Shown here: positions 1 to 61,300 of the stretch, piece after piece | How positions within the stretch are numbered: position 1 is the first letter of the stretch | Layout of the letters: each line of letters starts with the position of its first letter | Virus record (IMG/VR): IMGVR_UViG_3300020183_000017 | From: an uncultured virus (IMG/VR IMGVR_UViG_3300020183_000017) | Taxonomy: Duplodnaviria > Heunggongvirae > Uroviricota > Caudoviricetes | Length of the DNA stretch: 61,300 bases | Reading direction: 5' to 3' (one strand) | Translations under genes and position numbers: made by a program | Notes under the pieces: model-generated | Told to the model about the DNA's origin: nothing | Seen by the model: only the letters and a program-made list of their open reading frames with translations | Databases searched by the model: none

Positions 1-1317
1 GAAGTAGACGGAACGGCTCAGATTGATGGCGCAACAACTATCGGCGCATCTGGAACAAGAGTTGCAACTACTGTTTTTGGTACCACAGTCGCTATCACTG
101 GTAGTAACACAACTAAGGTTGGTGTTGAAGCAGCGACTGGCACTGCAATTACGTTTGAATTAAAAGCTGATAATACTGTGGGCGATGCTCACATGGATCT
201 TAATGTTAAGAATGACTTTACGTTAGATGCTACTGGAATCTCTATTGATTCTACAGATTCTTCTAACTTTACAATGACTTCAAACAGTGCTGCTACTAAG
301 TCATTAGTAATTAATGCTATTAACAGTGGTTCTGGCGAGGCTGAGATTAATATCGGTTCTTCTTTAGCTGATAAATTAAATCTAACCTCTTTAACAAAAT
401 CTACTTTAGATAGTAGCGAAGTTGAAATAAATGTAGCTACCTTAGATATTAACTCCACAGGAGTTGTAACCCTTGATGCTACAACAAGCGTTAGTGTAAA
501 CACAACAAATATCACAATAGGAACTACTGGTGCTGGAAATAGCATTGTAGCTACTACAGCAGCAACAACTTTAAATTCTACAGCGGTAACAATTAGAGGA
601 ACATCTGGTGCTGGAACTGATTCTACTGTAGATATCACTGGTCAAGTAAACATTGATAATATTCGTATTGATGGTAACACAATTTCTACAACAGATGGTA
701 GCAATACTCTCTATCTTGACCCTGCTCCAGTAGCAAATAATGGTGGTACTGTTATTATTAAGGGCGATCTACAGGTTGACGGTACAACTACTACAATTAA
801 TTCTACTCAAGTAACTATTGATGATCCAGTGTTTACTTTAGGTGGTGACACTGTACCAACATCAGATGATAACCTAGATCGTGGTATTAAGTATAACTGG
901 CATGACGGAACTTCTGCTAAAGTAGGTTTCTTTGGTTTTGACGATTCTGCTACAGAATTTGTGTTTATCGCAGATGCAACTGACACTAACTCTGTCTTTA
1001 CTCCAGCCGAAGCTGGTGTATTCGGTAATGTTAGATTTGCTAAATTAGCATTAGTAGACTCTACTGCATCAACAACAACTTCATCAGGTGCGCTAACTGT
1101 TATTGGTGGTGTTGGTATTGGTGGACAATTAAATGTTGGTGGTTCTGTAAATAAATTTACAGGAACAACAGATTCTAGTTCAACTTCTACAGGAGTTGTT
1201 GTAATTTCTGGTGGTGTTGGTATCGCTAAAAATGTATACATAGGCGACGATCTTGTTGGCGCTGGAGCAGGAATTTCTAATTTAGATGGATTTAATATTG
1301 AAGGTGGAACATACTAA
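1..1317 (+). CDS. Tail fibre/baseplate-associated structural protein, 5'-truncated by the window edge
   Basis: Frame is open from base 1 through the tracked ORF 178..1317. Thr/Gly/Ser-rich beta-repeat sequence with 'IKGDLQVDGTTTTINSTQVTIDDPVFTLGG' and 'SGALTVIGGVGIGG' segments typical of T4-like fibre proteins; ends 'IEGGTY'. Confidence 0.7.
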   Translation, partial: EVDGTAQIDGATTIGASGTRVATTVFGTTVAITGSNTTKVGVEAATGTAITFELKADNTVGDAHMDLNVKNDFTLDATGISIDSTDSSNFTMTSNSAATKSLVINAINSGSGEAEINIGSSLADKLNLTSLTKSTLDSSEVEINVATLDINSTGVVTLDATTSVSVNTTNITIGTTGAGNSIVATTAATTLNSTAVTIRGTSGAGTDSTVDITGQVNIDNIRIDGNTISTTDGSNTLYLDPAPVANNGGTVIIKGDLQVDGTTTTINSTQVTIDDPVFTLGGDTVPTSDDNLDRGIKYNWHDGTSAKVGFFGFDDSATEFVFIADATDTNSVFTPAEAGVFGNVRFAKLALVDSTASTTTSSGALTVIGGVGIGGQLNVGGSVNKFTGTTDSSSTSTGVVVISGGVGIAKNVYIGDDLVGAGAGISNLDGFNIEGGTY

Positions 1318-1377
1318 ATAGAAAAATATAATAGAGTTTTTACTCTATCTCAGTGACTGCCTTTTTTAAGGATCGTA

Positions 1378-1677
1378 ATGGCAAATAAAATTATCATTAA
1401 GAAGTCCAGCATTGCTGGAAAAATTCCACTCACTACAGACTTAGAGTATGGTGAGTTGGCGATCAACTACACCGATGGAAAACTGTACTATAAAAATGCA
1501 AATAATGTAGTCGGATTGATTGGAGGCTCTGGTGGCGGTGGTAATATTTTAAGAATTTATCAAAGAGGGGATGTACTGCAAGAAGATGCAGTAATTGTCA
1601 CAGCAACATCAGGTACACTAACTGTTGGTGTTAGACCTTCTACTAGCCCACTAGGATCCGTAGGAGTTTCAATATAA
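1378..1677 (+). CDS. Small virion/fibre protein with a fibre N-terminal-type domain
   Basis: 'IIIKKSSIAGKIP...LEYGELAINYTDGKLYYKN' resembles a common phage fibre N-terminal motif; SD AAGGA upstream. Confidence 0.6.
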   Translation: MANKIIIKKSSIAGKIPLTTDLEYGELAINYTDGKLYYKNANNVVGLIGGSGGGGNILRIYQRGDVLQEDAVIVTATSGTLTVGVRPSTSPLGSVGVSI

Positions 1678-3371
1678 TGGCAAATCGTTTTCCCCTAATA
1701 GTTAAAGTAGGTCAAGTTAATACCATAGAAGAACTTGCATCTGGAGATAATCTAGATTTAACAGGTAATGGTCTTATTGTTGATACCGATAAAGTTCTAT
1801 CATTACCACAAGTTTCTACTACTCTTGTAGGAACTGATACTTCTCAAACTCTTTCAAATAAAGTATTGTCTCTACCTAAAATCGGAGACACTACTGGCGA
1901 TCATTTTTATCAGTTTGCTGTCAATGAATTAGTAGCAACAAGAAATATCACATTACCACTGTTAACTAATAACGACGAGTTTGTGTTTAAAGATCATACA
2001 CAAACTCTTACCAATAAGACCCTAACAAGCCCAACCCTAACAAACCCAACAATCAATGCTGGTGGTGGAACATTAGTTTTACCGCAAGGAACAACACCTG
2101 CGCAAACAGAAGAAGGTTCTATCTTCTGGGATACTAATGATGATCTATTGACGATCGGTACTGCTACTGGTCGAAAAACATTAGTTGATACAGACTCGAC
2201 TCAGTCTCTTAGTGGTAAAACAATAAGCAATTTAATAATCACTGGCACATTAACTGCTGGTGGTACTTCTGGGATAAATAACTACGTCCTTAAATCCACA
2301 GGAACTGGAGTTCAGTGGGTTCAATCTTCTGATGCAATCGCAATAACTGACGCAACTAATGCAGTAGGAACAGTGTATCCTCTACTTGTTAGCGAGACAT
2401 CTGGAACTTTGGTTGATGTTGATATTCTTACAAATAAACTTAGTATTGATGGTCCAACTGGAGATATTACTGTAGGAACCACCACTTTAGCAGATTCTTC
2501 TAATGGTGCGATAAAAGTTACTGGTGGTATTAAAGCAACAAACATTTATGTTCCCTCTAGCACTCTTGGTGCAATAAGCGAAGTTGGCTCAATAAGTTAC
2601 ACAACAGGTAACTCGTCAGCTACTGGTACTGCTCCATTCGCTGTTACCTTTGCAATTACAGCAACAAACTCAAAAGGTGAGACAATAGGAACATCTTCTG
2701 GAACAAGATTTTATCCTTGGACTAGCGGAGCTACTGCACATACAGCAACTGTAACGTGGGGTGCTGTTGCTGGAGCAGTGTCTTATAAAGTATACAGAAA
2801 GACTTCTCTTAGTAATTCTTGGTTTCTTGCAGAAACAGTTCCTGAAGCAAACACAAGAACTCATAGCACTACGTTCTCTATTTCTAGAGCATCATCATTT
2901 GGTTCTGCTCCAGGTTTTTATACAATTGCTTCCTTTTTCTTCTATTATCTATCTACACCACTTTCCCCAGTTAATGGTGCTTCCTCTGGCAGTGCAACAT
3001 TACCACGCTCATTTAATACTACGGGAGTATCATTATATGCCGTAGAAGTCGGCGGCTCGATATCTGCAACTTCTATACGCTTAACTAACTCTACGCCACT
3101 GGTTAACACCAATGGTGCTGGATTAGAGTTTATTCCTAAATATTCTCCGACGATATATACTGGAGATGGAACTACAACAACATATAGTATAGCCACTTCT
3201 GGTTTAAATGACTATGATTTATTCGTTACTGTTGGTGGTGTGCCACAAACTCCAGGAAACTCTTATGCTTACTACATTTCTGGAAGTAATATTGTTTTTA
3301 CTGAAGCGCCCAACCCTACAGATAGAATAGTCATTCGCTACAATCTCTACAAAGTTAGAGGAAGCTCATAA
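1677..3371 (+). CDS. Tail fibre-like structural protein
   Basis: Repeated 'TLVGTDTSQTLSNK / TQTLTNKTLTSPTL / TLVDTDSTQSLSGK' fibre repeats; C-terminal 'TGDGTTTTY...VTVGGVPQTP...YYISGSNIVFTEAP' module; TAATG coupling to the previous gene. Confidence 0.7.
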   Translation: MANRFPLIVKVGQVNTIEELASGDNLDLTGNGLIVDTDKVLSLPQVSTTLVGTDTSQTLSNKVLSLPKIGDTTGDHFYQFAVNELVATRNITLPLLTNNDEFVFKDHTQTLTNKTLTSPTLTNPTINAGGGTLVLPQGTTPAQTEEGSIFWDTNDDLLTIGTATGRKTLVDTDSTQSLSGKTISNLIITGTLTAGGTSGINNYVLKSTGTGVQWVQSSDAIAITDATNAVGTVYPLLVSETSGTLVDVDILTNKLSIDGPTGDITVGTTTLADSSNGAIKVTGGIKATNIYVPSSTLGAISEVGSISYTTGNSSATGTAPFAVTFAITATNSKGETIGTSSGTRFYPWTSGATAHTATVTWGAVAGAVSYKVYRKTSLSNSWFLAETVPEANTRTHSTTFSISRASSFGSAPGFYTIASFFFYYLSTPLSPVNGASSGSATLPRSFNTTGVSLYAVEVGGSISATSIRLTNSTPLVNTNGAGLEFIPKYSPTIYTGDGTTTTYSIATSGLNDYDLFVTVGGVPQTPGNSYAYYISGSNIVFTEAPNPTDRIVIRYNLYKVRGSS

Positions 3372-3402
3372 ATAATACATCTATTGGAAAATTGGAGAAA
3401 AA

Positions 3403-6400
3403 ATGTCTCTTGACGTACTAAAAGCAAACAGAATCGCTGGTTCAGTAACCATCGAACCAAATGAGACCATCTACGACCCAGTGTCGAAGATGCGTGTCTC
3501 CGAGCCATCTAACCTTATTGACACTGACTTCGAATACGGTTTGCAATCTTCAAAGTGGGAAACTTTGGAGCTTATCAATAACATTCCTACATTCTTCGCA
3601 CGTGATGGATCTCTGAGTTTAAATATCGTGACAATGACAGCTGTAAGTGGTAGTAACATTATCGCTGTTACAACTTCTGAAGAACACGGTCTTGTTGTAG
3701 GTAACTCTATTATCGTCAAAGGCGCAAGTTTACAGTTTGCAGATGGTACTTACGTAGTTTTAACAACACCAACTGCAACATCATTCACATACAGAGCTAG
3801 AAGAACTTCTCCAATTACTGGTTCTGTTAGGGAAGACGTTACCGAAATCTATCTTGCTTCTCTATATCAAGGTACTGAATTTAAACTAGAATCTTTGGGT
3901 GCTATCGCAACTAATGGCGCAAACCCTTCTGTTGTTACTGTTACAACTAACGGTCCACACGGATTCGCTAACGGAACTACTTTTATTCTGTTGAATAGTT
4001 TAACATCTCAACAGATTAGTTTCGACGCTGGATTAGTTACTTCGCTAATTTATACAGAAATTCAGTCTATTATTAGAACTGATGACGTAGTAGTAGCTGA
4101 TAACAATAATCACATTGACAAAGCATTTGTAACATTTGGTACAGCTGGCATTAGTGACCCAGGAACTCTGGGTATGACTTTGGTTGTTGATGGAGACGCT
4201 ACTACTGGGAATCTTGGTATTGACGATGATGTCTTTAGAATCCTGTTGCCAGACTCTATTCCATTTAAAATATTCGATCAATCGTTTGATCGTGTATGGA
4301 TATCAACTAATAGTACAGTACTGTTTACAAATGATCTCACTATAGTTGGTGCAGGTCCTTCTACTGGAGTTTCTACAAATTTTGTAGATAACTTGTATAC
4401 GCCAAGAATTAACTTTTTGACTGGCGATTATCGTCTTAAGAAATTATATTATTCAACAACTGGTACTGGTGTAAGAATTCGCTTCGAAGGAAAAGAACAC
4501 CAAGATCCAAGCACAAACACAACTATTATTTGGGAACTTTTTCTTGACTGTGAAAACGATACAATTGAAGCAAGACTTATTAAATTCGATGTGATCACAT
4601 ACACGCTTTCGCAGCTATTTTTTAGGATCAATGGTGCAAATAACGAAGCATTAAATGCAACATTTGCAGGTAATGTATTCCTAGATGCTTCTCAAGGATG
4701 GAAGCGTCAGTTGTTTATCAGAACAACCTCTTCTAATCAAGTTGTATCTTCCTCTAACGGATACGCAGAAAATTCTTTAGACTTAGATAATACTTCTAAG
4801 TTTACCCCATACACATGGACAGCTGAGAAGTTTGCTTTTAACCCAGCGAATGCTTCTCGCCCAACTCTGTTCTTCTCTCTAGGTAAAAATGCTGCAGACT
4901 TGTTTGAATATCAAGGCATAAACGATACAAACTATATTACATCTACACGTGCTAACGTGTTAACTTTTGCACAACCACACTACCTAGTAGATAATAGACC
5001 ATACCTATACAATATGGGTATTCTGAATGGTGGTCTTACTATTGGTGGCGCTCAGATTACAACACCAACAGTTTACTACGTAAGAACAAAACCTGGATTC
5101 TATCCAGGTAATACTACTACTGGTAGTGCAACTCTAAACCAGACAGGTAGCACAACATCATTCTCTATTTCAGGAAACGTGCTAACAGTTAACGCTACTG
5201 TTACAGGAACAGCGTTTGATGTTGGCGCATATCTTTCTGACAGTTTAGGTCATGTTCCTGTAGGAACATATATTACTGCTAGAGGTACTGGTACTGGTAC
5301 TACAGGCACTTATACAATTAACCGTTACCTAACCATTTCAGTTATTGCAGGTAACACTTTGACCGCACAAAGAAATCTCGTTACAGTCGGTTCAACAACT
5401 AACATGACTCCAGGCATGGCGATTCGTTTCGTTCCAGGAACAGCAGTTACTCCATACCTAAGCACTCATATTCAAGGTCCAACTGTAACAGCTGGTCACT
5501 TTACCGTTGGTCAACAATATACTATTGCTGCTCTTGGCACTACTACGCAAGCTCAATGGAATACTATCGCTGGAACTTCTAGCGTAACTTATGCTGTTGG
5601 TTCAACATTTACTGCCGCAACTAACGGAGCGTCATCAGGTACTGGTACAGCAAACGGTAGCCTTGCTGGTATTCTTGGTAACACTACTTACTATGTTAAA
5701 GATGTTTTATCTACGACTCAGATTACTATCTCTACAACACAAACAACTAACGTAAACGATTCTAGTGCAACCCCAATGCAGTTCACTAACCCAGTAGCTA
5801 TGGGTACTGCAACAGTTGCTTCCTTTACTGCACAGATCGGTACAATTATTACTGACTCAACAACTCAGTGCGTGCTGGTTACTCAAACAGCGAGAAGAGT
5901 AGCACTAGCTGTTAACTTTGGCGTTCAGGCAGCTACATCAAGATTCCCTTCAGCAACTGATAGATTCGGTCCACATTCATTCATGGCTGCTGCAAGAGTT
6001 CATGATTATCAAACTGCAACAGGAACTAACTTCGTTCAGTGTTTAGATACTGCAAACTCTGCTATTATTGATAACCAACCTATGGCAGTATGGACTACTG
6101 CCATAGGTGGAACTACAGCATTTACAAATAACTACACTCCATCTCAGTTGACAAACATTGTATATGCTAGAAATCCTAACTCAGATTCTCATACAGCGCA
6201 AGCAACTCTTCCGTTTGGCGCATCTAACGGTTCTAACACTGCTCCAGGCAACGCGAATTTTTCTTCATATACGGGTCCAAATGGAGAGATTGATGGTGCG
6301 ATCGCTACAGTGGCTGCAGCTGCTCAAGATGCAGCCACTATATCAATGACGTTTGACGAAGGTGCGTTTACTACAATTACTGGTACAACTGTTACAACCA

Positions 6401-9400
6401 ACATAATTACTGTTTCAAGTACTACTGGTATGAAAGTCGGTCAGTTGTTTGAAGTCGATTCAAGTATCGGTGGTCTAAATGCTGGAATTTTATATTACAT
6501 TCTCTCAGTTGCTTCTGCAACTACATTGACAGTTTCCACCACTCGTGGTGGTGCTCAAGTTGCTCTATCCACTACAACAGGACAACGTGTTTCTTGCTAT
6601 GCATACGGTCCATTACCAGTGGTTAAGACTAACGTAATGAGTAACTTCTTAGGTGCAACTAACGTAACTACTATTGCTACAAACACTACAGCTGGAACTA
6701 ACAGACTAACCCTCCACACTACTCAGGGTATCGCTGTTAACCAACCATTTACTGTAAATGCTGCGTTCGGTAACATCGTTTCTGGTACAACTTACTTTGT
6801 AAGAAGCATTGTTAGCTCGACAGAAATTACACTAAGCGCAACCCAAGGTGGTACTGAATTCGTTTTAACAACTGCTTCTAACGCTGGCGCTTTATTTACT
6901 GGTACTCCTTTAAGAAATACTCCAAAAGGTCACCAAGTCCTTCTAAGAAATAATGATGGCGTTTTTCAAGCATATGAAGTTAGCCCATTCGGCGAGTTCC
7001 CTACACCTGCTAGTTCATTTAGATGTAACGGTATTATTACCAACCACACAGGTACTACTACAAGAACTCTAACTATTAAGTTAAAAAATCCTCTGAACAA
7101 CGCATTGCTAGTTCAAACTAACAACGTTGGTTTTGACATGTATGGTTCCGTTTCTTCTGATACTTTAACCTTCAACCTATCTACTACAGTTAGTGGTTCT
7201 AACTTAACATTAACTGGTACTGCGGTAGATGGTTATGTTGTTCCTATCAACTACACTCAACCATGGTCTTCAGGAAGAACATGGTACTCTAAGTCTCACG
7301 GATTCCAGAACGGAGATCTAGTCTTCTGGGAAGGGTCAGCTGGTACACAAGCTACCGCTGTACCAACTGGTCTGACAAACAAAGCGTACTTTATCGTTGA
7401 TTCTGCGACAACTGACAGATTTAAGTTGTTGTCTGATGCTGGTACTGCTATAGCTGTAACTACTGCAGCAGGTGCAAACTTAGATACTTCGAACGTATAT
7501 GCAGATAAAACTTTAGTTAATACTGATACCACGTTCGATACAGCTTACTGGAACTGGAAGACCTCAGCTGTTGCTTCTGCTGGCACTTCTATGACTGTTA
7601 CATATCTATCAGCTTCGTACTCTACAATCGCAAACATTGTTGTTCCTACTATTACTGCTGGCGCCAATACATTCACCTTCACTTCTGCTGCTCGTGTAGC
7701 TGGCGGTGGCGGTCTTGGTAACGTGACGCACCATGGTGGTCTAATTAAGTTCTTTGATGCAAACAATCAACCATTAAAGATGGGCACTCCATGGGGTCCA
7801 TCACAAACTCTTACTCTCAACACTAAAATTTTCCATAACAATAATCTTTACAACGTATCTACTGCTGGAACTACTAGTACCACCACTGCTCCATCTCATA
7901 CAGCAGGAACAGTGAGCAATGGTTCTGCAGATTTAACGTATATCGGTGATTGCCGTTTCAATGCATATGACATCCGTGTCGCTGGTGTTTCTGGCACTGC
8001 TCCAGCACTAAGCGTTGTTGTATTTGTAATGACTCCAGGTGGTCTACCAGGAACATTCTCTACTATCTCTACTGCTAAGGTTGTTGTTGATACTGGCCAT
8101 GGTGTTCGCGATGAGGATAACATTTCTATCGGTACAAGTTGGTTGCAAGATGTGTTCATTCATAATAAAGATAACACTAATTTCCCAATGGTCGGTTCTC
8201 AGATTACCGACTACTATGAACACACTAAGATTCCTTCTACTACATTGAAGAAGGGTTCTATTACTGCAATTACTGCTGCAGAATCTAACTCAATTACGTA
8301 TACATTCCCAGCAAATACTGTCAGCATCGCTTCAGTACGTAGAGATAACAACGTAGCAACAGTTACTACTGCTATACCTCACGGATTCAAGATTGGCACT
8401 CAAGTTGCTGTTGCTTCTGTTACAGATGCAACATTCAACAACACTACCGCAGCAATTCTGAATACTACATTTAATACATTCACTTACGCTAATCCTGGCA
8501 CCAACGGAGCCGTATCAACTAACGGTACTGCTTCTCAGTTGATTCCAGCTCTTAACCCACAGATTCTTGCTATTACTGCATTTACAAGCAACTCTACTGC
8601 GGTTGCTACTACTGCAGCACATAACGTACCTGTTGGTGCTATCGTACCAATTCACTTCCAAGGTTTTGCGAATGCAGCTTCTGCTTGGTACGGGCTGTGG
8701 GATGGTAAGATCTATTATGCTAAATCAGCAACTACTACAACTTTAGAGATTTACAAAGATGCTGAAGGTACAGAACCATTCAATACTGCAGCTTTTGCAG
8801 CATATAATAATGGTACTGATGTTGGTAGAATCTATTTCTTAGGCGCTAAACTTTCCTTTACAGGCAACAACCACTACTTCACTAGGAGAGCAGGAAATAC
8901 TGCTGGTGATACACTCTTTAAACAGGCTCACGGGTTTAATGATGGAACTGCAGTAACATATGCTACTGGTGGAGGCGTTGAAATTGGTGGTCTACCTAGT
9001 GGCTCAACCAAATTTGTGTTTAACTCTACAGTTGATCGTTTTCAGTTGACAGATACAGCTACTGGTTGGGATGCTGCAGCTATCTCGTTCACGCAAAACA
9101 CAACTAACCTAGCAATTGCTACTGGAGTTATTACTACTCCTACTCATGGATTCACTACTGGTAAGTTAGTGCAGTATCTATCTACAACTCCTGCTACTGG
9201 TTTAACTAACGGAGCATTCTACTACGTTCGTGCAGATTCTGCTACAACATGCACTCTATACTGGACTCTAGCTGGCGCTCTTGGTGCAATCGCTGACGAT
9301 CGTGTTAAGTTTGTTGGAACTTTAACAGGGACTGGATCTTTACGTCAAGCATCTATAGTAGATATCACAGCAGAAGGAACTGGTACAACGCATACTCTTA

Positions 9401-12400
9401 CTACTGCGGTTACTACTGGATCCGTAGATGGTCTTTATACTGTTGCAGATAATGCTCCAGGTGGAGATAGCAGCAAATTTACGTTAAGCAATGCAAATAA
9501 TGCAGTCATTCCAAAACGTATTCTTGGTATTAGCCCACAGACGAACGTAGACCTATACTGGAACGCAATTTTTAGCGCAGGACATAAACTAATTACAGGA
9601 ACTCCTGTCGTTTATACCTGTGTTGGAACTGCTATGGGTCCATTGGTTAGCGGAACTACATATTTTATTATTAAGGTCACTGAAGATTGGTTCAGATTAG
9701 CTGCTAGCGTCAACGATGCGGTAAACCCTATTGTTATTCCAATTAACTTAAATAGTGGTAACATACTAGGTAGCGGAACTCACCAGTTTGAGGCATCTTC
9801 TGTTGTTGGTTCTATTGTTGGCGCTGGTACTATTGCTCTCGCAGCTGGCACTAGCAAGGTTGTTGGTAATGGGACTAACTTCTCTACAGCATTTAAAGCT
9901 GGTGATAACTTCTACTGGAACTACCCAGCAGTCTATACAGCAAAGACAACAACTTTCGTTTCCTCTACATTTACTAGCGCAGCACATGGTATGCTGACAG
10001 GTATGTCAGTTCGTTGGAATTCAACAGTTTCCGCACCAACTGGTTTAGTTAATAATGGTATTTACTACGTAAGATGGGCAGCAGTTGGAGATTTTAACTT
10101 AGCTCCTACTTACAATGATGCGGTAAACGGAACCAACTTAATTGTTGCTTCTGGAGGTTCTGGCGTTCATACTGTATCGCTAATTGAGCCAGGAAATACT
10201 GGGGTATCTCTAATTTATACTGTTAACTCTAGAACAGTTCTAAACCTAGTAGATACTATTCCAATTAACGAACAATATAAGCTACCAGTAACTTTGGTTT
10301 CTTTAACATCGGCTAGTGCGGATATTACGGTATCATTCCCGATGCCTTGCCCATTCCCAGCTGGTTCTGTTATCGTTTTAACTGGAACAGGAAATACGAC
10401 TCAGATTGATAATATTCCCCTAATCGTTAAAACAAACGCAGGTAGTAACAGCACCTCTATTGTTGTTACTATGCAGTCTAATGCTGCATCAACTACAACA
10501 TTTCCTGCTACTACTACAGCAAATACTGTTCATGGAATTTTCTGCCATGGATTTCCTGCTACAAACACTTATGACATAACATCTAGCTTACTACTACGTG
10601 CTGACTCATCTGCTCTACACAGACCATATGACGGTGGTGTTGAATTAATCTCTACAGACTCTCCGTTTGCAAGAGTCATTCGCCAGACACGTAAATACTT
10701 CCGTTATCAGTCAGGTAAAGGTATTCAGGTTTCATTCGCTATTAACTTTAGCCCTTCAGTTCCTATTAATACTATTACTGGAAATAGTAACTACTACGCT
10801 ACAGTAACTACTCGTATTCCACATAGATGTACGGCTGGGCTTGTTATCAACATATCTGGTGATACTAGTTCAGTTTATAGCGGGAATTACACCATCTATG
10901 ATATTATCGATGACTATGCCTTTAGAATTACTTTAGGTAGTCCTAGTAGTGCAGTTTCTTCTGGTCGTCCACAGTTCCATGTAACTTCTTGGAGCAATGC
11001 TACTGTTCGTTGTGGTTTGTTTGACGATCAGAACGGTATGTTCTTCGAATTTGATGGAAGCCAATTGTATGTTTGCAGAAGAAATTCTATAGTACAACTT
11101 GGCGGAACAGCTAGTGTTGCCTTTAACGGTAATCTGATTGTTGGTTCTGATACTCAGTACTCAACTGAATTGGCTTCTGGCGACTACGTTGTTATTAGAG
11201 GTCAGACATACAAAGTTATTCAAGTACCTAACGCAACTTCTTTCTATATACAACCATCTTACAGAGGTTCTACTGCCTCTAACGTAGTAATAAGTAAGAC
11301 TCAGGAAATTCGTATTCCACAATCTCAGTGGAATTTAGATGTTTGCGATGGAACTGGTCCAACTGGTTATGTCTTGGATAAGTACAAGATTCAGATGGCA
11401 TATATGGACTACAGCTGGTATGGTGCTGGTAAAGTTCGTTTCGGTTTCAAAACTACTGATGGTGTTGTTCGTTATGTACATCAGATTGTACACAACAACC
11501 AATTCGTAGAAGCATATCTACGTTCTGGTAATTTACCAGCACGTTATGAGGTCGAAACTGGCGCTTCTCCAACCTTTATTCCTAAATTAGCACACTGGGG
11601 TACTTCTGTTATTATGGACGGTGGATTTGACGACGATAAAGCCTATTTGTTCTCTTCTACGTCAAACCAGATTCGTACTTCATCAGGTATTTCAGGTAAC
11701 ATTTCGGTTACTGGTGGAACACAAGCATCTGCCTCTCTAACCTTTAAAGCTAATCAGTTGGTTATTGGTCGTTCTTACACTATTTCTTCATCAGGTAATA
11801 CAAACTGGACATTATATGGTGCTGCTAATAGCACCGTAGGAACTAGTTTCGTTGCTACTGCAGTAGCATCGACCGCATTGGGAGCAGGAACTGGTACTGT
11901 TTTTGAATTAGGTAAGTGGTATGCGTATAACAGCGGTGGTAAACTAATTGGTGAGATTGGTTTCGCTATTGAAGTTCCTACACATTCTGATACATTATTC
12001 TCTATCGGCGCGAACTCTCCTATTAGTGGTACTGGTATTGTTGCTGGTACGCTAACTGCTAACCCAACAAACTCTGCTGTTGGTAGCCAGCCATATTTAA
12101 GACAGGTAAGAGTTTCGCCAACAACCACTATTACAAAGAACTTGTTGGTTGTTAACGCAAGACCTTCTTCTATTCAGCCTACAAGCACTGTATATACAGT
12201 TGCTCAGGCTGTAGACTTAACAAAGACAATTCCTTTGTTGTCTCTACGTCTTGCTCCTTCTGTAGATAACGGTATCCCAGGTCTTCTAGGTAACAGAGAA
12301 GTTATTAACCGTATGCAGTTGAACTTAAAAGCTCTTGACGTTCTTTCAACTCACGAGGTTGAGGTATCACTAGTTCTGAACGCTGACTTGGATAACTTAG

Positions 12401-12732
12401 ATTGGAAACGAGTAACATCTCCTTCGCTAAGTCAGGTTGTATACCATAACATTTCTGACACGATCGACCAAGGTTCTGTTATCTTCTCTTTCCGTGTTCC
12501 ACCTGGAAACCAGTTTACAACACCAAACAACAGAGGTCAGGCTCTGACTTCTATTGACTTGCGTGAAATTGCAACTCTAGGTAATGCGATTATGGGTGGT
12601 AACGGTGTCTTCCCTGATGGTCCAGATGTTCTAACTCTACGTCTAAAATACATCGGTCTTGCATCTGATGTTACAGCTGCAGCTACATTCGTGGCATCTT
12701 GCCGTCTATCTTGGACTGAATCACAAGCGTAA
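3403..12732 (+). CDS. Giant (3109 aa) repeat-containing virion structural/adhesin protein
   Basis: Single uninterrupted ORF with SD GGAG. Many 'HG(F/L)xxGxx(V/I)' beta modules, Thr/Ala/Gly-rich, immediately upstream of gp13. Confidence 0.75.
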   Translation: MSLDVLKANRIAGSVTIEPNETIYDPVSKMRVSEPSNLIDTDFEYGLQSSKWETLELINNIPTFFARDGSLSLNIVTMTAVSGSNIIAVTTSEEHGLVVGNSIIVKGASLQFADGTYVVLTTPTATSFTYRARRTSPITGSVREDVTEIYLASLYQGTEFKLESLGAIATNGANPSVVTVTTNGPHGFANGTTFILLNSLTSQQISFDAGLVTSLIYTEIQSIIRTDDVVVADNNNHIDKAFVTFGTAGISDPGTLGMTLVVDGDATTGNLGIDDDVFRILLPDSIPFKIFDQSFDRVWISTNSTVLFTNDLTIVGAGPSTGVSTNFVDNLYTPRINFLTGDYRLKKLYYSTTGTGVRIRFEGKEHQDPSTNTTIIWELFLDCENDTIEARLIKFDVITYTLSQLFFRINGANNEALNATFAGNVFLDASQGWKRQLFIRTTSSNQVVSSSNGYAENSLDLDNTSKFTPYTWTAEKFAFNPANASRPTLFFSLGKNAADLFEYQGINDTNYITSTRANVLTFAQPHYLVDNRPYLYNMGILNGGLTIGGAQITTPTVYYVRTKPGFYPGNTTTGSATLNQTGSTTSFSISGNVLTVNATVTGTAFDVGAYLSDSLGHVPVGTYITARGTGTGTTGTYTINRYLTISVIAGNTLTAQRNLVTVGSTTNMTPGMAIRFVPGTAVTPYLSTHIQGPTVTAGHFTVGQQYTIAALGTTTQAQWNTIAGTSSVTYAVGSTFTAATNGASSGTGTANGSLAGILGNTTYYVKDVLSTTQITISTTQTTNVNDSSATPMQFTNPVAMGTATVASFTAQIGTIITDSTTQCVLVTQTARRVALAVNFGVQAATSRFPSATDRFGPHSFMAAARVHDYQTATGTNFVQCLDTANSAIIDNQPMAVWTTAIGGTTAFTNNYTPSQLTNIVYARNPNSDSHTAQATLPFGASNGSNTAPGNANFSSYTGPNGEIDGAIATVAAAAQDAATISMTFDEGAFTTITGTTVTTNIITVSSTTGMKVGQLFEVDSSIGGLNAGILYYILSVASATTLTVSTTRGGAQVALSTTTGQRVSCYAYGPLPVVKTNVMSNFLGATNVTTIATNTTAGTNRLTLHTTQGIAVNQPFTVNAAFGNIVSGTTYFVRSIVSSTEITLSATQGGTEFVLTTASNAGALFTGTPLRNTPKGHQVLLRNNDGVFQAYEVSPFGEFPTPASSFRCNGIITNHTGTTTRTLTIKLKNPLNNALLVQTNNVGFDMYGSVSSDTLTFNLSTTVSGSNLTLTGTAVDGYVVPINYTQPWSSGRTWYSKSHGFQNGDLVFWEGSAGTQATAVPTGLTNKAYFIVDSATTDRFKLLSDAGTAIAVTTAAGANLDTSNVYADKTLVNTDTTFDTAYWNWKTSAVASAGTSMTVTYLSASYSTIANIVVPTITAGANTFTFTSAARVAGGGGLGNVTHHGGLIKFFDANNQPLKMGTPWGPSQTLTLNTKIFHNNNLYNVSTAGTTSTTTAPSHTAGTVSNGSADLTYIGDCRFNAYDIRVAGVSGTAPALSVVVFVMTPGGLPGTFSTISTAKVVVDTGHGVRDEDNISIGTSWLQDVFIHNKDNTNFPMVGSQITDYYEHTKIPSTTLKKGSITAITAAESNSITYTFPANTVSIASVRRDNNVATVTTAIPHGFKIGTQVAVASVTDATFNNTTAAILNTTFNTFTYANPGTNGAVSTNGTASQLIPALNPQILAITAFTSNSTAVATTAAHNVPVGAIVPIHFQGFANAASAWYGLWDGKIYYAKSATTTTLEIYKDAEGTEPFNTAAFAAYNNGTDVGRIYFLGAKLSFTGNNHYFTRRAGNTAGDTLFKQAHGFNDGTAVTYATGGGVEIGGLPSGSTKFVFNSTVDRFQLTDTATGWDAAAISFTQNTTNLAIATGVITTPTHGFTTGKLVQYLSTTPATGLTNGAFYYVRADSATTCTLYWTLAGALGAIADDRVKFVGTLTGTGSLRQASIVDITAEGTGTTHTLTTAVTTGSVDGLYTVADNAPGGDSSKFTLSNANNAVIPKRILGISPQTNVDLYWNAIFSAGHKLITGTPVVYTCVGTAMGPLVSGTTYFIIKVTEDWFRLAASVNDAVNPIVIPINLNSGNILGSGTHQFEASSVVGSIVGAGTIALAAGTSKVVGNGTNFSTAFKAGDNFYWNYPAVYTAKTTTFVSSTFTSAAHGMLTGMSVRWNSTVSAPTGLVNNGIYYVRWAAVGDFNLAPTYNDAVNGTNLIVASGGSGVHTVSLIEPGNTGVSLIYTVNSRTVLNLVDTIPINEQYKLPVTLVSLTSASADITVSFPMPCPFPAGSVIVLTGTGNTTQIDNIPLIVKTNAGSNSTSIVVTMQSNAASTTTFPATTTANTVHGIFCHGFPATNTYDITSSLLLRADSSALHRPYDGGVELISTDSPFARVIRQTRKYFRYQSGKGIQVSFAINFSPSVPINTITGNSNYYATVTTRIPHRCTAGLVINISGDTSSVYSGNYTIYDIIDDYAFRITLGSPSSAVSSGRPQFHVTSWSNATVRCGLFDDQNGMFFEFDGSQLYVCRRNSIVQLGGTASVAFNGNLIVGSDTQYSTELASGDYVVIRGQTYKVIQVPNATSFYIQPSYRGSTASNVVISKTQEIRIPQSQWNLDVCDGTGPTGYVLDKYKIQMAYMDYSWYGAGKVRFGFKTTDGVVRYVHQIVHNNQFVEAYLRSGNLPARYEVETGASPTFIPKLAHWGTSVIMDGGFDDDKAYLFSSTSNQIRTSSGISGNISVTGGTQASASLTFKANQLVIGRSYTISSSGNTNWTLYGAANSTVGTSFVATAVASTALGAGTGTVFELGKWYAYNSGGKLIGEIGFAIEVPTHSDTLFSIGANSPISGTGIVAGTLTANPTNSAVGSQPYLRQVRVSPTTTITKNLLVVNARPSSIQPTSTVYTVAQAVDLTKTIPLLSLRLAPSVDNGIPGLLGNREVINRMQLNLKALDVLSTHEVEVSLVLNADLDNLDWKRVTSPSLSQVVYHNISDTIDQGSVIFSFRVPPGNQFTTPNNRGQALTSIDLREIATLGNAIMGGNGVFPDGPDVLTLRLKYIGLASDVTAAATFVASCRLSWTESQA

Positions 12733-12741
12733 GGAAACTCT

Positions 12742-13488
12742 ATGCCAGTCGCAACAAGAGAACAATTAAAAGAGTATTGTTTAAGAGAACTGGGTGCTCC
12801 AGTTCTCGAGATAAACGTAGACGAAGATCAGCTTGAAGATCGTATTGACGATGCTCTAGAAAAATTTAAAATATACCATCACGAAGGCACTGAAAAATTT
12901 TATCTAAAACATCAGATTACTGAAACAGATAAAACAAACAAGTATATTCCTATACCAGATGCCGTATATGGTGTTACTAGAGTTTTCCCAACAGGAGGCT
13001 CTGGCGCATCAGGATCTAGTCGTAATATGTTTGATATGCAATATCAACTACGATTACATGATCTATACGACTTAACAAGCACTTCTATTATCTACTACGA
13101 AATGGTAAGAGGTCATCTTGCTTTGTTAGATATGATTCTCAATGGGCATACGCTCTATCGTTTCAACAGACTTCAAAATAGATTACATCTAGATATTAAC
13201 TGGGAAAGCGATGTATCAGTTGGTGAGTATGTTTTAGTTGAGTGTTATCGTGCTTTAGATCCATCAACATTCCCACGAGTTTTTAATGAGCCATGGTTAA
13301 AGCATTTTACAACTGCATTGTTTAAGAGACAATGGGGGACTAACCTTAAAAAGTTTCAAGGTCTTCAACTTCCAGGTGGTGTTGTAATTGATGGTGATAA
13401 ACTATATCAAGAAGCAGTGCAAGAAATGAAAGAATTAGAGGACGATCTAATTAACAAATCTGCTCCGCTGGAGTTCTTCCTAGGATAA
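12742..13488 (+). CDS. gp13: Neck protein gp13
   Basis: 'LKEYCLRELGAPVLEINVDEDQLEDRIDDAL' and 'KRQWGTNLKKFQGLQLPGGVVIDG' motifs; synteny. Confidence 0.95.
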   Translation: MPVATREQLKEYCLRELGAPVLEINVDEDQLEDRIDDALEKFKIYHHEGTEKFYLKHQITETDKTNKYIPIPDAVYGVTRVFPTGGSGASGSSRNMFDMQYQLRLHDLYDLTSTSIIYYEMVRGHLALLDMILNGHTLYRFNRLQNRLHLDINWESDVSVGEYVLVECYRALDPSTFPRVFNEPWLKHFTTALFKRQWGTNLKKFQGLQLPGGVVIDGDKLYQEAVQEMKELEDDLINKSAPLEFFLG

Positions 13489-13490
13489 TA

Positions 13491-14204
13491 ATGGCAAGAA
13501 ATGTTTATTTTAGTCATGGAACAAAGAACGAACAGTATCTTATTGAAGACTTAATTGTTGAGTCCCTGTCTATTTACGGACAGGAGATGTTCTACATTCC
13601 TAGAAAATTAGTAGGTAAAGATGAGATTTTAGGAGAAGATCGTTTAAGCCAGTTTCTAGACGCTTATCCAATCGAAATGTATTTCGAGAACGTAACTGAC
13701 TACGGTGGTCAGGGTTCTTTTATTCAGAAGTTCGGTTTATTTAATGAATCATCTGCAACATTTACGGTATCAAGACGCAGATGGGATCAGTTGGTTGGTA
13801 GGTTTGGGCAAACCATTATTCCTACTAGACCAGCCGAAGGCGACCTACTATATTTTCCTCTAACAAAAGGTTTATTCGAGGTTAAGTATGTAGATCACCT
13901 TGATCCATTTTTCCAGCTTGGTAAACTTTACATATATAAGTTACAAGTTGAATTGTTCCAGTATGCTTCAGAAACTATCCAGACTGGCATACCAGATATC
14001 GATGTATTCGAAGAACTGAAGTCTTACGGAGAATATGGGTTACTATTAGAAACTGGCGACTTAATGCTTGCAGAAAACGGCAAGCAACTCGGTGGTGGAT
14101 ATGGAACTGATGAGGTTACTTCATTTGGTGATAATGAAAAGTTTAGAAAAGAAGCAAGAAATATTTTCTTTACAGAAGATAATCCGTTCGGGGATGTATT
14201 GTAA
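13491..14204 (+). CDS. gp14: Neck protein gp14
   Basis: 'EQYLIEDLIVESLSIYG', 'RPAEGDLLYFP', 'PFFQLGK', 'NPFGDV'; synteny. Confidence 0.95.
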   Translation: MARNVYFSHGTKNEQYLIEDLIVESLSIYGQEMFYIPRKLVGKDEILGEDRLSQFLDAYPIEMYFENVTDYGGQGSFIQKFGLFNESSATFTVSRRRWDQLVGRFGQTIIPTRPAEGDLLYFPLTKGLFEVKYVDHLDPFFQLGKLYIYKLQVELFQYASETIQTGIPDIDVFEELKSYGEYGLLLETGDLMLAENGKQLGGGYGTDEVTSFGDNEKFRKEARNIFFTEDNPFGDVL

Positions 14205-14953
14205 TGCTAAAAGGTCAAACATTCTATCATGGTGTTCTTAGAAAGACTATTGTTGCTTTTGGTAGTCTTTTCAGCAATATCAAGATTGAGAGAAAACTTA
14301 AAAGCGATGTTCCAGAACAGGGAAATGCAGGAGACACTATTCAGACAGTTGATGTACCTATTGCATATGCGCCTAAAGAGAAATGGATTGTTCGTGTTGA
14401 TTCAGACCCAACACTAGAAAATCAAGTATATACAACTTTACCTAGATTGTCATTTGAAATTGTTAATATCGGATACGATGCGAGCAGAAAAGTAAATAGA
14501 ATGAATAAACTGGTATGCGTAAAGAGTGATGGTGAAAGAGATCAGATGTTCTCGCCAGTTCCGTATAATATTGATATTTCATTATATGCTATTTCTAAAA
14601 CACAAGAAGATTGTTTACAAATAGTTGAACAGATATTACCATATTTTACTCCAGAATTTACTTTGTCTTTAAATGTAGTTCCTGAAATGAATGTCGTTCA
14701 GGATATTCCTATTATATTAAACAGCGTAAGTGTTCAAGATGATTATGATGGAGATTTTCAGACTAGAAGATTTGTTACTTATACAATGACATTTACATTA
14801 AAGGTCAATCTGTTTGGACCAGTTTCTAAAAACGGTATTGTCAACTCAGTTACTGCTTCTATCTTACAAACTAATCAGTTTGATATTGAAACGTCAACAT
14901 TCACAGCTAATCAGCCAACACCATCTTCTACAATTATTGAAGGCTGGGAATAA
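14204..14953 (+). CDS. gp15: Tail sheath stabiliser/terminator gp15
   Basis: 'FYHGVLRKTIVAFGSLFSNI', 'VPIAYAPKEKW', 'LPRLSFE', 'QIVEQILPYFTP'. Confidence 0.95.
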   Translation: MLKGQTFYHGVLRKTIVAFGSLFSNIKIERKLKSDVPEQGNAGDTIQTVDVPIAYAPKEKWIVRVDSDPTLENQVYTTLPRLSFEIVNIGYDASRKVNRMNKLVCVKSDGERDQMFSPVPYNIDISLYAISKTQEDCLQIVEQILPYFTPEFTLSLNVVPEMNVVQDIPIILNSVSVQDDYDGDFQTRRFVTYTMTFTLKVNLFGPVSKNGIVNSVTASILQTNQFDIETSTFTANQPTPSSTIIEGWE

Positions 14954-16533
14954 TGAAAACTTATAATGCTAATGCAAATTTAAAAGCAGTAGGAGTTCCT
15001 GTTGACTGGACAGAAGAAACTATTAGAGAGTATATGAAGTGCAAAGAAGATCCTGTATACTTTATTGATACCTATTGCTACATCGTTACTCTTGATCATG
15101 GTCTTCAACATTTTAAGTTATATGACTGTCAGAAAAAGAAAGTAAGAACAATCCACGATAATCGTAAAGTAATTATTATGGAAGGTCGTCAGCAAGGTAA
15201 GACTACAACTGCAGCGGGGTATATCCTTTGGTATACTATTTTTAATGACAATAAGAATGTCGCTATTCTTGCAAATAAAGCAGCAACATCAAGAGAAATT
15301 CTTTCACGTTATCAGTTAATGTATGAGTATCTCCCTTTATGGATGCAACAAGGTGTTAAGACTTGGAATAAAGGTGACGTAGAACTAGAGAACGGATCAA
15401 AGGTTTTTACTGCAGCTACCACAGCTTCTGGTATTCGTTCTAAATCTGTTAATATGCTTTACATTGACGAAGCAGCGATTATTCCTAATCAGATTGCAGA
15501 ACAGTTCTTTACCTCTATCTATCCTACAATTTCTGCTGGTACATCTACTAAAATTCTTATCACTTCAACTCCGCTTGGATACAATCACTTCTGGAAATTC
15601 TGGAATGACGCTGAGCAAAAGTTCAACGATTTCGTTCCTCTGTTTATTCCTTATTGGGAAATCCCAGGCAGAGATGAAAAGTGGGCACAGGAGCAGCGTC
15701 GTCAACTTGGCGACCTTAAATATAACCAAGAGGTTCTATGTAAATTCCTTGGTTCTTCTCTCACCCTCATTAACTCAGATGTTATTGCACAGATGTCTCC
15801 AACAAGACCTATTTACAGCAACGAAGGTCTTGATATCTACATTAAGCCAGAGAAAGACCACAGTTATGTGCTAATTGCAGACACGTCACAGGGTTTAGAC
15901 GGAGACTACAGCGCATTTACGATTATAGACATTACAACTACCCCATATTTCATAAACGCTAAATATAGAAATAACAAGGTAAGCCCTCTGTTATATCCGA
16001 ACATTATAGAAAAATTAGCAAAACAATACAATGACGCATATGTCTTAGTTGAGGTCAACTCTGACCCACAAGTTGCTGATATTCTTTATAGTGAGTTAGA
16101 ATATGAAAATATGCTGTTTGTTAATAAAGGCTCTCAAGGACAAACAGTTAATGGTGGGTTTGGTAGTGGAAGAACTAGGTATGGGGTTGTGACTGATAAG
16201 AAAGTTAAACGAATCGGTTGTTCTATTTTAAAGAGCTTTATCGAGGAGAAAAAACTTATTATAACTGATGCTGATATTATATCTGAAATATCTACATTTA
16301 TTGAGAAAAGAAATTCCTTTGCAGCAGACGATGGGTACTATGACGATCTAGTTATGACATTAGTTCTTTTCTCTTGGTTAACTACTAACCCATATTTTAA
16401 AGATTTAAATAATCTAAATTTGAGAAAACTGATTTACGAAAAACAATTAAAGGCAATTGAAGACGAATTAACCCCATTTGGATTTTTTGATGATGGAACT
16501 CCAGATGAGGAAAAACCTTTGTATAACTTCTGA
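14953..16533 (+). CDS. gp17: Terminase large subunit gp17
   Basis: Walker A 'GRQQGKTT', Walker B 'LYIDEAA', 'ITSTPLGYNHF', nuclease-domain 'DDLVMTL'. Confidence 0.97.
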   Translation: MKTYNANANLKAVGVPVDWTEETIREYMKCKEDPVYFIDTYCYIVTLDHGLQHFKLYDCQKKKVRTIHDNRKVIIMEGRQQGKTTTAAGYILWYTIFNDNKNVAILANKAATSREILSRYQLMYEYLPLWMQQGVKTWNKGDVELENGSKVFTAATTASGIRSKSVNMLYIDEAAIIPNQIAEQFFTSIYPTISAGTSTKILITSTPLGYNHFWKFWNDAEQKFNDFVPLFIPYWEIPGRDEKWAQEQRRQLGDLKYNQEVLCKFLGSSLTLINSDVIAQMSPTRPIYSNEGLDIYIKPEKDHSYVLIADTSQGLDGDYSAFTIIDITTTPYFINAKYRNNKVSPLLYPNIIEKLAKQYNDAYVLVEVNSDPQVADILYSELEYENMLFVNKGSQGQTVNGGFGSGRTRYGVVTDKKVKRIGCSILKSFIEEKKLIITDADIISEISTFIEKRNSFAADDGYYDDLVMTLVLFSWLTTNPYFKDLNNLNLRKLIYEKQLKAIEDELTPFGFFDDGTPDEEKPLYNF

Positions 16534-16545
16534 AATATGGGTTTT

Positions 16546-16553
16546 AATAAATA
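16546..16553 (+). promoter_or_regulatory. Late promoter variant (gp18)
   Basis: Intergenic AATAAATA. Similar nnTAAATA boxes occur at 1313, 3367, 18567, 40028, 40957 and 54213. Confidence 0.65.
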
Positions 16554-16618
16554 ACCCTATGAAGTTTGTGCTCTTCAAAGCAAAAGAATAACATGTAAAT
16601 GTAATAAGGAGAATTACA

Positions 16619-18571
16619 ATGCCTTTCCAACTTAGTCCAGGAGTTTCAGTTGTAGAGAAAGATTTCTCTTCAATTGTCCCAGCAGTTTCTACTTCTGCAG
16701 GCGCATTCGCTGGTTCATTCCAGTGGGGTCCAGTGCTAGACCCTGTTCAAGTTTCCTCAGAAAACATCTTAACAGATCGTTTTGGAAAACCAACAGATGC
16801 AAACTGGCAGTCATTTTTAGTAGCTGCCAATTTCTTATCATACGCAAATAATTTATTAACAGTTCGTATTGATGCTCCTGCTGCAAGAAACGCAGTAGCT
16901 ATCAAAACTGGATCTGTAAGTTTAGCGGTCGCTCAAGGTGGCTCTGGTTATGCTAGTGCTCCAATCATAAGCATTGCAGAACCACAAATTTATGGTGGTA
17001 TACAAGCTACAGCAACTGCAACTGTTACTGAAGGTGTTGTTACTGGAGTTACAGTAACAAATCCTGGAACTGGTTATAGCGAAGCACCAACAGTAACAGT
17101 TACTGGTGGTAACCCAACTACTGCTGCTACTTTAACAGTAACTGCAACAGTTGCTGGTATTAAAATTAAAAACACAGATCAATATCAGGCAGGATATGGA
17201 ACTGGCCAAGGTTTAGTTGGTAATTGGGCAGCAAAATACCCAGGAGCATTAGGTAACTCTATTACTGTTTCTATGGCTGACAGCGCAACATTTGCAAATT
17301 GGACATACAAAAATGAGTTCGATACAGCGCCAGGAACTTCTTCTTGGTCTGTAAGCAACGGAAAAACAGCTGCCCTTGACGAAATGCATATTATTGTTAT
17401 CGACTCTTTAGGTCAGTGGACTGGAGTTGCTGGTGCTACTCTGGAGAAATATGCTTATGTTTCTAAAGCTGATGGCGCAAAACGTGTTGATGGATCTAAT
17501 GCATATTATAAAGATGTAATGAACCAGAATTCAAAATATGTATGGTGGATGGATCACCCAACAGCTCTTGCTGCTGGCGCAGGAAGTGCTTGGGGCAGTC
17601 GTATTGAAACTATGACAGAAACAGCATTTAAGGCATTATCAACTGCTCAAACAACACCACTAAGTGGTGGTGTTGATGACTTTAGTGTAAGCGATGCTGC
17701 CCTACAAACTGGTTACGAGATCTTTAAGAATGATGAACTATATGATGTCTCTCTAATCCCAATTGGCGCTGCTTCTAGCTCTGTTGCAACTTGGGTTATT
17801 AACAATGTTGCAGAATTTAGAAAAGACTGTGTCGTGTTCGTCTCTCCGCAGCAGTCAAACGGTGATCCAATCACTCAACAAACTTCATCTTACATTGAGG
17901 CATTAGTTACTTACCGTAATGCTTTACCAAGCAGCAGTTACTCTGTCTGCGATTCTGGTTACAAATATCAATATGATCGCTATAATGACAAGTATCGCTA
18001 TGTTCCACTAAATGGTGATATCGCTGGTATCTGTGCAAGAACTGATTTTACAGCAGACCCTTGGTTCTCTCCAGGTGGTTTTAGTCGTGGTCAAGTTAAG
18101 AATGTTATTAAACTTGCAGTAACACCAAGTAAAACTGAACGTGATACTTTATATAAAGCAGGTATTAACCCAGTTGTAACATTCCCAGGACAAGGTACTG
18201 TTCTGTTTGGTGATAAGACAATGCAGTCTAAGCCAAGCGCATTTGATCGCATTAATGTTCGTCGCCTATTCATTACTCTTGAGAAATCTATCGCTACTGC
18301 AGCTAAGTTCCAGTTGTTCGAATTTAACGACGGCTTTACTCGTGCTCAGTTCCGTAATCTAGTTGAACCATTCCTACGTGACGTACAAGGTCGCCGTGGT
18401 ATTGTAGATTTCCGTGTTAAGTGTGACGATTCCAACAATACAGCTGAGGTTATTGATCGTAACGAGTTTGTTGCTGAGATCTTTATTAAACCAAATCGTT
18501 CTATCAACTTCATTACCCTAACTTTTGTAGCTGCTCGTTCAGCTGTAAACTTTGATGAAATTGGTGGATAA
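16619..18571 (+). CDS. gp18: Tail sheath protein gp18
   Basis: 'LSPGVSVVEKD', 'FQWGP', 'PWFSPGG', 'FDRINVRRLF', 'IKPNRSINFITL'. Confidence 0.97.
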   Translation: MPFQLSPGVSVVEKDFSSIVPAVSTSAGAFAGSFQWGPVLDPVQVSSENILTDRFGKPTDANWQSFLVAANFLSYANNLLTVRIDAPAARNAVAIKTGSVSLAVAQGGSGYASAPIISIAEPQIYGGIQATATATVTEGVVTGVTVTNPGTGYSEAPTVTVTGGNPTTAATLTVTATVAGIKIKNTDQYQAGYGTGQGLVGNWAAKYPGALGNSITVSMADSATFANWTYKNEFDTAPGTSSWSVSNGKTAALDEMHIIVIDSLGQWTGVAGATLEKYAYVSKADGAKRVDGSNAYYKDVMNQNSKYVWWMDHPTALAAGAGSAWGSRIETMTETAFKALSTAQTTPLSGGVDDFSVSDAALQTGYEIFKNDELYDVSLIPIGAASSSVATWVINNVAEFRKDCVVFVSPQQSNGDPITQQTSSYIEALVTYRNALPSSSYSVCDSGYKYQYDRYNDKYRYVPLNGDIAGICARTDFTADPWFSPGGFSRGQVKNVIKLAVTPSKTERDTLYKAGINPVVTFPGQGTVLFGDKTMQSKPSAFDRINVRRLFITLEKSIATAAKFQLFEFNDGFTRAQFRNLVEPFLRDVQGRRGIVDFRVKCDDSNNTAEVIDRNEFVAEIFIKPNRSINFITLTFVAARSAVNFDEIGG

Positions 18572-18603
18572 ATAATATAAAGAAGTCACAACAGGAGATT
18601 TAA

Positions 18604-19197
18604 ATGGCAAATATTTCAGATTTTAAAGCGCAGCTAATTGGGGGCGGTGCTCGCGCTAACCAATTTAGAGTTCAGTTATCATTCCCATCATATGTTACTG
18701 CTGGAGTACTAGTAGGACAGCAAGCGCAGTTTATGTGCAAAGGCGCACAATTGCCAGCATCTACCATTGAAAACATTCCATTGAATTATCGTGGTCGTGT
18801 TGTCAACGTAGCTGGCGAACGTACCTTTACTCCATGGACAGTTACTATCCTTAACGATACTACATTTACAATTCGCAATGCGATGGAAGTTTGGGCTAAT
18901 GGTGTGCAGAATCTTGCAACAACCAATGGTAGAACTAATCCACGTGAATATCAAACTGACTTAACAGTTCATCAGCTAGATCGTAGCGGTGCTATTGTTA
19001 AGGCATATAGGTTTGTAGATGCGTATCCAATTACTATCGGCGCAATCGAATTAAGTTTTGATACAACTAACGCTGTTGAAGAATTTACAGTAGAGTTTCA
19101 ATATAATTACTGGACATCTAATACAGCAACAAGCAGTGGAATTGGAGTTAACGTATCTGTTGATACTCCGATTGGTTCGCTACCAATTCGTATTTAA
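18604..19197 (+). CDS. gp19: Tail tube protein gp19
   Basis: 'GGARANQFRV', 'AGERTFTPWTVTILND', 'EEFTVEFQYNYW'. Confidence 0.95.
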   Translation: MANISDFKAQLIGGGARANQFRVQLSFPSYVTAGVLVGQQAQFMCKGAQLPASTIENIPLNYRGRVVNVAGERTFTPWTVTILNDTTFTIRNAMEVWANGVQNLATTNGRTNPREYQTDLTVHQLDRSGAIVKAYRFVDAYPITIGAIELSFDTTNAVEEFTVEFQYNYWTSNTATSSGIGVNVSVDTPIGSLPIRI

Positions 19198-19220
19198 TTA
19201 TTCCTTAAGGATTTTATAGT

Positions 19221-20798
19221 ATGGCTGAGTTTTTTGGGTTTGAGATCAAGCGTAAAAAAGAGGAGAAGCAAGTACCTAGTGTAGTTGCTCCTGCTCTTGA
19301 TGATGGTGCAACGACTGTATCAAGTGCCGCTGCTTATTACAGCATGGTGCTTGATATGGATTCGATCATTAAGAACGAAAATGATCTTATCCGTCGCTAC
19401 CGTGAGATTGCTCAATACGCTGATGTTGATAGTGCTGTTGAAGATATTGTTAATGAGTCGATTGTAGCAGATGAAAATAAAATGTCAGTTGATATTGTTT
19501 TAGACGACTTAAAAGTATCAACTGGTGTTAAAACTAAAATAAGAGAAGAATTTTCAAATGTTCTTCAATTATTAGATTTTCAAACAAGATCTCATGATAT
19601 TTTTAAATCTTGGTATATTGATGGAAGATTATTCTATCACATTTTGATAGATCCAAACAAAGTTAAAGAAGGCATAGTCGAACTTCGTTATATTGACCCA
19701 AGAAAAATTCGTAAGGTTAAGAATATTAAGAAAGAAAGACAACCTAATGGTGTTGAGGTTGTCAAAGAAATTGAAGAATACTATATCTATAATGATAAGG
19801 GTATTACAGAAAATAATGTTCAGGGCGTAAAGTTGACCATAGATTCTGTTATCTATGCTCATTCTGGATTTTTAGATTCTAACACTGGTATGGTTTTAAG
19901 TTATTTGCATAAAGCAATTAAACCAACAAACCAGTTAAAGTTTATGGAAGATGCTCTGGTTATCTATCGTATTAGTAGAGCACCTGAGCGTAGAATTTTT
20001 TACATTGATGTAGGTAACTTGCCTAAGATTAGAGCAGAACAATACGTCAATGATATTATGAATAAATTTCGTAATAAAGTGCAGTATGATGCAAGCACTG
20101 GAGAAATCCGTGATGACAGAAAACATATGTCAATGCTTGAAGATTTTTGGATGCCTCGTCGTGAGGGTGGTAAGGGTACTGAAATTACCACACTACCTGG
20201 AGGTACCAACCTCGGAGAGATTCAAGATATTGAATATTTCCAGCGTAAACTATATCAAGCATTGAATGTTCCTGCTACAAGAATGCAGTCGGATAATGGC
20301 TTCAATCTTGGTAAAAGTAGTGAAATTACCAGAGATGAAGTTAAATTTAACAAATTTATTCAACGCATTCGTAAAAGATTTACAAGTTTATTCACTGACA
20401 CTTTAAGAATTCAGTTAGTTGCTAAAGGTATTATTCGTGATGATGAGTGGAAAGATATGCTTCCTCGTATTAAGTTTAATTACCATAAAGACAACTATTA
20501 TGCTGAACTAAAAGATTCTGAAATTCTAACAAATAGGATTAACCTATTAATGATGTTAGAGCAGAATCAAATGGTTGGTAAGTATTATTCTAAAGAGTGG
20601 GTTAAGAAAAATATTCTTAGACAATCTGAAAAAGAAATTGATGAAATTGAAAATCAGATTGAAAATGAAGAAGATGATCATCTCAATCATGCAGAGCGTA
20701 TGGGTATGATGGCTGGTATGCAACAAGGCATGCAACAACAAACTCAACAATCGTATATGCCTGATGAAGAGGAACAACAAACAGGAGAACAGAAATGA
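19221..20798 (+). CDS. gp20: Portal protein gp20
   Basis: 'YLHKAIKPTNQL...EDALVIYRISRAPERRIFYIDVGNLP', 'EDFWMPRREGGKGTEITTLPGG'. Confidence 0.98.
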   Translation: MAEFFGFEIKRKKEEKQVPSVVAPALDDGATTVSSAAAYYSMVLDMDSIIKNENDLIRRYREIAQYADVDSAVEDIVNESIVADENKMSVDIVLDDLKVSTGVKTKIREEFSNVLQLLDFQTRSHDIFKSWYIDGRLFYHILIDPNKVKEGIVELRYIDPRKIRKVKNIKKERQPNGVEVVKEIEEYYIYNDKGITENNVQGVKLTIDSVIYAHSGFLDSNTGMVLSYLHKAIKPTNQLKFMEDALVIYRISRAPERRIFYIDVGNLPKIRAEQYVNDIMNKFRNKVQYDASTGEIRDDRKHMSMLEDFWMPRREGGKGTEITTLPGGTNLGEIQDIEYFQRKLYQALNVPATRMQSDNGFNLGKSSEITRDEVKFNKFIQRIRKRFTSLFTDTLRIQLVAKGIIRDDEWKDMLPRIKFNYHKDNYYAELKDSEILTNRINLLMMLEQNQMVGKYYSKEWVKKNILRQSEKEIDEIENQIENEEDDHLNHAERMGMMAGMQQGMQQQTQQSYMPDEEEQQTGEQK

Positions 20799-21130
20799 CT
20801 GTAAAACAATTAATTGATGCTATTGACTCTGGTAAAACTCTGGAGATTGAATCTACTTTTGAAACTCTTATGGCAGATAAAGTTGCAACTAAACTTGACG
20901 CATACAGACAAGAAGTCGCTAAGAGTATGTTCGCTACACAAGTCGCAGAGTCTAAGGATGAAGACGAAGACGACGAAGACGACGAAAAAGAAGATAAAGA
21001 TGATGAAGATGATGAAGACGAAGATGAAGATAAAAAAGAAATGAAAGAAGGCGCATATACTAATCCAGGATTAGAAGCACTTCTTGCTAAGAAGCGTGCA
21101 GAAAAGGCTGCAGCAAAACAAAGTAAATAA
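20795..21130 (+). CDS. Acidic prohead core protein (gp67-like)
   Basis: Directly after portal; small, with a long D/E tract as in T4 gp67. Confidence 0.7.
   Translation: MTVKQLIDAIDSGKTLEIESTFETLMADKVATKLDAYRQEVAKSMFATQVAESKDEDEDDEDDEKEDKDDEDDEDEDEDKKEMKEGAYTNPGLEALLAKKRAEKAAAKQSK
20957..21031 (+). repeat. Low-complexity GAY/GAR codon run (poly-Asp/Glu)
   Basis: Encodes 'DEDEDDEDDEKEDKDDEDDEDEDED'. Confidence 0.8.
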
Positions 21131-21690
21131 TGCACTTTAAATCTTTTACAAACAAGATAAAAAGTTCTGTTCTACAGAGAAATATTGTAGAACAGACTTC
21201 TTGTTTCAACATCAGATTGTATAGAACTGATGAAGGTAAAATCTTTATTGATAATCTTGAAACTGAGTTCAAAACTTTAGATGAGGCGAGATCTTATATT
21301 AGACAACAAAATAAACTACAATATATTGAACAAGAATTGTCTAAAAACATATATGAAGACGTGTTAGAAAATAAGATTGCTACACTAATAAAAGAGAAAA
21401 ATAATATCAAAGTAACAGATAATATATTAGAACATTATATTTCTCTCGCCTCATCTAAGGTTTTCACAATTGACCCAACTGTTCAGTTGATTAGAAAATT
21501 AAATAAATACGACTATATGTTTGAGAACAAAATAGATTATGTATTAGCGGATGGTGCTAAGGTTGTTATTGATATTAATACGCAAGAACGTCTTAATACT
21601 ATATTAAAAGATCAAAAAGAAGTTTTAGATTATATGAGAGAATCTAAAGAAAATTTTTTGCACGTTGTTAATTTATTAACAGAGGAATAA
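21130..21690 (+). CDS. Hypothetical head-module protein (occupies the gp68 slot)
   Basis: ORF coupled by TAATG, between the gp67-like gene and gp21; no recognised motif. Confidence 0.55.
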   Translation: MHFKSFTNKIKSSVLQRNIVEQTSCFNIRLYRTDEGKIFIDNLETEFKTLDEARSYIRQQNKLQYIEQELSKNIYEDVLENKIATLIKEKNNIKVTDNILEHYISLASSKVFTIDPTVQLIRKLNKYDYMFENKIDYVLADGAKVVIDINTQERLNTILKDQKEVLDYMRESKENFLHVVNLLTEE

Positions 21691-21691
21691 A

Positions 21692-22099
21692 ATGGCTGCG
21701 ACTAAAACAGTTACAAAACTAACTACTACTGATGCTATTGTTAGAATCGTAGCAACAGCTGCAGCAGATGCAGCGACTATTGATCTTCAAACAGATTTAA
21801 AGATGGCTAACGAAACACTAGGCGCTGATCAGAGTGTTTATATTACAGCAGTGTTAGCTACTACATCCAATAGTGTTAAATTAACAAGAAACAGCGTTAC
21901 TATTGCAGATTTTTATGGAAATTTACAAACTGTAGAAGCTGAGTGGGCATTTATAGACCAGCCAACCTACGATATTATTGCAACTTTTGCTGGACCAGGA
22001 ACTATCGTTTTGCACTTAAAGAAAGTTTCAGGATATAACACTCCGTTTGAGACTGCATCCTTTGGTTCTTATGATAACCCTAACGCTGTAGGAAGTTAA
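21692..22099 (+). CDS. Hypothetical virion protein
   Basis: SD GAGG; Thr/Ala-rich 135 aa ORF inside the head operon. Confidence 0.6.
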   Translation: MAATKTVTKLTTTDAIVRIVATAAADAATIDLQTDLKMANETLGADQSVYITAVLATTSNSVKLTRNSVTIADFYGNLQTVEAEWAFIDQPTYDIIATFAGPGTIVLHLKKVSGYNTPFETASFGSYDNPNAVGS

Positions 22100-22100
22100 A

Positions 22101-22754
22101 ATGAAGCTAATCAGAGAAATTTTCGAAACAACCAACCTAGTAGTTGAAGAAAAACTAGGTAAGAAAAAAGAATATTTCATTGAAGGTATTTTCCTTCAAT
22201 CAGAACTACAAAATAAAAATGGTCGCATGTATCCAGAACAAATTATGGATAAAGAAGTCGATCGCTACATTAAAGAATATGTTGAGAAAAACCGTGCATA
22301 TGGCGAGTTAGGGCATCCTGATAATCCATCTATTAACTTAGAACGAGTTTCTCATTTAATTACCTCTCTTAAAAAAGAGGGAACCAACTATGTTGGTAGG
22401 GCAAAAATTCTTGACACCCCAATGGGTCAAATCGCTAAAGGACTGTTAGACGGTGGCGCTAATCTTGGTGTTTCCAGTAGAGCACTTGGTACTCTAAAGG
22501 AAAACGATAGTGGCGTCCAAATTGTACAAGACGACTTTATGTTGTCTACTGCAGCTGACATCGTAGCTGACCCTTCAGCTCCAGAAGCATTCGTTCGTGG
22601 AGTTATGGAAAGTAAAGAATGGATTTATGTTGATGGAAACTTTGTGGAGAAGCACATTGATGTTGTAAAACATTCAATTAAAAAAACATCTTCTAATCAG
22701 TTAGAAGAAGCAAAAATTCGTGCTTTTGAATACTTTTTAAGTAAAATCAAATAA
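22101..22754 (+). CDS. gp21: Prohead protease gp21
   Basis: 'IEGIFLQ..NKNGRMYP', 'AYGELGHP', 'LGVSSRALG', 'DIVADPSAPEAFV'. Confidence 0.97.
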   Translation: MKLIREIFETTNLVVEEKLGKKKEYFIEGIFLQSELQNKNGRMYPEQIMDKEVDRYIKEYVEKNRAYGELGHPDNPSINLERVSHLITSLKKEGTNYVGRAKILDTPMGQIAKGLLDGGANLGVSSRALGTLKENDSGVQIVQDDFMLSTAADIVADPSAPEAFVRGVMESKEWIYVDGNFVEKHIDVVKHSIKKTSSNQLEEAKIRAFEYFLSKIK

Positions 22755-22756
22755 CT

Positions 22757-22764
22757 TATAAATA
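22757..22764 (+). promoter_or_regulatory. T4-type late promoter (gp22/gp23)
   Basis: Exact TATAAATA in the intergenic gap; gp55 is encoded in the window. Confidence 0.85.
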
Positions 22765-22799
22765 ATTTATTAGAGAATTAATCCAATAGGAGATTACAG

Positions 22800-23804
22800 A
22801 TGTCTATCGAACAAAAAATTGCTGAACTCTTGGCAGAATCTAAAAAGGCACAGTTAACTGATCCTGTATTAGAAGATGTAGAGATTGTAGCTGAAGAAGA
22901 ATTAGAAGAAGAAGCTGCTAATGGTAAGACCGATGGTGTTACTAGCGTTGCTGGAGATAATCCAGAGAACAAGAAAAATGCAGTTCAGGATGAGAAACAA
23001 GCTGAAGGCGGTACATCAAAGACCGCTAACAAAGTAACTGCTGGCGCAGCTCCTCCAGAAGGTTCTCATTTAAAGAGCGTTAAAGAAGATGTTGATGCTT
23101 TGTTTAATGGCGAAGAAGGCTTGTCAGAAGAATTCCGTCAGAAAGCAGAAACTATTTTCGAAGCAGCAGTTATGACACGTGTTAAGTCTGAACTTGCACG
23201 TATCGAAGAAGAATACCAAACTCAACTTGCTGAGCAAGTTGAAGAAGTAAAAGAGGGTCTTGTTGACAAGGTTGATGGATATCTCGACTACGTAGTCGAG
23301 CAGTGGATGGAACAAAATGAAATTGCCCTTGAATCTGGTATGAAGTCTGACATTCTTGAAAGTTTTGTTGGTGGTCTAAAAGGTCTTTTTGAAGAGCACT
23401 ATATCGACGTTCCTGAAGAGAAGTATGATGTTCTAGGAGAAATGGAACAACATATTGCAAATCTAGAGGAAAAACTAAACGAAACAACAAGCAAGAATGT
23501 TGAATTAAATAAATGGCTTGATGAGATGGCTCGTCAGAAAACTGTTGAAGAAGCATCTGCAGGTCTAACAGACACTGAAGTTGACAAATTCAAAGGTTTA
23601 GCTGAAGAACTATCTTACGAAAATCAAGAGACATTTAAAACTAAACTTCAGACTATTCGCGAAAATTATTTCGGTGAAAAGAAAACAACAAGTAGTGTAG
23701 TATCTTCTGTCGTTAGCGACGAAGCTGTTACATTGACTGAAGATAAGATTATTGATCCATCTATCAAGTCATACTTGCAAGTTTTAAATTCCATTAAGAA
23801 GTAA
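22800..23804 (+). CDS. gp22: Prohead core scaffold gp22
   Basis: 'LSEEFRQKAETIFEAAV', 'KVDGYLDYVVEQWM..N', 'GLKGLFEEHYIDVPEEK'. Confidence 0.93.
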   Translation: MSIEQKIAELLAESKKAQLTDPVLEDVEIVAEEELEEEAANGKTDGVTSVAGDNPENKKNAVQDEKQAEGGTSKTANKVTAGAAPPEGSHLKSVKEDVDALFNGEEGLSEEFRQKAETIFEAAVMTRVKSELARIEEEYQTQLAEQVEEVKEGLVDKVDGYLDYVVEQWMEQNEIALESGMKSDILESFVGGLKGLFEEHYIDVPEEKYDVLGEMEQHIANLEEKLNETTSKNVELNKWLDEMARQKTVEEASAGLTDTEVDKFKGLAEELSYENQETFKTKLQTIRENYFGEKKTTSSVVSSVVSDEAVTLTEDKIIDPSIKSYLQVLNSIKK

Positions 23805-23829
23805 ATCAACCCCAAGGAGTTAGAATAAA

Positions 23830-25140
23830 ATGACAACACGTCAAGATTTATTAAAGAAGTGGGCACCAATCCTAGAGCACGACTCTGTCCCACAAATCAA
23901 AGACAACTACCGTAAGGAAGTTACTGCAGTTCTTCTAGAGAACCAAGAAAAGGCTCTTAAAGAAGAAAAGTCAGCACTTTTCGAAACAGGTACACACGTT
24001 AACGCAGGTGGTGCAGGTGTCGCCCTCGGCAGCGCAGGCACTAACGCACAAATGGCAGGTTACGACCCAGTTCTAATCAGCCTAGTGCGTCGTGCAATGC
24101 CACAAATGATCGCTTATGACATTTGCGGTGTTCAGCCAATGACACAACCAACAGGTCTAATCTTCGCAATGAAGAGCCGCTTCAGTTCACAAAGTGGTAC
24201 CGAAGCTCTTTTTAACGAAGCAGATACAGACTTCTCTGGTACTGGTACTCATTCTACTGGTCAACCAACTGCTAATAATGCAACAAACGGTACAGGTATG
24301 ACTACTGCTGCTGCTGAAGCTCTTGGCGCTGGTGGTACTGGTGATGGTACTTTCAATGAGATGTCATTCTCAATCGAAAAGACCAGTGTTACTGCTAAGA
24401 GTCGTTCTCTAAAAGCAGAATACACTATTGAACTTGCTCAAGATCTTAAGAGCGTTCATGGTCTAGACGCTGAAGGCGAACTAAGCAATATTCTCTCAAC
24501 TGAGATTCTTGCTGAAATCAATCGTGAAGTTGTTCGTACTGTTTATAAAGTTGCTAAGCCAGGTGCACAAGCTGGCACAGCAGCAGCTGGTACTTTCGAC
24601 TTAGACGTTGACGCTAACGGTCGTTGGTCTGTTGAAAAATTCAAAGGACTTATGTTCCAAATCGAACGTGATGCTAACGTAATTGCTCAGCAAACACGTC
24701 GTGGTAAGGGTAACTTTATCGTTTGTTCTTCTGATGTTGCTTCCGCATTAGCAATGGCAGGTGTATTAGATTACACTCCAGCTCTAGAAGGAAACAGAGG
24801 TCTAGCAATCGATGAAGCATCTACTACTTTCGCAGGTGTTCTAAACGGACGTTTCCGTGTATATGTTGATCCATATGCAGGTAACGGTGGTACTAACCAA
24901 TTCTTTATGGTTGGCTATAAGGGTGCTTCCGCATTCGATGCTGGTCTATTCTACTGCCCATACGTTCCACTACAATTGGTTCGTGCAGTTGATCCAGAGA
25001 GCTTCCAGCCTAAGATTGGCTTTAAGACTCGCTACGGTATGGTTTCTAACCCATTCGTTCAATTGGACGGAAACGGTACAAACCTACAAGCAGCAAGCAA
25101 CTACTACTTCCGTAAGGTATTCGTTTCTAACCTAATGTAA
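23830..25140 (+). CDS. gp23: Major capsid protein gp23
   Basis: 'GVQPMTQPTGLIFAM', 'ELAQDLKSVHGLDAE.ELSNILSTEI', 'FQPKIGFKTRYG'. Confidence 0.99.
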   Translation: MTTRQDLLKKWAPILEHDSVPQIKDNYRKEVTAVLLENQEKALKEEKSALFETGTHVNAGGAGVALGSAGTNAQMAGYDPVLISLVRRAMPQMIAYDICGVQPMTQPTGLIFAMKSRFSSQSGTEALFNEADTDFSGTGTHSTGQPTANNATNGTGMTTAAAEALGAGGTGDGTFNEMSFSIEKTSVTAKSRSLKAEYTIELAQDLKSVHGLDAEGELSNILSTEILAEINREVVRTVYKVAKPGAQAGTAAAGTFDLDVDANGRWSVEKFKGLMFQIERDANVIAQQTRRGKGNFIVCSSDVASALAMAGVLDYTPALEGNRGLAIDEASTTFAGVLNGRFRVYVDPYAGNGGTNQFFMVGYKGASAFDAGLFYCPYVPLQLVRAVDPESFQPKIGFKTRYGMVSNPFVQLDGNGTNLQAASNYYFRKVFVSNLM

Positions 25141-25181
25141 TCCAATAGGTAAGAAGCTACCAACTAAGAGTAGCGTTTTAG

Positions 25182-25209
25182 AGAGGGGACCAAAAGTCCC
25201 CTCTTTTTT
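25182..25209 (+). terminator. Rho-independent terminator after gp23
   Basis: AGAGGGGAC-caaaa-GTCCCCTCT followed by a T-run. Confidence 0.9.
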
Positions 25210-25212
25210 CAT

Positions 25213-25220
25213 TATAAATA
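25213..25220 (+). promoter_or_regulatory. T4-type late promoter (gp3)
   Basis: Exact TATAAATA just after the gp23 terminator. Confidence 0.85.
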
Positions 25221-25245
25221 TTGTTACTACAGTTAAAGGTGAATT

Positions 25246-25782
25246 ATGACTAACAGAGTTTTTACTTGCCCAACACCAAGCAATATAAATCCACTATCTC
25301 CAGTTGGGTTTACATTTTCTATACAAAAATTACCAGAACTTACATTTTTTTGTCAAGAAGTTAATCTTCCAGGATTAACCCTTGGTGAACCAGAATTCGT
25401 TAACCCATTTGCTAGAGTTCCAGTCCCAGGAGAAACGATAACCTATGATCAGCTAATAGTTCAATTTTTAATTGATGAAGATATGGCAAACTTTAAAGCA
25501 GTCTATAATTGGATTGTTGCTCTAGGTTTCCCAGAAACATATTCGCAATATACTTCTTTCTTGACAGATGAACAGCGTGGTAGTCTAAATGAATTAGCGA
25601 GTAACTATTCAGACGGAACTCTTACAATATTAAACAACAACAACAGACCATCACAGTCTGTTGATTTCATCGATATGTTTCCAACTAATATTGACACTTT
25701 GCAGTTTTCATCAACCCAACAAGATGTGCAATATTTAATCGGAAGAGCAACATTTAGATTCTCTTATTATAAGTTCTTGTAA
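25246..25782 (+). CDS. gp3: Tail completion/tube terminator gp3
   Basis: 'NPLSPVGFTFSI.KLP...FFCQEVNLPG', 'FLIDEDMANFKAVYNWI'; position after gp23. Confidence 0.88.
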   Translation: MTNRVFTCPTPSNINPLSPVGFTFSIQKLPELTFFCQEVNLPGLTLGEPEFVNPFARVPVPGETITYDQLIVQFLIDEDMANFKAVYNWIVALGFPETYSQYTSFLTDEQRGSLNELASNYSDGTLTILNNNNRPSQSVDFIDMFPTNIDTLQFSSTQQDVQYLIGRATFRFSYYKFL

Positions 25783-25838
25783 CTTGACATTTTTACAAAA
25801 GTATAGTAGTATTGTTATTATTTGTTTTTGGAGTTATT

Positions 25839-26276
25839 ATGAATCTTGAACAGTTGCAAGAAACTTGGGAAACTGATTGTATAATAGACGACGATCGATT
25901 AGATAAAGAATCTGTCAGAACACCAAATCTACACGCAAAGTATTTAAATTTTCTTATTGGATATAAGCTGAAATATGCTAAAGCCAAGAAGGATTATAAC
26001 ACACTTCGTCAACTAAAGTTTCGATACTATCGTGGTGAACTGTCTAAACAAGAGTTAGAAGATAGAAAATGGGAGCAATGGCAAGGCGTTAAACCTTTGA
26101 AGAATGAGATGGAAGAATTCTTAGAAGGAGATTATGAACTAGCCGAAGCTCAACTTCGACAAGAGTATCTGGAGAGTGTTATAAATTATCTAGAGAGCAT
26201 TATGGGTCAGATTAAATCTAGAGATTGGCAGATTCGTAATAGTATTGAATGGAAGAAATTTATTAGTGGTGCTTAA
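25839..26276 (+). CDS. uvsY: Recombination mediator UvsY
   Basis: 'LDKESVRTPNLHAKYL', 'QIKSRDWQIRNSIEWKKFISG'; start placed at the ATG after GGAG. Confidence 0.9.
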   Translation: MNLEQLQETWETDCIIDDDRLDKESVRTPNLHAKYLNFLIGYKLKYAKAKKDYNTLRQLKFRYYRGELSKQELEDRKWEQWQGVKPLKNEMEEFLEGDYELAEAQLRQEYLESVINYLESIMGQIKSRDWQIRNSIEWKKFISGA

Positions 26277-27760
26277 TGTCTGTTATTAACATAGAGAAAA
26301 TAAATGAAGTTCATATTCGTTGTTATGCTGATCCTAGTATTGAGCAGGAGTTGTCACAGTTCTTTACGTACGAATATCCAGGAGCAAGATTTACTCCGCA
26401 ATATAGGGCAAGGTTATGGGACGGTAAAGTAAGACTATATGACATATTTAGAAAAACTTTGTATAATGGATTGTTAGGATACGTAGAAACATTTGCTAAG
26501 AACAACGAATATGAATTAAATTACATTACTCCAGTCGAGTCAAAGTCAATAGTAACATTAGAAGAAATACAAAACTATGCTGTCTGGCTTAAACCGATGG
26601 GTCATGGTAAACCTATCGAGATTAGAGATTACCAATTAGAAGCAGTTTATACAGCAATAAATAAAGAACGTGTACTGCTGTTATCTCCAACAGCTTCTGG
26701 TAAATCGTTTATTATTTACACTACATTAAGATGGCACTTAGAACAGGGAAGAAAGTGTATTATTGTAGTTCCAACAACATCTTTAGTTGAGCAATTATAC
26801 TCAGATTTTGAAGATTATTCATCAGCAAATGATTGGCGTGTTGACAAACACTGTCAAAAATTATACGCTGGATTTCCTAAAGATTTTACTAAAGATGTTT
26901 TAATTACAACATGGCAGTCAATTTATAAACAACCAAAACAATGGTTTAACCAATTTGATGTTATATTTGGAGACGAGGCTCATCAGTTTAAGGCAAAGTC
27001 TTTAACATCAGTAATGGAGAAATTAACCGATGTACGTTATCGCATTGGCACTACTGGCACTTTGGATAATAAGAAAGTGCATAGACTCGTACTGGAAGGA
27101 ATATTTGGACCAGTCCACCGAGTGACGACAACGAAAGCGTTGATGGAATCATCACGACTAGCTACCCTAAATATTACCTGTATACTGCTTAAATATGATG
27201 AGGTAACTCGTCAAGGAAGAAAGAACAATAACTATCAAGATGAGATGGATTTTATTGTTACTCACGAAAAGCGAAATAAGTTTATAAGAAACTTAGCAGT
27301 AGACTCTAATGGCAATACTCTTGTTTTGTTTCAATATGTTGAGAAACACGGTAAAATTTTATTCGATATGATAAAGGAAAAAACGCATAAAAATAGAAAA
27401 GTATTTTTCGTTTATGGTGGCACCGAAACATCTGATCGAGAGGCAATCCGTCATATCTGCGAGGGAGAGGAAGATGCTATTATTATTGCGTCGTTTGGCA
27501 CCTTCTCGACAGGCATCAATATACCTTCGATTGAGAATGTTATTTTTGCGTCCCCTTCTAAGAGTAAGATACGCAATCTACAAAGTATTGGGCGTGGTTT
27601 AAGATTAAAAGATGGCAAGACTGAATGTACTCTTTACGATATTGCTGATGACTTACACTGGAAGTCTTGGAAAAACCACACTCTAAATCATTTCGCTGAA
27701 AGAATAAAAACCTATTCAGAAGAACAGTTTAATTATAAAATAATAGAGGTTAGTATATGA
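26276..27760 (+). CDS. uvsW: SF2 helicase UvsW
   Basis: 'SPTASGKS', 'GDEAHQFKAKSL', 'FSTGINIP', 'LQSIGRGLR'. Confidence 0.97.
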   Translation: MSVINIEKINEVHIRCYADPSIEQELSQFFTYEYPGARFTPQYRARLWDGKVRLYDIFRKTLYNGLLGYVETFAKNNEYELNYITPVESKSIVTLEEIQNYAVWLKPMGHGKPIEIRDYQLEAVYTAINKERVLLLSPTASGKSFIIYTTLRWHLEQGRKCIIVVPTTSLVEQLYSDFEDYSSANDWRVDKHCQKLYAGFPKDFTKDVLITTWQSIYKQPKQWFNQFDVIFGDEAHQFKAKSLTSVMEKLTDVRYRIGTTGTLDNKKVHRLVLEGIFGPVHRVTTTKALMESSRLATLNITCILLKYDEVTRQGRKNNNYQDEMDFIVTHEKRNKFIRNLAVDSNGNTLVLFQYVEKHGKILFDMIKEKTHKNRKVFFVYGGTETSDREAIRHICEGEEDAIIIASFGTFSTGINIPSIENVIFASPSKSKIRNLQSIGRGLRLKDGKTECTLYDIADDLHWKSWKNHTLNHFAERIKTYSEEQFNYKIIEVSI

Positions 27761-28224
27761 GCGAATTTAACCTGTCTGCTAATGACAGTTACATAGTTAT
27801 AAAACTTGTAACTGGTGAGCAGATTATGGCTGTAAAACGAAATGAATCTCCCAACTCTGTGACAATAGAATATCCAATGTTAATTAAATCGTTTCCTTTT
27901 ATGAACAATGGTAACATTGGAGAACATATTACAGCAGCACCCTACTGTAAATTTACAGACGATAAGTTATTTGAATTTAATAAAAAGGATATTATCTTCG
28001 AAAAGAGGGTGCATCAGTATGCTATACCTTTCTATGTTCGTCTTGTAAATGAATACGAAGCGACAATCGAAGTCCCTGATGATCCACCATCTACTGTTGA
28101 AGAATTGTCAGAAAGAGTAGATAAACTCATGCATCACTTAAAATCTCTTGCTGAAGATCCCTTAGACGAGGAGCAAGAGGAAGAACCTAAAATGATGGTT
28201 GGTGGTAATAGAACTGTTCATTAG
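27757..28224 (+). CDS. Hypothetical protein (Sm-like-fold family common in T4-like phages)
   Basis: 'VIKLVTGEQIMA' N-terminal motif; ATGA overlap with uvsW. Confidence 0.6.
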   Translation: MSEFNLSANDSYIVIKLVTGEQIMAVKRNESPNSVTIEYPMLIKSFPFMNNGNIGEHITAAPYCKFTDDKLFEFNKKDIIFEKRVHQYAIPFYVRLVNEYEATIEVPDDPPSTVEELSERVDKLMHHLKSLAEDPLDEEQEEEPKMMVGGNRTVH

Positions 28225-28250
28225 AGTTTTTCTTCAAACCCTACACCGTG

Positions 28251-28279
28251 ATTATGCTCTTTCGTCAAGTATAAGGCAA
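28251..28279 (-). promoter_or_regulatory. Sigma70-type promoter on the minus strand (antisense)
   Basis: Reverse complement reads TTGCCT-N17-CATAAT, the same boxes as the promoter at 31765. Confidence 0.6.
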
Positions 28280-28298
28280 GTATTGCAAACAAATAGAT

Positions 28299-28327
28299 TT
28301 TACTTATCTGTAAATTTAAGGTATAAT
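28299..28327 (+). promoter_or_regulatory. Sigma70-type promoter (gp55)
   Basis: TTTACT-N17-TATAAT. Confidence 0.75.
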
Positions 28328-28362
28328 GTGAGTAGTTGAAATAAAAACAGTAAGGAGTTATT

Positions 28363-28914
28363 ATGGCAGGTGGAGCGCATTACGTAAACAATCAAGATTT
28401 TCTAGCTGCAATTATTGAGTGGAAAGCAAAAGTAAAAGAAGCTGAAGAGTGTGGTGAAGAAACACCACCAGTAACTAACTATATTGGTGAATGTCTTTAT
28501 AAGATAGCAACTCATCTATCCTATAAAGGCAACTTCATTAATTACTCTTATCGAGATGATATGATATTAGATGGAGTAGAGAACTGCTTATCTATCGTTA
28601 AAAACTTTGATCCCGCAAAATCAACAAATCCCTTTGCTTATTTTACACAGGTCATCTATTACGCTTTTCTTAGAAAAATCGCAAAAGAAAAGAAACAAAG
28701 CTACGTAAAGCAAAAACTAATTCAACAAATGCCTTTTGAAATGTTCGAGTTGCAGGAACATGATGAGGGCGATGAGCATCACAATACATACCTAGAATAT
28801 ATGCAGATGAATAATGACTTTGATGATTTTATTGAACGTAAAAAAGAAAAGCGTAAAAGCAAAAAAGCAAAAGCTGGTAACACTCTTGAGGACTTATTAA
28901 AAGGTGAAGAATGA
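28363..28914 (+). CDS. gp55: Late-transcription sigma factor gp55
   Basis: 'HYVNNQDFL', 'NFINYSYRDDMILDGVENC', 'NPFAYFTQVIYYAFLRKIAKEKKQ'. Confidence 0.97.
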   Translation: MAGGAHYVNNQDFLAAIIEWKAKVKEAEECGEETPPVTNYIGECLYKIATHLSYKGNFINYSYRDDMILDGVENCLSIVKNFDPAKSTNPFAYFTQVIYYAFLRKIAKEKKQSYVKQKLIQQMPFEMFELQEHDEGDEHHNTYLEYMQMNNDFDDFIERKKEKRKSKKAKAGNTLEDLLKGEE

Positions 28915-29975
28915 AAGTTGCTATTATAACTGACCAACATTTTGGCGCTCGTAATGACAGTATTATTTTCTTAGACTTCTTCCAAAAATTCTATGACAAT
29001 ATTTTCTTTCCTAGTATTGATGCAGCTGGCATTAACACTGTCCTTATTCTTGGGGATACTTTTGATAGACGAAAGTATGTAAACTTCTATGCTCTTGATC
29101 GAGCAAAGAAAATGTTTTTTGATGAATTAGCGAAACGTGAGATTGATGTATACATGCTTGCTGGTAATCATGACACCTACTATAAGAACACCAACGAAGT
29201 TAATTCCCCAGACCTACTTTTAAGAGAGTATGATAACATTACTGTTATTGATACTCCACAAACCATTCATCTAAACTATGAAGATGTTGATTGCGATGTG
29301 TGTATGATCCCTTGGATCTGCGCAGACAATTATCAAAGAGCCATGGATGAAATCAACAACACGTCCGCAACTCTTTGCATGGGGCACTTTGAGATTGCTG
29401 GGTTCGCAATGTATAGAGGAATGGAAAGTCATGACGGACTTACAAAAGAATTATTTAAGAAATTTGACATGGTATTCTCTGGGCATTATCACCACCGTTC
29501 TAATGATGGTCATATTTTTTATCTGGGGAACCCCTATGAGCTCACGTGGCAGGATTATAACGATCCCAGAGGATTTCACTTGTTTGATTTTGGATCAAGA
29601 CAACTCGAATTTATCGGAAACACTTATAGTATGTTTACAAGATTCGAATACGACGACACCCAAGAAGTCATCGACATTAGTTCGCTCGATCTAAAAAACT
29701 GTTTTGTTAAAGTTATCGTAGTTAACAAGACTGATTATTACAAGTTTGACCAATTCGTTCAACAATTATATAATAAGGGTTGCGCCGAAATCAAAATCGT
29801 TGAAGACTTTTCTGAATATAATGAAGGCGCAGTATCTTCTGATATAAACTTGGAAGACACTATGGTTTTACTTAACGATTATATTGAGTCAGTTCAAACT
29901 GATACCGATAAAGAGAAAGTAAAAACATATATGAAAACACTCTATACTGAGGCAATTAATGTGGAGGTAGTATAA
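28911..29975 (+). CDS. gp47: Recombination endonuclease gp47 (Mre11-like)
   Basis: 'ITDQHFG', 'LGDTFDRR', 'GNHD', 'SGHYH' metallophosphoesterase motifs. Confidence 0.96.
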   Translation: MKVAIITDQHFGARNDSIIFLDFFQKFYDNIFFPSIDAAGINTVLILGDTFDRRKYVNFYALDRAKKMFFDELAKREIDVYMLAGNHDTYYKNTNEVNSPDLLLREYDNITVIDTPQTIHLNYEDVDCDVCMIPWICADNYQRAMDEINNTSATLCMGHFEIAGFAMYRGMESHDGLTKELFKKFDMVFSGHYHHRSNDGHIFYLGNPYELTWQDYNDPRGFHLFDFGSRQLEFIGNTYSMFTRFEYDDTQEVIDISSLDLKNCFVKVIVVNKTDYYKFDQFVQQLYNKGCAEIKIVEDFSEYNEGAVSSDINLEDTMVLLNDYIESVQTDTDKEKVKTYMKTLYTEAINVEVV

Positions 29976-30028
29976 TGCAACTAGAATTAAACTTTGGTCA
30001 ATGGACACAAATGGAATTATTTGAATGA
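29975..30028 (+). CDS. Putative 17-aa micropeptide MQLELNFGQWTQMELFE
   Basis: Read directly from sequence. ATG overlaps the gp47 stop (TAATG), TGA overlaps the gp46 start (ATGA), and GGAGGT lies just upstream. Confidence 0.6.
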   Translation: MQLELNFGQWTQMELFE

Positions 30029-31743
30029 TTGTATTTAAGAGTGTGCAGTGGCAGAACTTTCTGTCAACTGGTAATGCACCGAATAGAGTTTTACTAAACA
30101 AATCGACAACAACACTTATCATTGGCAAGAATGGTGAAGGTAAGAGCACAATCTTAGATGCTCTTTGCTTTGCTCTATTTGGTAAACCTTTCAGAAACAT
30201 CAACAAAGGACAGTTAGTAAATAGCATCAATCAAAAACAATGTTTGGTTACTATTGAATTCTCTATTGGTGGAAATAATTATGTAGTTAACAGAGGTATC
30301 AAACCTAATGTCTTTGAAATTTATCACAATGATAATCTTATCAATCAAGATGCCGCAATAAAAGACTATCAGAAAATTTTAGAACAGCAAATTCTAAAAC
30401 TAAACTATAAAACATTTACGCAGGTAGTTATCTTAGGATCTGCTTCTTTTGTTCCGTTTATGCAGTTACCAGGTGGTCAGCGTAGAGAAGTTATCGAGGA
30501 TATCTTAGACATCCGTATCTTTTCAACGATGAATCAATTATTAAAAGAAAAGATTCAATCAACTAAAGAGGAGTTAGCAAGTGTTGAATCGCAGCTACAG
30601 ATTTCAAAGTCAGCAGTGGATGCGCAACAAAAAATTATATCCAATCTTGTTACCTCCAAGAAAGAGCATCTTGAGTCTATCAGAACAAGAATCGCATCTA
30701 ATCAATCTGAGATCGATTCCACAACAACATTACTTGAGGGATTATCTAATAGAGTTACGAATCTTAGAGCGAGTATAGTAGATAAACAAAGCGTCAGTGA
30801 AGAAGTATCATCGTTTAGAGAAACCCTTGTTAAAGTAAATCAAAAAGTCTCTGATCTTAACGATAGAGTTAGATTCTTTGAAACAAATGATGAGTGCCCT
30901 TCTTGCGCTCAGAATATTCCTCATACGCATAAGCAGAAAATTGCTGGCGCTTTGAATGAGGATCTTACAGATAATGTTTCTGAGAAAGAAATAATCAAGT
31001 CAAAATTAGAAAAACTTGGTAATAGACTTAAAGAAATTGATGATATTGTGAATCAAATTACTGATCTTAATATTGAGATCTCTACGATGAACACAACCAT
31101 CACTACATTAAATTCACAGAACTTAAAACTATCACAGGAGATAGAAAAATCTAATTCTAATACAGAAAGCATTGATACAGAAAAACAGAAGTTAAAAGAA
31201 CTGGCTAAAGAAGCGATGCAATCTTTAGATAGAAAAACTGTATTGAGTGAGGAGAGAACAGTACAAGAAATATCATCGACTTTATTGAAAGACACTGGTA
31301 TTAAGACAGCTGTCATAAGAGAGTACTTGCCAGCGATGAATAAACTTATTAACATGTATCTTCAAGCGATGGATTTCTATGTTCACTTTGAACTAGATGA
31401 ATCGTTTAACGAAACTATTAAGTCAAGATTCCGTGATGAATTCACTTATGCTAGTTTCTCTGAAGGCGAGAAGATGCGTATCGATCTTGCTATTCTATTC
31501 ACTTGGCGCCAGATTGCTAAGATGAAGAACTCAGTAAATACAAATTTACTTATTCTTGATGAAATCTTCGACTCATCTCTTGACACATCAGGAACAGACT
31601 ATTTCTTGACAGTTATGAATCAGCTTGGAGAAAAGACAAATGTTTTTGTAATTTCTCATAAAGGCGACCAACTATTTGACAAGTTTCACAGCGTCATCAA
31701 GTTCGAAAAGAAGAACGACTTCTCAGTAATGGCAAACCCATAA
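30025..31743 (+). CDS. gp46: Recombination ATPase gp46 (Rad50-like)
   Basis: 'GKNGEGKST', zinc hook 'CPSCAQ', 'FSEGEKMRIDLA', 'LILDEIFDSSLD'. Confidence 0.97.
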   Translation: MIVFKSVQWQNFLSTGNAPNRVLLNKSTTTLIIGKNGEGKSTILDALCFALFGKPFRNINKGQLVNSINQKQCLVTIEFSIGGNNYVVNRGIKPNVFEIYHNDNLINQDAAIKDYQKILEQQILKLNYKTFTQVVILGSASFVPFMQLPGGQRREVIEDILDIRIFSTMNQLLKEKIQSTKEELASVESQLQISKSAVDAQQKIISNLVTSKKEHLESIRTRIASNQSEIDSTTTLLEGLSNRVTNLRASIVDKQSVSEEVSSFRETLVKVNQKVSDLNDRVRFFETNDECPSCAQNIPHTHKQKIAGALNEDLTDNVSEKEIIKSKLEKLGNRLKEIDDIVNQITDLNIEISTMNTTITTLNSQNLKLSQEIEKSNSNTESIDTEKQKLKELAKEAMQSLDRKTVLSEERTVQEISSTLLKDTGIKTAVIREYLPAMNKLINMYLQAMDFYVHFELDESFNETIKSRFRDEFTYASFSEGEKMRIDLAILFTWRQIAKMKNSVNTNLLILDEIFDSSLDTSGTDYFLTVMNQLGEKTNVFVISHKGDQLFDKFHSVIKFEKKNDFSVMANP

Positions 31744-31764
31744 TCTTGCAATTTTGCAAGATGC

Positions 31765-31793
31765 TTGCCTTTAATTCCTAAATAGGGCATAAT
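31765..31793 (+). promoter_or_regulatory. Sigma70-type early promoter
   Basis: TTGCCT-N17-CATAAT. Confidence 0.75.
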
Positions 31794-31821
31794 TATTCCT
31801 GTAATAACTTAGGAGATCTAC

Positions 31822-34047
31822 ATGATGAATAGCAAAGACGTGCTCGCTAGACTTCTTGCAGCCGAAAACCTTAACGTGGTGCGTGCAAGAGCTAAAACTG
31901 CTGCTTTTGATATTGCTTCTCGAACCCTTGTCCTCCCACTTTGGAAAGAAATGACTGAAGATGTAGAGGACATGCTCATTGCACACGAAGTTGGGCATGC
32001 TTTGTTCACGTCAGATGAGTATCTAAAAACAGAAAACTATCGTGCGATGCACGGCTACCTAAACGTAGTTGAAGATGTTCGCATCGAACGAATGATGAAA
32101 AACAAATATCCTGGCTTGCGTAAAACTTTTATTGCTGGCTACAAGAACCTCAATGACCGTGACTTCTTCGAAGTTAAAGACAAAGATTTGAGCAGAGCAT
32201 TGCTTATTGACCGAATCAATATTTATTACAAGGTTGGTATTAACTCTGGCGTGAAGTTCTCACCTGCTGAGATGGAATTAGTTCGCCGAGTTGATAAGTG
32301 CGACACGATTCAAGACGTTCAACTTCTTGCTAAAGAAATCTATGAGTTTTCTTTTGAGCAGTTGAAAAAGCGTCAAGAAGAACTCAAAAATCAAAAACTT
32401 ACAGCTGAAGACTTAGAGGATATTGAAGAATCGATTGAAACTGACATCGAAATTGAGTTTGGCGATGAGGGTGATGATGACGAATTCTTTGACGGTGAGT
32501 ATGACCCTTACTCAGAAAGCGAAGAGTCAGAAGAGCCAAATGATAATGGTTTTTATGCTGCTGGTGATAACGAATATAAAACACCTGGTATCGTTGAAGA
32601 AAAAGACCTAGAGTCTACGACTGAACGTGCTTTGCGTGTTCGTTTGCAGGATCTAGCTGACATTAATACTATTGTTCAGCGTTGGGAACCTACTGTTGCA
32701 CTCTTAAGAGACTCTGAACAAATTGTTCCATACAAAGAAATCTTTAAAGTATTTGATGAAGATTTTGCAAAAGCAAATTTTCGTGGTTACTACGATTCTG
32801 AAGAAGAAAAGAAAAAGAAAAAAGATGAAGTTGTTGCTACGATGATAACTAATGCGCAGAATTTTAAAACTGAAAGTTCTCGTATTGTCAATTATCTTGT
32901 TAAAGAGTTTGAGATGCGCAAGTCAGCCACTGCTTATCGCCGTAGCAAAATATCTAAGGCTGGTACGCTGAATGTAAATAAACTTGCTATGTATCAATTA
33001 ACAGATGACATCTTTAAAAGAATCACTGTGACTAAAGATGATAAGAGCCATGGTATGGTTATGCTTATTGACTGGTCTGGATCTATGATGGACAACATTA
33101 TTAATACGTTAAAGCAGACTATCACCCTTGTTATGTTCTGTCAAAGAACACAGATTCCCTTCCGTGTTTACGGTTTTAGTAATGGTTATGATCGCTATCC
33201 TAGAGATAAAGATAACAATATAATCTATCCAGAAAATAGATATAAAATCGACCCTGCTCAAAAACAAGAACCAAACTTTAAAGGTTTTACTAATGCCGAT
33301 GTTTACTTGCTTGAATTGTTCAGCGATAAGATGACAAACAGTGAGTTTACTAAGATGATGCAGATTTGTCTTTCGAATTTCTGGTATTATAGTCCTCGCT
33401 TAACTCTTAACAGCACTCCACTTAATGAAGCATTGCTGTTTATGGTAAACTATCTTGGTGAGTTTAAGCGTAAGAACTCTGTTGAGAAACTTACATTTAT
33501 TACACTAACTGATGGTGAGGGTGGTTCTTTACACGGAAACTATGAGCAGTCTATTAGTGAATATGTTACTGTTTATGAACCAGAATATAAGCGTTGCAAA
33601 GTTTTGAACTATATGGTAGATCCTATTACTAAGAAGGAATACCGTATTACTCAAGAATCAAGCACACAAACTAATATATTCTTGAAGATAATCAAAGATC
33701 GTTACGATGCGACTACGATTGGTTTCTATATTGGTAGAAATTCTCGTCGCGATTTGACATGGTTTGTCCGTAACAATATAACATCTGCTCAAGGTGGAGT
33801 CAATGACTGTATTACTGTTGATTCTATGCAGAAAGAAATTCGTAAGAACGATTTTGCTCTTCTTACAAATTGTGGTCGCGATGAACTTTATGTTATCCCT
33901 TCTTCTAAACTTGCAATTAAGGATGAAGAACTAGAAGTTTCTGATGCTATGAATAGTAAGCAAATTGCAAAAGCATTCAACAAGTATCTGAATGTGCAGA
34001 AAACAAATCGTATTCTGTTGAATCGGTTCATTGGGCTTGTTGCATAA
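31822..34047 (+). CDS. Metallopeptidase-like + VWA (CobT-like) protein, partner of the adjacent AAA+ ATPase
   Basis: N-terminal 'AHEVGHAL' (HExxH), acidic linker, MIDAS 'DWSGSM', 'STPL', 'LTDGEG'. Confidence 0.85.
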   Translation: MMNSKDVLARLLAAENLNVVRARAKTAAFDIASRTLVLPLWKEMTEDVEDMLIAHEVGHALFTSDEYLKTENYRAMHGYLNVVEDVRIERMMKNKYPGLRKTFIAGYKNLNDRDFFEVKDKDLSRALLIDRINIYYKVGINSGVKFSPAEMELVRRVDKCDTIQDVQLLAKEIYEFSFEQLKKRQEELKNQKLTAEDLEDIEESIETDIEIEFGDEGDDDEFFDGEYDPYSESEESEEPNDNGFYAAGDNEYKTPGIVEEKDLESTTERALRVRLQDLADINTIVQRWEPTVALLRDSEQIVPYKEIFKVFDEDFAKANFRGYYDSEEEKKKKKDEVVATMITNAQNFKTESSRIVNYLVKEFEMRKSATAYRRSKISKAGTLNVNKLAMYQLTDDIFKRITVTKDDKSHGMVMLIDWSGSMMDNIINTLKQTITLVMFCQRTQIPFRVYGFSNGYDRYPRDKDNNIIYPENRYKIDPAQKQEPNFKGFTNADVYLLELFSDKMTNSEFTKMMQICLSNFWYYSPRLTLNSTPLNEALLFMVNYLGEFKRKNSVEKLTFITLTDGEGGSLHGNYEQSISEYVTVYEPEYKRCKVLNYMVDPITKKEYRITQESSTQTNIFLKIIKDRYDATTIGFYIGRNSRRDLTWFVRNNITSAQGGVNDCITVDSMQKEIRKNDFALLTNCGRDELYVIPSSKLAIKDEELEVSDAMNSKQIAKAFNKYLNVQKTNRILLNRFIGLVA

Positions 34048-34062
34048 TGCAAGAAAAAATAC

Positions 34063-34091
34063 TTGCCTTTAATTTTAACATGTAGTATAAT
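34063..34091 (+). promoter_or_regulatory. Sigma70-type early promoter
   Basis: A-tract + TTGCCT-N17-TATAAT. Confidence 0.82.
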
Positions 34092-34124
34092 TATACCTGT
34101 AGGAACTTTATTATGGAGAATGTA

Positions 34125-35255
34125 ATGGCTGATACGAACTTTGTTCAAACTTTTGAAGCGAAACTCTTTGAGATGTTTCCCGATGTTAAAACTGACGGTG
34201 TTGTGAAGAACCAACAATTTCTAGATGTCATGCGTGAACTAGGCACTACTAAATCACCACGCTGGCTTATGACTACTAAAGTTGGTCGTGGCTTGTATGC
34301 TATTCCTGGCGGAAATTTCTCCGCTCCAGTGGCTGGCAACACTGCTCTTAAACCTGAGAGTGTTGTTGTGGATTATACAGATGTTACAAGTCTTATTCCA
34401 AAAGTTGACCCAAACTATGTTCCTTTCGGAAACTATAAAGATCTAGATCAGATTATTGCTGCTGCGATCTTTTATCCAACTTACATTAGCGGTCCAACTG
34501 GTAACGGTAAGTCTACTAGTATTGAACAAATTTGCGCAAAGCGTAAGCGTCCGCTGATTCGTATTAACTTCAACAATATGACTGATGAAGACCAACTCAT
34601 CGGTACGAAAACCCTTATCGATGGTAATGTGGAAATTGTTGAAGGTCCAGTCGTTATTGCTATGCGACTTGGTATTCCTTTGCTTCTTGATGAAATTGAT
34701 GCAGGTAATTCTAACACATTGATGTGTCTGCAGCCAATTCTTGAAGGTAAGCCATTCTACTTCAAACTCAAGAATGAGTTGATCTATCCTGCTCAGGGTT
34801 TCAATATCTTTGCTACTGCTAATACAAAAGGTAAAGGTAGCGAAGATGGTCGTTACATTGGTACGAACGTACTCAATGAAGCATTCCTTGAGCGATTCGC
34901 TGTTACGTTCAACCAAGAGTATCCAGATGCTCGTGTTGAAATGAAGATCGTAAGCAATCTTATGAAGTCCTATGATTGTTTTGATGAGAACTTTGCTCAG
35001 AACATGGTCAAGTGGGCAGATGCTATTCGTCGTACTTTTGAAGCAGGTGGCGTTGATGAGACTATCACTACTCGTCGTCTGGTTCATATGGTTCGTGCAT
35101 ATGCGATCTTTAAGAATCAAAAGAAGGCAGTCGAACTTTGCACCAATAGGTTCGACGATGCAACTCGCCTTGCTTTTGTTGACCTCTTCGATAAGGTCGC
35201 TACTGGCGACTACGTTGAGGAAACCCCTACGACAACGGACTCGGAGAGTGCGTAA
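34125..35255 (+). CDS. MoxR/CobS-like AAA+ ATPase
   Basis: 'GPTGNGKS', 'LLLDEID', 'ATANTKGKGS.DGR..GTNVLNEAFLERF', 'ITTRRL'. Confidence 0.92.
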   Translation: MADTNFVQTFEAKLFEMFPDVKTDGVVKNQQFLDVMRELGTTKSPRWLMTTKVGRGLYAIPGGNFSAPVAGNTALKPESVVVDYTDVTSLIPKVDPNYVPFGNYKDLDQIIAAAIFYPTYISGPTGNGKSTSIEQICAKRKRPLIRINFNNMTDEDQLIGTKTLIDGNVEIVEGPVVIAMRLGIPLLLDEIDAGNSNTLMCLQPILEGKPFYFKLKNELIYPAQGFNIFATANTKGKGSEDGRYIGTNVLNEAFLERFAVTFNQEYPDARVEMKIVSNLMKSYDCFDENFAQNMVKWADAIRRTFEAGGVDETITTRRLVHMVRAYAIFKNQKKAVELCTNRFDDATRLAFVDLFDKVATGDYVEETPTTTDSESA

Positions 35256-35316
35256 GTTATTGATTTATAATGGTTTTTTATTCCCCTACTATCCGTAGGG
35301 GAATGCAATAAAAAAC

Positions 35317-35345
35317 TTGCCTTTAATTCACGTATGGGTTATAAT
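35317..35345 (+). promoter_or_regulatory. Sigma70-type early promoter
   Basis: A-tract + TTGCCT-N17-TATAAT. Confidence 0.82.
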
Positions 35346-35407
35346 ATAGGTTCTGGTTCTAAAGTTGAGTTGTTTCTATTTTATTTACACACACAGGAGA
35401 TGTTCAC

Positions 35408-35776
35408 ATGTTGAAATATGCTAATCTTTCTAAGGGTCAAAAGCGTTGCATCGATGCTCTCGTTGCGCTGAAACCCGAACTGGCTTCGGCTGAAACTATT
35501 ACCACCAAAGAACTACGTTCTATGATGTGGGAACTTTATCACAAGCGTAAAGACGGTGGCGTTAAAACTGGCTACCCGAATTGGCTTGTTCAGTTCAACG
35601 GAATTTCGCGTGGAGTTATTGCTTTCCCTGGACCGCAGTCCACTGGCACTTCAGTTGTCAAGCAAAATGCTGCTGCTAAACAGAAACTCGAAAAGATTAT
35701 CGAGCAAGCCGATAAGGTTGAGATCGATGAAGATGAGTTCGCAGCTGAACTCCGTGCAAATGGTATCCAAGTCTAA
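35408..35776 (+). CDS. Hypothetical early protein
   Basis: SD AGGAG; has its own sigma70-type promoter and terminator. Confidence 0.7.
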   Translation: MLKYANLSKGQKRCIDALVALKPELASAETITTKELRSMMWELYHKRKDGGVKTGYPNWLVQFNGISRGVIAFPGPQSTGTSVVKQNAAAKQKLEKIIEQADKVEIDEDEFAAELRANGIQV

Positions 35777-35791
35777 ACAACTTGGCTTGAC

Positions 35792-35832
35792 AGCCAAGAG
35801 TGGTAACGCCATCGCCACTCTTGGCTTTTTTT
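35792..35832 (+). terminator. Rho-independent terminator
   Basis: AGCCAAGAGTGG-(11 nt)-CCACTCTTGGCT followed by a T-run. Confidence 0.85.
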
Positions 35833-35867
35833 CGTAGGTGGCATTGACTTGAATAAGGATTAAATCT

Positions 35868-36113
35868 ATGAGTCGTCAATCTAAACTTTTGCAGGCTTTA
35901 AACTCTGGCAAAGAAGTAACAACTGCTCAAATTAAGAATCAGTTTGGTATCGCCCATCCTGCTTCTGCAATTCGCAATCTGCGTGAGCAAGGAAACTGTG
36001 TTTACAGCAATGTAACCACTGATAGCCGTGGTAACTTTGTAACTAAGTATCGCATTGGTAAGCCAAGCAGAGCGATGGTCGCAGCTGCGTATCGCCTTGG
36101 TCTGTTCGCCTAA
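35868..36113 (+). CDS. Small winged-HTH DNA-binding protein
   Basis: 'LLQALNSGKEVTTAQIKNQFGIAHPASAIRNLREQG' HTH-like pattern; SD AAGGA. Confidence 0.7.
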   Translation: MSRQSKLLQALNSGKEVTTAQIKNQFGIAHPASAIRNLREQGNCVYSNVTTDSRGNFVTKYRIGKPSRAMVAAAYRLGLFA

Positions 36114-36126
36114 GAAGTGACCTGCG

Positions 36127-36152
36127 TATGGGTGTTCTTCGGAGCACCCATA
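36127..36152 (+). other. cUUCGg tetraloop hairpin (mRNA stabiliser or weak terminator)
   Basis: TATGGGTGTTC-TTCG-GAGCACCCATA in an intergenic gap; cUUCGg hairpins are typical of T4 intercistronic regions. Confidence 0.75.
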
Positions 36153-36174
36153 TTCAGTTTCATTTGGAGGACTT

Positions 36175-36522
36175 ATGGCTGAAGATTTGATGTCAGATAT
36201 ATTAAAATCGCAAAACTCCACACCTGGTGGTCGCAAGTTTGATGGTGGTAAACTTCAATATGGATTAATACCACCACTTGCTCTCAAAGAAATGGTTAAG
36301 GTTCTCACATTCGGTGCTGAGAAATATGAACCAGATAACTGGAAGTTCGTTCCAGACTCAAAGCGTAGGTATTTTGATGCAATGCAGCGTCATCTCTGGG
36401 CATGGAAAGAAGGCGAACAGATTGACCCAGAGTCTGGCATTCATCACTTGGCGCATGCAATGTGTTGCCTTTACTTCTTATATGAACATGATGTCAAATA
36501 TTCTAAGGAGGATGTTAAATGA
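36175..36522 (+). CDS. dATP/dGTP diphosphohydrolase-like protein (DUF5664-type)
   Basis: 'GRKFDGGKLQYGLIP...VLTFGAEKYEPDNW...AMQRHLWAW..GE.IDPESGIHHLAHA' signature. Confidence 0.85.
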   Translation: MAEDLMSDILKSQNSTPGGRKFDGGKLQYGLIPPLALKEMVKVLTFGAEKYEPDNWKFVPDSKRRYFDAMQRHLWAWKEGEQIDPESGIHHLAHAMCCLYFLYEHDVKYSKEDVK

Positions 36523-37193
36523 CAGCTATGGTTTATCGCTCCGCTTCGGCGATTAATGAAGCAATGGGTAGGGTCTATCTAAATATGTTTCTAGCAATTA
36601 TTGTTTCGATGGTAACTGCTGGTCTTGTTTCTTCTAGTCCAGCAGTGGTAGCATTTTTCTTTACGGGAATTATGAAGTGGGTTACAATTTTTGCTCCACT
36701 CGCATTTATCTTGGTGTTATCTTTTGGTATTGAGAAACTTAACAAACAACAAGCAACCCTTGCTCTTTATGCCTTTGCTGGTGTCTGGGGTATTAGTATG
36801 GCTGCTGTGTTCGTAGTATTTACTGTTGGTAGCATCGTATCAGCGTTTATGGGTGCTGCTATCTTATTTGGTATTATGTCTTTCTATGGATATTTCACAA
36901 AGAAAGATTTGACATCTTTTGGTCAGTTCTTATTCGTAGGATTGATCGCAATTATTATTGCAAGTGTTATTAACATCTTTGTTGGTAGTTCAGTTGGCGC
37001 TATGGTTATTTCAGCGCTCGCTATTATTGTGTTCCTTGGTTTAACAGCCTATGATACTCAGAACATTAGGAATATGGTTTCTTCTTCTGATGGTACAGGC
37101 AAAGAAGAAGTTATTGGTGCTCTAAGTTTGTACATCAACTTTATCAATATCTTCCTTGCGCTTCTACAATTATTTGGAAATCGTAATGAATAA
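36519..37193 (+). CDS. Bax inhibitor-1/YccA family membrane protein
   Basis: About seven hydrophobic segments, 'YGYFTKKDLT', 'LTAYDTQ', 'GALSLYINFINIFL.LLQLFG'. Confidence 0.9.
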   Translation: MTAMVYRSASAINEAMGRVYLNMFLAIIVSMVTAGLVSSSPAVVAFFFTGIMKWVTIFAPLAFILVLSFGIEKLNKQQATLALYAFAGVWGISMAAVFVVFTVGSIVSAFMGAAILFGIMSFYGYFTKKDLTSFGQFLFVGLIAIIIASVINIFVGSSVGAMVISALAIIVFLGLTAYDTQNIRNMVSSSDGTGKEEVIGALSLYINFINIFLALLQLFGNRNE

Positions 37194-37194
37194 T

Positions 37195-37224
37195 TTGACT
37201 TTTGCCTCGATTTTGGGGTATAAT
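37195..37224 (+). promoter_or_regulatory. Sigma70-type promoter (gp45 operon)
   Basis: TTGACT-N18-TATAAT. Confidence 0.7.
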
Positions 37225-37263
37225 TTATATACATAGTTATGTGTTTAATTGATAGGAGAAAAC

Positions 37264-37926
37264 ATGAAGTTGTCTAAAGAAACAGTCGGAGTCCTAAAAA
37301 ACTTCGCAACCATTAATGCCAATCTTTTAATTAAAGATGGTTCTAAACTCTCAACCATCTCTGCTCAGAAGAATGTTATGGCTTCGGTCAGCGTTCCTGA
37401 AGTTTTTGATAGTGAGTTTGCCATCTATGATCTAAACGAATTCCTTGGAGCGTTATCTTTATTTGAAGATCCAGAACTGGATTTTTCGGAGAAGTCTGTT
37501 AAGATTAAGCAAGGTAACAACTCTATTCGTTACTATGCTGCTGATGTCGGAACTCTAACTGTTCCACCAGCAAAACAGATTAGCTTACCTTCTGATGACA
37601 TCTCATTTGAGTTAAATGCGTCTACTCTCGCTATGATTCAGCGTACTGCTTCTGTTCTGCATTCTAATGATGTAAGCGTAGTTGGTGATGGATCTATGAT
37701 TAAGATCGTAGTTGCCGACAAGAAAAATGCAGCTGCGAATGCCTATGAAGTAACCCTTGGTGATACTGATAAAACCTTTAAGATAAACTTAAAGGTTGAC
37801 AATCTTAAAATGATTCCTGGGAATTACTCTGTTGCTATTTCTAACAAGAAGATTAGTCGTTTCCAGGCAACTACTTCTGATCTAGTTTATTATGTTGCTG
37901 TTGAGGCTGATTCTACATTTGAATAA
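37264..37926 (+). CDS. gp45: Sliding clamp gp45
   Basis: 'MKLSKETVGVLKNFATIN', 'FAIYDLNEFL', 'YYVAVEADS'. Confidence 0.96.
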   Translation: MKLSKETVGVLKNFATINANLLIKDGSKLSTISAQKNVMASVSVPEVFDSEFAIYDLNEFLGALSLFEDPELDFSEKSVKIKQGNNSIRYYAADVGTLTVPPAKQISLPSDDISFELNASTLAMIQRTASVLHSNDVSVVGDGSMIKIVVADKKNAAANAYEVTLGDTDKTFKINLKVDNLKMIPGNYSVAISNKKISRFQATTSDLVYYVAVEADSTFE

Positions 37927-37983
37927 CTTCCTAAAAGAGATATAAATTGAATAGTATTCTTAATGAAGAAAGTGAAACATATT

Positions 37984-38922
37984 ATGGAACATTATTTGTG
38001 GGTAGAGAAGTATCGTCCTCAGAAAATTGATGATTGTATTTTATCTGATACGCTAAAGAAAACCTTTAGGGAGTTCATCGCTAGTGGAGAACTCCCTAAT
38101 TTTATTTTTAGTGGAACTGCTGGTGTTGGTAAAACTACTGTAGCAAAAGCACTATGTGAAGAAGTTGGCGCAGAATACTTGATGATTAACGGATCCGATG
38201 AGGGTCGTTCTATTGACACTCTTCGAACTGTTATCAAATCTTTTGCATCAACTGTTTCTTTGACTGATGCTAAGAAGGTTGTAATTATCGATGAGGCAGA
38301 CTATATGAATGCTGATTCAGTACAGCCAGCATTGCGCGCTTTCATTGAAGAGTTCGCAGGTAATTGTCGTTTTATCTTTACTTGTAATTTTAAGCATCGT
38401 CTTCTTGATGCTCTTCAGTCTCGCTGTATTAATGTCGATTTTAAAATTGATGGTAGCGAGAAACCTAAGATCGCAGCTGCTTTCTATAAGAGAATCGTTG
38501 ATATTCTTTCTTCCGAGCAAGTTGAGTTTGACACTAAGGTTGTAGCTGAACTTGTAACCAAACACTTCCCAGACTTCCGCAGAACTCTGAATGAACTTCA
38601 GCGTTACTCAGTTTCTGGTAAGATTGACTCTGGCATTCTTCTTAATATTAGTGATGAATCTTTCAAAGAGTTGGTTGAGTTGCTCAAAGCGAAGAAGTAT
38701 ACAGATATTCGTCGTTGGGTTGGTAAAAATGCAGATATGGGAACTGCTCATATTTTTCGCAATCTTTACGATAAAGCATCAGAAGTTATGGATGCATCAT
38801 CTATTCCTCAGCTTGTTGTTACTCTTGCAGATTATCAATATAAATCTGCTTTTGTGGCAGACCAGGAGATAAATATGATGGCTGCTTTAACTGAACTGAT
38901 GGTAAACTGTAAATTCAAATGA
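37984..38922 (+). CDS. gp44: Clamp loader large subunit gp44
   Basis: 'LWVEKYRP', 'GTAGVGKTT', 'IIDEADY', 'LQSRC', 'FPDFRR'. An alternative start lies at 37963. Confidence 0.96.
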   Translation: MEHYLWVEKYRPQKIDDCILSDTLKKTFREFIASGELPNFIFSGTAGVGKTTVAKALCEEVGAEYLMINGSDEGRSIDTLRTVIKSFASTVSLTDAKKVVIIDEADYMNADSVQPALRAFIEEFAGNCRFIFTCNFKHRLLDALQSRCINVDFKIDGSEKPKIAAAFYKRIVDILSSEQVEFDTKVVAELVTKHFPDFRRTLNELQRYSVSGKIDSGILLNISDESFKELVELLKAKKYTDIRRWVGKNADMGTAHIFRNLYDKASEVMDASSIPQLVVTLADYQYKSAFVADQEINMMAALTELMVNCKFK

Positions 38923-39233
38923 ATCTCTTAGACTTAATTATTCTCCTTCTCTATGGATTCCTCTGTTATCGTTTTGGTTGGCTTGCTCGCGAGGCTTCTG
39001 CTAAAAGCCAAGTAAACAAACTTATACGAAAAATCGAAACAGAAAACTCGCAAGAAGATATAGTGCGCATCTATTTTGAACAAGAACAAGGAACTTTATT
39101 TGCGTTTAACTATGAGACCAATGAGTTTATTGCTCAGGGTAAAGACAGAGAAAGTCTTTTATCTGCTATGGTTGAGCGCTTCCCTAGAACCAAGTTTATA
39201 GTCGAGCGAGAAAAGCTCGAAAATTTATCATGA
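38919..39233 (+). CDS. Hypothetical protein with N-terminal membrane anchor
   Basis: 'LLDLIILLLYGFLCYRFGW' hydrophobic N-terminus; coupled between gp44 and gp62. Confidence 0.65.
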   Translation: MNLLDLIILLLYGFLCYRFGWLAREASAKSQVNKLIRKIETENSQEDIVRIYFEQEQGTLFAFNYETNEFIAQGKDRESLLSAMVERFPRTKFIVEREKLENLS

Positions 39234-39619
39234 ATCCATTTGACTTTATAAATGCCGTTTCTTATACGAAGGAGGATCTGCTAAAGAAAGACACATTAGC
39301 AGCCAAGGACTACAAAAAGAGTGCCTTTATTATTAACAGGGGACTGTCCTACTTCATGGACACGGTAGCCTATGCCAATGTGATGAACCAACACTCACAA
39401 ATCCCACCAGAATGGCAATTTTCATTTTACCTAAATAGCATTGTAAAGAAGAAGCGTTTCTCCAAGTGGAACGAAAGGGAGAAGTTTGGGAAACACTTTT
39501 CTTTGGTAAAGGAGTATTTTAAGTACTCCGATGAAAAGGCGAAAGTTGCTATGAGCATACTAACGGATGATCAACTGAAAGAAATACAAGAAAAACTATA
39601 TAAAGGTGGAAAATCATGA
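39230..39619 (+). CDS. gp62: Clamp loader small subunit gp62
   Basis: 'PFDFINAVS', 'FIINRGLSYFMD', 'KKKRFSKW', 'YFKYSDEKA', C-terminal 'KGG'. Confidence 0.92.
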   Translation: MNPFDFINAVSYTKEDLLKKDTLAAKDYKKSAFIINRGLSYFMDTVAYANVMNQHSQIPPEWQFSFYLNSIVKKKRFSKWNEREKFGKHFSLVKEYFKYSDEKAKVAMSILTDDQLKEIQEKLYKGGKS

Positions 39620-40032
39620 GTGTTGAAATGGTTTATTACGATTGGACCCCAGAGTCCATGCTTGAAATCACCCTACCAGAGCCAGACAATTTCCTAAAAA
39701 TAAGAGAGACTTTAACTCGTATTGGTATTGCGTCGCGAAAAGAAAGAAAGCTCTACCAATCCTGCCATATTCTTCATAAGCAAGGCAGATACTTTATTGT
39801 TCACTTCAAAGAACTTTTTGCATTAGACGGCAAAGAATCCAACATTACATCCAATGACGTTGAAAGACGTAATACTATTGCACATCTTTTACAAGATTGG
39901 GGATTGCTGAAGATCTTGGCTCCATCCAAAGCGGATCCAAAAGCATCTCTATCACAGATTAAAGTTGTGACGCATAAAGAAAAAGATGATTGGGAATTAG
40001 TTCCTAAATATAATATCGGAAAAAAACGCTAA
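39616..40032 (+). CDS. regA: Translational repressor RegA
   Basis: 'PDNFLKIRETLTRIGIAS', 'LYQSCHILHKQGRYFIVHFKELF.LDG'. Confidence 0.98.
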   Translation: MSVEMVYYDWTPESMLEITLPEPDNFLKIRETLTRIGIASRKERKLYQSCHILHKQGRYFIVHFKELFALDGKESNITSNDVERRNTIAHLLQDWGLLKILAPSKADPKASLSQIKVVTHKEKDDWELVPKYNIGKKR

Positions 40033-40041
40033 ATAGATCTG

Positions 40042-40149
40042 ATCCCAATCGGGATGGGAACGTAGTTGGTCGGTAACTACGATAAAAGCCGACTATTTTA
40101 AACCCGCTATGCCTTCGGGGTAGCAATTTTATAACTCGCTGAAAAGGAG
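40042..40149 (+). promoter_or_regulatory. Structured 5' leader: hairpin, H-type pseudoknot, cUUCGg hairpin and ROSE-like SD-sequestering hairpin
   Basis: CGTAGTT/AACTACG stem whose loop GGTCGGT can pair with GCCGACT; GCTATGCC-TTCG-GGGTAGC; CTCGCT-GAAA-AGGAG with a bulged G opposite the SD. Confidence 0.65.
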
Positions 40150-40155
40150 AAAACC

Positions 40156-40377
40156 ATGATCTCAGCATACAATGCACTCGTAGACACCGTCCAAGGTGCA
40201 AAGACTCAGTTCATTAAGACTTTCGTCTCTAATGAAGAAGTCGCAAAACCCCTACAAACTTATATTGACGCACAGACTTCCTTCGCGAAGAGTGTTGGTC
40301 AAGAGACTTTCAACTTTCTAACGACAGTTGGACTTTCTCTAACCAAGTTCGACGCAAAGAAAGCATTTACGCAATAA
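40156..40377 (+). CDS. Small helical hypothetical protein (phasin-like by eye)
   Basis: Strong SD AGGAG; amphipathic 73 aa; first gene of the hsp20 unit. Confidence 0.6.
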   Translation: MISAYNALVDTVQGAKTQFIKTFVSNEEVAKPLQTYIDAQTSFAKSVGQETFNFLTTVGLSLTKFDAKKAFTQ

Positions 40378-40403
40378 TAACTCACAAGTAGGAGGAAAAT
40401 AAA

Positions 40404-40910
40404 ATGGTACATAAGTGGCTACCAGATACAATGTTACACCCACAATTTAAAGACTTTGATAAATTCTTTGTTGGGTTTGATGATCAGTTTAATCGTCTTG
40501 CAAAAATTCATGACGATCTAACTAAAAATGTTCCTAACTATCCACCATTCAACATCAAGAAAACTAATGAGAATAAGTATCTGATCGAAATGGCAGTTGC
40601 TGGTTTCTCTAAGCATGAACTTGAAATTGAATTTCTTGATGAGAAGTTAATCGTTAAAGGTAAGGCTAGTGAGGACAACTCCACAGCTGAGTGGTTGCAT
40701 AGAGGTATTGCCGCTCGCAATTTTACACATACCTTTGCTCTTAATGAGCAAGTAGAAATTCAGGGTGCTGAATTGATTAATGGTATGCTAAAGATTGTTC
40801 TTGAGCGTATTATCCCTGAGCATAAGAAAGCTCAGAAAATTGAAATTAGTGATAATGTTTCTAAGATTTCTAAGAAACAATTGCTTACTGAAGAAAAGCA
40901 AGCAGCTTGA
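40404..40910 (+). CDS. hsp20: Small heat-shock protein Hsp20 (IbpA-like)
   Basis: 'NYPPFNI', 'IEMAVAGF', 'LHRGIAARNF', 'A.L.NGML.I.L'. Confidence 0.95.
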   Translation: MVHKWLPDTMLHPQFKDFDKFFVGFDDQFNRLAKIHDDLTKNVPNYPPFNIKKTNENKYLIEMAVAGFSKHELEIEFLDEKLIVKGKASEDNSTAEWLHRGIAARNFTHTFALNEQVEIQGAELINGMLKIVLERIIPEHKKAQKIEISDNVSKISKKQLLTEEKQAA

Positions 40911-40927
40911 TTTTATAAAATAAGTTC

Positions 40928-40949
40928 GGTGGGGAGGAAACTCCTCACC
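40928..40949 (+). other. GAAA-tetraloop hairpin after hsp20 (probable terminator or stabiliser)
   Basis: GGTGGGGAG-GAAA-CTCCTCACC; no clear T-run on the + strand. Confidence 0.6.
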
Positions 40950-40969
40950 TCATCATACTAAATAAAAGT

Positions 40970-41182
40970 ATGATGAAATCAAGAATATACAAACATCTAA
41001 TATCTTATCAGCTTGTGCGAAGAACATCATGGCTGTTGAAGGTATCTGTATTCAATGACAAATTTGTCATGGTGGTAGCTCAGCATGTTTATGATGCTGA
41101 TAAAGTATTGATCCGTCAATTTGCAAATTATGTTGAAGCAAGTGAATGGGTCGAATGGTTAATTGCACAGGAGAATATATGA
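40970..41182 (+). CDS. Hypothetical protein
   Basis: 70 aa ORF filling the gap; a CTAAATA box ends 6 nt before the ATG; stop overlaps the next start. Confidence 0.55.
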   Translation: MMKSRIYKHLISYQLVRRTSWLLKVSVFNDKFVMVVAQHVYDADKVLIRQFANYVEASEWVEWLIAQENI

Positions 41183-41511
41183 CAGTAAGAACATTCAGAT
41201 TAATCAACGGCGATGTTTTAATTGCCAAAGAAGATGATACTGCTGGAAATACACCTGAATATATTTCAGTAGTAAACCCTGCTATTATCTTTCTAAAGAG
41301 TACAGCAGATGGTAAGACAGATGGTGTTATGGCACCATACATGCCGTTCGCTAAAGACGGAAGGGTGAAAGTTTATTGGCCAAGTATCGCAGCAGAATGC
41401 GAGCCAGCAGAAAAACTTATCAATGAGTATAGCAGATTGTTTGGAAGTGGTTTAGAAATTCTTACAAAAGAAGAAGCAGCCCAAATTCTAAGCGCAGCAA
41501 AAGTGCAATAA
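41179..41511 (+). CDS. Hypothetical protein (Sm-like-fold family)
   Basis: 'VRTFRLINGDVLIA', 'MAPYMPFA', 'INEYSRLFGSGL'; SD AGGAG. Confidence 0.7.
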   Translation: MTVRTFRLINGDVLIAKEDDTAGNTPEYISVVNPAIIFLKSTADGKTDGVMAPYMPFAKDGRVKVYWPSIAAECEPAEKLINEYSRLFGSGLEILTKEEAAQILSAAKVQ

Positions 41512-41517
41512 AAATAC

Positions 41518-41546
41518 TTGCCTTTCAATCATGCCTCAGGTATAAT
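41518..41546 (+). promoter_or_regulatory. Sigma70-type promoter (exonuclease-gp43)
   Basis: A-tract + TTGCCT-N17-TATAAT. Confidence 0.82.
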
Positions 41547-41580
41547 AATACTTGAGGCATTTTTACATTGGGATATAATT

Positions 41581-42135
41581 ATGTATATGTTTGACATTGA
41601 AACCTTAGACACCGAATCCACTGCTGTAGTTTTATCTGCTGCAATTTTATATTTCGAACAGGGTGATGATTATGAGTCATTACTCAGCAAAACACTTTTC
41701 GTTAAACTAGATAGTAGAATTCAGATACAAGAATATAATAGAACAGTATCTAAAAGTACACTAGACTTTTGGAAAACTATGCACCCAGCAATACGTGCCA
41801 AGAGTTTTGAACCTACCGATAATGACCTTCACCCGAAGCAAGCAATTGAAATGATCAATGAGTATATTGCTAAACATGGCGATGCATTAATCTGGGCACG
41901 TGGTTCCCTTGATCAAATGGTTATTGACAGTCTTTCTTTGAAACTTGGTATGGATCGCATTATGCCGTATAATAATTGGCGTGATGTTAGAACAGCAGTT
42001 GACTGTCTATGTTCTACTGCTAAGAATGGATATTGCGAAGTTGACCATCCAACATTCAAGCGTCACAATGTTATTAAACACAACCCCATTCATGATTGCG
42101 CATATGACGCAATGATGCTAATGTATGGAGTATAA
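41581..42135 (+). CDS. DEDDh 3'-5' exonuclease (DexA/Rv2179c-like)
   Basis: 'MFDIETL', 'IWARGSLD', 'RDVRT', 'HNPIHDCAYD'. Confidence 0.85.
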   Translation: MYMFDIETLDTESTAVVLSAAILYFEQGDDYESLLSKTLFVKLDSRIQIQEYNRTVSKSTLDFWKTMHPAIRAKSFEPTDNDLHPKQAIEMINEYIAKHGDALIWARGSLDQMVIDSLSLKLGMDRIMPYNNWRDVRTAVDCLCSTAKNGYCEVDHPTFKRHNVIKHNPIHDCAYDAMMLMYGV

Positions 42136-44632
42136 TTTGGATTTCTATACAAACGTATATCTACAAGGCAACAATCTTCTTGTTAGAGGATATGATGCCA
42201 ACAAACCCGTCTCATTTAAAGTTGACTTTCAGCCAACAGTATATGTTATTTCTTCAAAGGGTCATCCTGGTTCTCCGATGACAACTCTTGATGGGACTTC
42301 GGTCTATCCGATGAATCCTGGAAGCATACGAGATTGTCGTGAATTTATTGATCAATATAAAGATATTGAAGGATTTCCTATCTACGGAAATACGAACTAT
42401 GTTGCGCAATATATCAGCGACACTCACAAAGGTGAAGTCAAATGGGATCGTGAACTAATTAAGATCTACTCTATTGACATTGAAACTAAGACAGAAGATG
42501 GCTTTCCTGATATGGAAACTGCTAATGAAGAACTTCTTCTTATCACTGTTCAAGATAACAACACAAAAGAAATTACTACCTTCGGCACAAATCCTGCTAT
42601 TGGTTTAGATCATAACATAAAATATATTCAGTGTAAGAGTGAGGAACATCTTCTAAGAGAGTTCCTTGCTTTTTGGCGTTTGAGTCCACCTGATGTTATC
42701 ACTGGTTGGAACATTGAGTTTTTTGACGTTCCTTATTTGATTCGTAGAATTATCAATGTGCTTGGTGAGAATCAGGCGAAGAAGATATCTCCTTGGGGTA
42801 TAATCCACGAGAAACGAATTGTCGTCAAAGGTGTTGAAGAAATTAGTTATGACATTGCTGGTATTAGTTCACTTGACTATCTAGATCTATATCGTAAATA
42901 CACTTACTCTGCTCAAGAATCTTATAAGTTAGATCATATCGCATACATTGAACTTGGTGAGAAAAAGAAAGAAAATCCTGGAGATTCTTTTAAGGACTTC
43001 TATACTAATTACTGGGATAGTTTTGTTGTATATAACATCAATGACGTAAGACTTGTTGATAAACTTGAAGACAAGATGCGACTGATTGAACTTCAGTTGA
43101 CTATGGCATATAACGCAAAGATTAACTACGTTGATGTGTTTAGTCAAGTTCGTATGTGGGATGCTATTATCTATAATCACCTTAGAGATAAGGGTGTAGT
43201 GATTCCACCAAATGCTGGTAATAGAAAAGACTCTGCGTTTGAGGGCGCGTATGTCAAAGATCCTCTTGTTGGTTTGCACAAGTGGGTTGTTTCTTTTGAC
43301 TTAAACTCACTATATCCTCACCTCATTATGCAGTATAATATCTCACCAGAGACTTTGCGTTCTGGTCGAATTCATACTAGCGTTGATCAGTTACTTGCTG
43401 GTAAAGTTGACACCAAACTGTTGCAGACTTGCGATCTAACGATGACTGCTAATGGTGTTTGCTACGATAAAAGTAAACAAGGATTTATGCCAGCATTGAT
43501 GGAAGAGATGTACATTAATCGTAGTAAGTTTAAGAAACAGATGTTAAAGATTCAGCAAGAGTATGAACAAACTAAAAACAAATCTTTGGTGAAAGAAATC
43601 TCTCGTCTGAACAATCTTCAGATGGCTATGAAGATTGCTTTAAACTCAGCTTATGGTGCGATGGGTAACCAATATTTTAGATACTTCGATATTCGCATGG
43701 CTGAAGGTATTACGACTTCTGGTCAGTTGTCTATTCGCTGGATTCATGATAAGATGAATGCGTTTATGAACAAAGTTCTAAAAACCGAAGGCAAAGATTA
43801 TATCATTGCAGTTGACACTGATTCAATCTATGTTACCTTTGAAGACCTAGTTGATAAGTATTATCCTGGAAACTCAACAGATAAAACCATAAAATTCATG
43901 GATCGTTTCTGTGAAGACAAGGTTCAACCATATATCGACAATTGTTACAACGAATTGGCGCAAATGATGAATACCTATTCTCAAAAGATGCAGATGAAGC
44001 GTGAAGTTCTTGCTGACAAGGGTATTTGGACTGCAAAGAAACGCTACATATTGAACGTGCATAACTCTGAGGGTGTTCAATATGCAGAGCCAAAGATTAA
44101 AGTTATGGGTCTTGAGATGGTCAAGTCTTCAACTCCAGCAGTCATTCGTGATAAACTAAAAGACTCTATCAAAGTTATTCTTGCTGGCGATGAAACTATG
44201 CTACATAAGTATGTTATGCAGTTCAGAGAAGAATTTAATAAGATGAGTGTTGAAGAGATTGCTTTCCCACGTGGTGTGAATGGAATTAAAACTTATGCAG
44301 GAACAAGCAGCGTTTATGCTAAGTCAACTCCGATTCATGTTCGTGGTGCTCTACTATACAATCACCAAATTAAAGAAAAGAAACTTACACACATACACCA
44401 ACTAATCAAAGACGGAGAGAAAATTAAGTTTGTTTATTTGAAGAAACCAAATCCTATTAATGAAGATGTGATTTCTTTCTTAGGAACTCTACCTCGTGCT
44501 CTAAATTTACATAAGTATATTGATTACGATAAACAGTTTGAGAAAGTTTTTCTTGATGCTCTGTCTAACGTAATAGAACCATTGGGTTGGCATGTTGAAG
44601 AACAAGTTACCCTAGAGTCATTTTTCGGATAG
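42125..44632 (+). CDS. gp43: Family B DNA polymerase gp43
   Basis: ExoI 'SIDIET', 'FDLNSLYPH', 'KIALNSAYG', 'DTDS'; C-terminal 'TLESFFG'. True start may be the TTG at 42137. Confidence 0.98.
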   Translation: MEYNLDFYTNVYLQGNNLLVRGYDANKPVSFKVDFQPTVYVISSKGHPGSPMTTLDGTSVYPMNPGSIRDCREFIDQYKDIEGFPIYGNTNYVAQYISDTHKGEVKWDRELIKIYSIDIETKTEDGFPDMETANEELLLITVQDNNTKEITTFGTNPAIGLDHNIKYIQCKSEEHLLREFLAFWRLSPPDVITGWNIEFFDVPYLIRRIINVLGENQAKKISPWGIIHEKRIVVKGVEEISYDIAGISSLDYLDLYRKYTYSAQESYKLDHIAYIELGEKKKENPGDSFKDFYTNYWDSFVVYNINDVRLVDKLEDKMRLIELQLTMAYNAKINYVDVFSQVRMWDAIIYNHLRDKGVVIPPNAGNRKDSAFEGAYVKDPLVGLHKWVVSFDLNSLYPHLIMQYNISPETLRSGRIHTSVDQLLAGKVDTKLLQTCDLTMTANGVCYDKSKQGFMPALMEEMYINRSKFKKQMLKIQQEYEQTKNKSLVKEISRLNNLQMAMKIALNSAYGAMGNQYFRYFDIRMAEGITTSGQLSIRWIHDKMNAFMNKVLKTEGKDYIIAVDTDSIYVTFEDLVDKYYPGNSTDKTIKFMDRFCEDKVQPYIDNCYNELAQMMNTYSQKMQMKREVLADKGIWTAKKRYILNVHNSEGVQYAEPKIKVMGLEMVKSSTPAVIRDKLKDSIKVILAGDETMLHKYVMQFREEFNKMSVEEIAFPRGVNGIKTYAGTSSVYAKSTPIHVRGALLYNHQIKEKKLTHIHQLIKDGEKIKFVYLKKPNPINEDVISFLGTLPRALNLHKYIDYDKQFEKVFLDALSNVIEPLGWHVEEQVTLESFFG

Positions 44633-44640
44633 GAGAATCT

Positions 44641-45069
44641 ATGAATCGTTTTTATACCGCAGTCGGATTTCTGTTTTTGGTATTAACACTACCAGCTAAA
44701 GCAAACCCATATGATTATAAAGTAACTCGTGTTCTTGACGGTGATACCGTTGAGTTTGAAGCAAAGTTTATGCCACCACCACTGAAGCCTACACTGGTTA
44801 TTCGTGTTCTTGGTGTTGACACACCAGAAAAGGGTGGTCGTGCTCAATGCGAGAAAGAAGCAAAGATGGGTGCAATGGCAACTGCTTTTACAAAGAAGCA
44901 AATTGCAGAAGCAAAGAAAATTCAAATTGAATTAAAAGAACATGATAAGTTTGGTGGTAGAGTTCTTGGTGATGTAATCTTGGATGGTAAGCGTCTTTCA
45001 GAATTGCTAATTGCTGCTGGTCTTGCAAGACCGTATTTTGGAGAGAAGAAATCATCTTGGTGCGATTGA
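44641..45069 (+). CDS. Thermonuclease (SNase family) with a predicted signal peptide
   Basis: 'RVLDGDTV', 'IRVLGVDTPE', 'DKFGGRVLG'; N-terminus 'MNRFYTAVGFLFLVLTLPAKA'. Confidence 0.88.
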   Translation: MNRFYTAVGFLFLVLTLPAKANPYDYKVTRVLDGDTVEFEAKFMPPPLKPTLVIRVLGVDTPEKGGRAQCEKEAKMGAMATAFTKKQIAEAKKIQIELKEHDKFGGRVLGDVILDGKRLSELLIAAGLARPYFGEKKSSWCD

Positions 45070-45094
45070 CTTTTCATAGAGCCAGTAGTATAAT
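45066..45094 (+). promoter_or_regulatory. Sigma70-type promoter (uvsX-gp41-modification genes)
   Basis: TTGACT-N17-TATAAT. Confidence 0.8.
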
Positions 45095-45114
45095 TAAATT
45101 ATTTGGAGGATATT

Positions 45115-46173
45115 ATGAGTTTTTTAAAATCTATTGTCAAGGAATTAGATAATGAATATGCGGGTATTGCTGACGATGGTGTTGTTGGTGACACTGCTGG
45201 CTTTATCGATACTGGTAGTTATGCCTTTAATGCATTGCTTTCAGGGTCAATACATGGTGGTTTGCCATCTAACAAAGTAACAGCACTTGCTGGTGAGTCT
45301 TCAACAGGTAAGACATTTTATGCTTTAGGAATCTGTAAACATTTTCTGAATGGCAACCCAAATGCAGGTGTTGTTTACTTTGAAACTGAAGGCGCATTAA
45401 CAAAAGATATGTTGACTGAGCGAGGAATTGATACTCGTCGATTTGTCATTGTTCCTGTTTCAACTGTTCAAGAATTTAGAACCCAAGCTACTAAGATTCT
45501 TGATGCGTATGACAAAGAAAAGAAAGATAGTCGCCCACCTCTGTTAATGTGTCTTGATTCACTTGGTATGCTTTCAACCACTAAAGAGATGGAAGATATT
45601 GCTGAGGGTAAAGAAACTCGTGATATGACACGTGCTCAATTGGTTCGTGGTGCGTTCCGTGTTCTTTCTTTAAAGCTGGCGAAATTAGATATCGCAATGA
45701 TTGTTACTAACCATACTTACGCTGTCGTCGGTGCATATGTTCCAACAAAGACAATGGGCGGTGGTGATGGTCTGAAATATGCAGCATCCACTATCGTGTT
45801 CCTGTCTAAATCAAAAGATAAGGATGGCACTGAGGTGATTGGTAACATTATTAAATGCAAATTAGAGAAGTCTAGATTTACCAAAGAACAATCTATGGTT
45901 GAAACTAAACTATCATTTTCTACAGGTCTAGATCGTTATCATGGGCTACTTGATCTTGCTGTTGAAGCAGGTATCTGGAAGTCACAAGGTGGTCGTATTG
46001 AATTAGAAGATGGTAAAAAGTTATTTGGTAAAAACATTAATGAAAATCCTACTACATATTTCACTGAAGATATTATGAAACGCATTGATGCTTACTGCGC
46101 AACAAAATATAAATTTGGTTCAGATGTTGTTGTAGAAGATGAGGAACTTGAAGATGAATCAGCCAACGTGTGA
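45115..46173 (+). CDS. uvsX: RecA-like recombinase UvsX
   Basis: 'AGESSTGKT', '[11 protein letters not shown]', 'DMTRAQ', 'TNHTY', '[11 protein letters not shown]'. Confidence 0.96.
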
Positions 46174-46447
46174 GAATTATGAAGTTTTACCAGAGGTTAA
46201 TGATGAGGGTTTTTACAAAGTAAAGATCTTGTCTGGCGACTTTACTGGTTGCGTTTTTAATTTTGGTAAGGTAGCATTCCCTAATGAGGAAGAAGCAGTT
46301 ATGTCTTTTGAATATAACTTGCTTGAAGGTAAAGCTGATGATAAAGCAAAGTTTGAAAATACTATCGGCGATATCCTCGTTGCTCTTATTGTGAAAGCAA
46401 TAGAAAATAAAGATCTAATCTTCAAAGGTGGAACTGATGAGAATTGA
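46154..46447 (+). CDS. Small protein between uvsX and gp41 (gp40-like position)
   Basis: Synteny with T4 uvsX-40-41; '[18 protein letters not shown]' pattern. Confidence 0.6.
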
Positions 46448-47825
46448 GCAGTCGATTATTAGTAATTTGATTTTTGATGAAGAGTACTGCAGAAAAGTTA
46501 TACCGTTCCTAAAAGAACAATACTTCACAGAGAAGAAAGAAAGAATAATTATTTTAACGATCATACAGTTCTTCTCTAAATTCAATAAACCACTTACTAA
46601 AGAAATCCTTGGCATTGAAGTTTCTAACAGAACTGATGTCAACGATAAAGAACATACAGAACTACAATCAACAATTACTGAAATCTCTCAGAATGAGATT
46701 AACAAAGATTGGTTGATTGAACACACTGAGAAGTTTTGTAAAGATAGAGCAGTCTATCTTGCAATTATGGATTCTATTAAAATCATTGAGGGACGAGATG
46801 TCGCCCATACTAAAGATGCTATACCTTCTATTTTATCTGATGCTCTTGCCGTTTCATTTGATAATCATATCGGTCATGATTATATTGAGAATTCAGATGA
46901 ACGCTATGATTTTTATCATAGGGTTGAAGAGAAAATACCTTTCGATATTGAACTTCTCAACAAGATCACTAAAGGAGGTATTTCTAAGAAAACCTTGAAC
47001 GTGATTCTTGCTGGTACTGGTGTTGGTAAATCATTGTTTATGTGTCATGTTGCTGCTGGCGCTTTGGTTCAGAATTTAAATGTATTATACATAACTCTAG
47101 AGATGGCTGAAGAGCGTATCGCTGAGAGGATTGATTGTAATTTACTGAATCTTACTATGGATGAATTGAAGACTATCGACAGAGATATCTACACTAACCG
47201 AGTAAACAAGGTAGCAAACAAAACTCAGGGTAAACTAATCATTAAAGAATATCCTACGGCAACTGCGCACTCTGGTCACTTCCGTGCTTTGCTTGAAGAA
47301 CTAAAGATGAAGAAAGAGTTTGTTCCAGATTTGGTAGTCATTGACTATCTGAATATCTGTTCTTCTCAGAGACTTCGTCATGGGTCAAATGTTAATTCAT
47401 ATACATATATTAAGAGCATCGCAGAAGAAGTTCGAGGATTGGCAGTTGAATACAATGTTCCTATTCTGAGCGCAACTCAGACAACTCGTTCAGGGTTTAC
47501 TAACAGCGATCCAGGTTTGGAAGATACTTCTGAATCGTTTGGTTTGCCAGCAACAGTTGATTTTATGTGCGCTTTGGTTAGTACTGAAGAAATGGAACAG
47601 TTAAATCAGATTATGGTCAAACAACTCAAGAATCGTTACAGTGATCCAAATTATTACAAACGATTTATTGTTGGAGTTGACAGATCTAAGATGAAATTAT
47701 ATAATGTCGAAATGTCAGCGCAGAATGATATCGCTGACGTAGGTGATGTTGATGATACGCCATTATTCGACAAAAGTAAGTTTAGTAAACGAAACTCTAT
47801 AGATAGCTCTGGGTTTAAATTTTAA
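46437..47825 (+). CDS. gp41: Replicative helicase gp41
   Basis: 'LAGTGVGKSLFMCH', 'ITLEMAEERIAERID', 'IDYLNIC', 'SATQTTR', 'TSESFGLPAT'. Confidence 0.97.
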   Translation: MRIEQSIISNLIFDEEYCRKVIPFLKEQYFTEKKERIIILTIIQFFSKFNKPLTKEILGIEVSNRTDVNDKEHTELQSTITEISQNEINKDWLIEHTEKFCKDRAVYLAIMDSIKIIEGRDVAHTKDAIPSILSDALAVSFDNHIGHDYIENSDERYDFYHRVEEKIPFDIELLNKITKGGISKKTLNVILAGTGVGKSLFMCHVAAGALVQNLNVLYITLEMAEERIAERIDCNLLNLTMDELKTIDRDIYTNRVNKVANKTQGKLIIKEYPTATAHSGHFRALLEELKMKKEFVPDLVVIDYLNICSSQRLRHGSNVNSYTYIKSIAEEVRGLAVEYNVPILSATQTTRSGFTNSDPGLEDTSESFGLPATVDFMCALVSTEEMEQLNQIMVKQLKNRYSDPNYYKRFIVGVDRSKMKLYNVEMSAQNDIADVGDVDDTPLFDKSKFSKRNSIDSSGFKF

Positions 47826-47836
47826 CGGAGAATATA

Positions 47837-49162
47837 ATGGTAAAAGTATACGTAGCGCCAAAATATCACGAAAGCGAACATTTGCTTGGAATGTTTGTTG
47901 ATGAACAACAGTATGATGTTCTTGTTGAGGAAGATATGGATTGTTATCTTCCGCTGGGAACTAATATCGGTAATGATAAACTTGATGAGAAACGAATTGC
48001 ATTTAAGTTTAGAAAGAACTTCTTCACTAAAGAAGAACAACAAGCTGCATATGTTGGGCTTCGTGAAGCAGCTATCAGAACTGAGAATCGTGGACTTGCT
48101 TCTGGTATTAAAGCAGGAACTCAGGTTACTGGGGTTGGTCGTGAGTGGGTTACTAACTACCAAGAAGAAATGCTAAATGGTATTATCGACGCACGTAATG
48201 CAGCTATTGTTGATGAAGATGTCATCGAAACAATCAGATCCAAATATCCAACAGAAGAATCTAGACTGAAGGCTCTTGGTTCTGGTAAGAATAATGTTTG
48301 GGTCATCTCCCGTTTCCGTGGTAAGTTTAACTTTGATGAGTGGGTTGATTCTATCAAAACATTGGGTCGAGAAGAGCGAGCAAAATCAGCAGAAGAAACT
48401 ATGAAGATGGTTTCAGAAACTTCTTATGGTAATCCAGTTGACTCGGGTATTGCTGGTTGGTTCGATCGCTATCCACGTATTCCTTATGGTCGTGCAACAA
48501 CATACACAAGAGATAATTGGGATAAGTTTAAGATGGCATTTCCATTCTTACAATCTTTGAATCGTGGTTTCAAAGAACTTCTTCCATGGCGTTGGTCTAA
48601 TCAGAAAGCAGCAGCTGATAAGATTGATCAAAGTTTCTTAGTTCCTGAAACTGTGTTCACTACAATTACCGTGAATAAAACATTTAGAACTGCTGCCCAT
48701 CGCGACGCAGGTGACCTTGACTCAGGTCTTTCAAACCTTCTAGTTCTTTCCAATGATGGTCGTTTCACTGGAGGATATTTGGTGTTCCCTGAGATTCGTG
48801 TTGCTGTTAATGTGCGACCAGGAGATCTTCTATTAGTTAATAACCATGAAGTGATTCATGGCAATACTCCAATTGTTTGTGAGGAAGGTTCTGAGCGTAT
48901 TAGTCTAGTTTGTTACTTCCGCGAAAAGATGCTTGAACTTGGAAGTAAAGAATATGAAGATACACGTTATCAATTCGTTGAAGATCGCAGAACTAACCAA
49001 GAGCATCCAGAGTGGCGTAAGCTATGGAATGGTGTTTCTCCAAGTATGTGGGATAATCAAGAATGGTATGATTATCTTGAAGAGAAACTTGGTTATGATG
49101 AGTTAATTAAGTATCATCCTAAAGCAGAGAAAGCAAATTCTTTAGAAGGATTCTTTTCATAA
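47837..49162 (+). CDS. TET/JBP-family 2-oxoglutarate/Fe(II) dioxygenase (predicted methylpyrimidine hydroxylase)
   Basis: 'FTTITVNKTFRTAAHRDAGD' (HxD), 'GGYLVFPE', 'PGDLLL', 'IHGNTPI' (distal H), 'ERISLVCYFRE' (2OG-binding R). Confidence 0.88.
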   Translation: MVKVYVAPKYHESEHLLGMFVDEQQYDVLVEEDMDCYLPLGTNIGNDKLDEKRIAFKFRKNFFTKEEQQAAYVGLREAAIRTENRGLASGIKAGTQVTGVGREWVTNYQEEMLNGIIDARNAAIVDEDVIETIRSKYPTEESRLKALGSGKNNVWVISRFRGKFNFDEWVDSIKTLGREERAKSAEETMKMVSETSYGNPVDSGIAGWFDRYPRIPYGRATTYTRDNWDKFKMAFPFLQSLNRGFKELLPWRWSNQKAAADKIDQSFLVPETVFTTITVNKTFRTAAHRDAGDLDSGLSNLLVLSNDGRFTGGYLVFPEIRVAVNVRPGDLLLVNNHEVIHGNTPIVCEEGSERISLVCYFREKMLELGSKEYEDTRYQFVEDRRTNQEHPEWRKLWNGVSPSMWDNQEWYDYLEEKLGYDELIKYHPKAEKANSLEGFFS

Positions 49163-49866
49163 TGTGCGCTGTTATCGGTTGTGTTCTTAATAAACCAACG
49201 AAACAAGATTTCGCTATCATCAAGCGTGTGTTCATTGAATCTAAAATTCGAGGAATGCACGCTACAGGAATGTCTTTTCTACCTCGTTGGAAAGATGGTT
49301 TAGAAACCATTATTGCGCCAAGACCAGCGCATGAATTTGTTTTCCTACATATGCACGATGATAACTTACCGAGTATTGTAAACTCTGACGGCAATCTTTA
49401 TATGATTGGTCATTGCCGATATAGCACAAGCGACTTAGAATTCAATCAACCAATTTCTAATGTAAATAAATCTATCGCCCACAATGGAGTTATTACTCAA
49501 GAGTTGCCCGAGAACTGGAAAGAACTGTATGGTTATGACTGCATAACTAAGAATGATTCTGAACTTGTCCTGCATTCTAATGACCCATTGTCTGAGTTTC
49601 CAAATATGTCAATGGCTGTTTGTTCTTTAACTACGGATAGGGAACTTACTGCATATAGAAATGGAAAGCGTCCAATTTACTTGGCTAAACTTGAGAATGG
49701 GTTTATAATTACTTCAACAGCTGACATTGCTATTAGATCGGGGTTAAGCAATCCTGAAGAGATACCGATGAATAGTTATTATACAATCGATAGAAATATG
49801 AAACTACATATTACTAAGGTTGCCGTTGAGGGTGAAGATCTACAAAGGATTAATGATGTTTTCTAA
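49162..49866 (+). CDS. Class-II (Ntn) glutamine amidotransferase-like protein
   Basis: N-terminal nucleophile 'MCAVIG', 'RGMHATG', 'GHCRYSTS', 'NQP', 'HNGVI', 'NDSE'. Confidence 0.9.
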   Translation: MCAVIGCVLNKPTKQDFAIIKRVFIESKIRGMHATGMSFLPRWKDGLETIIAPRPAHEFVFLHMHDDNLPSIVNSDGNLYMIGHCRYSTSDLEFNQPISNVNKSIAHNGVITQELPENWKELYGYDCITKNDSELVLHSNDPLSEFPNMSMAVCSLTTDRELTAYRNGKRPIYLAKLENGFIITSTADIAIRSGLSNPEEIPMNSYYTIDRNMKLHITKVAVEGEDLQRINDVF

Positions 49867-50728
49867 AGACAAATACACTTATGGTATGGAAATTGAATGG
49901 GGTGACATACCAAGAAACATGACAGTCCCAGATAATCTTGGCGCATGGGAATATAGTGAACGTGATATCATTAACACAAGAGATCCCCATAAGAATGTTT
50001 GCGCTGATCCGCTTGGTGTTGAACCTCCATTTGGAGGTGAGATTAACACAAGACCAACTAGAACTTGGATTGAACAAGTAGATCGTTACTTTGAATTATA
50101 TGACTACTTCGATAAAGCTGGTCATCCTCCAACTATATGCACAACTAATCATACACACATACACTGTCACGTTCCAGGACTGAAAGAAGATGTAAATGCG
50201 CTAAAGCGTTTCATCAAATACGTAAAGGAAAACCAGCACACTGCCATTGAACATGCATATGGTTTCTATGAAACTGGAGATATGAAGCAAGTCAAAGGCG
50301 CAAAGATGTATCTAAAGTTTGATGGTGGTCGTCCAATGCCAGATTATATGTGCGATAACATCATCAACCTAGCAACAGACTTTGATCACTTTATTAAACT
50401 GCATGCTGCTGGAAAAGATGGCGTTTCTATGGGTCGTCCTTTTAGATACGCAATCAATACGTATTCAATGAAACATATCGGAACTATTGAGTTTCGTTTA
50501 TTCAGAGGTACATTAGATAGAGAAGAACTATCTTCTTGTTTTAGATTTGTTGAAGACTTTATTGATGCTGCTCTCAATGATGGTCCAAGCGTATATGATA
50601 TGATTGCTGAGGGTCGTTATAAATTTCCACCAATGATTTGGAGTCTTGAACAATTCAAAGGTTGGGAGAAAACAAAACATCCAGAAGATCGTGGAGAAAA
50701 GAAACGTGAGTTCATTGAAGTTGTCTAA
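49853..50728 (+). CDS. Putative amidoligase (COOH-NH2 ligase, glutamine synthetase/GCS-like fold)
   Basis: 'YTYGMEIEW', 'GGEINT', 'HTHIHCHV', 'RYAIN', 'TIEFRLFRGT'. Confidence 0.82.
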   Translation: MMFSKDKYTYGMEIEWGDIPRNMTVPDNLGAWEYSERDIINTRDPHKNVCADPLGVEPPFGGEINTRPTRTWIEQVDRYFELYDYFDKAGHPPTICTTNHTHIHCHVPGLKEDVNALKRFIKYVKENQHTAIEHAYGFYETGDMKQVKGAKMYLKFDGGRPMPDYMCDNIINLATDFDHFIKLHAAGKDGVSMGRPFRYAINTYSMKHIGTIEFRLFRGTLDREELSSCFRFVEDFIDAALNDGPSVYDMIAEGRYKFPPMIWSLEQFKGWEKTKHPEDRGEKKREFIEVV

Positions 50729-51263
50729 GTGTTCTCGTGCTGATTTTGTAGCAGCAATATCAACTGACAAAGAAGACTCATTTGCTAAGACTTTTGTCGC
50801 AAAAGCAGATATGCAAAAACAGTGGGGTGATTGTATTGGTGCGTGGGATAATGATCAACTATGTGGTGCTATTATAACAACTGTTGGTAAACGTCCACCA
50901 TATACTGCTAATCTTCAACTACTTCATACATTTGCTGCTCATAGAGGCAAGGGTGTTGCTAAACTTCTATGTCTTGATTCACTTCGCATTGCTAAGAAAA
51001 AGGGAGCAAAGTATTTTAGAGTTTCATCCGAGAAAGATGCTGTTGCTTTCTATGAGAAGATCGGCTTCAAGTTTTGGGGCAAGCAAAAATCTGGTTGTCA
51101 GTTATCTATCTTTAGAATAGATGGTTCAGACTTTGCAACTGGAGATTACGATTATACCGATCAGATTATAAACAATGCAATTCATAAGAAAGGTAAGGGT
51201 GGGTGTGTGGAGATATTTGATATTGCAAACCTTCCCAAACCTGTTACTCTAGAAGGGTTTTGA
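50706..51263 (+). CDS. GNAT-family acetyltransferase
   Basis: Acetyl-CoA motif A 'HRGKGVAKLL' and motif B 'AVAFYEKIGF'; GTG start chosen from the upstream GGAG. Confidence 0.88.
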   Translation: MSSLKLSKCSRADFVAAISTDKEDSFAKTFVAKADMQKQWGDCIGAWDNDQLCGAIITTVGKRPPYTANLQLLHTFAAHRGKGVAKLLCLDSLRIAKKKGAKYFRVSSEKDAVAFYEKIGFKFWGKQKSGCQLSIFRIDGSDFATGDYDYTDQIINNAIHKKGKGGCVEIFDIANLPKPVTLEGF

Positions 51264-51278
51264 GGAGTCAAAAATACC

Positions 51279-51307
51279 TTGCCTTTCATTCAAGAGTATG
51301 GTATAAT
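51279..51307 (+). promoter_or_regulatory. Sigma70-type promoter inside the modification cluster
   Basis: A-tract + TTGCCT-N17-TATAAT. Confidence 0.8.
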
Positions 51308-51338
51308 ATACTTACTATAAACTCTTGAATAATACATT

Positions 51339-51941
51339 ATGAAACCGCATTATAAACTTGTCTGTGACTATGTGTTCTCTGATAAAAACATAAGCGAATA
51401 CAGCGACTGTGAGCAAATGACTATCAACCTTGCCATAGAAGTTTTGACTACTCATGGTATGGGTGGTAAGTTTATGGAAACTCTTATACGAGAAAAGTAT
51501 AGACTTGGTAATGATGGTAAGATTCATGGTTGGGACGGCATGACTAAACAGAATCGTCCAGTTGAAATTAAAACTGAAACTGTTAATGATTCAAAGAAGT
51601 TATTTTGTGAAGCATCCTTTGCTCCTAATACTGAAAAAGCTCCAAGCAAGAAACAACAATTCCTCAAAGAAAAACCAATCTTGATTAGCAGTGGATTATG
51701 TAATGATACAGGTAAGTGTATATACGTTATGTTCACAGACACGGATAAGTTAAATCCTAATGCTAAGATTTTTGATATGCTTGATCGAAATTCTCCAAGG
51801 ATTAACTTCAGTCACTGGTGCGCAAATACTGATGCTTTCGATGTTAAATATAAAAACTTAAAACTCGTAGATAAACATTTTTACTCTATGCGTGAAGAAC
51901 TTAGAAAAGAACTTAAGAATGTCGCTAGATTACCGTTCTAA
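51339..51941 (+). CDS. Hypothetical protein, possible PD-(D/E)xK endonuclease
   Basis: 'FMETLIRE...HGWDGMTKQNRPVEIKTET' fits E...D-x(n)-ExK; has its own promoter. Confidence 0.55.
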   Translation: MKPHYKLVCDYVFSDKNISEYSDCEQMTINLAIEVLTTHGMGGKFMETLIREKYRLGNDGKIHGWDGMTKQNRPVEIKTETVNDSKKLFCEASFAPNTEKAPSKKQQFLKEKPILISSGLCNDTGKCIYVMFTDTDKLNPNAKIFDMLDRNSPRINFSHWCANTDAFDVKYKNLKLVDKHFYSMREELRKELKNVARLPF

Positions 51942-52944
51942 AGAAAATAGACGTGAGGCATTTATTCGATGGTATGCGTGGTCATTAAAACACAATGACT
52001 GCGATCCAGCCATTTGGCTCACAAACTATTTGAACTCAAGATATGAACATAATGATGAAGAGAGAATTTGGCTTTGTTGGTTATATGGTAACACGTATCA
52101 AATGCCAACTGCTTGGGTTCTGAAGAATGAGTTTCCAGATTTTGAATTAGCAACATACGATAGAATGAAATTATGGAACTCTGCTAATTATCCTAAATTA
52201 AGATATCAGACTGATACGAAATGGAACAAGGGTCATCTCCCAGAAATGTTTGCTTCGTATAGAAAGTTTATTGGAGATAAAACACAACGAGAGGCATTGG
52301 AGAATTACTATGGAGATAATGAGGAAGCAAACTTTGAGGCTTTGTGGAGCAGCATTAAAAGTGGGCTTCATAAGTTTGGTCGTTACTCCACTTGGTTTTA
52401 TCTTCAGCATCTTAAGCATACTGCTGGCATTCGGATTAATCCTACTAGCCTCATGCTTAATGATTATGATGGCTCTCGCTCTCATCGTAATGGACTTCTT
52501 TATGCCATTGGGCAAGATGACGATCTGGACAGAAAACTGTCTGCAGGAGATTATGCGAGACTTGAATCACAAGCAAGGGAGATTGTGGAGGAAACGAAAG
52601 ATAGGTTCGCCGAGATAGCGCACCTTGTTGATTTCTTCACAATGGAAACTTGCTTATGCTCATTTAAGAAAATCTTTAGAGAGCATCATGGAAGATATCT
52701 TGGTTATTATCTTGATAGGCAATCTGAAGAGATTCAAGTGGCTGAGGGTGATGGGTGGTATGGTATTGACTGGGATGTTCTATGGCAAGCAAGAAATGAA
52801 ACACTCGATCCAAAACTTACGGGAAGAAATAAAATTAACAAAGAGAACTTTTCTTTGTTTGTTGATTCAGGTAGAATCATGAGACTAGAATGGATGTTTG
52901 ACGATATTAAAACTAAGCCAATTGGCTTGGAGGCATTTTTATGA
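51919..52944 (+). CDS. Amino acid:DNA transferase (aGPT-Pplase2-like, HhH-glycosylase-derived fold)
   Basis: 'DCDP', 'WLCWLYGNTY', 'YQTDTKW', HhH-like 'HKFGRYSTWFYLQHL', 'METCLCSFKK', 'RYLGYYLDR'; adjacent to a P-loop kinase. Confidence 0.8.
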   Translation: MSLDYRSKENRREAFIRWYAWSLKHNDCDPAIWLTNYLNSRYEHNDEERIWLCWLYGNTYQMPTAWVLKNEFPDFELATYDRMKLWNSANYPKLRYQTDTKWNKGHLPEMFASYRKFIGDKTQREALENYYGDNEEANFEALWSSIKSGLHKFGRYSTWFYLQHLKHTAGIRINPTSLMLNDYDGSRSHRNGLLYAIGQDDDLDRKLSAGDYARLESQAREIVEETKDRFAEIAHLVDFFTMETCLCSFKKIFREHHGRYLGYYLDRQSEEIQVAEGDGWYGIDWDVLWQARNETLDPKLTGRNKINKENFSLFVDSGRIMRLEWMFDDIKTKPIGLEAFL

Positions 52945-53483
52945 GAAAGATTGTAGCAGTGGGTGGATCGCCAGGAACTGGTAAGACTACTCTGTTTAGA
53001 AAATTTATGGAGAATAAAGAATGGGAATTTGTTGAGCCCAAGAAACTTCTCCCTGCGCTTTATAATAAAGAACTAGATCTGTACATCCTTGGTAAATATG
53101 AAGAAGGCGAAACTTTTGCAGGAACTGATCGGTTAAGTATGGCTGTTCAACCAACAGCGCAAGAGTTCGTGATGGAATGCACCTCTAATATCTTGTTTGA
53201 GGGTGACCGAATTTTCAATCAGTCTTTCCTAGAATTCTGTTCTGCTCTTCCCAATACCGACTTGAGGGTTCTTTTTCTAAAAGTTCCAAAGGAGATTTTA
53301 GGAGATAGATACAAAGAGAGGGGATCAGACCAGTCTGAAACTTTCTTAAAAGGTAGAGAAACTAAATATAGTAATCTACTGGCAAACTTTGAACTGATGC
53401 CCTATATTACTGAGTTTGTAAATACTAACTTAGAGGAGCAGCAGAAAGTTCTTGCATATCTGGAGGATTCCTTCTCCGTTTGA
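52941..53483 (+). CDS. P-loop kinase, predicted hydroxymethylpyrimidine-DNA kinase
   Basis: 'GGSPGTGKTT', 'LGKYEEGETFAGTDRLSM', 'ILFEGDRI', lid 'RYKERGS'; ATGA-coupled to the transferase. Confidence 0.8.
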   Translation: MRKIVAVGGSPGTGKTTLFRKFMENKEWEFVEPKKLLPALYNKELDLYILGKYEEGETFAGTDRLSMAVQPTAQEFVMECTSNILFEGDRIFNQSFLEFCSALPNTDLRVLFLKVPKEILGDRYKERGSDQSETFLKGRETKYSNLLANFELMPYITEFVNTNLEEQQKVLAYLEDSFSV

Positions 53484-53508
53484 CTTGCAAGGATTTTCTA
53501 GGTATAAT
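53480..53508 (+). promoter_or_regulatory. Sigma70-type promoter, probably leaderless transcript
   Basis: TTGACT-N17-TATAAT with the ATG at 53515. Confidence 0.75.
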
Positions 53509-53514
53509 AGTAGT

Positions 53515-54210
53515 ATGAACTTCCTAGAAACTTGCAACTTTGACTGGATCAGAATGCTCAATTTTTATGAGCGTCCGTTCAGAGCCAAACTCATCCCATC
53601 AAAAGTATGGAAAGATTTAGACAAATATAAAAACGATACTCAAGGGTTGATAAATTATTCAAAGAAGTGGAGAACTTCTGTTAAGTTTATCAAGAACAAA
53701 TCTAAAGCGAAATTTTGGCAGGAGTATATCGCTGTAGGTGGAGAATACTGGGACAAACGCTGTGAGATACAAATTTACACAAACAAGTTTGACACCTTTA
53801 AATTTAGCGATAACTCTTGGGAAAGATTTAAATACAAATACATCCAAGTTCTAATGCATGAACTTATCCATTTTATGCAATATGAGCGTAGAGATGAGGA
53901 ACCAAGCAGAAGATATTATAAGTGGAAGAGAACTCATAGCGCAAAACTAGACGAGATGCGTGAGTATCACAGCTGCTATGATGAGGTTCAAGCCTATGCC
54001 CACTGCATTTATCTAGACTACAAATATAAGAAACCAAATAAAGATATTCACGATCTGTTGTTAGAGTGTCGTGATCGTTCTAACTCTCCTACTCTAACTG
54101 ATATCTTTAAGACTTTCGATTACGATTTTCGTAACAATGAAACTCTAAAGATTCTACTCAAAGAAGTCTACCGCTGGCACGTAAAGTACGAAAAGTTCCT
54201 AGCTGAATAA
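53515..54210 (+). CDS. Hypothetical protein with zincin HExxH motif
   Basis: 'VLMHELIHFMQ' and downstream 'DEVQAYA'. Confidence 0.65.
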   Translation: MNFLETCNFDWIRMLNFYERPFRAKLIPSKVWKDLDKYKNDTQGLINYSKKWRTSVKFIKNKSKAKFWQEYIAVGGEYWDKRCEIQIYTNKFDTFKFSDNSWERFKYKYIQVLMHELIHFMQYERRDEEPSRRYYKWKRTHSAKLDEMREYHSCYDEVQAYAHCIYLDYKYKKPNKDIHDLLLECRDRSNSPTLTDIFKTFDYDFRNNETLKILLKEVYRWHVKYEKFLAE

Positions 54211-54249
54211 TTCCTAAATAGTATAATTGATACTTATTTTGGAGAAATT

Positions 54250-55176
54250 ATGGCTGCTAGATTTGCAAACTTGAAAGCATTAAAAGACTATCTCAATAAG
54301 ATAGGCTACAAAGACATTAAAGATAAAGATGCTCGCTCAATTTTCGTTTTAACGAACGATAGTAGAGCAACCGTATTCAATAATTTAATAAATCAACTTG
54401 GTGGTAAAAAGAATCCCTCAAGAAACTTTGGTGGCTCTATGGGGCACATTGATGTTGACCAATTTAGAGTTGGAGTAAAACCACTATCAGCTCAAGGATC
54501 TAAATCTGCTGGTGTTGAGAATGAGGCAAATCTAGTTCAGGCTATTAACTATGTCATTCAAGAGTACGGAACTTGTGATGTTCTATTCACAGATGGGACG
54601 CATAAGTTTATTTGTAAAGATGCAACTTTAGCAAAGCAAGTTGGTGCAGACACGGCAGGAAGGAAGAAAGCTGATCTATTAGTTATGTCTGGTTCAATAA
54701 AATATCCAATTTCACTAAAGAAAGATAATGCCGAGTACTGGGAATCTGCTGATAATCTTTGGAAAGATAACGCAACAAAGTATCTAACAGAACAGGTTGC
54801 GAAAAATAAAGTATCAGTTCAGGGTATTGGCGGTGGTGTTGTTAAGATTAGTCCAAACATTGGAGTTGAAGCAACTCAACAAGAAGCAACAGATGTTATT
54901 TTTGGTAGCGACATATTAGGACATGGGTGTGTTGTCACTAGAACATTTGATGGGACTGAGTTCCAGTTTAATGGTAAGACAAATTGTTTAACGATTACAG
55001 CTTCAAGCGTAATCACTAAGTTATCTGATGTGCCAGCCGACAAGAAAGTGTGGTTTTTAATTCGAAACGATTCAACGAGAAAATCAATTCCTGGATATGC
55101 AGGAACACGTGCGCTAGCATCATATAAAAGTAGAATCAACTCTAATGTTTTACAGATAAACGCAACAGAAAGATAA
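54250..55176 (+). CDS. PD-(D/E)xK-like nuclease-fold protein
   Basis: 'GVENEANL...RKKADLLV....KYPISLKK' pattern; SD GGAG; late-type box upstream. Confidence 0.6.
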   Translation: MAARFANLKALKDYLNKIGYKDIKDKDARSIFVLTNDSRATVFNNLINQLGGKKNPSRNFGGSMGHIDVDQFRVGVKPLSAQGSKSAGVENEANLVQAINYVIQEYGTCDVLFTDGTHKFICKDATLAKQVGADTAGRKKADLLVMSGSIKYPISLKKDNAEYWESADNLWKDNATKYLTEQVAKNKVSVQGIGGGVVKISPNIGVEATQQEATDVIFGSDILGHGCVVTRTFDGTEFQFNGKTNCLTITASSVITKLSDVPADKKVWFLIRNDSTRKSIPGYAGTRALASYKSRINSNVLQINATER

Positions 55177-55220
55177 TAAATTATTAACCCTACAGCCTGT
55201 AGGGGAATACAAAATATCGC

Positions 55221-55249
55221 TTTACTTTAATGCAAGGTTGGGGTATAAT
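55221..55249 (+). promoter_or_regulatory. Sigma70-type promoter, probably leaderless transcript
   Basis: TTTACT-N17-TATAAT with the ATG at 55256. Confidence 0.72.
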
Positions 55250-55255
55250 AAAAGT

Positions 55256-55870
55256 ATGATAAGGTTTAAAGAATACATAACTGAAGAGACTAGCGGAGGT
55301 AGCCTTTCGATATTCGATATCGATGATACTCTGTTTCATACCACTGCTCAAATCGCCGTAGTTAAAGACGGAACTGTTATTAAAAAGTTAACAAACAACG
55401 AGTTCAATACTTACAAGTTGGGCGCTGGTGAATCGTTCGACTTTTCTGAGTTCCGCGATGCGCATAAGTTTTATACTGAGTCGAACCCTATTGCCAGAAT
55501 GTTAGAAAAGGCAAAGATAATCCTAAAGAACTCAGAGAAAAATCCTCTAAGTAAAGTTGTCATTGTTACTGCTAGAGCAAACTTTGACGACAAAGAAAAG
55601 TTCCTAGCGACTTTTAGAAAACATGGATTCGACATTGACAAAGTTCGTGTTGAACGTGCTGGAAACATTAGTGGTGAGTTTATACCTGCGTTCAAGAAAG
55701 CGATTATTATTCGCAACTATCTAAAAGCAGGTTTATTTACTAAGGTAAGATTGTTTGATGATGCTATGAGCAATCTTAAAGAATTCTTAAAGTTGAAAAC
55801 AGAATTCCCTAGCGTTAAGTTCGAAGCATACTTCGCATATCCTGACGGAAGAATAAAAACAATAAGATGA
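55256..55870 (+). CDS. HAD-superfamily phosphatase
   Basis: Motif I 'IFDIDDTLF', motif II 'IVTAR', motif III K, motif IV 'LFDDAMSNL'. Confidence 0.85.
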   Translation: MIRFKEYITEETSGGSLSIFDIDDTLFHTTAQIAVVKDGTVIKKLTNNEFNTYKLGAGESFDFSEFRDAHKFYTESNPIARMLEKAKIILKNSEKNPLSKVVIVTARANFDDKEKFLATFRKHGFDIDKVRVERAGNISGEFIPAFKKAIIIRNYLKAGLFTKVRLFDDAMSNLKEFLKLKTEFPSVKFEAYFAYPDGRIKTIR

Positions 55871-57096
55871 AAAATCTAAAAGACTATATCAAAGAAGAAA
55901 AGAATGTTCACATGGAACATCTTGAAGACTTGGTCTTCAATGAAGGTGTAGCGGGAACACGCAAAGCAATTAATTTCTTACGCGATCTTCGCGATATGTT
56001 AGCTGGTCATTCTAATTCTAAAATTACAACTACAGTTAAATGGGATGGTGCTCCAGCAATCTTTGCTGGTATTGATCCACGCGATGGAAAGTTCTTCGTA
56101 GCAAAGAAGGGTGTCTTCAATAAAGACCCAAAAGTTTACAAAACACCAGCAGATATTGATGCTGATACTGACGGCGATCTAGCAGCTAAACTAAAAGTTG
56201 CTCTAAGAGAATTTAAGAATTTCGGAATTAAGTCTGGTGTTTATCAAGGCGACTTGATGTTCACCGATGATAAGAAAGTCGAAACTATCGATGGTGAGAA
56301 ATATATATCCTTTCATCCTAATACTATTGTCTATGCTGTTCCTTATAATAGCGATTTGGGTCGTAAAATTCGTAGTGCTAAAATTGGAGTCGTCTGGCAT
56401 ACAACCTACACTGGAAAATCTTTTGATACGATGACCGCATCTTTCGGTCAATCTATCGTATCAAAGTTTAGTCATCCCCCTTCTGTTTGGATGGACGATG
56501 CTAATTACAAAGATTACTCAGGAACTGCTACTTTTACTAAAGCGGAAACTGATCATATAACTTCTCAGCTATCAACTGTCGGTTCTTTGTTCCAGTCTAT
56601 GAATGCGATAACTCTTAACGCAATCTCAAACGATCCTGACCTTTTAATGCAGGTCAAAACCTATAACAATACTAAGATCCGTTCTGGAGAGTTAATCTCA
56701 GATACTAACTCCCATGTTACTGGATTGTTTAATTATATCCACGACAAATTCCAGAAAGAGATCGACTCTAAAAAGACGGAGAAAGGTAAGTCCGCTCAGG
56801 AAGAAAAACGTAAGAAGATTATGGCTTTCTTCGCTAATCATGATAAGAGAGAGATCGTCAAGATATTCGATATCGCTAATATGCTTACTGATATAAAGAA
56901 CCAGATAGTTTCCAAGATGAATCAGGCTGGTCATATTTCCACCTTCATTAAGACTTCCAATGGATTTAAAGTTACTGGAGTAGAAGGTTTCGTAGCAATT
57001 GACCACCTAACAGGTGGTGCAGTTAAGATAGTTAATCGTATGGAGTTCTCTAAAGCGAACTTCTCAGCCGACGTTATAAAGGGTTGGCAAAGATAA
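55867..57096 (+). CDS. Conserved T4-like phage protein with a ligase-type KxDG motif (DUF6267-like)
   Basis: 'HMEHLEDL', 'TVKWDGAPAIFAG', 'QGDLMF', 'EGFVAID', 'VKIVNRMEFS' follow the order of nucleotidyltransferase/ligase motifs I, III, IV and V. Confidence 0.7.
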   Translation: MKNLKDYIKEEKNVHMEHLEDLVFNEGVAGTRKAINFLRDLRDMLAGHSNSKITTTVKWDGAPAIFAGIDPRDGKFFVAKKGVFNKDPKVYKTPADIDADTDGDLAAKLKVALREFKNFGIKSGVYQGDLMFTDDKKVETIDGEKYISFHPNTIVYAVPYNSDLGRKIRSAKIGVVWHTTYTGKSFDTMTASFGQSIVSKFSHPPSVWMDDANYKDYSGTATFTKAETDHITSQLSTVGSLFQSMNAITLNAISNDPDLLMQVKTYNNTKIRSGELISDTNSHVTGLFNYIHDKFQKEIDSKKTEKGKSAQEEKRKKIMAFFANHDKREIVKIFDIANMLTDIKNQIVSKMNQAGHISTFIKTSNGFKVTGVEGFVAIDHLTGGAVKIVNRMEFSKANFSADVIKGWQR

Positions 57097-57102
57097 AAAT
57101 GA

Positions 57103-57110
57103 TATAAATA
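57103..57110 (+). promoter_or_regulatory. T4-type late promoter (cytidylyltransferase-like operon)
   Basis: Exact intergenic TATAAATA. Confidence 0.8.
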
Positions 57111-57139
57111 ACAGTAGTTGCAAGTTTTGTAGATGGGTA

Positions 57140-59161
57140 ATGATGAAAAAGTTTAAACAGTTAATGGAGGGATTGCCTCCGAAGAAAATCGTGTTCGCCT
57201 TTGGTCGCTTTCAGCCACCAACGATAGGTCACGAGCTTCTTGTAAAAACAGTCAAAAAGATCGCTGAGGCTACAGCCGATCACGTCATTTACGCTTCCAG
57301 AACTCAGGACGCTAAGAAGAATCCCCTAGCAGTAGAGAGAAAAGTATACTACCTGAAGCGTATGTTTCCAGGTATGAATTTCGCTGCAGCTAACGATGAG
57401 CAAAGAACTTTCATGGAAGTTGCTGCTGCTCTAAACAAAAAGTATAAGCATATTGTTATGGTCGCAGGAAGCGATCGCATAGCAGATTATAAAAGAATAC
57501 TGAACAATTACAATGGTAAAGACTTTAACTTTGAATCGATTGAAGTAGTTTCCGCTGGTGAACGAGATCCAGATGCTGATAATGCATCAGGAATGTCTGG
57601 AACTAAGATGAGAGAAGCTGCTAAGAAGGGCGACTTTAAACTATTCAAAACAGGTTTACCGCATACAATTACTGATTTAGATGCTCGTCGTTTAATGAAC
57701 GAACTGAGAAAAGCGTCAGGTCTTCAACCAGTTAAAGAATCTTTGAATATTGTTGTTGATGAACTAAGAGAAAAGTATTTTAGAGGAGAGATCTTTAATG
57801 TAGGTGATACCGTTACATGTAATGAAGAATTTTTATCTATTGTAAAACGTGGATCTAACCATCTTCTAGTGAAAGCTGAAGATGGTTCATTACATTCTAA
57901 GTGGATCCATGAAGTTCAAGTTGCTGAGGATTTCCAAATTAGAGGGGACGATATGCAAGACGAATATGATTTCTCTAAAGGCACTAGAGGTGCAGTTCTA
58001 AAAGAAAAAGAAGAAGGTCATCCACTAACAAGCAAAACTCTTAAGCCAAACGACAAGATTAAAGTTGCCAGAGTTATCGCATCGATGCTGGGTGTTGAGA
58101 ACCCAGAGTCAATGTCAAATCCTGATCAATTAGTCAATACTGCTTTAAGAAAATTGAAGAGCAAAGCACTTAATCCAGAATCAGTTAACATAGTAAAAAG
58201 AATGCTAGAATTAGCTAATGAGGTTGGTATTAATTATGATGAAAAACTTTTACAGTCTAAACTAAAAGAAGAAGACGAAATGCAGAGCATTTTAAAATTC
58301 AGAGAATTTCATAAGAAAGATCATCTAAGAAAGATGAAGCGCAACTATCAACTTGGCGAAGAAAATTTAGATGAAGTTGGTAATACTGCTAAAGGTCAAA
58401 AGATGTTGGCTAAAGTTCAGAAACGTGCTACAGATAGATTAATTAAAGCAGACGATAAAAATAGATTAGAGCCAGATGTCTCAAAGAGAGATCTACAGAC
58501 AGTAAGAAAGAATGCTGCTACTGCTCAACGTGCTTATGACAGATTAAAAGAAGAAGATGAGTTAGATGTGCCAGTTTTAGAGAATGAAGAAACATGGGCG
58601 CAAAGAGTTATTGATGAGGAAGACGTTAATAACAACGCATTACCTTTACATGCTGATGCTCAATTTCCAGAAGACGAAGAAGACTTCGAAGAAATTTCTG
58701 ATGAGGAAATTGATGCTATGGTAAATAGCATGACTGACGAAGACATTATGGAGCATGGCTATGACGATAATGAACTCGCAGTTATCGATGATGATACTGG
58801 CGAGGAAGTAGAACTAGATGATGACCCAGTAAAAGAAGCAGCGCTGATGGAAGTTCTATCTCGTTTAGAAAGAATTAAAGCAAGAGCAAGATTTAGAAGA
58901 ACAGAAGCGAAACGTGAGCGTCGCCTTTCAATTGCTTTGAAGAAAACTTCTAATACTCAAACGATTAATCGCAGAGCAAGAAGAATGGCAATCAAAGCAT
59001 TGAAACAAAGATTTGCTAGAAAACCCGTAAGTAAACTTTCAGTCGCTGAAAAAGAAAGATTAGAGCAAAGAATTCAAAGAATGAAGCCAGTTTTAAATAG
59101 AATTGCTATGCGTATGGCTCCTCGTGTTCGTAGGCTAGAAAGAGATAGGATTAGAAAATGA
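57140..59161 (+). CDS. HIGH-family cytidylyltransferase-like protein with a long charged C-terminal extension
   Basis: 'FAFGRFQPPTIGH', 'MVAGSDR', 'SAGERDPDA', 'MSGTKMR'. Confidence 0.85.
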   Translation: MMKKFKQLMEGLPPKKIVFAFGRFQPPTIGHELLVKTVKKIAEATADHVIYASRTQDAKKNPLAVERKVYYLKRMFPGMNFAAANDEQRTFMEVAAALNKKYKHIVMVAGSDRIADYKRILNNYNGKDFNFESIEVVSAGERDPDADNASGMSGTKMREAAKKGDFKLFKTGLPHTITDLDARRLMNELRKASGLQPVKESLNIVVDELREKYFRGEIFNVGDTVTCNEEFLSIVKRGSNHLLVKAEDGSLHSKWIHEVQVAEDFQIRGDDMQDEYDFSKGTRGAVLKEKEEGHPLTSKTLKPNDKIKVARVIASMLGVENPESMSNPDQLVNTALRKLKSKALNPESVNIVKRMLELANEVGINYDEKLLQSKLKEEDEMQSILKFREFHKKDHLRKMKRNYQLGEENLDEVGNTAKGQKMLAKVQKRATDRLIKADDKNRLEPDVSKRDLQTVRKNAATAQRAYDRLKEEDELDVPVLENEETWAQRVIDEEDVNNNALPLHADAQFPEDEEDFEEISDEEIDAMVNSMTDEDIMEHGYDDNELAVIDDDTGEEVELDDDPVKEAALMEVLSRLERIKARARFRRTEAKRERRLSIALKKTSNTQTINRRARRMAIKALKQRFARKPVSKLSVAEKERLEQRIQRMKPVLNRIAMRMAPRVRRLERDRIRK

Positions 59162-60012
59162 TTTCATTTAAAGAGTATCAAGAAATAGATGAAGCAGCAG
59201 ATGCTGGACTTGCTGCCAAAGCAGAGAAGTCTGGAATCTCCATTGGAACATTGCGTAAAGTTTATCGTCGTGGTGTAGCAGCATGGAACTCAGGACATCG
59301 TCCAGGAACAACTCCACAACAGTGGGGTATGGCTCGTGTAAATTCTTATATCACAAAAGGTAAGGGAACATACCACGGAGCGGATAAAGATCTTCGTGAA
59401 GAAGAAATTCTTGAGGGAGACACAAGCGATCTACCAAGAGTTAAGAAAGACAAAGAGTCTGGTCTTCCGAAAAAATATGTAGCAGGATTATCAGCAGCAA
59501 CAGCAAAAGCAAGAGCAGCACACTGGAAAGAAAAAGATAAATTAAGCGACAGCGACCCAAGAGCATATGAACCTGCTCCTGGTGATGCAACTGCGAAAAC
59601 GAAAGAGTCAAAGCATACAAAAAAATATCGTGCAATGTTTGGCGAAGATATAGATGAGGAAATTTACGAAGCATGTTGGCAAGGTTACAAACAAATTGGT
59701 CTTAAGAAGAAAGGCGACAGAATGGTGCCCAACTGCGTAAAAGAAGATGAAGACTTGGAAGAAGCAACATACAAAGGAAAAACAGTTCCACTGAACAAAC
59801 CAATGGCTGGTGATGTTAAGAAGTCAAAAGTATATGTTGATCCAGATGGAGATGGTAAAGCGCAGAAAGTAAACTTTGGTGATAAAAACCTTTCTATTAA
59901 AAAACACATACCTGGACGTAAAAAGAACTATTGCGCACGTTCTGCTGGACAGGGTAATACAACTGATAAGACCAGCGCAAATTATTGGTCTCGTAGAGCT
60001 TGGGACTGCTAA
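59158..60012 (+). CDS. Modular basic hypothetical protein (probable internal head protein)
   Basis: Basic modules ('LRKVYRRGVAAW.SGHRPG..PQQWGMARVNS', 'ACWQGYKQIG...VPNCV', 'VNFGD...ANYWS') separated by acidic IDE/LRE/LEE linkers. Confidence 0.7.
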   Translation: MISFKEYQEIDEAADAGLAAKAEKSGISIGTLRKVYRRGVAAWNSGHRPGTTPQQWGMARVNSYITKGKGTYHGADKDLREEEILEGDTSDLPRVKKDKESGLPKKYVAGLSAATAKARAAHWKEKDKLSDSDPRAYEPAPGDATAKTKESKHTKKYRAMFGEDIDEEIYEACWQGYKQIGLKKKGDRMVPNCVKEDEDLEEATYKGKTVPLNKPMAGDVKKSKVYVDPDGDGKAQKVNFGDKNLSIKKHIPGRKKNYCARSAGQGNTTDKTSANYWSRRAWDC

Positions 60013-60014
60013 TT

Positions 60015-60461
60015 ATGGATGAATTATTAATGGCATTAAGAATAGCACTAGCGAACAATTTCGTTATGTATTTTAAAGCGCACTCATATCATTGGAATGT
60101 GGAAAGCGATAGGTTCGCTATGCTCCATAATTTTTTTGGTAATATCTATGAAGATGTGTATGCTTCGATAGACGAGTATGCAGAAAGATTAAGAATTTTA
60201 GGAGTGTACGCCCCAATCAGTCTTATGGAATTATACAACTATAAGATGATTGATGAAGATTCAGTTAAACCAGCTAGTTGTGCTGAAATGATCTCTAACC
60301 TAGTAGACGCTAATGAAAAAGTAATAGATAGTCTAAATAAGTTATTCGAGATTGCAACAGCTCAGAAAGAGCAAGGAATTGCTGACTATGTTGCAGGCAG
60401 AATAGATATTCATAAGAAACATGGTTGGATGTTAAGATCACATATTAAAGGAGTAGAATAA
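60015..60461 (+). CDS. dps: Dps/ferritin-like DNA-protection protein
   Basis: 'YFKAHSYHWNVES..F..LH.FF..IYE', 'DEYAERLRILG', 'HKKHGWMLRS'. Confidence 0.92.
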   Translation: MDELLMALRIALANNFVMYFKAHSYHWNVESDRFAMLHNFFGNIYEDVYASIDEYAERLRILGVYAPISLMELYNYKMIDEDSVKPASCAEMISNLVDANEKVIDSLNKLFEIATAQKEQGIADYVAGRIDIHKKHGWMLRSHIKGVE

Positions 60462-61300
60462 TGTTATCCTTTTCGGAAATGCTTAAAGGTAAGCAACATA
60501 AACTTGATAAGAACAAGAATGGTAAGTTAGATAAGCATGACTTTAAACTGCTTCGCAAAGAAGATCTAGGCATGAAGGAGGATGTTAAAGAAGCTGAAGA
60601 ACTAGATGAGCGTAACCAAGAAAATGCAACTAAGCGTAAGATGATGGATGCTTCTCGTGGCTCGAGGTACAAGTTAAATAACCCAGTACCAGATGCCTCA
60701 CCAGAACACAAAACTGCACAAGCGCATAACAAAGCAATTGGTCGTGCTCTTCGTAAAGAAGAATCAGAAGAAATTGCTGAAGAACAGATTGATGAACTGA
60801 GTCATGGAACTCTGCGTAGTTATGTAGATAAAGCAAAGGCTGAAAATCTTCCTGGGAAAGGTGGTAATAGAGGTGTTGCTCTGTTGACTCCTGGTACTAG
60901 AGATAAAGGTGTACATAAAGCAGTTGACAAAATGAAAAAGATGAAAGCAAACGAAGAAGTTGAAGAAATTGATGAAAAGATAAATGTTGCTACAACTAAG
61001 ATGGGAGATGTTATTAAAGATTTTCAAAAGTCTGATGCTCCCCAGTTTGCAGGCAAGAGTGCCGAGAAGCGTCGTCAAATGGCAATCGCAGCAAAACTGC
61101 AAGCTGATCGTATAAAGAAAGAAGGAGTAGAGATGAAATCTTACAAACAATTTATGGAAGAACTAATTGATAAACTTCCAGGTTTAGAAGAAGCAGAACA
61201 GATTGATGAGGTTGGTAACACTTCTGCTGGTCAAGAAACATTGAAATCATATGCTGGAAAAGTAATTGATAACACAAGAACAATGCCCCAAGGTGCAAAG
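60461..61300 (+). CDS. Charged hypothetical protein, 3'-truncated (absent from the ORF track)
   Basis: Translated by hand: MLSFSEMLKGKQHKLDKNKNGKLDKHDFKLLRKE...EQIDELSHGTLRSYVDKA...EQIDEVGNTSAGQETLKSY..., open to the window end. SD AGGAG and TAATG coupling to dps. Confidence 0.75.
   Translation, partial: MLSFSEMLKGKQHKLDKNKNGKLDKHDFKLLRKEDLGMKEDVKEAEELDERNQENATKRKMMDASRGSRYKLNNPVPDASPEHKTAQAHNKAIGRALRKEESEEIAEEQIDELSHGTLRSYVDKAKAENLPGKGGNRGVALLTPGTRDKGVHKAVDKMKKMKANEEVEEIDEKINVATTKMGDVIKDFQKSDAPQFAGKSAEKRRQMAIAAKLQADRIKKEGVEMKSYKQFMEELIDKLPGLEEAEQIDEVGNTSAGQETLKSYAGKVIDNTRTMPQGAK

Follow-up and report, generated by a model that had tools for sequence, protein, structure and literature searches.

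A conserved 17-residue micro-gene between gp47 and gp46 of T4-like lake phages carries two motifs of the bacterial sliding-clamp type

Does the short gap between gp47 and gp46 of a T4-like phage hold a gene of its own and, if so, on what would its product act? We addressed this question in the window, a 61,300-nucleotide stretch of DNA from an uncultured virus of the Caudoviricetes (IMG/VR record IMGVR_UViG_3300020183_000017). PHROG matches identify its phage as T4-like, with gp55, gp47, gp46, gp45, gp44, gp62 and gp43, and lake and freshwater DNA makes up 20 of the 22 listed sequencing runs in which the phage is present. None of the 22 runs is RNA, so they say nothing about expression of the locus. 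The original prediction had placed in the gap an ORF that fills it exactly and overlaps both neighbors, and the coordinates bear this out: the ATG of the micro-ORF and the gp47 stop codon have one base in common (TAATG), and its TGA overlaps the gp46 ATG (ATGA). The features of the locus are as follows.

28911..29975, + strand: gp47, SbcD/Mre11-like nuclease subunit, the left flank (phrog_100, E 1e-115)
29975..30028, + strand: micro-ORF of 17 aa, MQLELNFGQWTQMELFE-stop (translation; ten distinct intact variants in the same slot; codon-level selection)
29978..29995, + strand: motif 1, the hexamer QLELNF, which is QLELDF in nine of ten variants (pN/pS 0.059; fit to the published consensus and to LQLELDF)
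30008..30022, + strand: motif 2, the pentamer QMELF, overlapping the weak gp46 ribosome-binding region (codon variation, consensus fit and duplex energy)
30025..31743, + strand: gp46, SbcC/Rad50-like ATPase, the right flank, its start overlapped by the micro-ORF stop (phrog_77, E 4e-167)

Contigs from all four lake-water runs cover the slot, with no differences listed inside it; since the four runs agree across it, the micro-ORF is not an assembly slip. Two canonical clamp-binding motifs arose in 13 of 2,000,000 random 16-mers of the window's amino-acid make-up (about 6.5e-6 per 16-mer), and in about 1 of 1,000 shuffles of the micropeptide itself. We conclude that the micro-ORF between gp47 and gp46 is a genuine, overlooked phage micro-gene.

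A gp46-based search found 79 viral loci, 75 of which could be parsed. No slot gene is present in 59 of the 75, where the gap from gp47 to gp46 is at most 19 nt. The slot of seven others holds a longer ORF of 96-107 aa that starts MQQLEI or similar (the long allele), four hold other ORFs, and one of the 75 is the window's own sequence. At the gp47/gp46 junction of a further four (L004-L007), the long allele's C-terminal domain stands alone, without its motif arm. A first scan, in which the motif letters were fixed, returned 15 matches, nine of them junction loci and three due to chance; flank-only scans anchored in gp47 and gp46 were run to remove the bias of this approach. Among the 120 viral loci listed by the flank-only scan, every junction of 46-51 nt held the peptide (15/15, one being the window's own), as did six of seven metagenome loci in intact form, the seventh having a premature stop. 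A scan with motif 1 found 16 loci, all of them in the gp47/gp46 slot. The flank-only scans yielded all of the 10 distinct intact micro variants, which belong to lake T4-like phages with gp47 identities of 55-92%. One further micro copy (L221:518-571) carries a premature TGA and three other changes, and here decay and assembly error are not distinguished.

The ten intact variants follow the pattern MQLEL[DN]FG[QE]-x(2-4)-Q[LMR][EG]LF. In codons 2-9, 11 of the alleles are synonymous and 2 are non-synonymous (neutral share 0.194, binomial P 8e-7, with each allele counted once and kinship not modelled); these counts disregard two codons inserted in L218 and do not include L221. The pN/pS ratio is 0.059 in motif 1, 0.63 in linker codons 10-11 and 0.247 in gp47. 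The two linker residues vary freely, and the L218 insertion is in frame and lies within the linker. Motif 2 gives a pN/pS of 0.34 with a pS of only 0.29; its last two codons are invariant, and such substitutions as occur at codons 13-14 preserve or strengthen a GG element. Because this motif lies partly over the gp46 ribosome-binding region, its conservation counts for less as evidence and may be partly at the RNA level. From the codon pattern, the micro-ORF is conserved as a protein, and the residues that stay fixed in it belong to the clamp-binding consensus. Conservation of the peptide itself in related phages had been proposed as a first check, and it holds at the amino-acid level, in ten intact variants with codons 2-9 constrained.

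We then considered how the peptide might be transcribed and translated, for which two upstream features, both inside gp47, are relevant.

29746..29774, + strand: sigma70-consensus promoter-like site, TTGACC-17-TATAAT (matching the consensus at 11 of 12 bases; 200 nt upstream of the micro-ORF)
29963..29968, + strand: Shine-Dalgarno GGAGGT in the last codons of gp47, serving whichever gene follows (6 nt before the micro-ORF start)

The GGAGGT sequence was correctly predicted to precede the micro-ORF; it belongs, however, to the last coding part of gp47 and also occurs in relatives lacking a slot gene, where it serves gp46, so on its own it gives no evidence for the peptide. Its duplex energy is -10.6 kcal/mol in the window and -7.1 to -10.9 kcal/mol across 11 loci, whereas the Shine-Dalgarno of gp46 itself, inside the micro-ORF, is weak (-3.1 to -5.9 kcal/mol). 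Given this pairing of a strong and a weak signal, ribosomes should load at the peptide start. Sigma70-like sites alone are near chance (34 found, 26 expected). Within the promoter-like site, the Asp codon is GAC in 54 of 74 gp47 rows, near-copies included, the highest share among 24 conserved Asp columns and well above the gene-wide 0.36; TAT is likewise the highest of 18 Tyr columns, and AAT the highest of 17 Asn columns. All but one of the 17 micro rows and all but one of the 7 long rows reach a score of at least 11/12, as do 21 of the 42 slot-less rows. In one gp47 lineage both boxes decay together. These codon preferences suggest a gp47-internal promoter kept by synonymous codon choice and predicted to be of host type. 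Its occurrence in half of the slot-less rows (21/42) indicates that it is not specific to the peptide and would also serve gp46. With this promoter upstream, the peptide would be the first complete reading frame of what is probably an early transcript.

To follow the history of the slot, we mapped its contents on a quickly built tree of 72 gp47 rows, from which identical rows, gp47 sequences below 48% identity and those with fewer than 250 aligned residues were omitted; L218 was dropped because its gp47 duplicates another, and the rows do not include L221. The micro state changes six times on this tree, at least four of these changes being forced. The window nests with two long-allele phages. 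Its micro-ORF agrees with that of L090 in 53 of 54 bases, against 70% identity for the two gp47 proteins, so part of the agreement between the ORFs reflects recent transfer. Between L218, which carries the micro form, and L056, which carries the long one, the flanks are 90-100% identical. Judging from these comparisons, the slot is an exchangeable cassette that can be empty or hold the micro or the longer allele, and its content is an accessory gene that is gained, lost and swapped. The micro-gene is dispensable, as 59 of 75 relatives have no slot gene and one copy (L221) is broken.

In a distant clade (L156 and L173, gp47 identity 42%), a gap of 37 nt is taken up exactly by another ORF, of 14 aa, which is unrelated to the micropeptide. 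A widespread class of two-motif peptides was considered and found to be unsupported: two broad two-motif scans returned at least 86 distinct matches each, of which 30 and 33 were in-frame and open among the matches listed, and nearly all of these were shadows of long ORFs read in other frames. When a Shine-Dalgarno and the absence of a long shadow were asked for (the frames of gp47 and gp46 aside), the matches listed came down to the gp47/gp46 family and a single unrelated ORF of 15 aa. The latter, from an unrelated phage (L085/L089/L091:1501-1548), is a stand-alone ORF, MQLELFPEAEQLELF, with a Shine-Dalgarno and two pentamer motifs, and is represented by a single sequence.

Which clamp would the peptide recognize? 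According to a review (PMC11139829), bacterial beta-clamp motifs have the forms Q-phi-x-[LM]-[FL] and Q-phi-x-[LM]-x-[FL], with tolerance at positions 2 and 3, and LQLELDF is the most abundant phage-display binder of the beta clamp, its affinity being in the low micromolar range (PMC11139829, citing Georgescu 2008). The canonical hexamer is present in 10 of 10 micro variants and the canonical pentamer in 8 of 10. QLELDF, contained letter for letter in LQLELDF, occurs in 9 of 10, the window's copy having N for D; in the literature searched, we found QLELDF in PMC11139829 only. Motif 2 reads QLELF, QMELF or QLGLF in eight variants and QRELF in two, where the Arg at position 2 falls outside the canonical pentamer; QRELF, QLELF and QMELF all conform to Qx[D/E][L/M]F, the consensus of the Mor/MuC family (PMC12867686). 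Variation within the motifs falls at positions 2 and 3, the ones that the review describes as tolerant, and the net charge of the micropeptides (-3 to -4) fits the acidic flanks of beta-clamp motifs (PMC11139829). A product of 17 residues also provides the exposure in a disordered segment that is expected of a beta-clamp ligand.

The phage has a clamp of its own, which is the obvious rival target.

37249..37926, + strand: gp45, the phage's T4-type sliding clamp (phrog_223, PF09116, T4 gp45 structure 1czd at E 6e-29)

With its own gp45, the phage does not need the host clamp. In the clade, gp43 tails read QVTLESFF or QSSLEDFF and gp55 tails [ST]L[ED]xF[FLM]. None of the ten micro variants matches the clade tail [ST]L[ED]xF[FLM], the PIP box Qxx[ILM]xxF[FY] or LDFL. 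QLELNF and QMELF thus proved to be beta-clamp-type motifs, as first proposed: both fit the published consensus and not the gp45 tails of the clade. A DnaN domain (PF02767) was not matched in two complete relatives or in the 16-kb nearest record, while the positive control gave a match in 10 of 14 genomes. With no DnaN found in these relatives, a beta-type motif points to the host clamp. Among the large ORFs of the window, G002 and G003, clamp-binding-like motifs showed no enrichment, observed counts being about those in shuffled sequences. A Tet/JBP-type oxygenase (PF12851, window positions 47837-49162) ends in a gp45-type tail, NSLEGFFS, with similar tails in G002 and G003, which suggests that base modification may be coupled to the phage clamp.

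The long allele of the slot has a different makeup. This family comprises at least 294 proteins of 95-119 aa (for example L002:2681-3004, L569-L648 and P0001-P0120), for which PHROG, Pfam, BFVD, the Atlas (best 0.87) and GenBank phages returned no family or named fold. Of the 120 proteins listed, a sample biased to the words of the query, 119 carry QxxIxxF[FWY], the pattern of the clade's gp43 tails, and 116 a canonical hexamer. Among the best 80 of 350 long-allele loci, which bear the same query-word bias, 22 lie between gp47 and gp46, 41 between gp45 and gp44, and 15 elsewhere or with only one side placed; two were unparsed. The PIP-type motif and the 41 loci next to gp45 tie the wider family to the phage's own clamp. 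Residues 1-22 were modelled as coil (pLDDT 50-70). When residues 1-36 of the long arm, rather than the micropeptide, were modelled with E. coli DnaN as a stand-in for the host clamp, Q15-L20 was placed in the canonical pocket with a score of 0.79, the best of three controls reaching 0.41; the mark used was attained by 116 of 157 solved pairs and 2 of 215 mismatched pairs. Contacts agreed between runs by at least 82%, and the partner pLDDT was at least 54. This pass may reflect memory of solved clamp-peptide structures.

The micropeptides score 5.9-8.8 bits on the long-arm profile, a value equaled by 1-22 of 500 shuffles, with the window's copy the weakest. The motif spacing of L218 is that of the long arm, and L-T-x-Q is common to both, so kinship between the micro form and the long arm is suggested. 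One long copy (L608:1501-1830) has a premature TGA that leaves a 27-aa arm alone; decay and assembly error are not distinguished here either. From their motifs, we infer that the long form combines a phage-clamp tag with a host-clamp tag, whereas the micro form would consist of two host-clamp tags, and the long family becomes a candidate adaptor between the two clamps. A tentative extension, possible rather than probable in our judgment, is that the slot is a swappable two-allele clamp cassette, in which the long allele links or arbitrates between gp45 and DnaN through its PIP-type and host-clamp motifs, and the micro allele of 16-20 residues addresses the host clamp only, as a genetically encoded peptide inhibitor that has converged on the best phage-display binder.

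Our model proposes that the micropeptide is an early decoy of the host beta clamp that slows host replication. Binding to host DnaN, for whatever purpose, appears probable from the motifs; the decoy role built on it is a reading to which we incline with some reserve. Early in infection, host RNA polymerase would start at the gp47-internal promoter, and ribosomes, loading at the strong Shine-Dalgarno, would translate the peptide and continue into gp46. The acidic product would fill the hydrophobic pocket of host DnaN, mainly via QLEL[DN]F, with the second motif acting as a spare site that allows faster rebinding or links two rings. Pol III, the clamp loader and Hda would be displaced and host replication slowed or stopped, while the phage would copy itself with its own gp43/gp45/gp44-62 machine, which uses different docking tails. 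The peptide had been imagined as bivalent, which is probably wrong for a single ring: the motif starts are 10 residues apart, about 35 A when fully extended by our estimate, and the central channel of the clamp alone is about 35 A wide (PMC11139829), so it is unlikely that one peptide bridges both pockets of one ring. Tandem rebinding or two-ring linking is likelier than true bivalency. Motif-bearing proteins can be toxic through the clamp, as reported for MuC (PMC12867686) and SocB (PMC9690074, PMC12795458). Against the decoy stand the dispensability of the gene, its broken copy, the N for D in the window's own motif 1, the ties of the wider family to the phage's clamp operon, and the consideration that a free micromolar 17-mer would have to beat much tighter partners and survive proteases. 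As to the host, 71 of the best 80 cellular matches to the AhpD of a close relative carry names that we take to be those of Burkholderiales, a weak hint that a member of this order may be the host of the window's phage. The closest complete relative (L251, G003) encodes a permuted tmRNA (14363-14752) and an AhpC/AhpD pair (14843-15891).

Other readings of the locus must be set against the decoy. Host DnaN might be bound without any shut-down of replication, the peptide blunting other clients such as mismatch repair, translesion polymerases, Hda, clamp-using mobile elements or co-infecting phages. This reading draws on the same motif evidence as the decoy; the patchy distribution and rapid swapping of the gene fit a conflict gene, weak clients would be easier to displace than DNA-bound Pol III, judging by published affinities (PMC11139829), and the toxicity of MuC is described as acting via Hda/RIDA (PMC12867686). 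We nevertheless regard it as unlikely, since all partners use one common pocket (PMC11139829) and a decoy made in quantity could scarcely leave the replicase untouched. The target could instead be the phage's gp45 or its loader, with the peptide tuning the hand-over among replication, recombination (gp46/47) and late transcription. The PIP-type motif of the long allele, its many loci beside gp45 and its possible kinship with the micropeptides speak for this idea, and motif 1 contains LDF, part of the LDFL motif of T4; the micro form, however, has no PIP aromatic pair, fits none of the gp45-docking patterns, and has invariant residues that match the bacterial consensus, which makes a gp45 target rather improbable.

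The possibility that the ORF is a translational-coupling spacer or an RNA element, with an incidental likeness to clamp motifs, had been raised from the outset. The weak Shine-Dalgarno of gp46, which probably makes gp46 dependent on coupling, would suit such a role, as would the 3' codons, which look RNA-constrained, and the broken copy; the near-identity of the window and L090 owes something to recent transfer. Yet most relatives join gp47 to gp46 directly, so no spacer is needed, and in codons 2-9 the residues are fixed while synonymous sites are free, a pattern that largely refutes this alternative; with two canonical motifs so rare in random 16-mers, we consider it very improbable. Finally, a real peptide might act on some other partner, for example as a decayed remnant of the long arm: the long allele's C-terminal domain has no name in PHROG, Pfam, BFVD or the Atlas, and L608 shows a long arm cut short by a stop. 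This would leave unexplained why the clamp consensus is matched exactly, and in two registers, and we give it the slimmest chance of all. The decoy thus remains the reading we favor.

If it is true, the micro-gene would be among the smallest host-takeover genes, below the limits of gene calling, and would represent a second phage route against the beta clamp after Gp168, by mimicry at a pocket targeted by antibiotic programmes. The ten micro variants form a natural series for tandem-motif behavior, the long allele contributes 294 or more uncharacterised proteins in which two different clamp tags follow one another, and how host replication is silenced by T4-like phages infecting lake bacteria becomes testable. 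A stand-alone phage peptide of this kind was not found in the open-access literature searched.

Among known systems, the natural clients of the clamp and synthetic peptides such as QLDLF and LQLELDF (PMC11139829) have, like the micropeptide, hexamer or pentamer motifs with acidic flanks. The natural clients, however, are enzymes or regulators for which the motif is a tether, whereas the micropeptide consists of motifs and a short linker only, in a phage whose own clamp is not DnaN. The gp45-docking tails of T4 gp43, gp55 and gp33 (PMC2988020, PMC9690074) are short acidic-hydrophobic clamp tags from the same kind of phage; the first motif of the long allele resembles the clade's gp43 tail, while the micropeptide fits neither LDFL nor the PIP box nor the clade tail. 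SocB of Caulobacter and RipA of pneumococcus (PMC9690074, PMC12795458) act at the hydrophobic pocket of the clamp and disturb replication, but they are far larger, chromosomal toxin-antitoxin proteins, and no antitoxin partner was seen for the micropeptide. The MuC/Mor family of phage Mu (PMC12867686) likewise has two clamp-binding motifs and is toxic through the clamp on overexpression; MuC, however, is a transcription factor of 16.5 kDa that makes use of the host clamp, and Mu needs host replication, which the window's phage does not. The Staphylococcus phage Twort protein Gp168 (PMC8565349, PMC11139829) is, like the micropeptide, small, with a proposed role in halting host replication at the beta clamp. 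Gp168 is folded and plugs the DNA channel, whereas the micropeptide is a 17-residue acidic motif peptide that falls outside the Gp168 family and would act at the pocket instead.

Follow-up and report, generated by a model that had tools for sequence, protein, structure and literature searches.

Why do several unrelated DNA-modifying enzymes of one phage end in a short peptide like that of its DNA polymerase? The locus that raises this question belongs to a T4-like phage (Caudoviricetes), and "the window" denotes the whole stretch analysed, 61,300 nt of IMGVR_UViG_3300020183_000017. Both the sliding clamp (gp45) and the clamp loader (gp44 and gp62) are encoded in it, and its modification genes appear, from their sequences, to form a thymine-hypermodification operon. 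Gene names are backed by Pfam and PHROGs profile matches.

37264..37926, + strand: gp45 sliding clamp, proposed as the protein on which the tails dock (PF09116, 4.4e-11; phrog_223, 6e-74)
37963..38922, + strand: gp44, clamp-loader large subunit (PF21328, PF00004; phrog_168, 1.4e-121)
39230..39619, + strand: gp62, clamp-loader small subunit (PF16790, 5.5e-14; phrog_225)
42125..44632, + strand: gp43, family-B DNA polymerase (phrog_262, E=0; PF00136, PF03104)
47837..49162, + strand: TET/JBP 5-methylpyrimidine dioxygenase, probably acting on thymine (PF12851, 4.1e-24)
49162..49866, + strand: class-II glutamine amidotransferase (GATase), tail-less (PF13522, 4.9e-7)
49820..50728, + strand: amidoligase-like protein (orf302), tail-less, likely true start 49856 (PF12224 as an atlas lead)
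50646..51263, + strand: GNAT acetyltransferase (PF13673, 9.4e-12; PF00583, 3.9e-9)
51339..51941, + strand: orf200, no assigned family, tail-less (weak restriction-endonuclease-like atlas leads only)
51892..52944, + strand: amino acid:DNA transferase (ADDT, also AADT), likely true start 51925 (PF18724, 4.6e-21)
52941..53483, + strand: P-loop kinase lacking a gp43-type tail, probably a 5-hmdU DNA kinase (PF18751 at 7.4e-6, narrowly missing the cut-off)

A profile built from 58 gp45 homologues matches T4 gp45 (1CZD, 6DRT) and RB69 gp45 (1B77/1B8H) over the full length, with E about 1e-37. The GNAT fold of the window enzyme is indicated by both of its Pfam matches. No Pfam match was obtained for orf302; its designation as an amidoligase is a lead provided by atlas clusters (score 0.98, PF12224 on 30-51% of members), and the atlas copy of the sequence begins at residue 13. 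Neither Pfam nor NCBIfam matches orf200, a homologue of which was seen in only 1 other locus. The ADDT homologues begin at residue 12 of the window ORF, and the kinase gene start overlaps the ADDT stop. Among 57 TET sequences, H288, D290, H337 and H341 are invariant, and H288, D290 and H341 are the putative HxD...H iron triad, assigned by pattern. The TET gene sits with the kinase and AADT genes, C5-MT (PF00145) occurs in 0/5 complete relatives, and the substrate of TET is probably thymine. In the ADDT, E252, C254 and C256 are invariant (31 sequences); AADTs (aGPT-Pplase clade 2) are described as PF18724 proteins with a conserved active-site cysteine and a nearby glutamate (PMC8989533).

The end peptides of interest are these:

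44609..44629, + strand: gp43 tail TLESFFG (protein end ...VTLESFFG), the reference clamp-binding-type peptide
49139..49159, + strand: TET tail SLEGFFS (protein end ...NSLEGFFS)
51246..51260, + strand: GNAT tail TLEGF (protein end ...VTLEGF), the weakest of the three enzyme tails
52924..52941, + strand: ADDT tail GLEAFL (protein end ...IGLEAFL)
28882..28899, + strand: near-C-terminal TLEDLL of gp55, a known clamp client and the positive control
13465..13485, + strand: tail PLEFFLG of a gp13-like neck protein (phrog_211), a structural look-alike probably outside the system

The tails of gp43, TET/JBP, GNAT and ADDT described in an earlier note were all found in place, and those of the enzymes are the last 5-7 residues of their proteins. 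The TLEDLL noticed near the end of gp55 is also present (28363-28914; phrog_234, 4.9e-59; end ...NTLEDLLKGEE), and the motif is missing from the GATase, orf302 and the kinase, as had been said, with no tailed homologue for any of them (0/45, 0/29 and 0/27, respectively). The motif [LIM][DE]xF followed by at most 3 further residues at the C-terminus occurs in 5/64 window ORFs, whereas 0.23 would be expected from its frequency at internal positions in these proteins (Poisson P = 4.4e-6). The fifth match is the gp13-like neck protein (12742-13488, ...APLEFFLG), whose end is kept in 3/4 complete relatives; by itself, the motif is not fully specific, since a structural protein also matches. By a cruder count, L[ED]x[FLIMW] falls within the last 8 residues of 7/218 stop-to-stop frames.

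The earlier note had proposed tail conservation across homologues as a check, and this was examined among unique homologues from the window and 83 loci. The tails of gp43, TET and ADDT are kept, and that of GNAT is kept loosely. For gp43, [LI][ED]xF is retained in 37/37 homologues. The TET tail is found in 60/71 with the strict motif and in 67/71 with the relaxed one, and the ADDT tail in 30/33, with G345, L346 and E347 invariant and F349 at least 90% conserved in the 31-sequence alignment. For GNAT, the strict count is 9/27 and the relaxed count 25/27, the latter with a motif that has an internal background of 6.6% and also fits the different FxGFKF tail of gp41 in 39/57; GNAT variants include VDLNSFL, LDLQVFS and VKIDDF. 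The place of GNAT in the clamp-tailed set is less certain than those of TET/JBP and ADDT. The strict motif is absent in homologues of UvsX (0/46), gp41 (0/57), orf102 (0/43) and orf252 (0/30), and the tail is absent in those of the exonuclease (0/25) and DUF6267 (0/20). Kinase homologues, with a gp43-type tail in 0/27 to 0/30, have their own conserved ending, FLExx(F/L). In swapped cassettes, an unrelated second GNAT family is tailed in 10/10 and a GT1 glycosyltransferase in 12/12, the latter with (L/M)(D/E)x(F/L)F(G/A); the TAGTs of DLP_6 and Cr30 are further unrelated enzymes of this kind. The gp55 proteins of relatives end in NSLEDLIKGEE, NNLESFLGD.. and SNLDDFIGD...

In alignments, the conserved tail follows a variable linker of 4-8 residues. 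Such linkers are short, about 5-8 residues, and may limit the reach of docked enzymes. Predicted structures, in which pLDDT is below 50 at residues 437-441 of TET and 337-350 of ADDT, suggest that both enzymes carry a short hydrophobic C-terminal peptide on a flexible linker.

The strongest evidence for docking appears to be the covariation of the enzyme tails with the tail of each phage's own polymerase. Three tail types are distinguished: LExFF in the window clade, VNLLxMM in the Ackermannviridae, and RKLW in Vibrio phage D509. In the window, TLESFFG of gp43 stands beside the three enzyme tails listed above. In C48C1, gp43 ends in TLEDFFG and TET in SLEEFFV; in DLP_6, gp43 ends in TLDSFFA, TET in TLGDFFV and the TAGT in DLSSFFN; in Melnitz, TLEDFFG of gp43 is paired with NLNDFLGE of TET. 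The polymerase of Cr30 ends in DLSSLFD and its TAGT in DLSKLF, and the Cr30 ADDT (...WFKVL) and TET (...GATLF) match poorly or not at all. In Serratia phage 3M, gp43 VNLLSMMGKR is accompanied by ADDT VNLLSMLGGKK, and in CBA120, VNLLSMMGKKG by VNLMTLLKR; Ag3, 0507-KN2-1, XF4 and Bue1 follow the pattern of these two phages. In D509, the pair is KKARKLW and KTRKLW. The enzyme peptides thus appear to resemble the cognate polymerase tail, weakly for GNAT and for the TET and ADDT of Cr30. An unbiased ranking, in which all C-termini in 8 genomes were scored against each phage's gp43 core, placed modification enzymes on top. The leading proteins in CBA120 were ADDT, both 5-hmdU DNA kinases (PF18723, PF18747) and a small phrog_4789 protein, and the same four families led in D509. 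GT1 and TET ranked highest in G002 and G003, and TET in G005 and G006. A look-alike tail also ends a baseplate-hub protein.

The distribution of the clamp points in the same direction. Frames of gp45 type were found in CBA120, D509 and 3M, that of D509 alone being above the Pfam cut-off. Searches of Mycobacterium phage Hydro and Glutamicibacter phage Montesquieu yielded no such frame, and their ADDTs are without such tails. Likewise, the TETs of podophage HTVC112P, siphophage P12024L and S-CBWM1 are tail-less, and no T4-type gp43 was found in these phages. From these comparisons, homologues appear to lack the tail where neither a T4-type clamp nor a T4-type polymerase was found, and tail-bearing lineages to have a gp45-type frame.

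Could the resemblance be without function, owing to hydrophobic ends intrinsic to the folds, to limits that ribosome-binding sites or promoters place on the nucleotides where genes end, or to recent copying of 3' ends? Such an origin would fit the look-alike ends on structural proteins (gp13-like, baseplate hub) and the ending of RNase H, ...(E/D)F in the window clade and ...INEF in T4, which is apparently a family feature. It would also fit the ADDT tail, whose codons TTG GAG create a GGAG 8 nt upstream of the kinase ATG (GAG in 23/24); this ribosome-binding site for the overlapping kinase gene may explain part of the ADDT conservation. However, each conserved position of the tails is encoded by various synonymous codons; at the Leu position, homologues use as many as seven, either synonymous Leu codons or codons for Ile, and the window's four tails are each spelled with different codons. 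Because the codons vary, selection seems to act on the peptide rather than on the DNA. Tails persist where downstream genes differ, low pLDDT and variable linkers speak against a fold element, and the excess of tails in the window over expectation, as well as three unrelated types each matching the cognate polymerase, also count against this origin. A non-functional resemblance is therefore highly improbable, and is already largely refuted by covariation, the genome-wide ranking and codon diversity.

Two further explanations accept a function and are both unlikely. The tails may bind a common partner other than gp45, such as a replisome or nucleoid protein or the scaffold of a modification complex, with which the polymerase tail would also interact. 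Covariation speaks for a shared partner, whichever it is; for the VNLLxMM-basic and RKLW types, binding of the polymerase tail to the clamp is presumed from its position, and the weak gp33 homologues of G005 and G006 end in ...AKLD(V/I), which departs from the tail type of the clade. This explanation is opposed by the closeness of the window type to T4 SLDFLFG, an established gp45 binder (PMC6212786), by gp55, which bears the clade's tail type too, and by the presence of a gp45-type frame in every tail-bearing lineage, with no tail where none was found. Alternatively, the tails may dock on gp45 mainly for regulation, by competing with gp43, gp55 and gp33 for sites and so timing replication, late transcription and modification, or by keeping enzymes close to DNA so that packaging is controlled. 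Only three sites on the clamp are available to several clients (here three enzymes besides gp43 and gp55), and binding of T4 alpha-glucosyltransferase to gp45 did not set modification levels (PMC13216743). Against this, substrate tethering is a simpler account of a tail found on catalytically diverse DNA-acting enzymes, and the tails of CBA120 and D509 are on exactly the families reported to act on DNA in ViI (PMC8989533).

The tails are best read as peptides that dock on gp45 and so tether the hypermodification enzymes to it, with a probability of about 0.72. This reading is supported because the window tail type is close to T4 SLDFLFG and is present on gp55. It was the core claim of the earlier note that the tails are polymerase-type peptides by which the enzymes ride gp45, and conservation, linker-tail layout, covariation of three types, gp55 and the absence of tails from phages in which no T4-type clamp or polymerase was found give it strong comparative support, at the level of sequence. 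The choice of gp45 as partner follows the T4/RB69 precedent of the gp43, gp55 and gp33 tails. In TET/JBP, ADDT and, less certainly, GNAT, the C-terminal peptide on its short flexible linker would fit into the hydrophobic pocket on one of the gp45 subunits and tether the enzyme to clamps loaded by gp44/62 on replicating phage DNA. Modification would then probably be carried out from the clamp on DNA that has just been copied: TET would oxidize thymine in the newly made duplex, ADDT would transfer an amino acid to 5-phosphomethyl-uracil, and GNAT would carry out tailoring, a chemistry presumed from published homologues. Docking might raise activity or targeting. The earlier note's idea that modification is thereby directed to phage rather than host DNA is not supported; a clamp indicates that DNA is primed or nicked and does not in itself single out that of the phage. 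That GNAT acts on DNA, as had been proposed, is plausible given the precedent of PaMx11 gp48 (PMC8989533). The suggestion that tail-less enzymes make a soluble donor finds no support, since both DNA kinases are tailed in CBA120 and D509 and the kinase is tail-less here, so that tail absence is uninformative on substrate. The 5-hmdU DNA kinase type is reported to act on DNA (PMC8989533); the window kinase is expected to do so, yet is tail-less in its clade.

Several known systems resemble parts of this arrangement. In ViI, M6, PaMx11 and PhiW-14, 5-hmdU in DNA is phosphorylated by a 5-hmdU DNA kinase, an AADT adds a free amino acid and tailoring follows, including acetylation of the base in DNA by the GNAT PaMx11 gp48; metavirome clusters with TET, amidoligase and glutaminotransferase have already been noted (PMC8989533). 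The kinase, AADT and GNAT tailoring steps appear to be matched by the window cassette. The difference lies in the tails: in the available text of PMC8989533 and PMC5889632, the terms "clamp", "replisome" and "processiv" have 0 occurrences and C-terminal tails are not mentioned, and no paper reporting polymerase-type clamp tails on DNA-modifying enzymes was found in the literature search. ParB-dependent phage thymine dioxygenases (5mYOX clade C1; PMC13229309) share the enzyme family and the gene company (GATase, P-loop kinase, AADT), and the window TET core, residues 201-377, shows 53% identity to the TET encoded next to ParB in Pelagibacter phage HTVC112P. A DNA-encircling accessory protein would be common to both, the clamp being proposed here. 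Membership of the window TET in the ParB-dependent subclass was considered and rejected: ParB (PF02195) was found in 0/5 complete relatives, with control genomes matching, and in none of the window genes scanned. The T4-like TETs are also longer (441 vs 302 aa) and polymerase-tailed, whereas the ParB-adjacent TET is tail-less.

The closest precedent for the peptide itself is provided by T4 and RB69. T4 gp43 ends in SLDFLFG, gp55 carries SLDFLYEAND, an LDFL core is common to gp43, gp55 and gp33, and T4 DNA ligase has an internal LDFLF loop as its clamp-binding motif (PMC6212786, PMC7892883). Here too, a hydrophobic extreme-C-terminal peptide, (S/T)L(D/E)xFF vs SLDFLFG, is found on a flexible linker in a phage that encodes a gp45 homologue, and gp43 and gp55 of the window clade bear the same tail type. 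Whereas the T4 clients are factors of replication or transcription, those predicted here are base-modifying enzymes (TET/JBP, AADT, GNAT, GT1, TAGT, 5-hmdU DNA kinases), and the VNLLxMM-basic and RKLW types are without experimental counterpart. T4 alpha-glucosyltransferase, a post-replicative hypermodification enzyme of a T4-type phage, offers a likeness in physical association with the clamp, its binding to gp45 having reportedly been described by Sommer et al. in 2004. The interaction was confirmed by pull-down in a 2026 paper, which concludes that the T4 alpha/beta ratio is set by expression level, not gp45 binding, and judges that the level of modification does not depend chiefly on this interaction (PMC13216743). 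The C-terminus of this enzyme (...KEQFDIITK) is not a gp43-type peptide, and a regex search found none internally, whereas the window system would use a modular tail common to several unrelated enzymes. In eukaryotes, DNMT1 is recruited to PCNA through a PIP box. That case concerns maintenance methylation, a motif that is not C-terminal, and another clamp and other enzyme families, but in both systems a short peptide that binds the clamp would link a DNA-modifying enzyme to replication.

The window comes from a T4-like myophage. Up to about 25 kb it encodes structural proteins, and downstream of these genes lies the replication module with gp55, gp47/46, gp45, gp44, gp62, regA, gp43, UvsX, and gp41. 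Directly 3' of gp41, an operon encodes a TET/JBP dioxygenase (TET), a class-II glutamine amidotransferase (GATase), orf302, a GNAT, orf200, an amino acid:DNA transferase (ADDT; PF18724), and a P-loop kinase; orf302 is a putative amidoligase, judging by protein-atlas clusters. A megablast search of 42125–53483 against cultured phages matched no relative at the DNA level. The features concerned are as follows.

3403–12732: single ORF of 3109 aa preceding the neck gene, presumed to encode a giant fibre or structural protein
12742–13488, + strand: gp13-like neck protein, C-terminal tail at 13465–13485
36519–37193: Bax inhibitor-1 family membrane protein (PF01027, 1e-48) just upstream of gp45, unusual in a phage replication module
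44609–44629, + strand: gp43 tail, TLESFFG
46428–47825: gp41 helicase
49139–49159, + strand: TET tail, SLEGFFS
51246–51260, + strand: GNAT tail, TLEGF
51339–51941, + strand: orf200, between GNAT and ADDT
52924–52941, + strand: ADDT tail, GLEAFL
52941–53483, + strand: P-loop kinase

The hypermodification operon itself is of an already published type; it is the tail and its covariation that were not found in the literature searched. Since the operon contains a kinase and an ADDT, and no C5-cytosine methyltransferase was found in 5/5 complete relatives, thymine in DNA is the most likely substrate of the TET, with 5-hmU as its product. ParB was not found in these five relatives either. By analogy with the pathways described in the available text of PMC8989533 and PMC13229309, the kinase would phosphorylate 5-hmU, the ADDT would put an amino acid on the base, and the GATase, amidoligase, and GNAT would tailor it. 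Of the 83 other loci, a single one has a homologue of orf200. The protein atlas points weakly to restriction endonucleases of type II (PvuII, MamI, ThaI, and SmaI families), and orf200 could be a nuclease inserted into the modification operon.

The four tails are exactly as the earlier note had read them, and gp55 ends in NTLEDLLKGEE. With no more than three residues after it, the motif [LIM][DE]xF ends 5/64 window ORFs, where internal positions of these proteins predict 0.23 (Poisson P = 4.4e-6). The tails are there as described and far exceed chance. The fifth match is the structural gp13-like neck protein, which ends in APLEFFLG, so the motif also occurs outside this set.

Relatives were collected by scanning viral contigs with the TET protein, which gave 80 loci at 57–100% identity; three cultured T4-like phages complete the set. 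The 1460 ORFs of the window and these 83 loci were clustered into 404 families, and in each family the unique sequences were counted whose last eight residues contain [LI][ED]xF. The tail is kept in gp43 (37/37), TET (60/71), and ADDT (30/33) and less often in the GNAT (9/27). Under a relaxed motif, 25/27 GNATs match against a background of 6.6%, but so does the different FxGFKF ending of gp41, so the GNAT is the weakest tail case. The GATase, amidoligase, and kinase, described earlier as tail-less, indeed lack the tail, with 0/45, 0/29, and 0/27 unique homologues bearing it, respectively. The same census found no tail in gp41 (0/57), UvsX (0/46), orf102 (0/43), orf252 (0/30), the exonuclease (0/25), or DUF6267 (0/20), and a BLAST-based count without dereplication agrees with it.

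Tails are also carried by families absent from the window, namely a second GNAT family (10/10 ending PSLE(E/D)FL), a GT1 glycosyltransferase (12/12), and the TET-associated glycosyltransferases (TAGT) of DLP_6 (DLSSFFN) and Cr30 (DLSKLF). G002, the nearest complete relative (gp43 90% identical), has a TET and, at L008 7523–8872, a single tailed GT1 in place of window 49162–53483 (GATase, amidoligase, GNAT, orf200, ADDT, and kinase). The swap occurs at one site, between the TET and the orf252 homologue. As the GT1 of G002 replaces the GATase-to-kinase block, tailoring cassettes are swapped, with a tail on the incoming DNA enzymes.

The key result of the sequence comparison is that the enzyme tails covary with the gp43 tail of the same phage.

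C-terminal tails of gp43 and of modification enzymes in the same phage
Window: gp43 TLESFFG; TET SLEGFFS, GNAT TLEGF, ADDT GLEAFL
C48C1: gp43 TLEDFFG; TET SLEEFFV
DLP_6: gp43 TLDSFFA; TET TLGDFFV, TAGT DLSSFFN
Cr30: gp43 DLSSLFD; TAGT DLSKLF, TET GATLF (weak), ADDT WFKVL (none)
Melnitz: gp43 TLEDFFG; TET-like NLNDFLGE, C5-MT without tail
Serratia 3M: gp43 VNLLSMMGKR; ADDT VNLLSMLGGKK
CBA120: gp43 VNLLSMMGKKG; ADDT VNLMTLLKR
Ag3: gp43 VNLLAMMQKKKG; ADDT VNLMALLKR
0507-KN2-1: gp43 VNLLAMMGKKG; ADDT VNLMSLMKK
XF4: gp43 VNLLAMMQKKKG; ADDT VSLLGLLKR
Bue1: gp43 VNLMAMLKK…; ADDT NLLSLFGR
Vibrio D509: gp43 KKARKLW; ADDT KTRKLW

In eight complete genomes, every ORF C-terminus was ranked against the core of the cognate gp43 tail, with a null from internal positions. 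Core-motif scoring was used, as fixed-length scoring misses the CBA120 enzymes and tails that stop a residue early; the gp43 and TAGT of DLP_6 were taken from annotated genes, both having been lost to long antisense frames in greedy ORF picking. The top ranks were held by the GT1, TET, and baseplate hub in G002; by the TET and GT1 in G003; by the TET in G005 and G006, two further complete relatives (ADDT fourth in G006); by the TAGT in Cr30; and by the TET in DLP_6. In CBA120 they went to a 70-aa phrog_4789 protein, HMUDK_hel (PF18723), the ADDT, and HMUD2 (PF18747), and in D509 to the ADDT, HMUD2, a phrog_4789 protein, and HMUDK_hel. The tailed enzymes of CBA120 and D509 belong to the same families as the kinases gp67 and gp243 and the serine:DNA transferase gp247 of phage ViI, which act on DNA by experiment according to the available text of PMC8989533.

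Several look-alike C-termini were set aside. The neck-protein ending is kept in 3/4 complete relatives (APLEFFMG, APLDMFLG, APLEFFLG) and represents either part of the fold or an unexplained look-alike of a clamp tail; it and the baseplate-hub look-alike were treated as background. An 83-aa family ending in LLEFLKG has a T4-type look and is thioredoxin (PF00085), the ending being its last helix. The RNase H-type exonuclease (phrog_107; G002 123065–123937) ends in ...LLDELEDF in 4/4 relatives (G002, G003, G005, G006), T4 RNase H ends in ...INEF, and the Cr30 and DLP_6 enzymes are similar; this (E/D)F is a family feature that does not track tail type and was not counted. Most of the 57 unique gp41 homologues share a conserved tail of their own, (S/E)F(x)GFKF, which is unlike that of gp43 and may dock on a different partner. 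The kinase family ends in (V/I)LxFLE(K/G)x(F/L)x, in which the spacing differs by one residue from the gp43 motif; this ending seems to continue a helix and may be a variant docking peptide.

Alignments of 31 ADDTs and of 57 TETs show 4–8 variable residues between the last conserved elements of the fold and the conserved tail, in which G345, L346, and E347 of the ADDT are invariant and F439 and F440 of the TET are conserved in at least 90%. In AlphaFold2 models (mean pLDDT 78.6 for the TET and 77.9 for the ADDT, pTM 0.80), pLDDT falls below 50 at exactly TET 437–441 and ADDT 337–350. The tails could also have been explained by recent copying or by constraint on the nucleotides. Across relatives, the Leu position uses 5–7 codons, Glu both GAA and GAG, and Phe both TTC and TTT, and the four window tails are each spelled with different codons, which rules out recent copying and a purely nucleotide-level constraint. 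A partial contribution is nevertheless conceivable for the ADDT. Its (T/C)TG GAG codons (TTG GAG in the window, 52927–52944; GAG in 23/24) yield a GGAG located 8 nt 5' of the kinase start codon, an ATG overlapping the stop of the ADDT gene (ATGA). Tail and kinase ribosome-binding site are thus dual-coded, and the latter may add to the invariance of the ADDT tail.

The profile of the window clamp matches the gp45 structures of T4 and RB69 (E about 1e-37), and T4 gp43, gp55, and gp33 end in SLDFLFG, SLDFLYEAND, and TLDFLL. In four genomes, gp55 bears the tail type of its clade. A gp45-type frame is present in CBA120, D509, and 3M, with only D509 above the Pfam cut-off; none was found in the genomes of Mycobacterium phage Hydro or Glutamicibacter phage Montesquieu, whose ADDTs end in …AGLRRFK and …KEEYLF. 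The TETs of podophage HTVC112P (ParB adjoining), siphophage P12024L, and S-CBWM1 have no tail, and no T4-type gp43 was found in S-CBWM1. A T4 gp33 query gave only weak matches (E about 5e-4) in 2/8 proteomes. The phrog_4789 proteins of CBA120 (70 aa, L153:9731–9943, KVNLLSLMSK) and D509 (99 aa, L163:17591–17890, KPKTKRLW) carry the polymerase tail of their own phage and may be gp33-like clamp-dependent factors, functional counterparts of gp33.

Clamp tethering of the tailed enzymes is the best-supported reading, to which we give a probability of roughly 70%; binding to gp45 is predicted from the sequences. The further suggestion of the earlier note, that the tail-less enzymes make a soluble donor, is unsafe, because the kinase should act on DNA yet is tail-less in the window and tailed in CBA120 and D509. 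A bolder extension, which we consider rather unlikely, is that gp45 in T4-type phages stands in for ParB, the CTP-dependent DNA clamp that serves related thymine dioxygenases. The loaded clamp would then be an obligatory or strongly activating platform engaged through the tail, and its trimer a tool-belt for hypermodification steps that follow one another, with the three tailed enzymes as possible clients in the window and two kinases and the ADDT in ViI-like phages and D509. Some ParB-less clade-C1 TETs showed no detectable activity when expressed alone in E. coli, according to the available text of PMC8256090 and PMC13229309, the latter giving the reasons as unknown. Clamp dependence would be a testable explanation, and if gp45 replaces ParB, co-expressed gp45/44/62 is predicted to rescue these TETs.

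If clamp tethering is true, it would reveal the link between replication and the elaborate base chemistry that phages carry out after it: a portable peptide of 5–7 residues, copied from the polymerase, would let any DNA-modifying enzyme plug into the sliding clamp and would travel with tailoring cassettes swapped between phages. It would also give a concrete, testable reason for the inactivity of some phage TETs in heterologous assays. Published in vitro reconstitutions of ViI-type pathways may have lacked the loaded clamp as a cofactor, with which efficiency could be higher or the sequence context different. As a sequence rule, a C-terminus that resembles the tail of the polymerase encoded by the same phage could serve to predict DNA-acting proteins among unknown phage proteins. 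No report of such tails or their covariation was found in the main texts of the literature searched, and the available main text of papers on phage TETs and thymidine hypermodification mentions neither a sliding-clamp link nor such tails. In T4, the alpha-GT binds gp45 and modification levels are ascribed mainly to expression, according to the available text of PMC13216743. Unlike the tailed window enzymes, however, T4 alpha-GT has no gp43-type peptide.

Follow-up and report, generated by a model that had tools for sequence, protein, structure and literature searches.

The 61.3-kb stretch of DNA analysed here (the window) comes from an uncultured T4-like phage and carries, behind a gene for a gp41-type helicase, genes for a TET/JBP dioxygenase, an Ntn glutamine amidotransferase (GATase), an amidoligase of the GS fold, a GNAT, one further ORF, an amino acid:DNA transferase (AADT, formerly aGPT-Pplase2) and a P-loop kinase. 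This gene order raises the question of which base in DNA these enzymes modify and by what chemistry. Thymidine hypermodification pathways have been defined by the combination of a 5-HMUDK and an AADT (Lee et al. 2018, 2021). Predicted from its genes alone, the general scheme of the cluster is very probably a post-replicative pathway of this kind, and its end result would most likely be a nitrogen-bearing, acylated side chain on thymine.

Composition and recurrence of the cluster

All six enzyme assignments of a first-pass annotation of this DNA held: those of the TET, GATase, GNAT and AADT by Pfam matches, that of the kinase by its family and by hhalign, and that of the amidoligase by fold. 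The tight coupling that it had described behind the helicase gene was likewise borne out. The helicase gene located 5′ of the TET gene is of the DnaB type (DnaB_C, E 6.4e-21), and overlaps of 1, 14 and 4 nt were found at the TET/GATase, GATase/amidoligase and AADT/kinase junctions, respectively. All features described below lie on the plus strand.

This gene order is found again in IMG/VR, where AADT relatives are encoded by 357 of the 358 pattern matches. Eighty IMG/VR loci were retained, of which 48 contain both a TET and a kinase gene (“complete” loci). Within these 48 loci, the GATase and the AADT are each present in every one, the amidoligase in 29 and a GNAT-type gene in 45, with amidoligase and GNAT occurring together in 26. 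The gene cluster recurs far beyond chance.

Such TET-initiated clusters are already in print, as the first-pass annotation had suspected. In the accessible text of Lee et al. (2021, NAR, PMC8989533), the replacement of the hydroxymethylase by TET_JBP is described, and amidoligase and glutamine amidotransferase genes are named as neighbours to which no function is assigned; O’Toole et al. (2026, PNAS, PMC13229309) list a GATase in 2,501 and a GNAT in 1,627 of 23,070 5mYOX contigs. Given these published counts and neighbours and the frequencies in our own loci, the tailoring set is not the unusual one it had been taken for. The metavirome clusters (sequences 22–25 in Fig. 2 of Lee et al. 2021; clade C1 of O’Toole et al. 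2026) have the same PF12851, PF18751, PF18724, PF13522 and GNAT families, likewise have a TET in place of the dUMP hydroxymethylase, and come, like the window, from IMG/VR-type aquatic phage contigs. The window differs from them in lacking a ParB gene beside the cluster, in the far greater length of the variable insert of its dioxygenase, in the polymerase-like tail of that enzyme, and in the insertion of a restriction-endonuclease-like ORF. What is new here is the repeated swapping of the tailoring cassette, the polymerase-like tails of the TET, AADT and GNAT, and the nuclease-like intervening ORF. The literature searched contained no chemically characterised product for this gene set, in agreement with the first-pass annotation.

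Three sites in the region resemble σ70-type promoters, as consensus matches only, in a background of 38 promoter-like consensus sites against a shuffle mean of 30.6. The first (TTGACA-17-TATAAT, 12/12; 47677..47705) is located ca. 130 nt 5′ of the TET start and still inside the helicase gene, at its 3′ end. The second (10/12, with TG; 51279..51307) lies in the 75-nt gap ahead of the nuclease-like ORF, and the third (11/12; 53480..53508) follows right after the kinase stop and is preceded by a hairpin at 53461-53478. The 3′ boundary of the cluster is likely at this hairpin and promoter-like site.

The dioxygenase and the proposed source of 5-hydroxymethyluracil

The first gene of the cluster (47837..49162) encodes a 441-amino-acid 5-methylpyrimidine dioxygenase (TET/JBP, 5mYOX; PF12851, E 4.1e-24, 85.1 bits against a cut-off of 34.9). 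In an alignment of nine sequences, H288, D290, H341 and R354 are invariant; the first three are presumably the HxD...H iron ligands, and R354 the 2OG-binding arginine. Residues 201-377 are 53.1% identical to the ParB-associated HTVC112P gp18, while the insert is ca. 70 amino acids longer than in that protein, and a C-terminal extension of ca. 70 amino acids ends in ...NSLEGFFS. The catalytic core is thus predicted to be clade-C1-like, an assignment set by one cultured proxy, HTVC112P gp18, with published 5mYOX sequences compared by eye.

Neither PF00303 (ThyA-family dUMP/dCMP hydroxymethylase) nor PF00145 (C5-methyltransferase) was detected in 55 window proteins or in any of five relatives, two of which are rated 100% complete. 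This agrees with the earlier proposal that a TET/JBP enzyme stands here in place of a nucleotide-level hydroxymethylase. ThyX is present in two of the five relatives, so ordinary T is made.

Activity converting T to 5hmU is described as demonstrated for clades C1 and C2, and clade C1 enzymes without ParB are reported there to oxidise neither T nor 5mC in E. coli (O’Toole et al. 2026, PMC13229309, accessible text). No ParB_N match was found in the window, and tblastn returned nothing when queried with the ParB of HTVC112P or with the relatives’ ParB/Srx-like proteins; a ParB/Srx-like protein of ca. 435 amino acids is encoded in 15 of the 48 related TET+kinase loci. The statements on the absence of ThyA, C5-methyltransferase and ParB cover the 61.3-kb window and the relatives. 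The inactivity of ParB-less C1 enzymes, taken together with a window that has no ParB, counts against the proposed pathway.

The kinase and the amino acid:DNA transferase

The kinase (52941..53483, 180 amino acids) is a predicted 5-hmdU DNA kinase. Its Ploopntkinase3 score of 26.1 bits is just under the cut-off of 27, but 12 of the 16 members of its family match this model at E<=1e-3, and comparison with gp49, the 5-hmdU DNA kinase of phage PaMx11, gave an hhalign probability of 95.6% (E 1.2e-8). The protein is also 42.9% identical to one of Caulobacter phage Cr30.

The AADT (51919..52944; 341 amino acids from ATG 51919, the longest ORF beginning at GTG 51892) matches PF18724 with an E value of 4.6e-21 (76.1 bits against 26.2), which confirms the aGPT-Pplase2-like identity first assigned to it. 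Homologues in ViI-like phages are 26-27% identical (E down to 2e-23), and the protein ends in ...IGLEAFL. The motifs E243-T244-x-x-C247-x-x-K250 and F153-G154 are common to PaMx11 gp46, matches that rest on a MAFFT alignment and on the common Pfam family, since the hhalign probability of the AADT family profile against gp46 is only 0.3. E243, T244 and C247 are active-site residues according to the paper on PaMx11 gp46. In the same alignment, the glycine-contacting W146 and K150 of gp46 correspond to Y156 and F160, which suggests a nucleophile pocket unlike that of the glycine transferase. In agreement with the original reading, the kinase and AADT would act as their counterparts do in ViI, M6 and PaMx11, judging from hhalign for the kinase and from Pfam family and motif for the AADT.

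The glutamine amidotransferase

Between the TET and amidoligase genes lies the gene for a stand-alone class II (Ntn) GATase domain protein of 234 amino acids (49162..49866; GATase_6, 30.3 bits against 27). The protein begins with Met-Cys, and across 22 sequences there is no variation at C2, R30, R86, N108, G109 and D132. These residues presumably match the Cys1, R-x-x-T, N-G and D motifs of PurF and GlmS, and we take C2 to be the nucleophile and R86, N108, G109 and D132 to serve the glutamine pocket as they do in those two enzymes. In PurF, ammonia from a class II Ntn glutaminase displaces (pyro)phosphate from an activated carbon; here, the glutaminase is a separate protein and the acceptor would be a base in DNA. 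An Ntn pocket of this kind would also suit a gamma-glutamyl-amide hydrolase, and ammonia donation is a candidate role.

The GATase gene is located strictly between those of the TET and AADT in all 48 TET+kinase loci, and always beside the TET gene. It is retained in each of the 19 loci that lack an amidoligase. It follows that the GATase is not a specific partner of the amidoligase, as had been assumed when the two were read as a pair, and that it is partnered by one of the core enzymes. No fusion of the GATase with the AADT turned up; the one protein obtained in looking for extended forms of the AADT had the AADT only (weak evidence). In cultured phages, GATase homologues are limited to PaP3-like Pseudomonas phages (96 records). 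These presumably also carry amidoligase genes, and we know of no thymidine hypermodification in them.

Amidoligase, GNAT and cassette exchange

The amidoligase gene (49853..50728; 291 amino acids from ATG 49853, with the longest ORF from TTG 49820) encodes a predicted carboxylate-amine ligase of the GS/GCS2 fold. It scores below the Pfam Amidoligase_2 threshold (14.6 bits against 22), while a 32%-identical relative (L082:8600-9565) passes it with 30.9 bits. An AF2 model (pLDDT 80.4, pTM 0.84) retrieved 1tt4 and YbdK in Foldseek (E 4e-4 to 3e-3, TM 0.43-0.45), followed by GS, GmaS and PafA, and G11, E13, E15, H102, H104, E213, F214 and R215 are invariant. The identity of the amidoligase is confirmed by the passing relative and by the fold search with the predicted model. 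The GNAT acyltransferase (50712..51263) matches Acetyltransf_10 (E 9.4e-12, 45.5 bits against 23.6) and Acetyltransf_1 (37.2 against 20.7). Although the longest ORF begins at 50646, the start is likely TTG 50712, in line in the alignment with relatives that begin with ‘MKL’, and the protein ends in ...PVTLEGF. This GNAT always accompanies the amidoligase (26 of 26 loci).

On a tree of the AADT (57 rows, 39 distinct), the cassette between GATase and AADT has changed at least six times, while the GATase and AADT themselves stay. Sister AADTs with different cassettes are exemplified by L041/L044 (support 98) and L027/L034 (support 91). The core enzymes (AADT and GATase) thus appear to make one common intermediate, which appears to accept acetyl, acyl or other tailoring and is most likely 5-aminomethyluracil formed with glutamine-derived ammonia.

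Polymerase-like tails

The C-terminal tails of the TET, AADT and GNAT resemble in sequence that of the phage DNA polymerase. Such a tail was counted in 5/5 loci for the polymerase, 52/54 for the TET, 70/80 for the AADT and 9/43 for the GNAT, and in none for the GATase (0/56), amidoligase (0/42) or kinase (0). Judging from this resemblance, the tails may tether the three enzymes to the sliding clamp. In 4 of 10 loci, the regular expression used for tails also picked up the acidic tail of UvsX, which is of another type.

Proposed pathway and alternative readings

In the pathway that we propose, the TET/JBP dioxygenase would convert thymine in DNA to 5-hydroxymethyluracil, the P-loop kinase would phosphorylate the hydroxymethyl group, and the AADT would swap the phosphate for a nitrogen nucleophile, all three steps being assigned by homology to characterised enzymes. 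For the later steps, we infer that the nucleophile may be ammonia freed from glutamine by the Ntn GATase, giving 5-aminomethyluracil; that the GS-fold ligase may then acylate this amine with a carboxylate, possibly glutamate, at the expense of ATP; and that the remaining amine may be capped by the GNAT. The ammonia route through a stand-alone GATase, drawn by analogy, is put forward tentatively, with slightly less than even confidence.

Alternatively, the AADT could work as it does in M6 and PaMx11, where a free amino acid is attached by way of the alpha-amine; an amidoligase and GATase acting as a split asparagine-synthetase-like enzyme would then amidate the free carboxylate, and the GNAT would acetylate the product. 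The characterised AADTs treated in the accessible text of Lee et al. (2021, PMC8989533) all use amino acids or putrescine, the GATase and amidoligase genes adjoin and overlap, and GATase homologues are found in the PaP3-like phages. We nevertheless consider this reading unlikely, since the GATase persists beside the TET where the amidoligase is missing, since the amidoligase cassette is swapped while GATase and AADT stay, and since the window AADT lacks the residues with which gp46 contacts glycine.

It is less probable still, and in our view improbable, that the GATase, amidoligase and GNAT make up a module of their own that acts on a metabolite or protein and not on DNA, their genes merely lying among those for DNA modification. 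The confinement of cultured-phage GATase homologues to PaP3-like phages would fit such a module, as would the absence of polymerase-like tails from the amidoligase and GATase. Against it stand the invariable position of the GATase between TET and AADT, the translationally coupled junctions, and the GNAT of this lineage, which has the same tail as the TET and AADT; in addition, Lee et al. (2021, PMC8989533) and O’Toole et al. (2026, PMC13229309) count these families, in the accessible parts of both, among the members of the hypermodification neighbourhoods.

Finally, oxidation of 5-methylcytosine leading to cytosine hypermodification, the 5hmC alternative of the first-pass annotation, is hardly credible, for although clade A and B phage TETs oxidise 5mC and kinase action on 5hmC is raised as a possibility for some contigs in the accessible text of Burke (2021), PF00145 is absent from the scanned window ORFs and the five relatives, the TET core is nearest to ParB-associated C1-type enzymes, and the kinase and AADT are homologous to those of the thymidine pathway.

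Comparison with characterised phages

The proposed thymidine pathway can be set beside that of PaMx11, which arrives at 5-acetylaminomethyl-dU with the gp49 kinase, gp46 glycine:DNA transferase, gp47 FAD lyase and gp48 acetyltransferase. Both systems have homologous kinases, an AADT of the same Pfam family with the E-T-x-x-C-x-x-K motif and a GNAT, and 5-aminomethyl-dU is a plausible common intermediate. However, PaMx11 obtains 5hmU from an enzyme annotated as thymidylate-synthase-like, which the window lacks; the window also has no FAD lyase, with the GATase and amidoligase in its place, and similarity between the two GNATs is marginal (28 aligned residues). The same scheme, from 5hmU through the phosphate to the nucleophile, operates in ViI (serine:DNA transferase, Salmonella) and M6 (glycine:DNA transferase, Pseudomonas). 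Unlike these phages, the window has no PLP decarboxylase or radical-SAM isomerase, and the hydroxyl would be put on DNA and not on the nucleotide.

The cultured T4-like Caulobacter phage Cr30 encodes, within ca. 9 kb, homologues of the dioxygenase (44.5% identity, with the same long insert), the AADT (27%) and the kinase. No homologue of the GATase, amidoligase or GNAT was found at this locus at E 1e-5, and its genes are scattered among small ORFs. Literature listings contained no report on the bases of Cr30 DNA.

The intervening ORF

The ORF between the GNAT and AADT genes (51339..51941, 200 amino acids) has no Pfam or PHROG match. Its predicted fold and invariant residues are those of a PD-(D/E)xK restriction-endonuclease-like protein: all of 19 sequences agree in H63, D66, E76, K78 and E80, and the AF2 model (pLDDT 92.7) retrieved Eco15I-N, NhoI, PvuII and DpnI as the best Foldseek matches (E ~1e-3, probability 0.95-1.0). 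The nearest named clusters in the Atlas are the PvuII and MamI REases. We therefore recognise it, by predicted fold, as a putative PvuII/BisI-like nuclease. The gene is present in just 3 of the 48 TET+kinase loci and is probably an accessory insertion and not a pathway enzyme.

Gene content of the modification cluster

The window is a portion of a T4-like phage genome with every gene on the + strand, and genes for the gp20 portal, gp23 capsid, sheath, UvsW/X/Y, clamp, clamp loader, RegA, a family-B polymerase and a DnaB-type helicase (46428-47825) were identified in it. The cluster begins directly 3′ of the helicase gene, and its genes abut or overlap one another. They encode a TET/JBP dioxygenase (47837-49162; PF12851, E 4.1e-24), a stand-alone Ntn glutamine amidotransferase (GATase; 49162-49866; GATase_6, 30.3 bits, cut-off 27), a 291-aa amidoligase-type protein (49853-50728), a GNAT (about 50712-51263), a 200-aa ORF with no family match (51339-51941), an amino acid:DNA transferase (AADT; 51919-52944; PF18724, E 4.6e-21) and a P-loop kinase (52941-53483). 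The enzyme cluster that the first-pass annotation had placed after the helicase was thus borne out, the amidoligase and the kinase being assigned through fold and family evidence. A perfect σ70 consensus is present ~130 nt upstream of the dioxygenase gene and a second strong promoter-like site follows the kinase stop codon, both as consensus matches only. The T4 late-promoter motif TATAAATA gave three matches, below the chance mean of 5.6, and none inside the cluster. A search for near-identical DNA in cultured phages found none.

The 291-aa protein scored below the Pfam Amidoligase_2 threshold (14.6 bits versus 22), and a relative from a related locus, 32% identical to it, exceeded this threshold (30.9 bits). 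The E-x-E, H-x-H and E-F-R motifs are invariant in the family. When the AF2 model of the protein (pLDDT 80.4, pTM 0.84) was used for a Foldseek search, only carboxylate-amine ligases were retrieved (1tt4/YbdK, glutamine synthetases, GmaS, gamma-glutamylcysteine ligases and PafA; TM 0.35-0.45). The kinase reached 26.1 bits with Ploopntkinase3, for which the cut-off is 27, and 12 of 16 members of its family match this profile at E ≤ 1e-3. The family profile also matched the characterised 5-hmdU DNA kinase gp49 of Pseudomonas phage PaMx11 (probability 95.6%, E 1.2e-8). PaMx11 gp49 is annotated as “terminase small subunit”, which probably explains why the best PHROG match of the kinase bears the same odd label.

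All nine aligned dioxygenase homologues, those of Cr30, DLP6, S-CBWM1 and HTVC112P among them, keep H288, D290, H341 and R354. For the amidotransferase, 22 sequences all keep C2, R30, R86, N108, G109 and D132, positions that we take to agree with the glutamine pocket of GlmS/PurF. A MAFFT alignment of the AADT with PaMx11 gp46, a glycine:DNA transferase, revealed F-G and E243-T244-x-x-C247-x-x-K250 in common; the gp46 structure paper describes E243 and T244 as metal ligands and C247 as a base clamp (PMC11472151). In the same alignment the glycine-contacting W146 and K150 of gp46 are replaced by Y156 and F160, from which the nucleophile pocket of the AADT is predicted to be unlike that of the glycine transferase. 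These residue equivalences are those of MAFFT; hhalign of the AADT family against gp46 returned no match. The family profile had no match among PDB sequences at E ≤ 0.01, and chance ones alone at E ≤ 10.

A constant core and exchangeable tailoring genes

An IMG/VR scan with the AADT gave 358 pattern matches, 357 of them AADT relatives, from which 80 loci were kept. Three are 100% identical to the window and therefore represent the same phage. The counts that follow cover the 48 loci in which the dioxygenase and the kinase both occur and leave out the 32 truncated ones. The AADT is present in all 48 by construction; the GATase is likewise present in 48 of 48. The window-type GNAT was found in 26 loci, every one with an amidoligase, and a second, distant GNAT type without amidoligase in 19; three loci carry a cassette of glycosyltransferase, amidoligase and low-molecular-weight phosphatase. 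Further variation comes from a ~435-aa protein encoded between GNAT and AADT (15/48), a ~140-aa ORF between AADT and kinase (16/48) and the 200-aa ORF of the window (3/48).

When cassette class was mapped on an AADT tree (57 rows, 39 distinct, comprising only loci showing both GATase and AADT), at least six changes were required, the minimum possible being two; under shuffling the mean was 19.0, and none of 200 shuffles was as low as six. Sister AADTs separated by very short branches can have unlike cassettes, as in the locus pairs L041/L044 (support 98) and L027/L034 (support 91). It follows from the constancy of the GATase and from these swaps that the core consists of dioxygenase, GATase, AADT and kinase, with interchangeable tailoring genes. 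The GATase would accordingly serve the core rather than the amidoligase, and the core would yield a single intermediate able to take an acetyl, acyl or sugar group. The first-pass proposal that GATase and amidoligase act as a pair was not upheld, since the GATase stays constant while the amidoligase cassette swaps.

Several loci have gene contents of their own. In L082 (7525-10008), L044 and L052, a GT1 glycosyltransferase, an amidoligase above the Pfam threshold and a phosphatase (LMWPc, E 1e-16) occupy the same slot, and in L030 an additional 2OG-Fe(II) oxygenase gene (PF13759, E 9.5e-19) precedes the AADT gene. The cultured T4-like Caulobacter phage Cr30 (KF301602.1, 51-61 kb) encodes homologues of the dioxygenase, AADT (PF18724, E 1.3e-52) and kinase; its locus has no GATase and includes an inositol-1-phosphate synthase gene among the modification genes. 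Cr30 would be a readily accessible phage in which to study TET-initiated thymidine modification; we found no usable literature report on the DNA bases of Cr30 or DLP6.

The window cluster is a further example of a published kind. Lee et al. list amidoligase and glutamine amidotransferase domains among the co-occurring neighbours to which they assign no function (PMC8989533). In O'Toole et al. 2026 (PMC13229309), dioxygenase clade C1 is “consistently linked” with GATases, P-loop kinases and AADTs, the counts among 23,070 contigs being 2,543 for the kinase, 3,371 for AADT, 2,501 for GATase, 1,627 for GNAT, 5,959 for ParB and 1,285 for C5-MT. The initial interpretation, right in outline, overstated the rarity of the tailoring set, given this published record, a GATase in every locus and amidoligase with GNAT in 26 of 48. 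T-to-5hmU activity was demonstrated for clades C1 and C2 (PMC13229309), and, in the text available, published work on the large aquatic family that includes the window ends at this first step, T-dioxygenase activity in related clades. Our literature search found no named product for any TET-GATase-AADT-kinase cluster.

Origin of the hydroxymethyl group and ParB-like genes

No thymidylate-synthase homologue, C5-methyltransferase or ParB was found among the 55 window proteins scanned. PF00303 and PF00145 were also absent from all five relatives searched (including two with a completeness rating of 100%, at 160.9 kb and 173.0 kb), with positive search controls, and ThyX was present in two of the five. 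The absence of PF00303 together with ThyX indicates that these phages make ordinary thymine, without a nucleotide-level hydroxymethylase, which fits with the earlier suggestion that the dioxygenase makes 5hmU on DNA. A 5hmC pathway was rejected, as no C5-methyltransferase was found in the scanned window proteins or the five relatives.

Over its core (residues 201-377) the dioxygenase shares 53.1% identity with Pelagibacter phage HTVC112P gp18, the product of a gene directly 3′ of a ParB-like one, the arrangement of the ParB-dependent clade C1 as described by O'Toole et al. Compared with gp18, the window subfamily is ~70 aa longer between the N-R-G and S-G-I-A-G motifs and has an extra C-terminal extension of ~70 aa. 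The same source reports swap experiments in which this inter-motif segment, the “variable insertion”, determines whether the enzyme depends on ParB, and that clade C1 members without ParB were inactive in earlier tests (PMC13229309).

The ~435-aa protein of 15 related loci (e.g., L057:8701-10032 and L041:8700-10001), not encoded in the window, has a ParB/Srx-like core; its profile matched Noc (E 1.8e-4), SbnI (0.002) and ParB (0.13) in the PDB. One of eight members gave a faint N-terminal SegE_GIY-YIG signal (E 0.084). These similarities suggest that the protein may be a ParB-type activator of the dioxygenase, or else a mobile nuclease or free-standing homing endonuclease.

The 200-aa ORF of the window (51339-51941), with a promoter-like site of its own, sits in the position that the ParB/Srx-like gene takes in related loci; comparison of its product with the ParB/Srx-like proteins of relatives showed no similarity. 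In its family of 19 sequences H63, D66, E76, K78 and E80 are kept, a PD-(D/E)xK pattern. The top Foldseek matches of its AF2 model (pLDDT 92.7) are all restriction endonucleases (Eco15I N-domain, NhoI, PvuII and DpnI; E 1e-3 to 9e-3, probability 0.95-1.0, TM 0.4-0.57), and Atlas agreed, returning PvuII-like and MamI-like clusters. We read the ORF as a putative accessory nuclease, perhaps mobile, and not as an enzyme of the pathway; it is possible that it spares modified DNA.

Polymerase-like C-terminal tails

A C-terminal L-E-x-F type tail occurs on five of 59 non-overlapping window ORFs: the polymerase (...VTLESFFG), the dioxygenase (...NSLEGFFS), the GNAT (...VTLEGF), the AADT (...IGLEAFL) and a 248-aa ORF of the structural region (12742-13488; ...SAPLEFFLG) that adjoins neck and tail genes and has no Pfam match. 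Across loci, the tail was found in polymerase (5/5), dioxygenase (52/54), AADT (70/80) and GNAT (9/43), and in none of 56 GATases, 42 amidoligases, 68 kinases and 20 helicases. The regular expression also matched UvsX in 4 of 10 loci, where the tails are acidic and of a different kind. In T4 and RB69 such tails bind the gp45 clamp, and by analogy those of the dioxygenase, AADT and GNAT may be clamp tethers. The window's own gp45 homologue is encoded at 37249-37926.

Proposed pathway

The comparative data narrow the question to a fixed four-enzyme core, a swappable tailoring cassette and three enzymes with polymerase-like tails. Judged by homology, thymine would be converted to 5hmU and then to 5-phosphomethyl-U, whose phosphate would be displaced by a nitrogen nucleophile; a general thymidine hypermodification pathway of this type is highly probable. 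The nucleophile could be glutaminase-derived ammonia, giving 5-aminomethyl-U, a route that we advance tentatively, as slightly more apt to be wrong than right. The same compound is the intermediate of PaMx11, where it is reached by a glycine and FAD-lyase route. A GATase-AADT fusion was sought among longer AADT forms, and the one 638-aa protein found contained AADT only, an empty result that counts as weak evidence.

In the simple cassette, the GNAT would convert 5-aminomethyl-U to 5-acetylaminomethyl-U. In the window cassette, acylation of the amine by the GS-fold ligase would come first, followed by GNAT capping of the new amine. As every structural neighbour of the modelled ligase activates a carboxylate of the glutamate type, the candidates include a gamma-glutamyl adduct. 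The mass of 5-aminomethyl-dU is 257 u (Lee et al. 2021); we calculate 299 u for its acetylated form and about 386 u and 428 u for a glutamyl and an N-acetyl-glutamyl adduct.

Taken jointly, these elements would give an undescribed thymine derivative: a PurF-like split GATase-AADT pair would use glutamine ammonia to form 5-aminomethyluracil, the ligase would make the gamma-glutamyl-aminomethyl group, perhaps with glutamate freed by the glutaminase as acyl donor, and the GNAT would N-acetylate it. Dioxygenase, AADT and GNAT would ride the clamp through their tails, so that modification tracks the replication fork, and the inserted PvuII/BisI-like nuclease would distinguish modified from unmodified DNA. 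In its entirety this scheme is unlikely. Hypermodified thymines make phage DNA resistant to restriction enzymes and, probably, to further nucleases, and the enzymes that produce them have uses in DNA labelling and in sequencing chemistry.

Other genes of the window

Directly after the kinase in this lineage, and separated from it by a promoter-like site, is the gene for a 230-aa protein (53518-54210, + strand) with invariant HExxH (H114, E115, H118) and D-E-x-Q-A-Y-A-H motifs in 16 aligned homologues (46-56% identity). Pfam, PHROG and PDB sequence searches gave no match, and Atlas leads were weak (SprT-like, 0.85). It looks like a zincin-like metalloprotein, for which membership of the modification cluster is possible.

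A 3,109-aa ORF (3403-12732, + strand) with no Pfam match at E ≤ 1e-3, upstream of the neck and tail-sheath-stabiliser genes, presumably encodes a giant structural or fibre protein. At 31822-35255 (+), a 741-aa ORF without matches is followed by a CbbQ/NorQ-type AAA5 ATPase (PF07728, E 5.7e-16; CbbQ_C). The region 36175-37193 (+) encodes a protein with a dATP/dGTP diphosphohydrolase N-terminal domain (PF18909, E 2.6e-35) and then a Bax1-inhibitor/YccA-type membrane protein (PF01027, E 1e-48), which is unusual in a phage replication module. At 55867-59161 (+), a DUF6267 protein (E 5e-109) precedes a 673-aa protein with a cytidylyltransferase-like domain (PF01467, E 4.6e-5); the legend to Fig. 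S4 of O'Toole et al., on clade C1 neighbourhoods, likewise lists a category “cytidylyltransferase-like” (PMC13229309).
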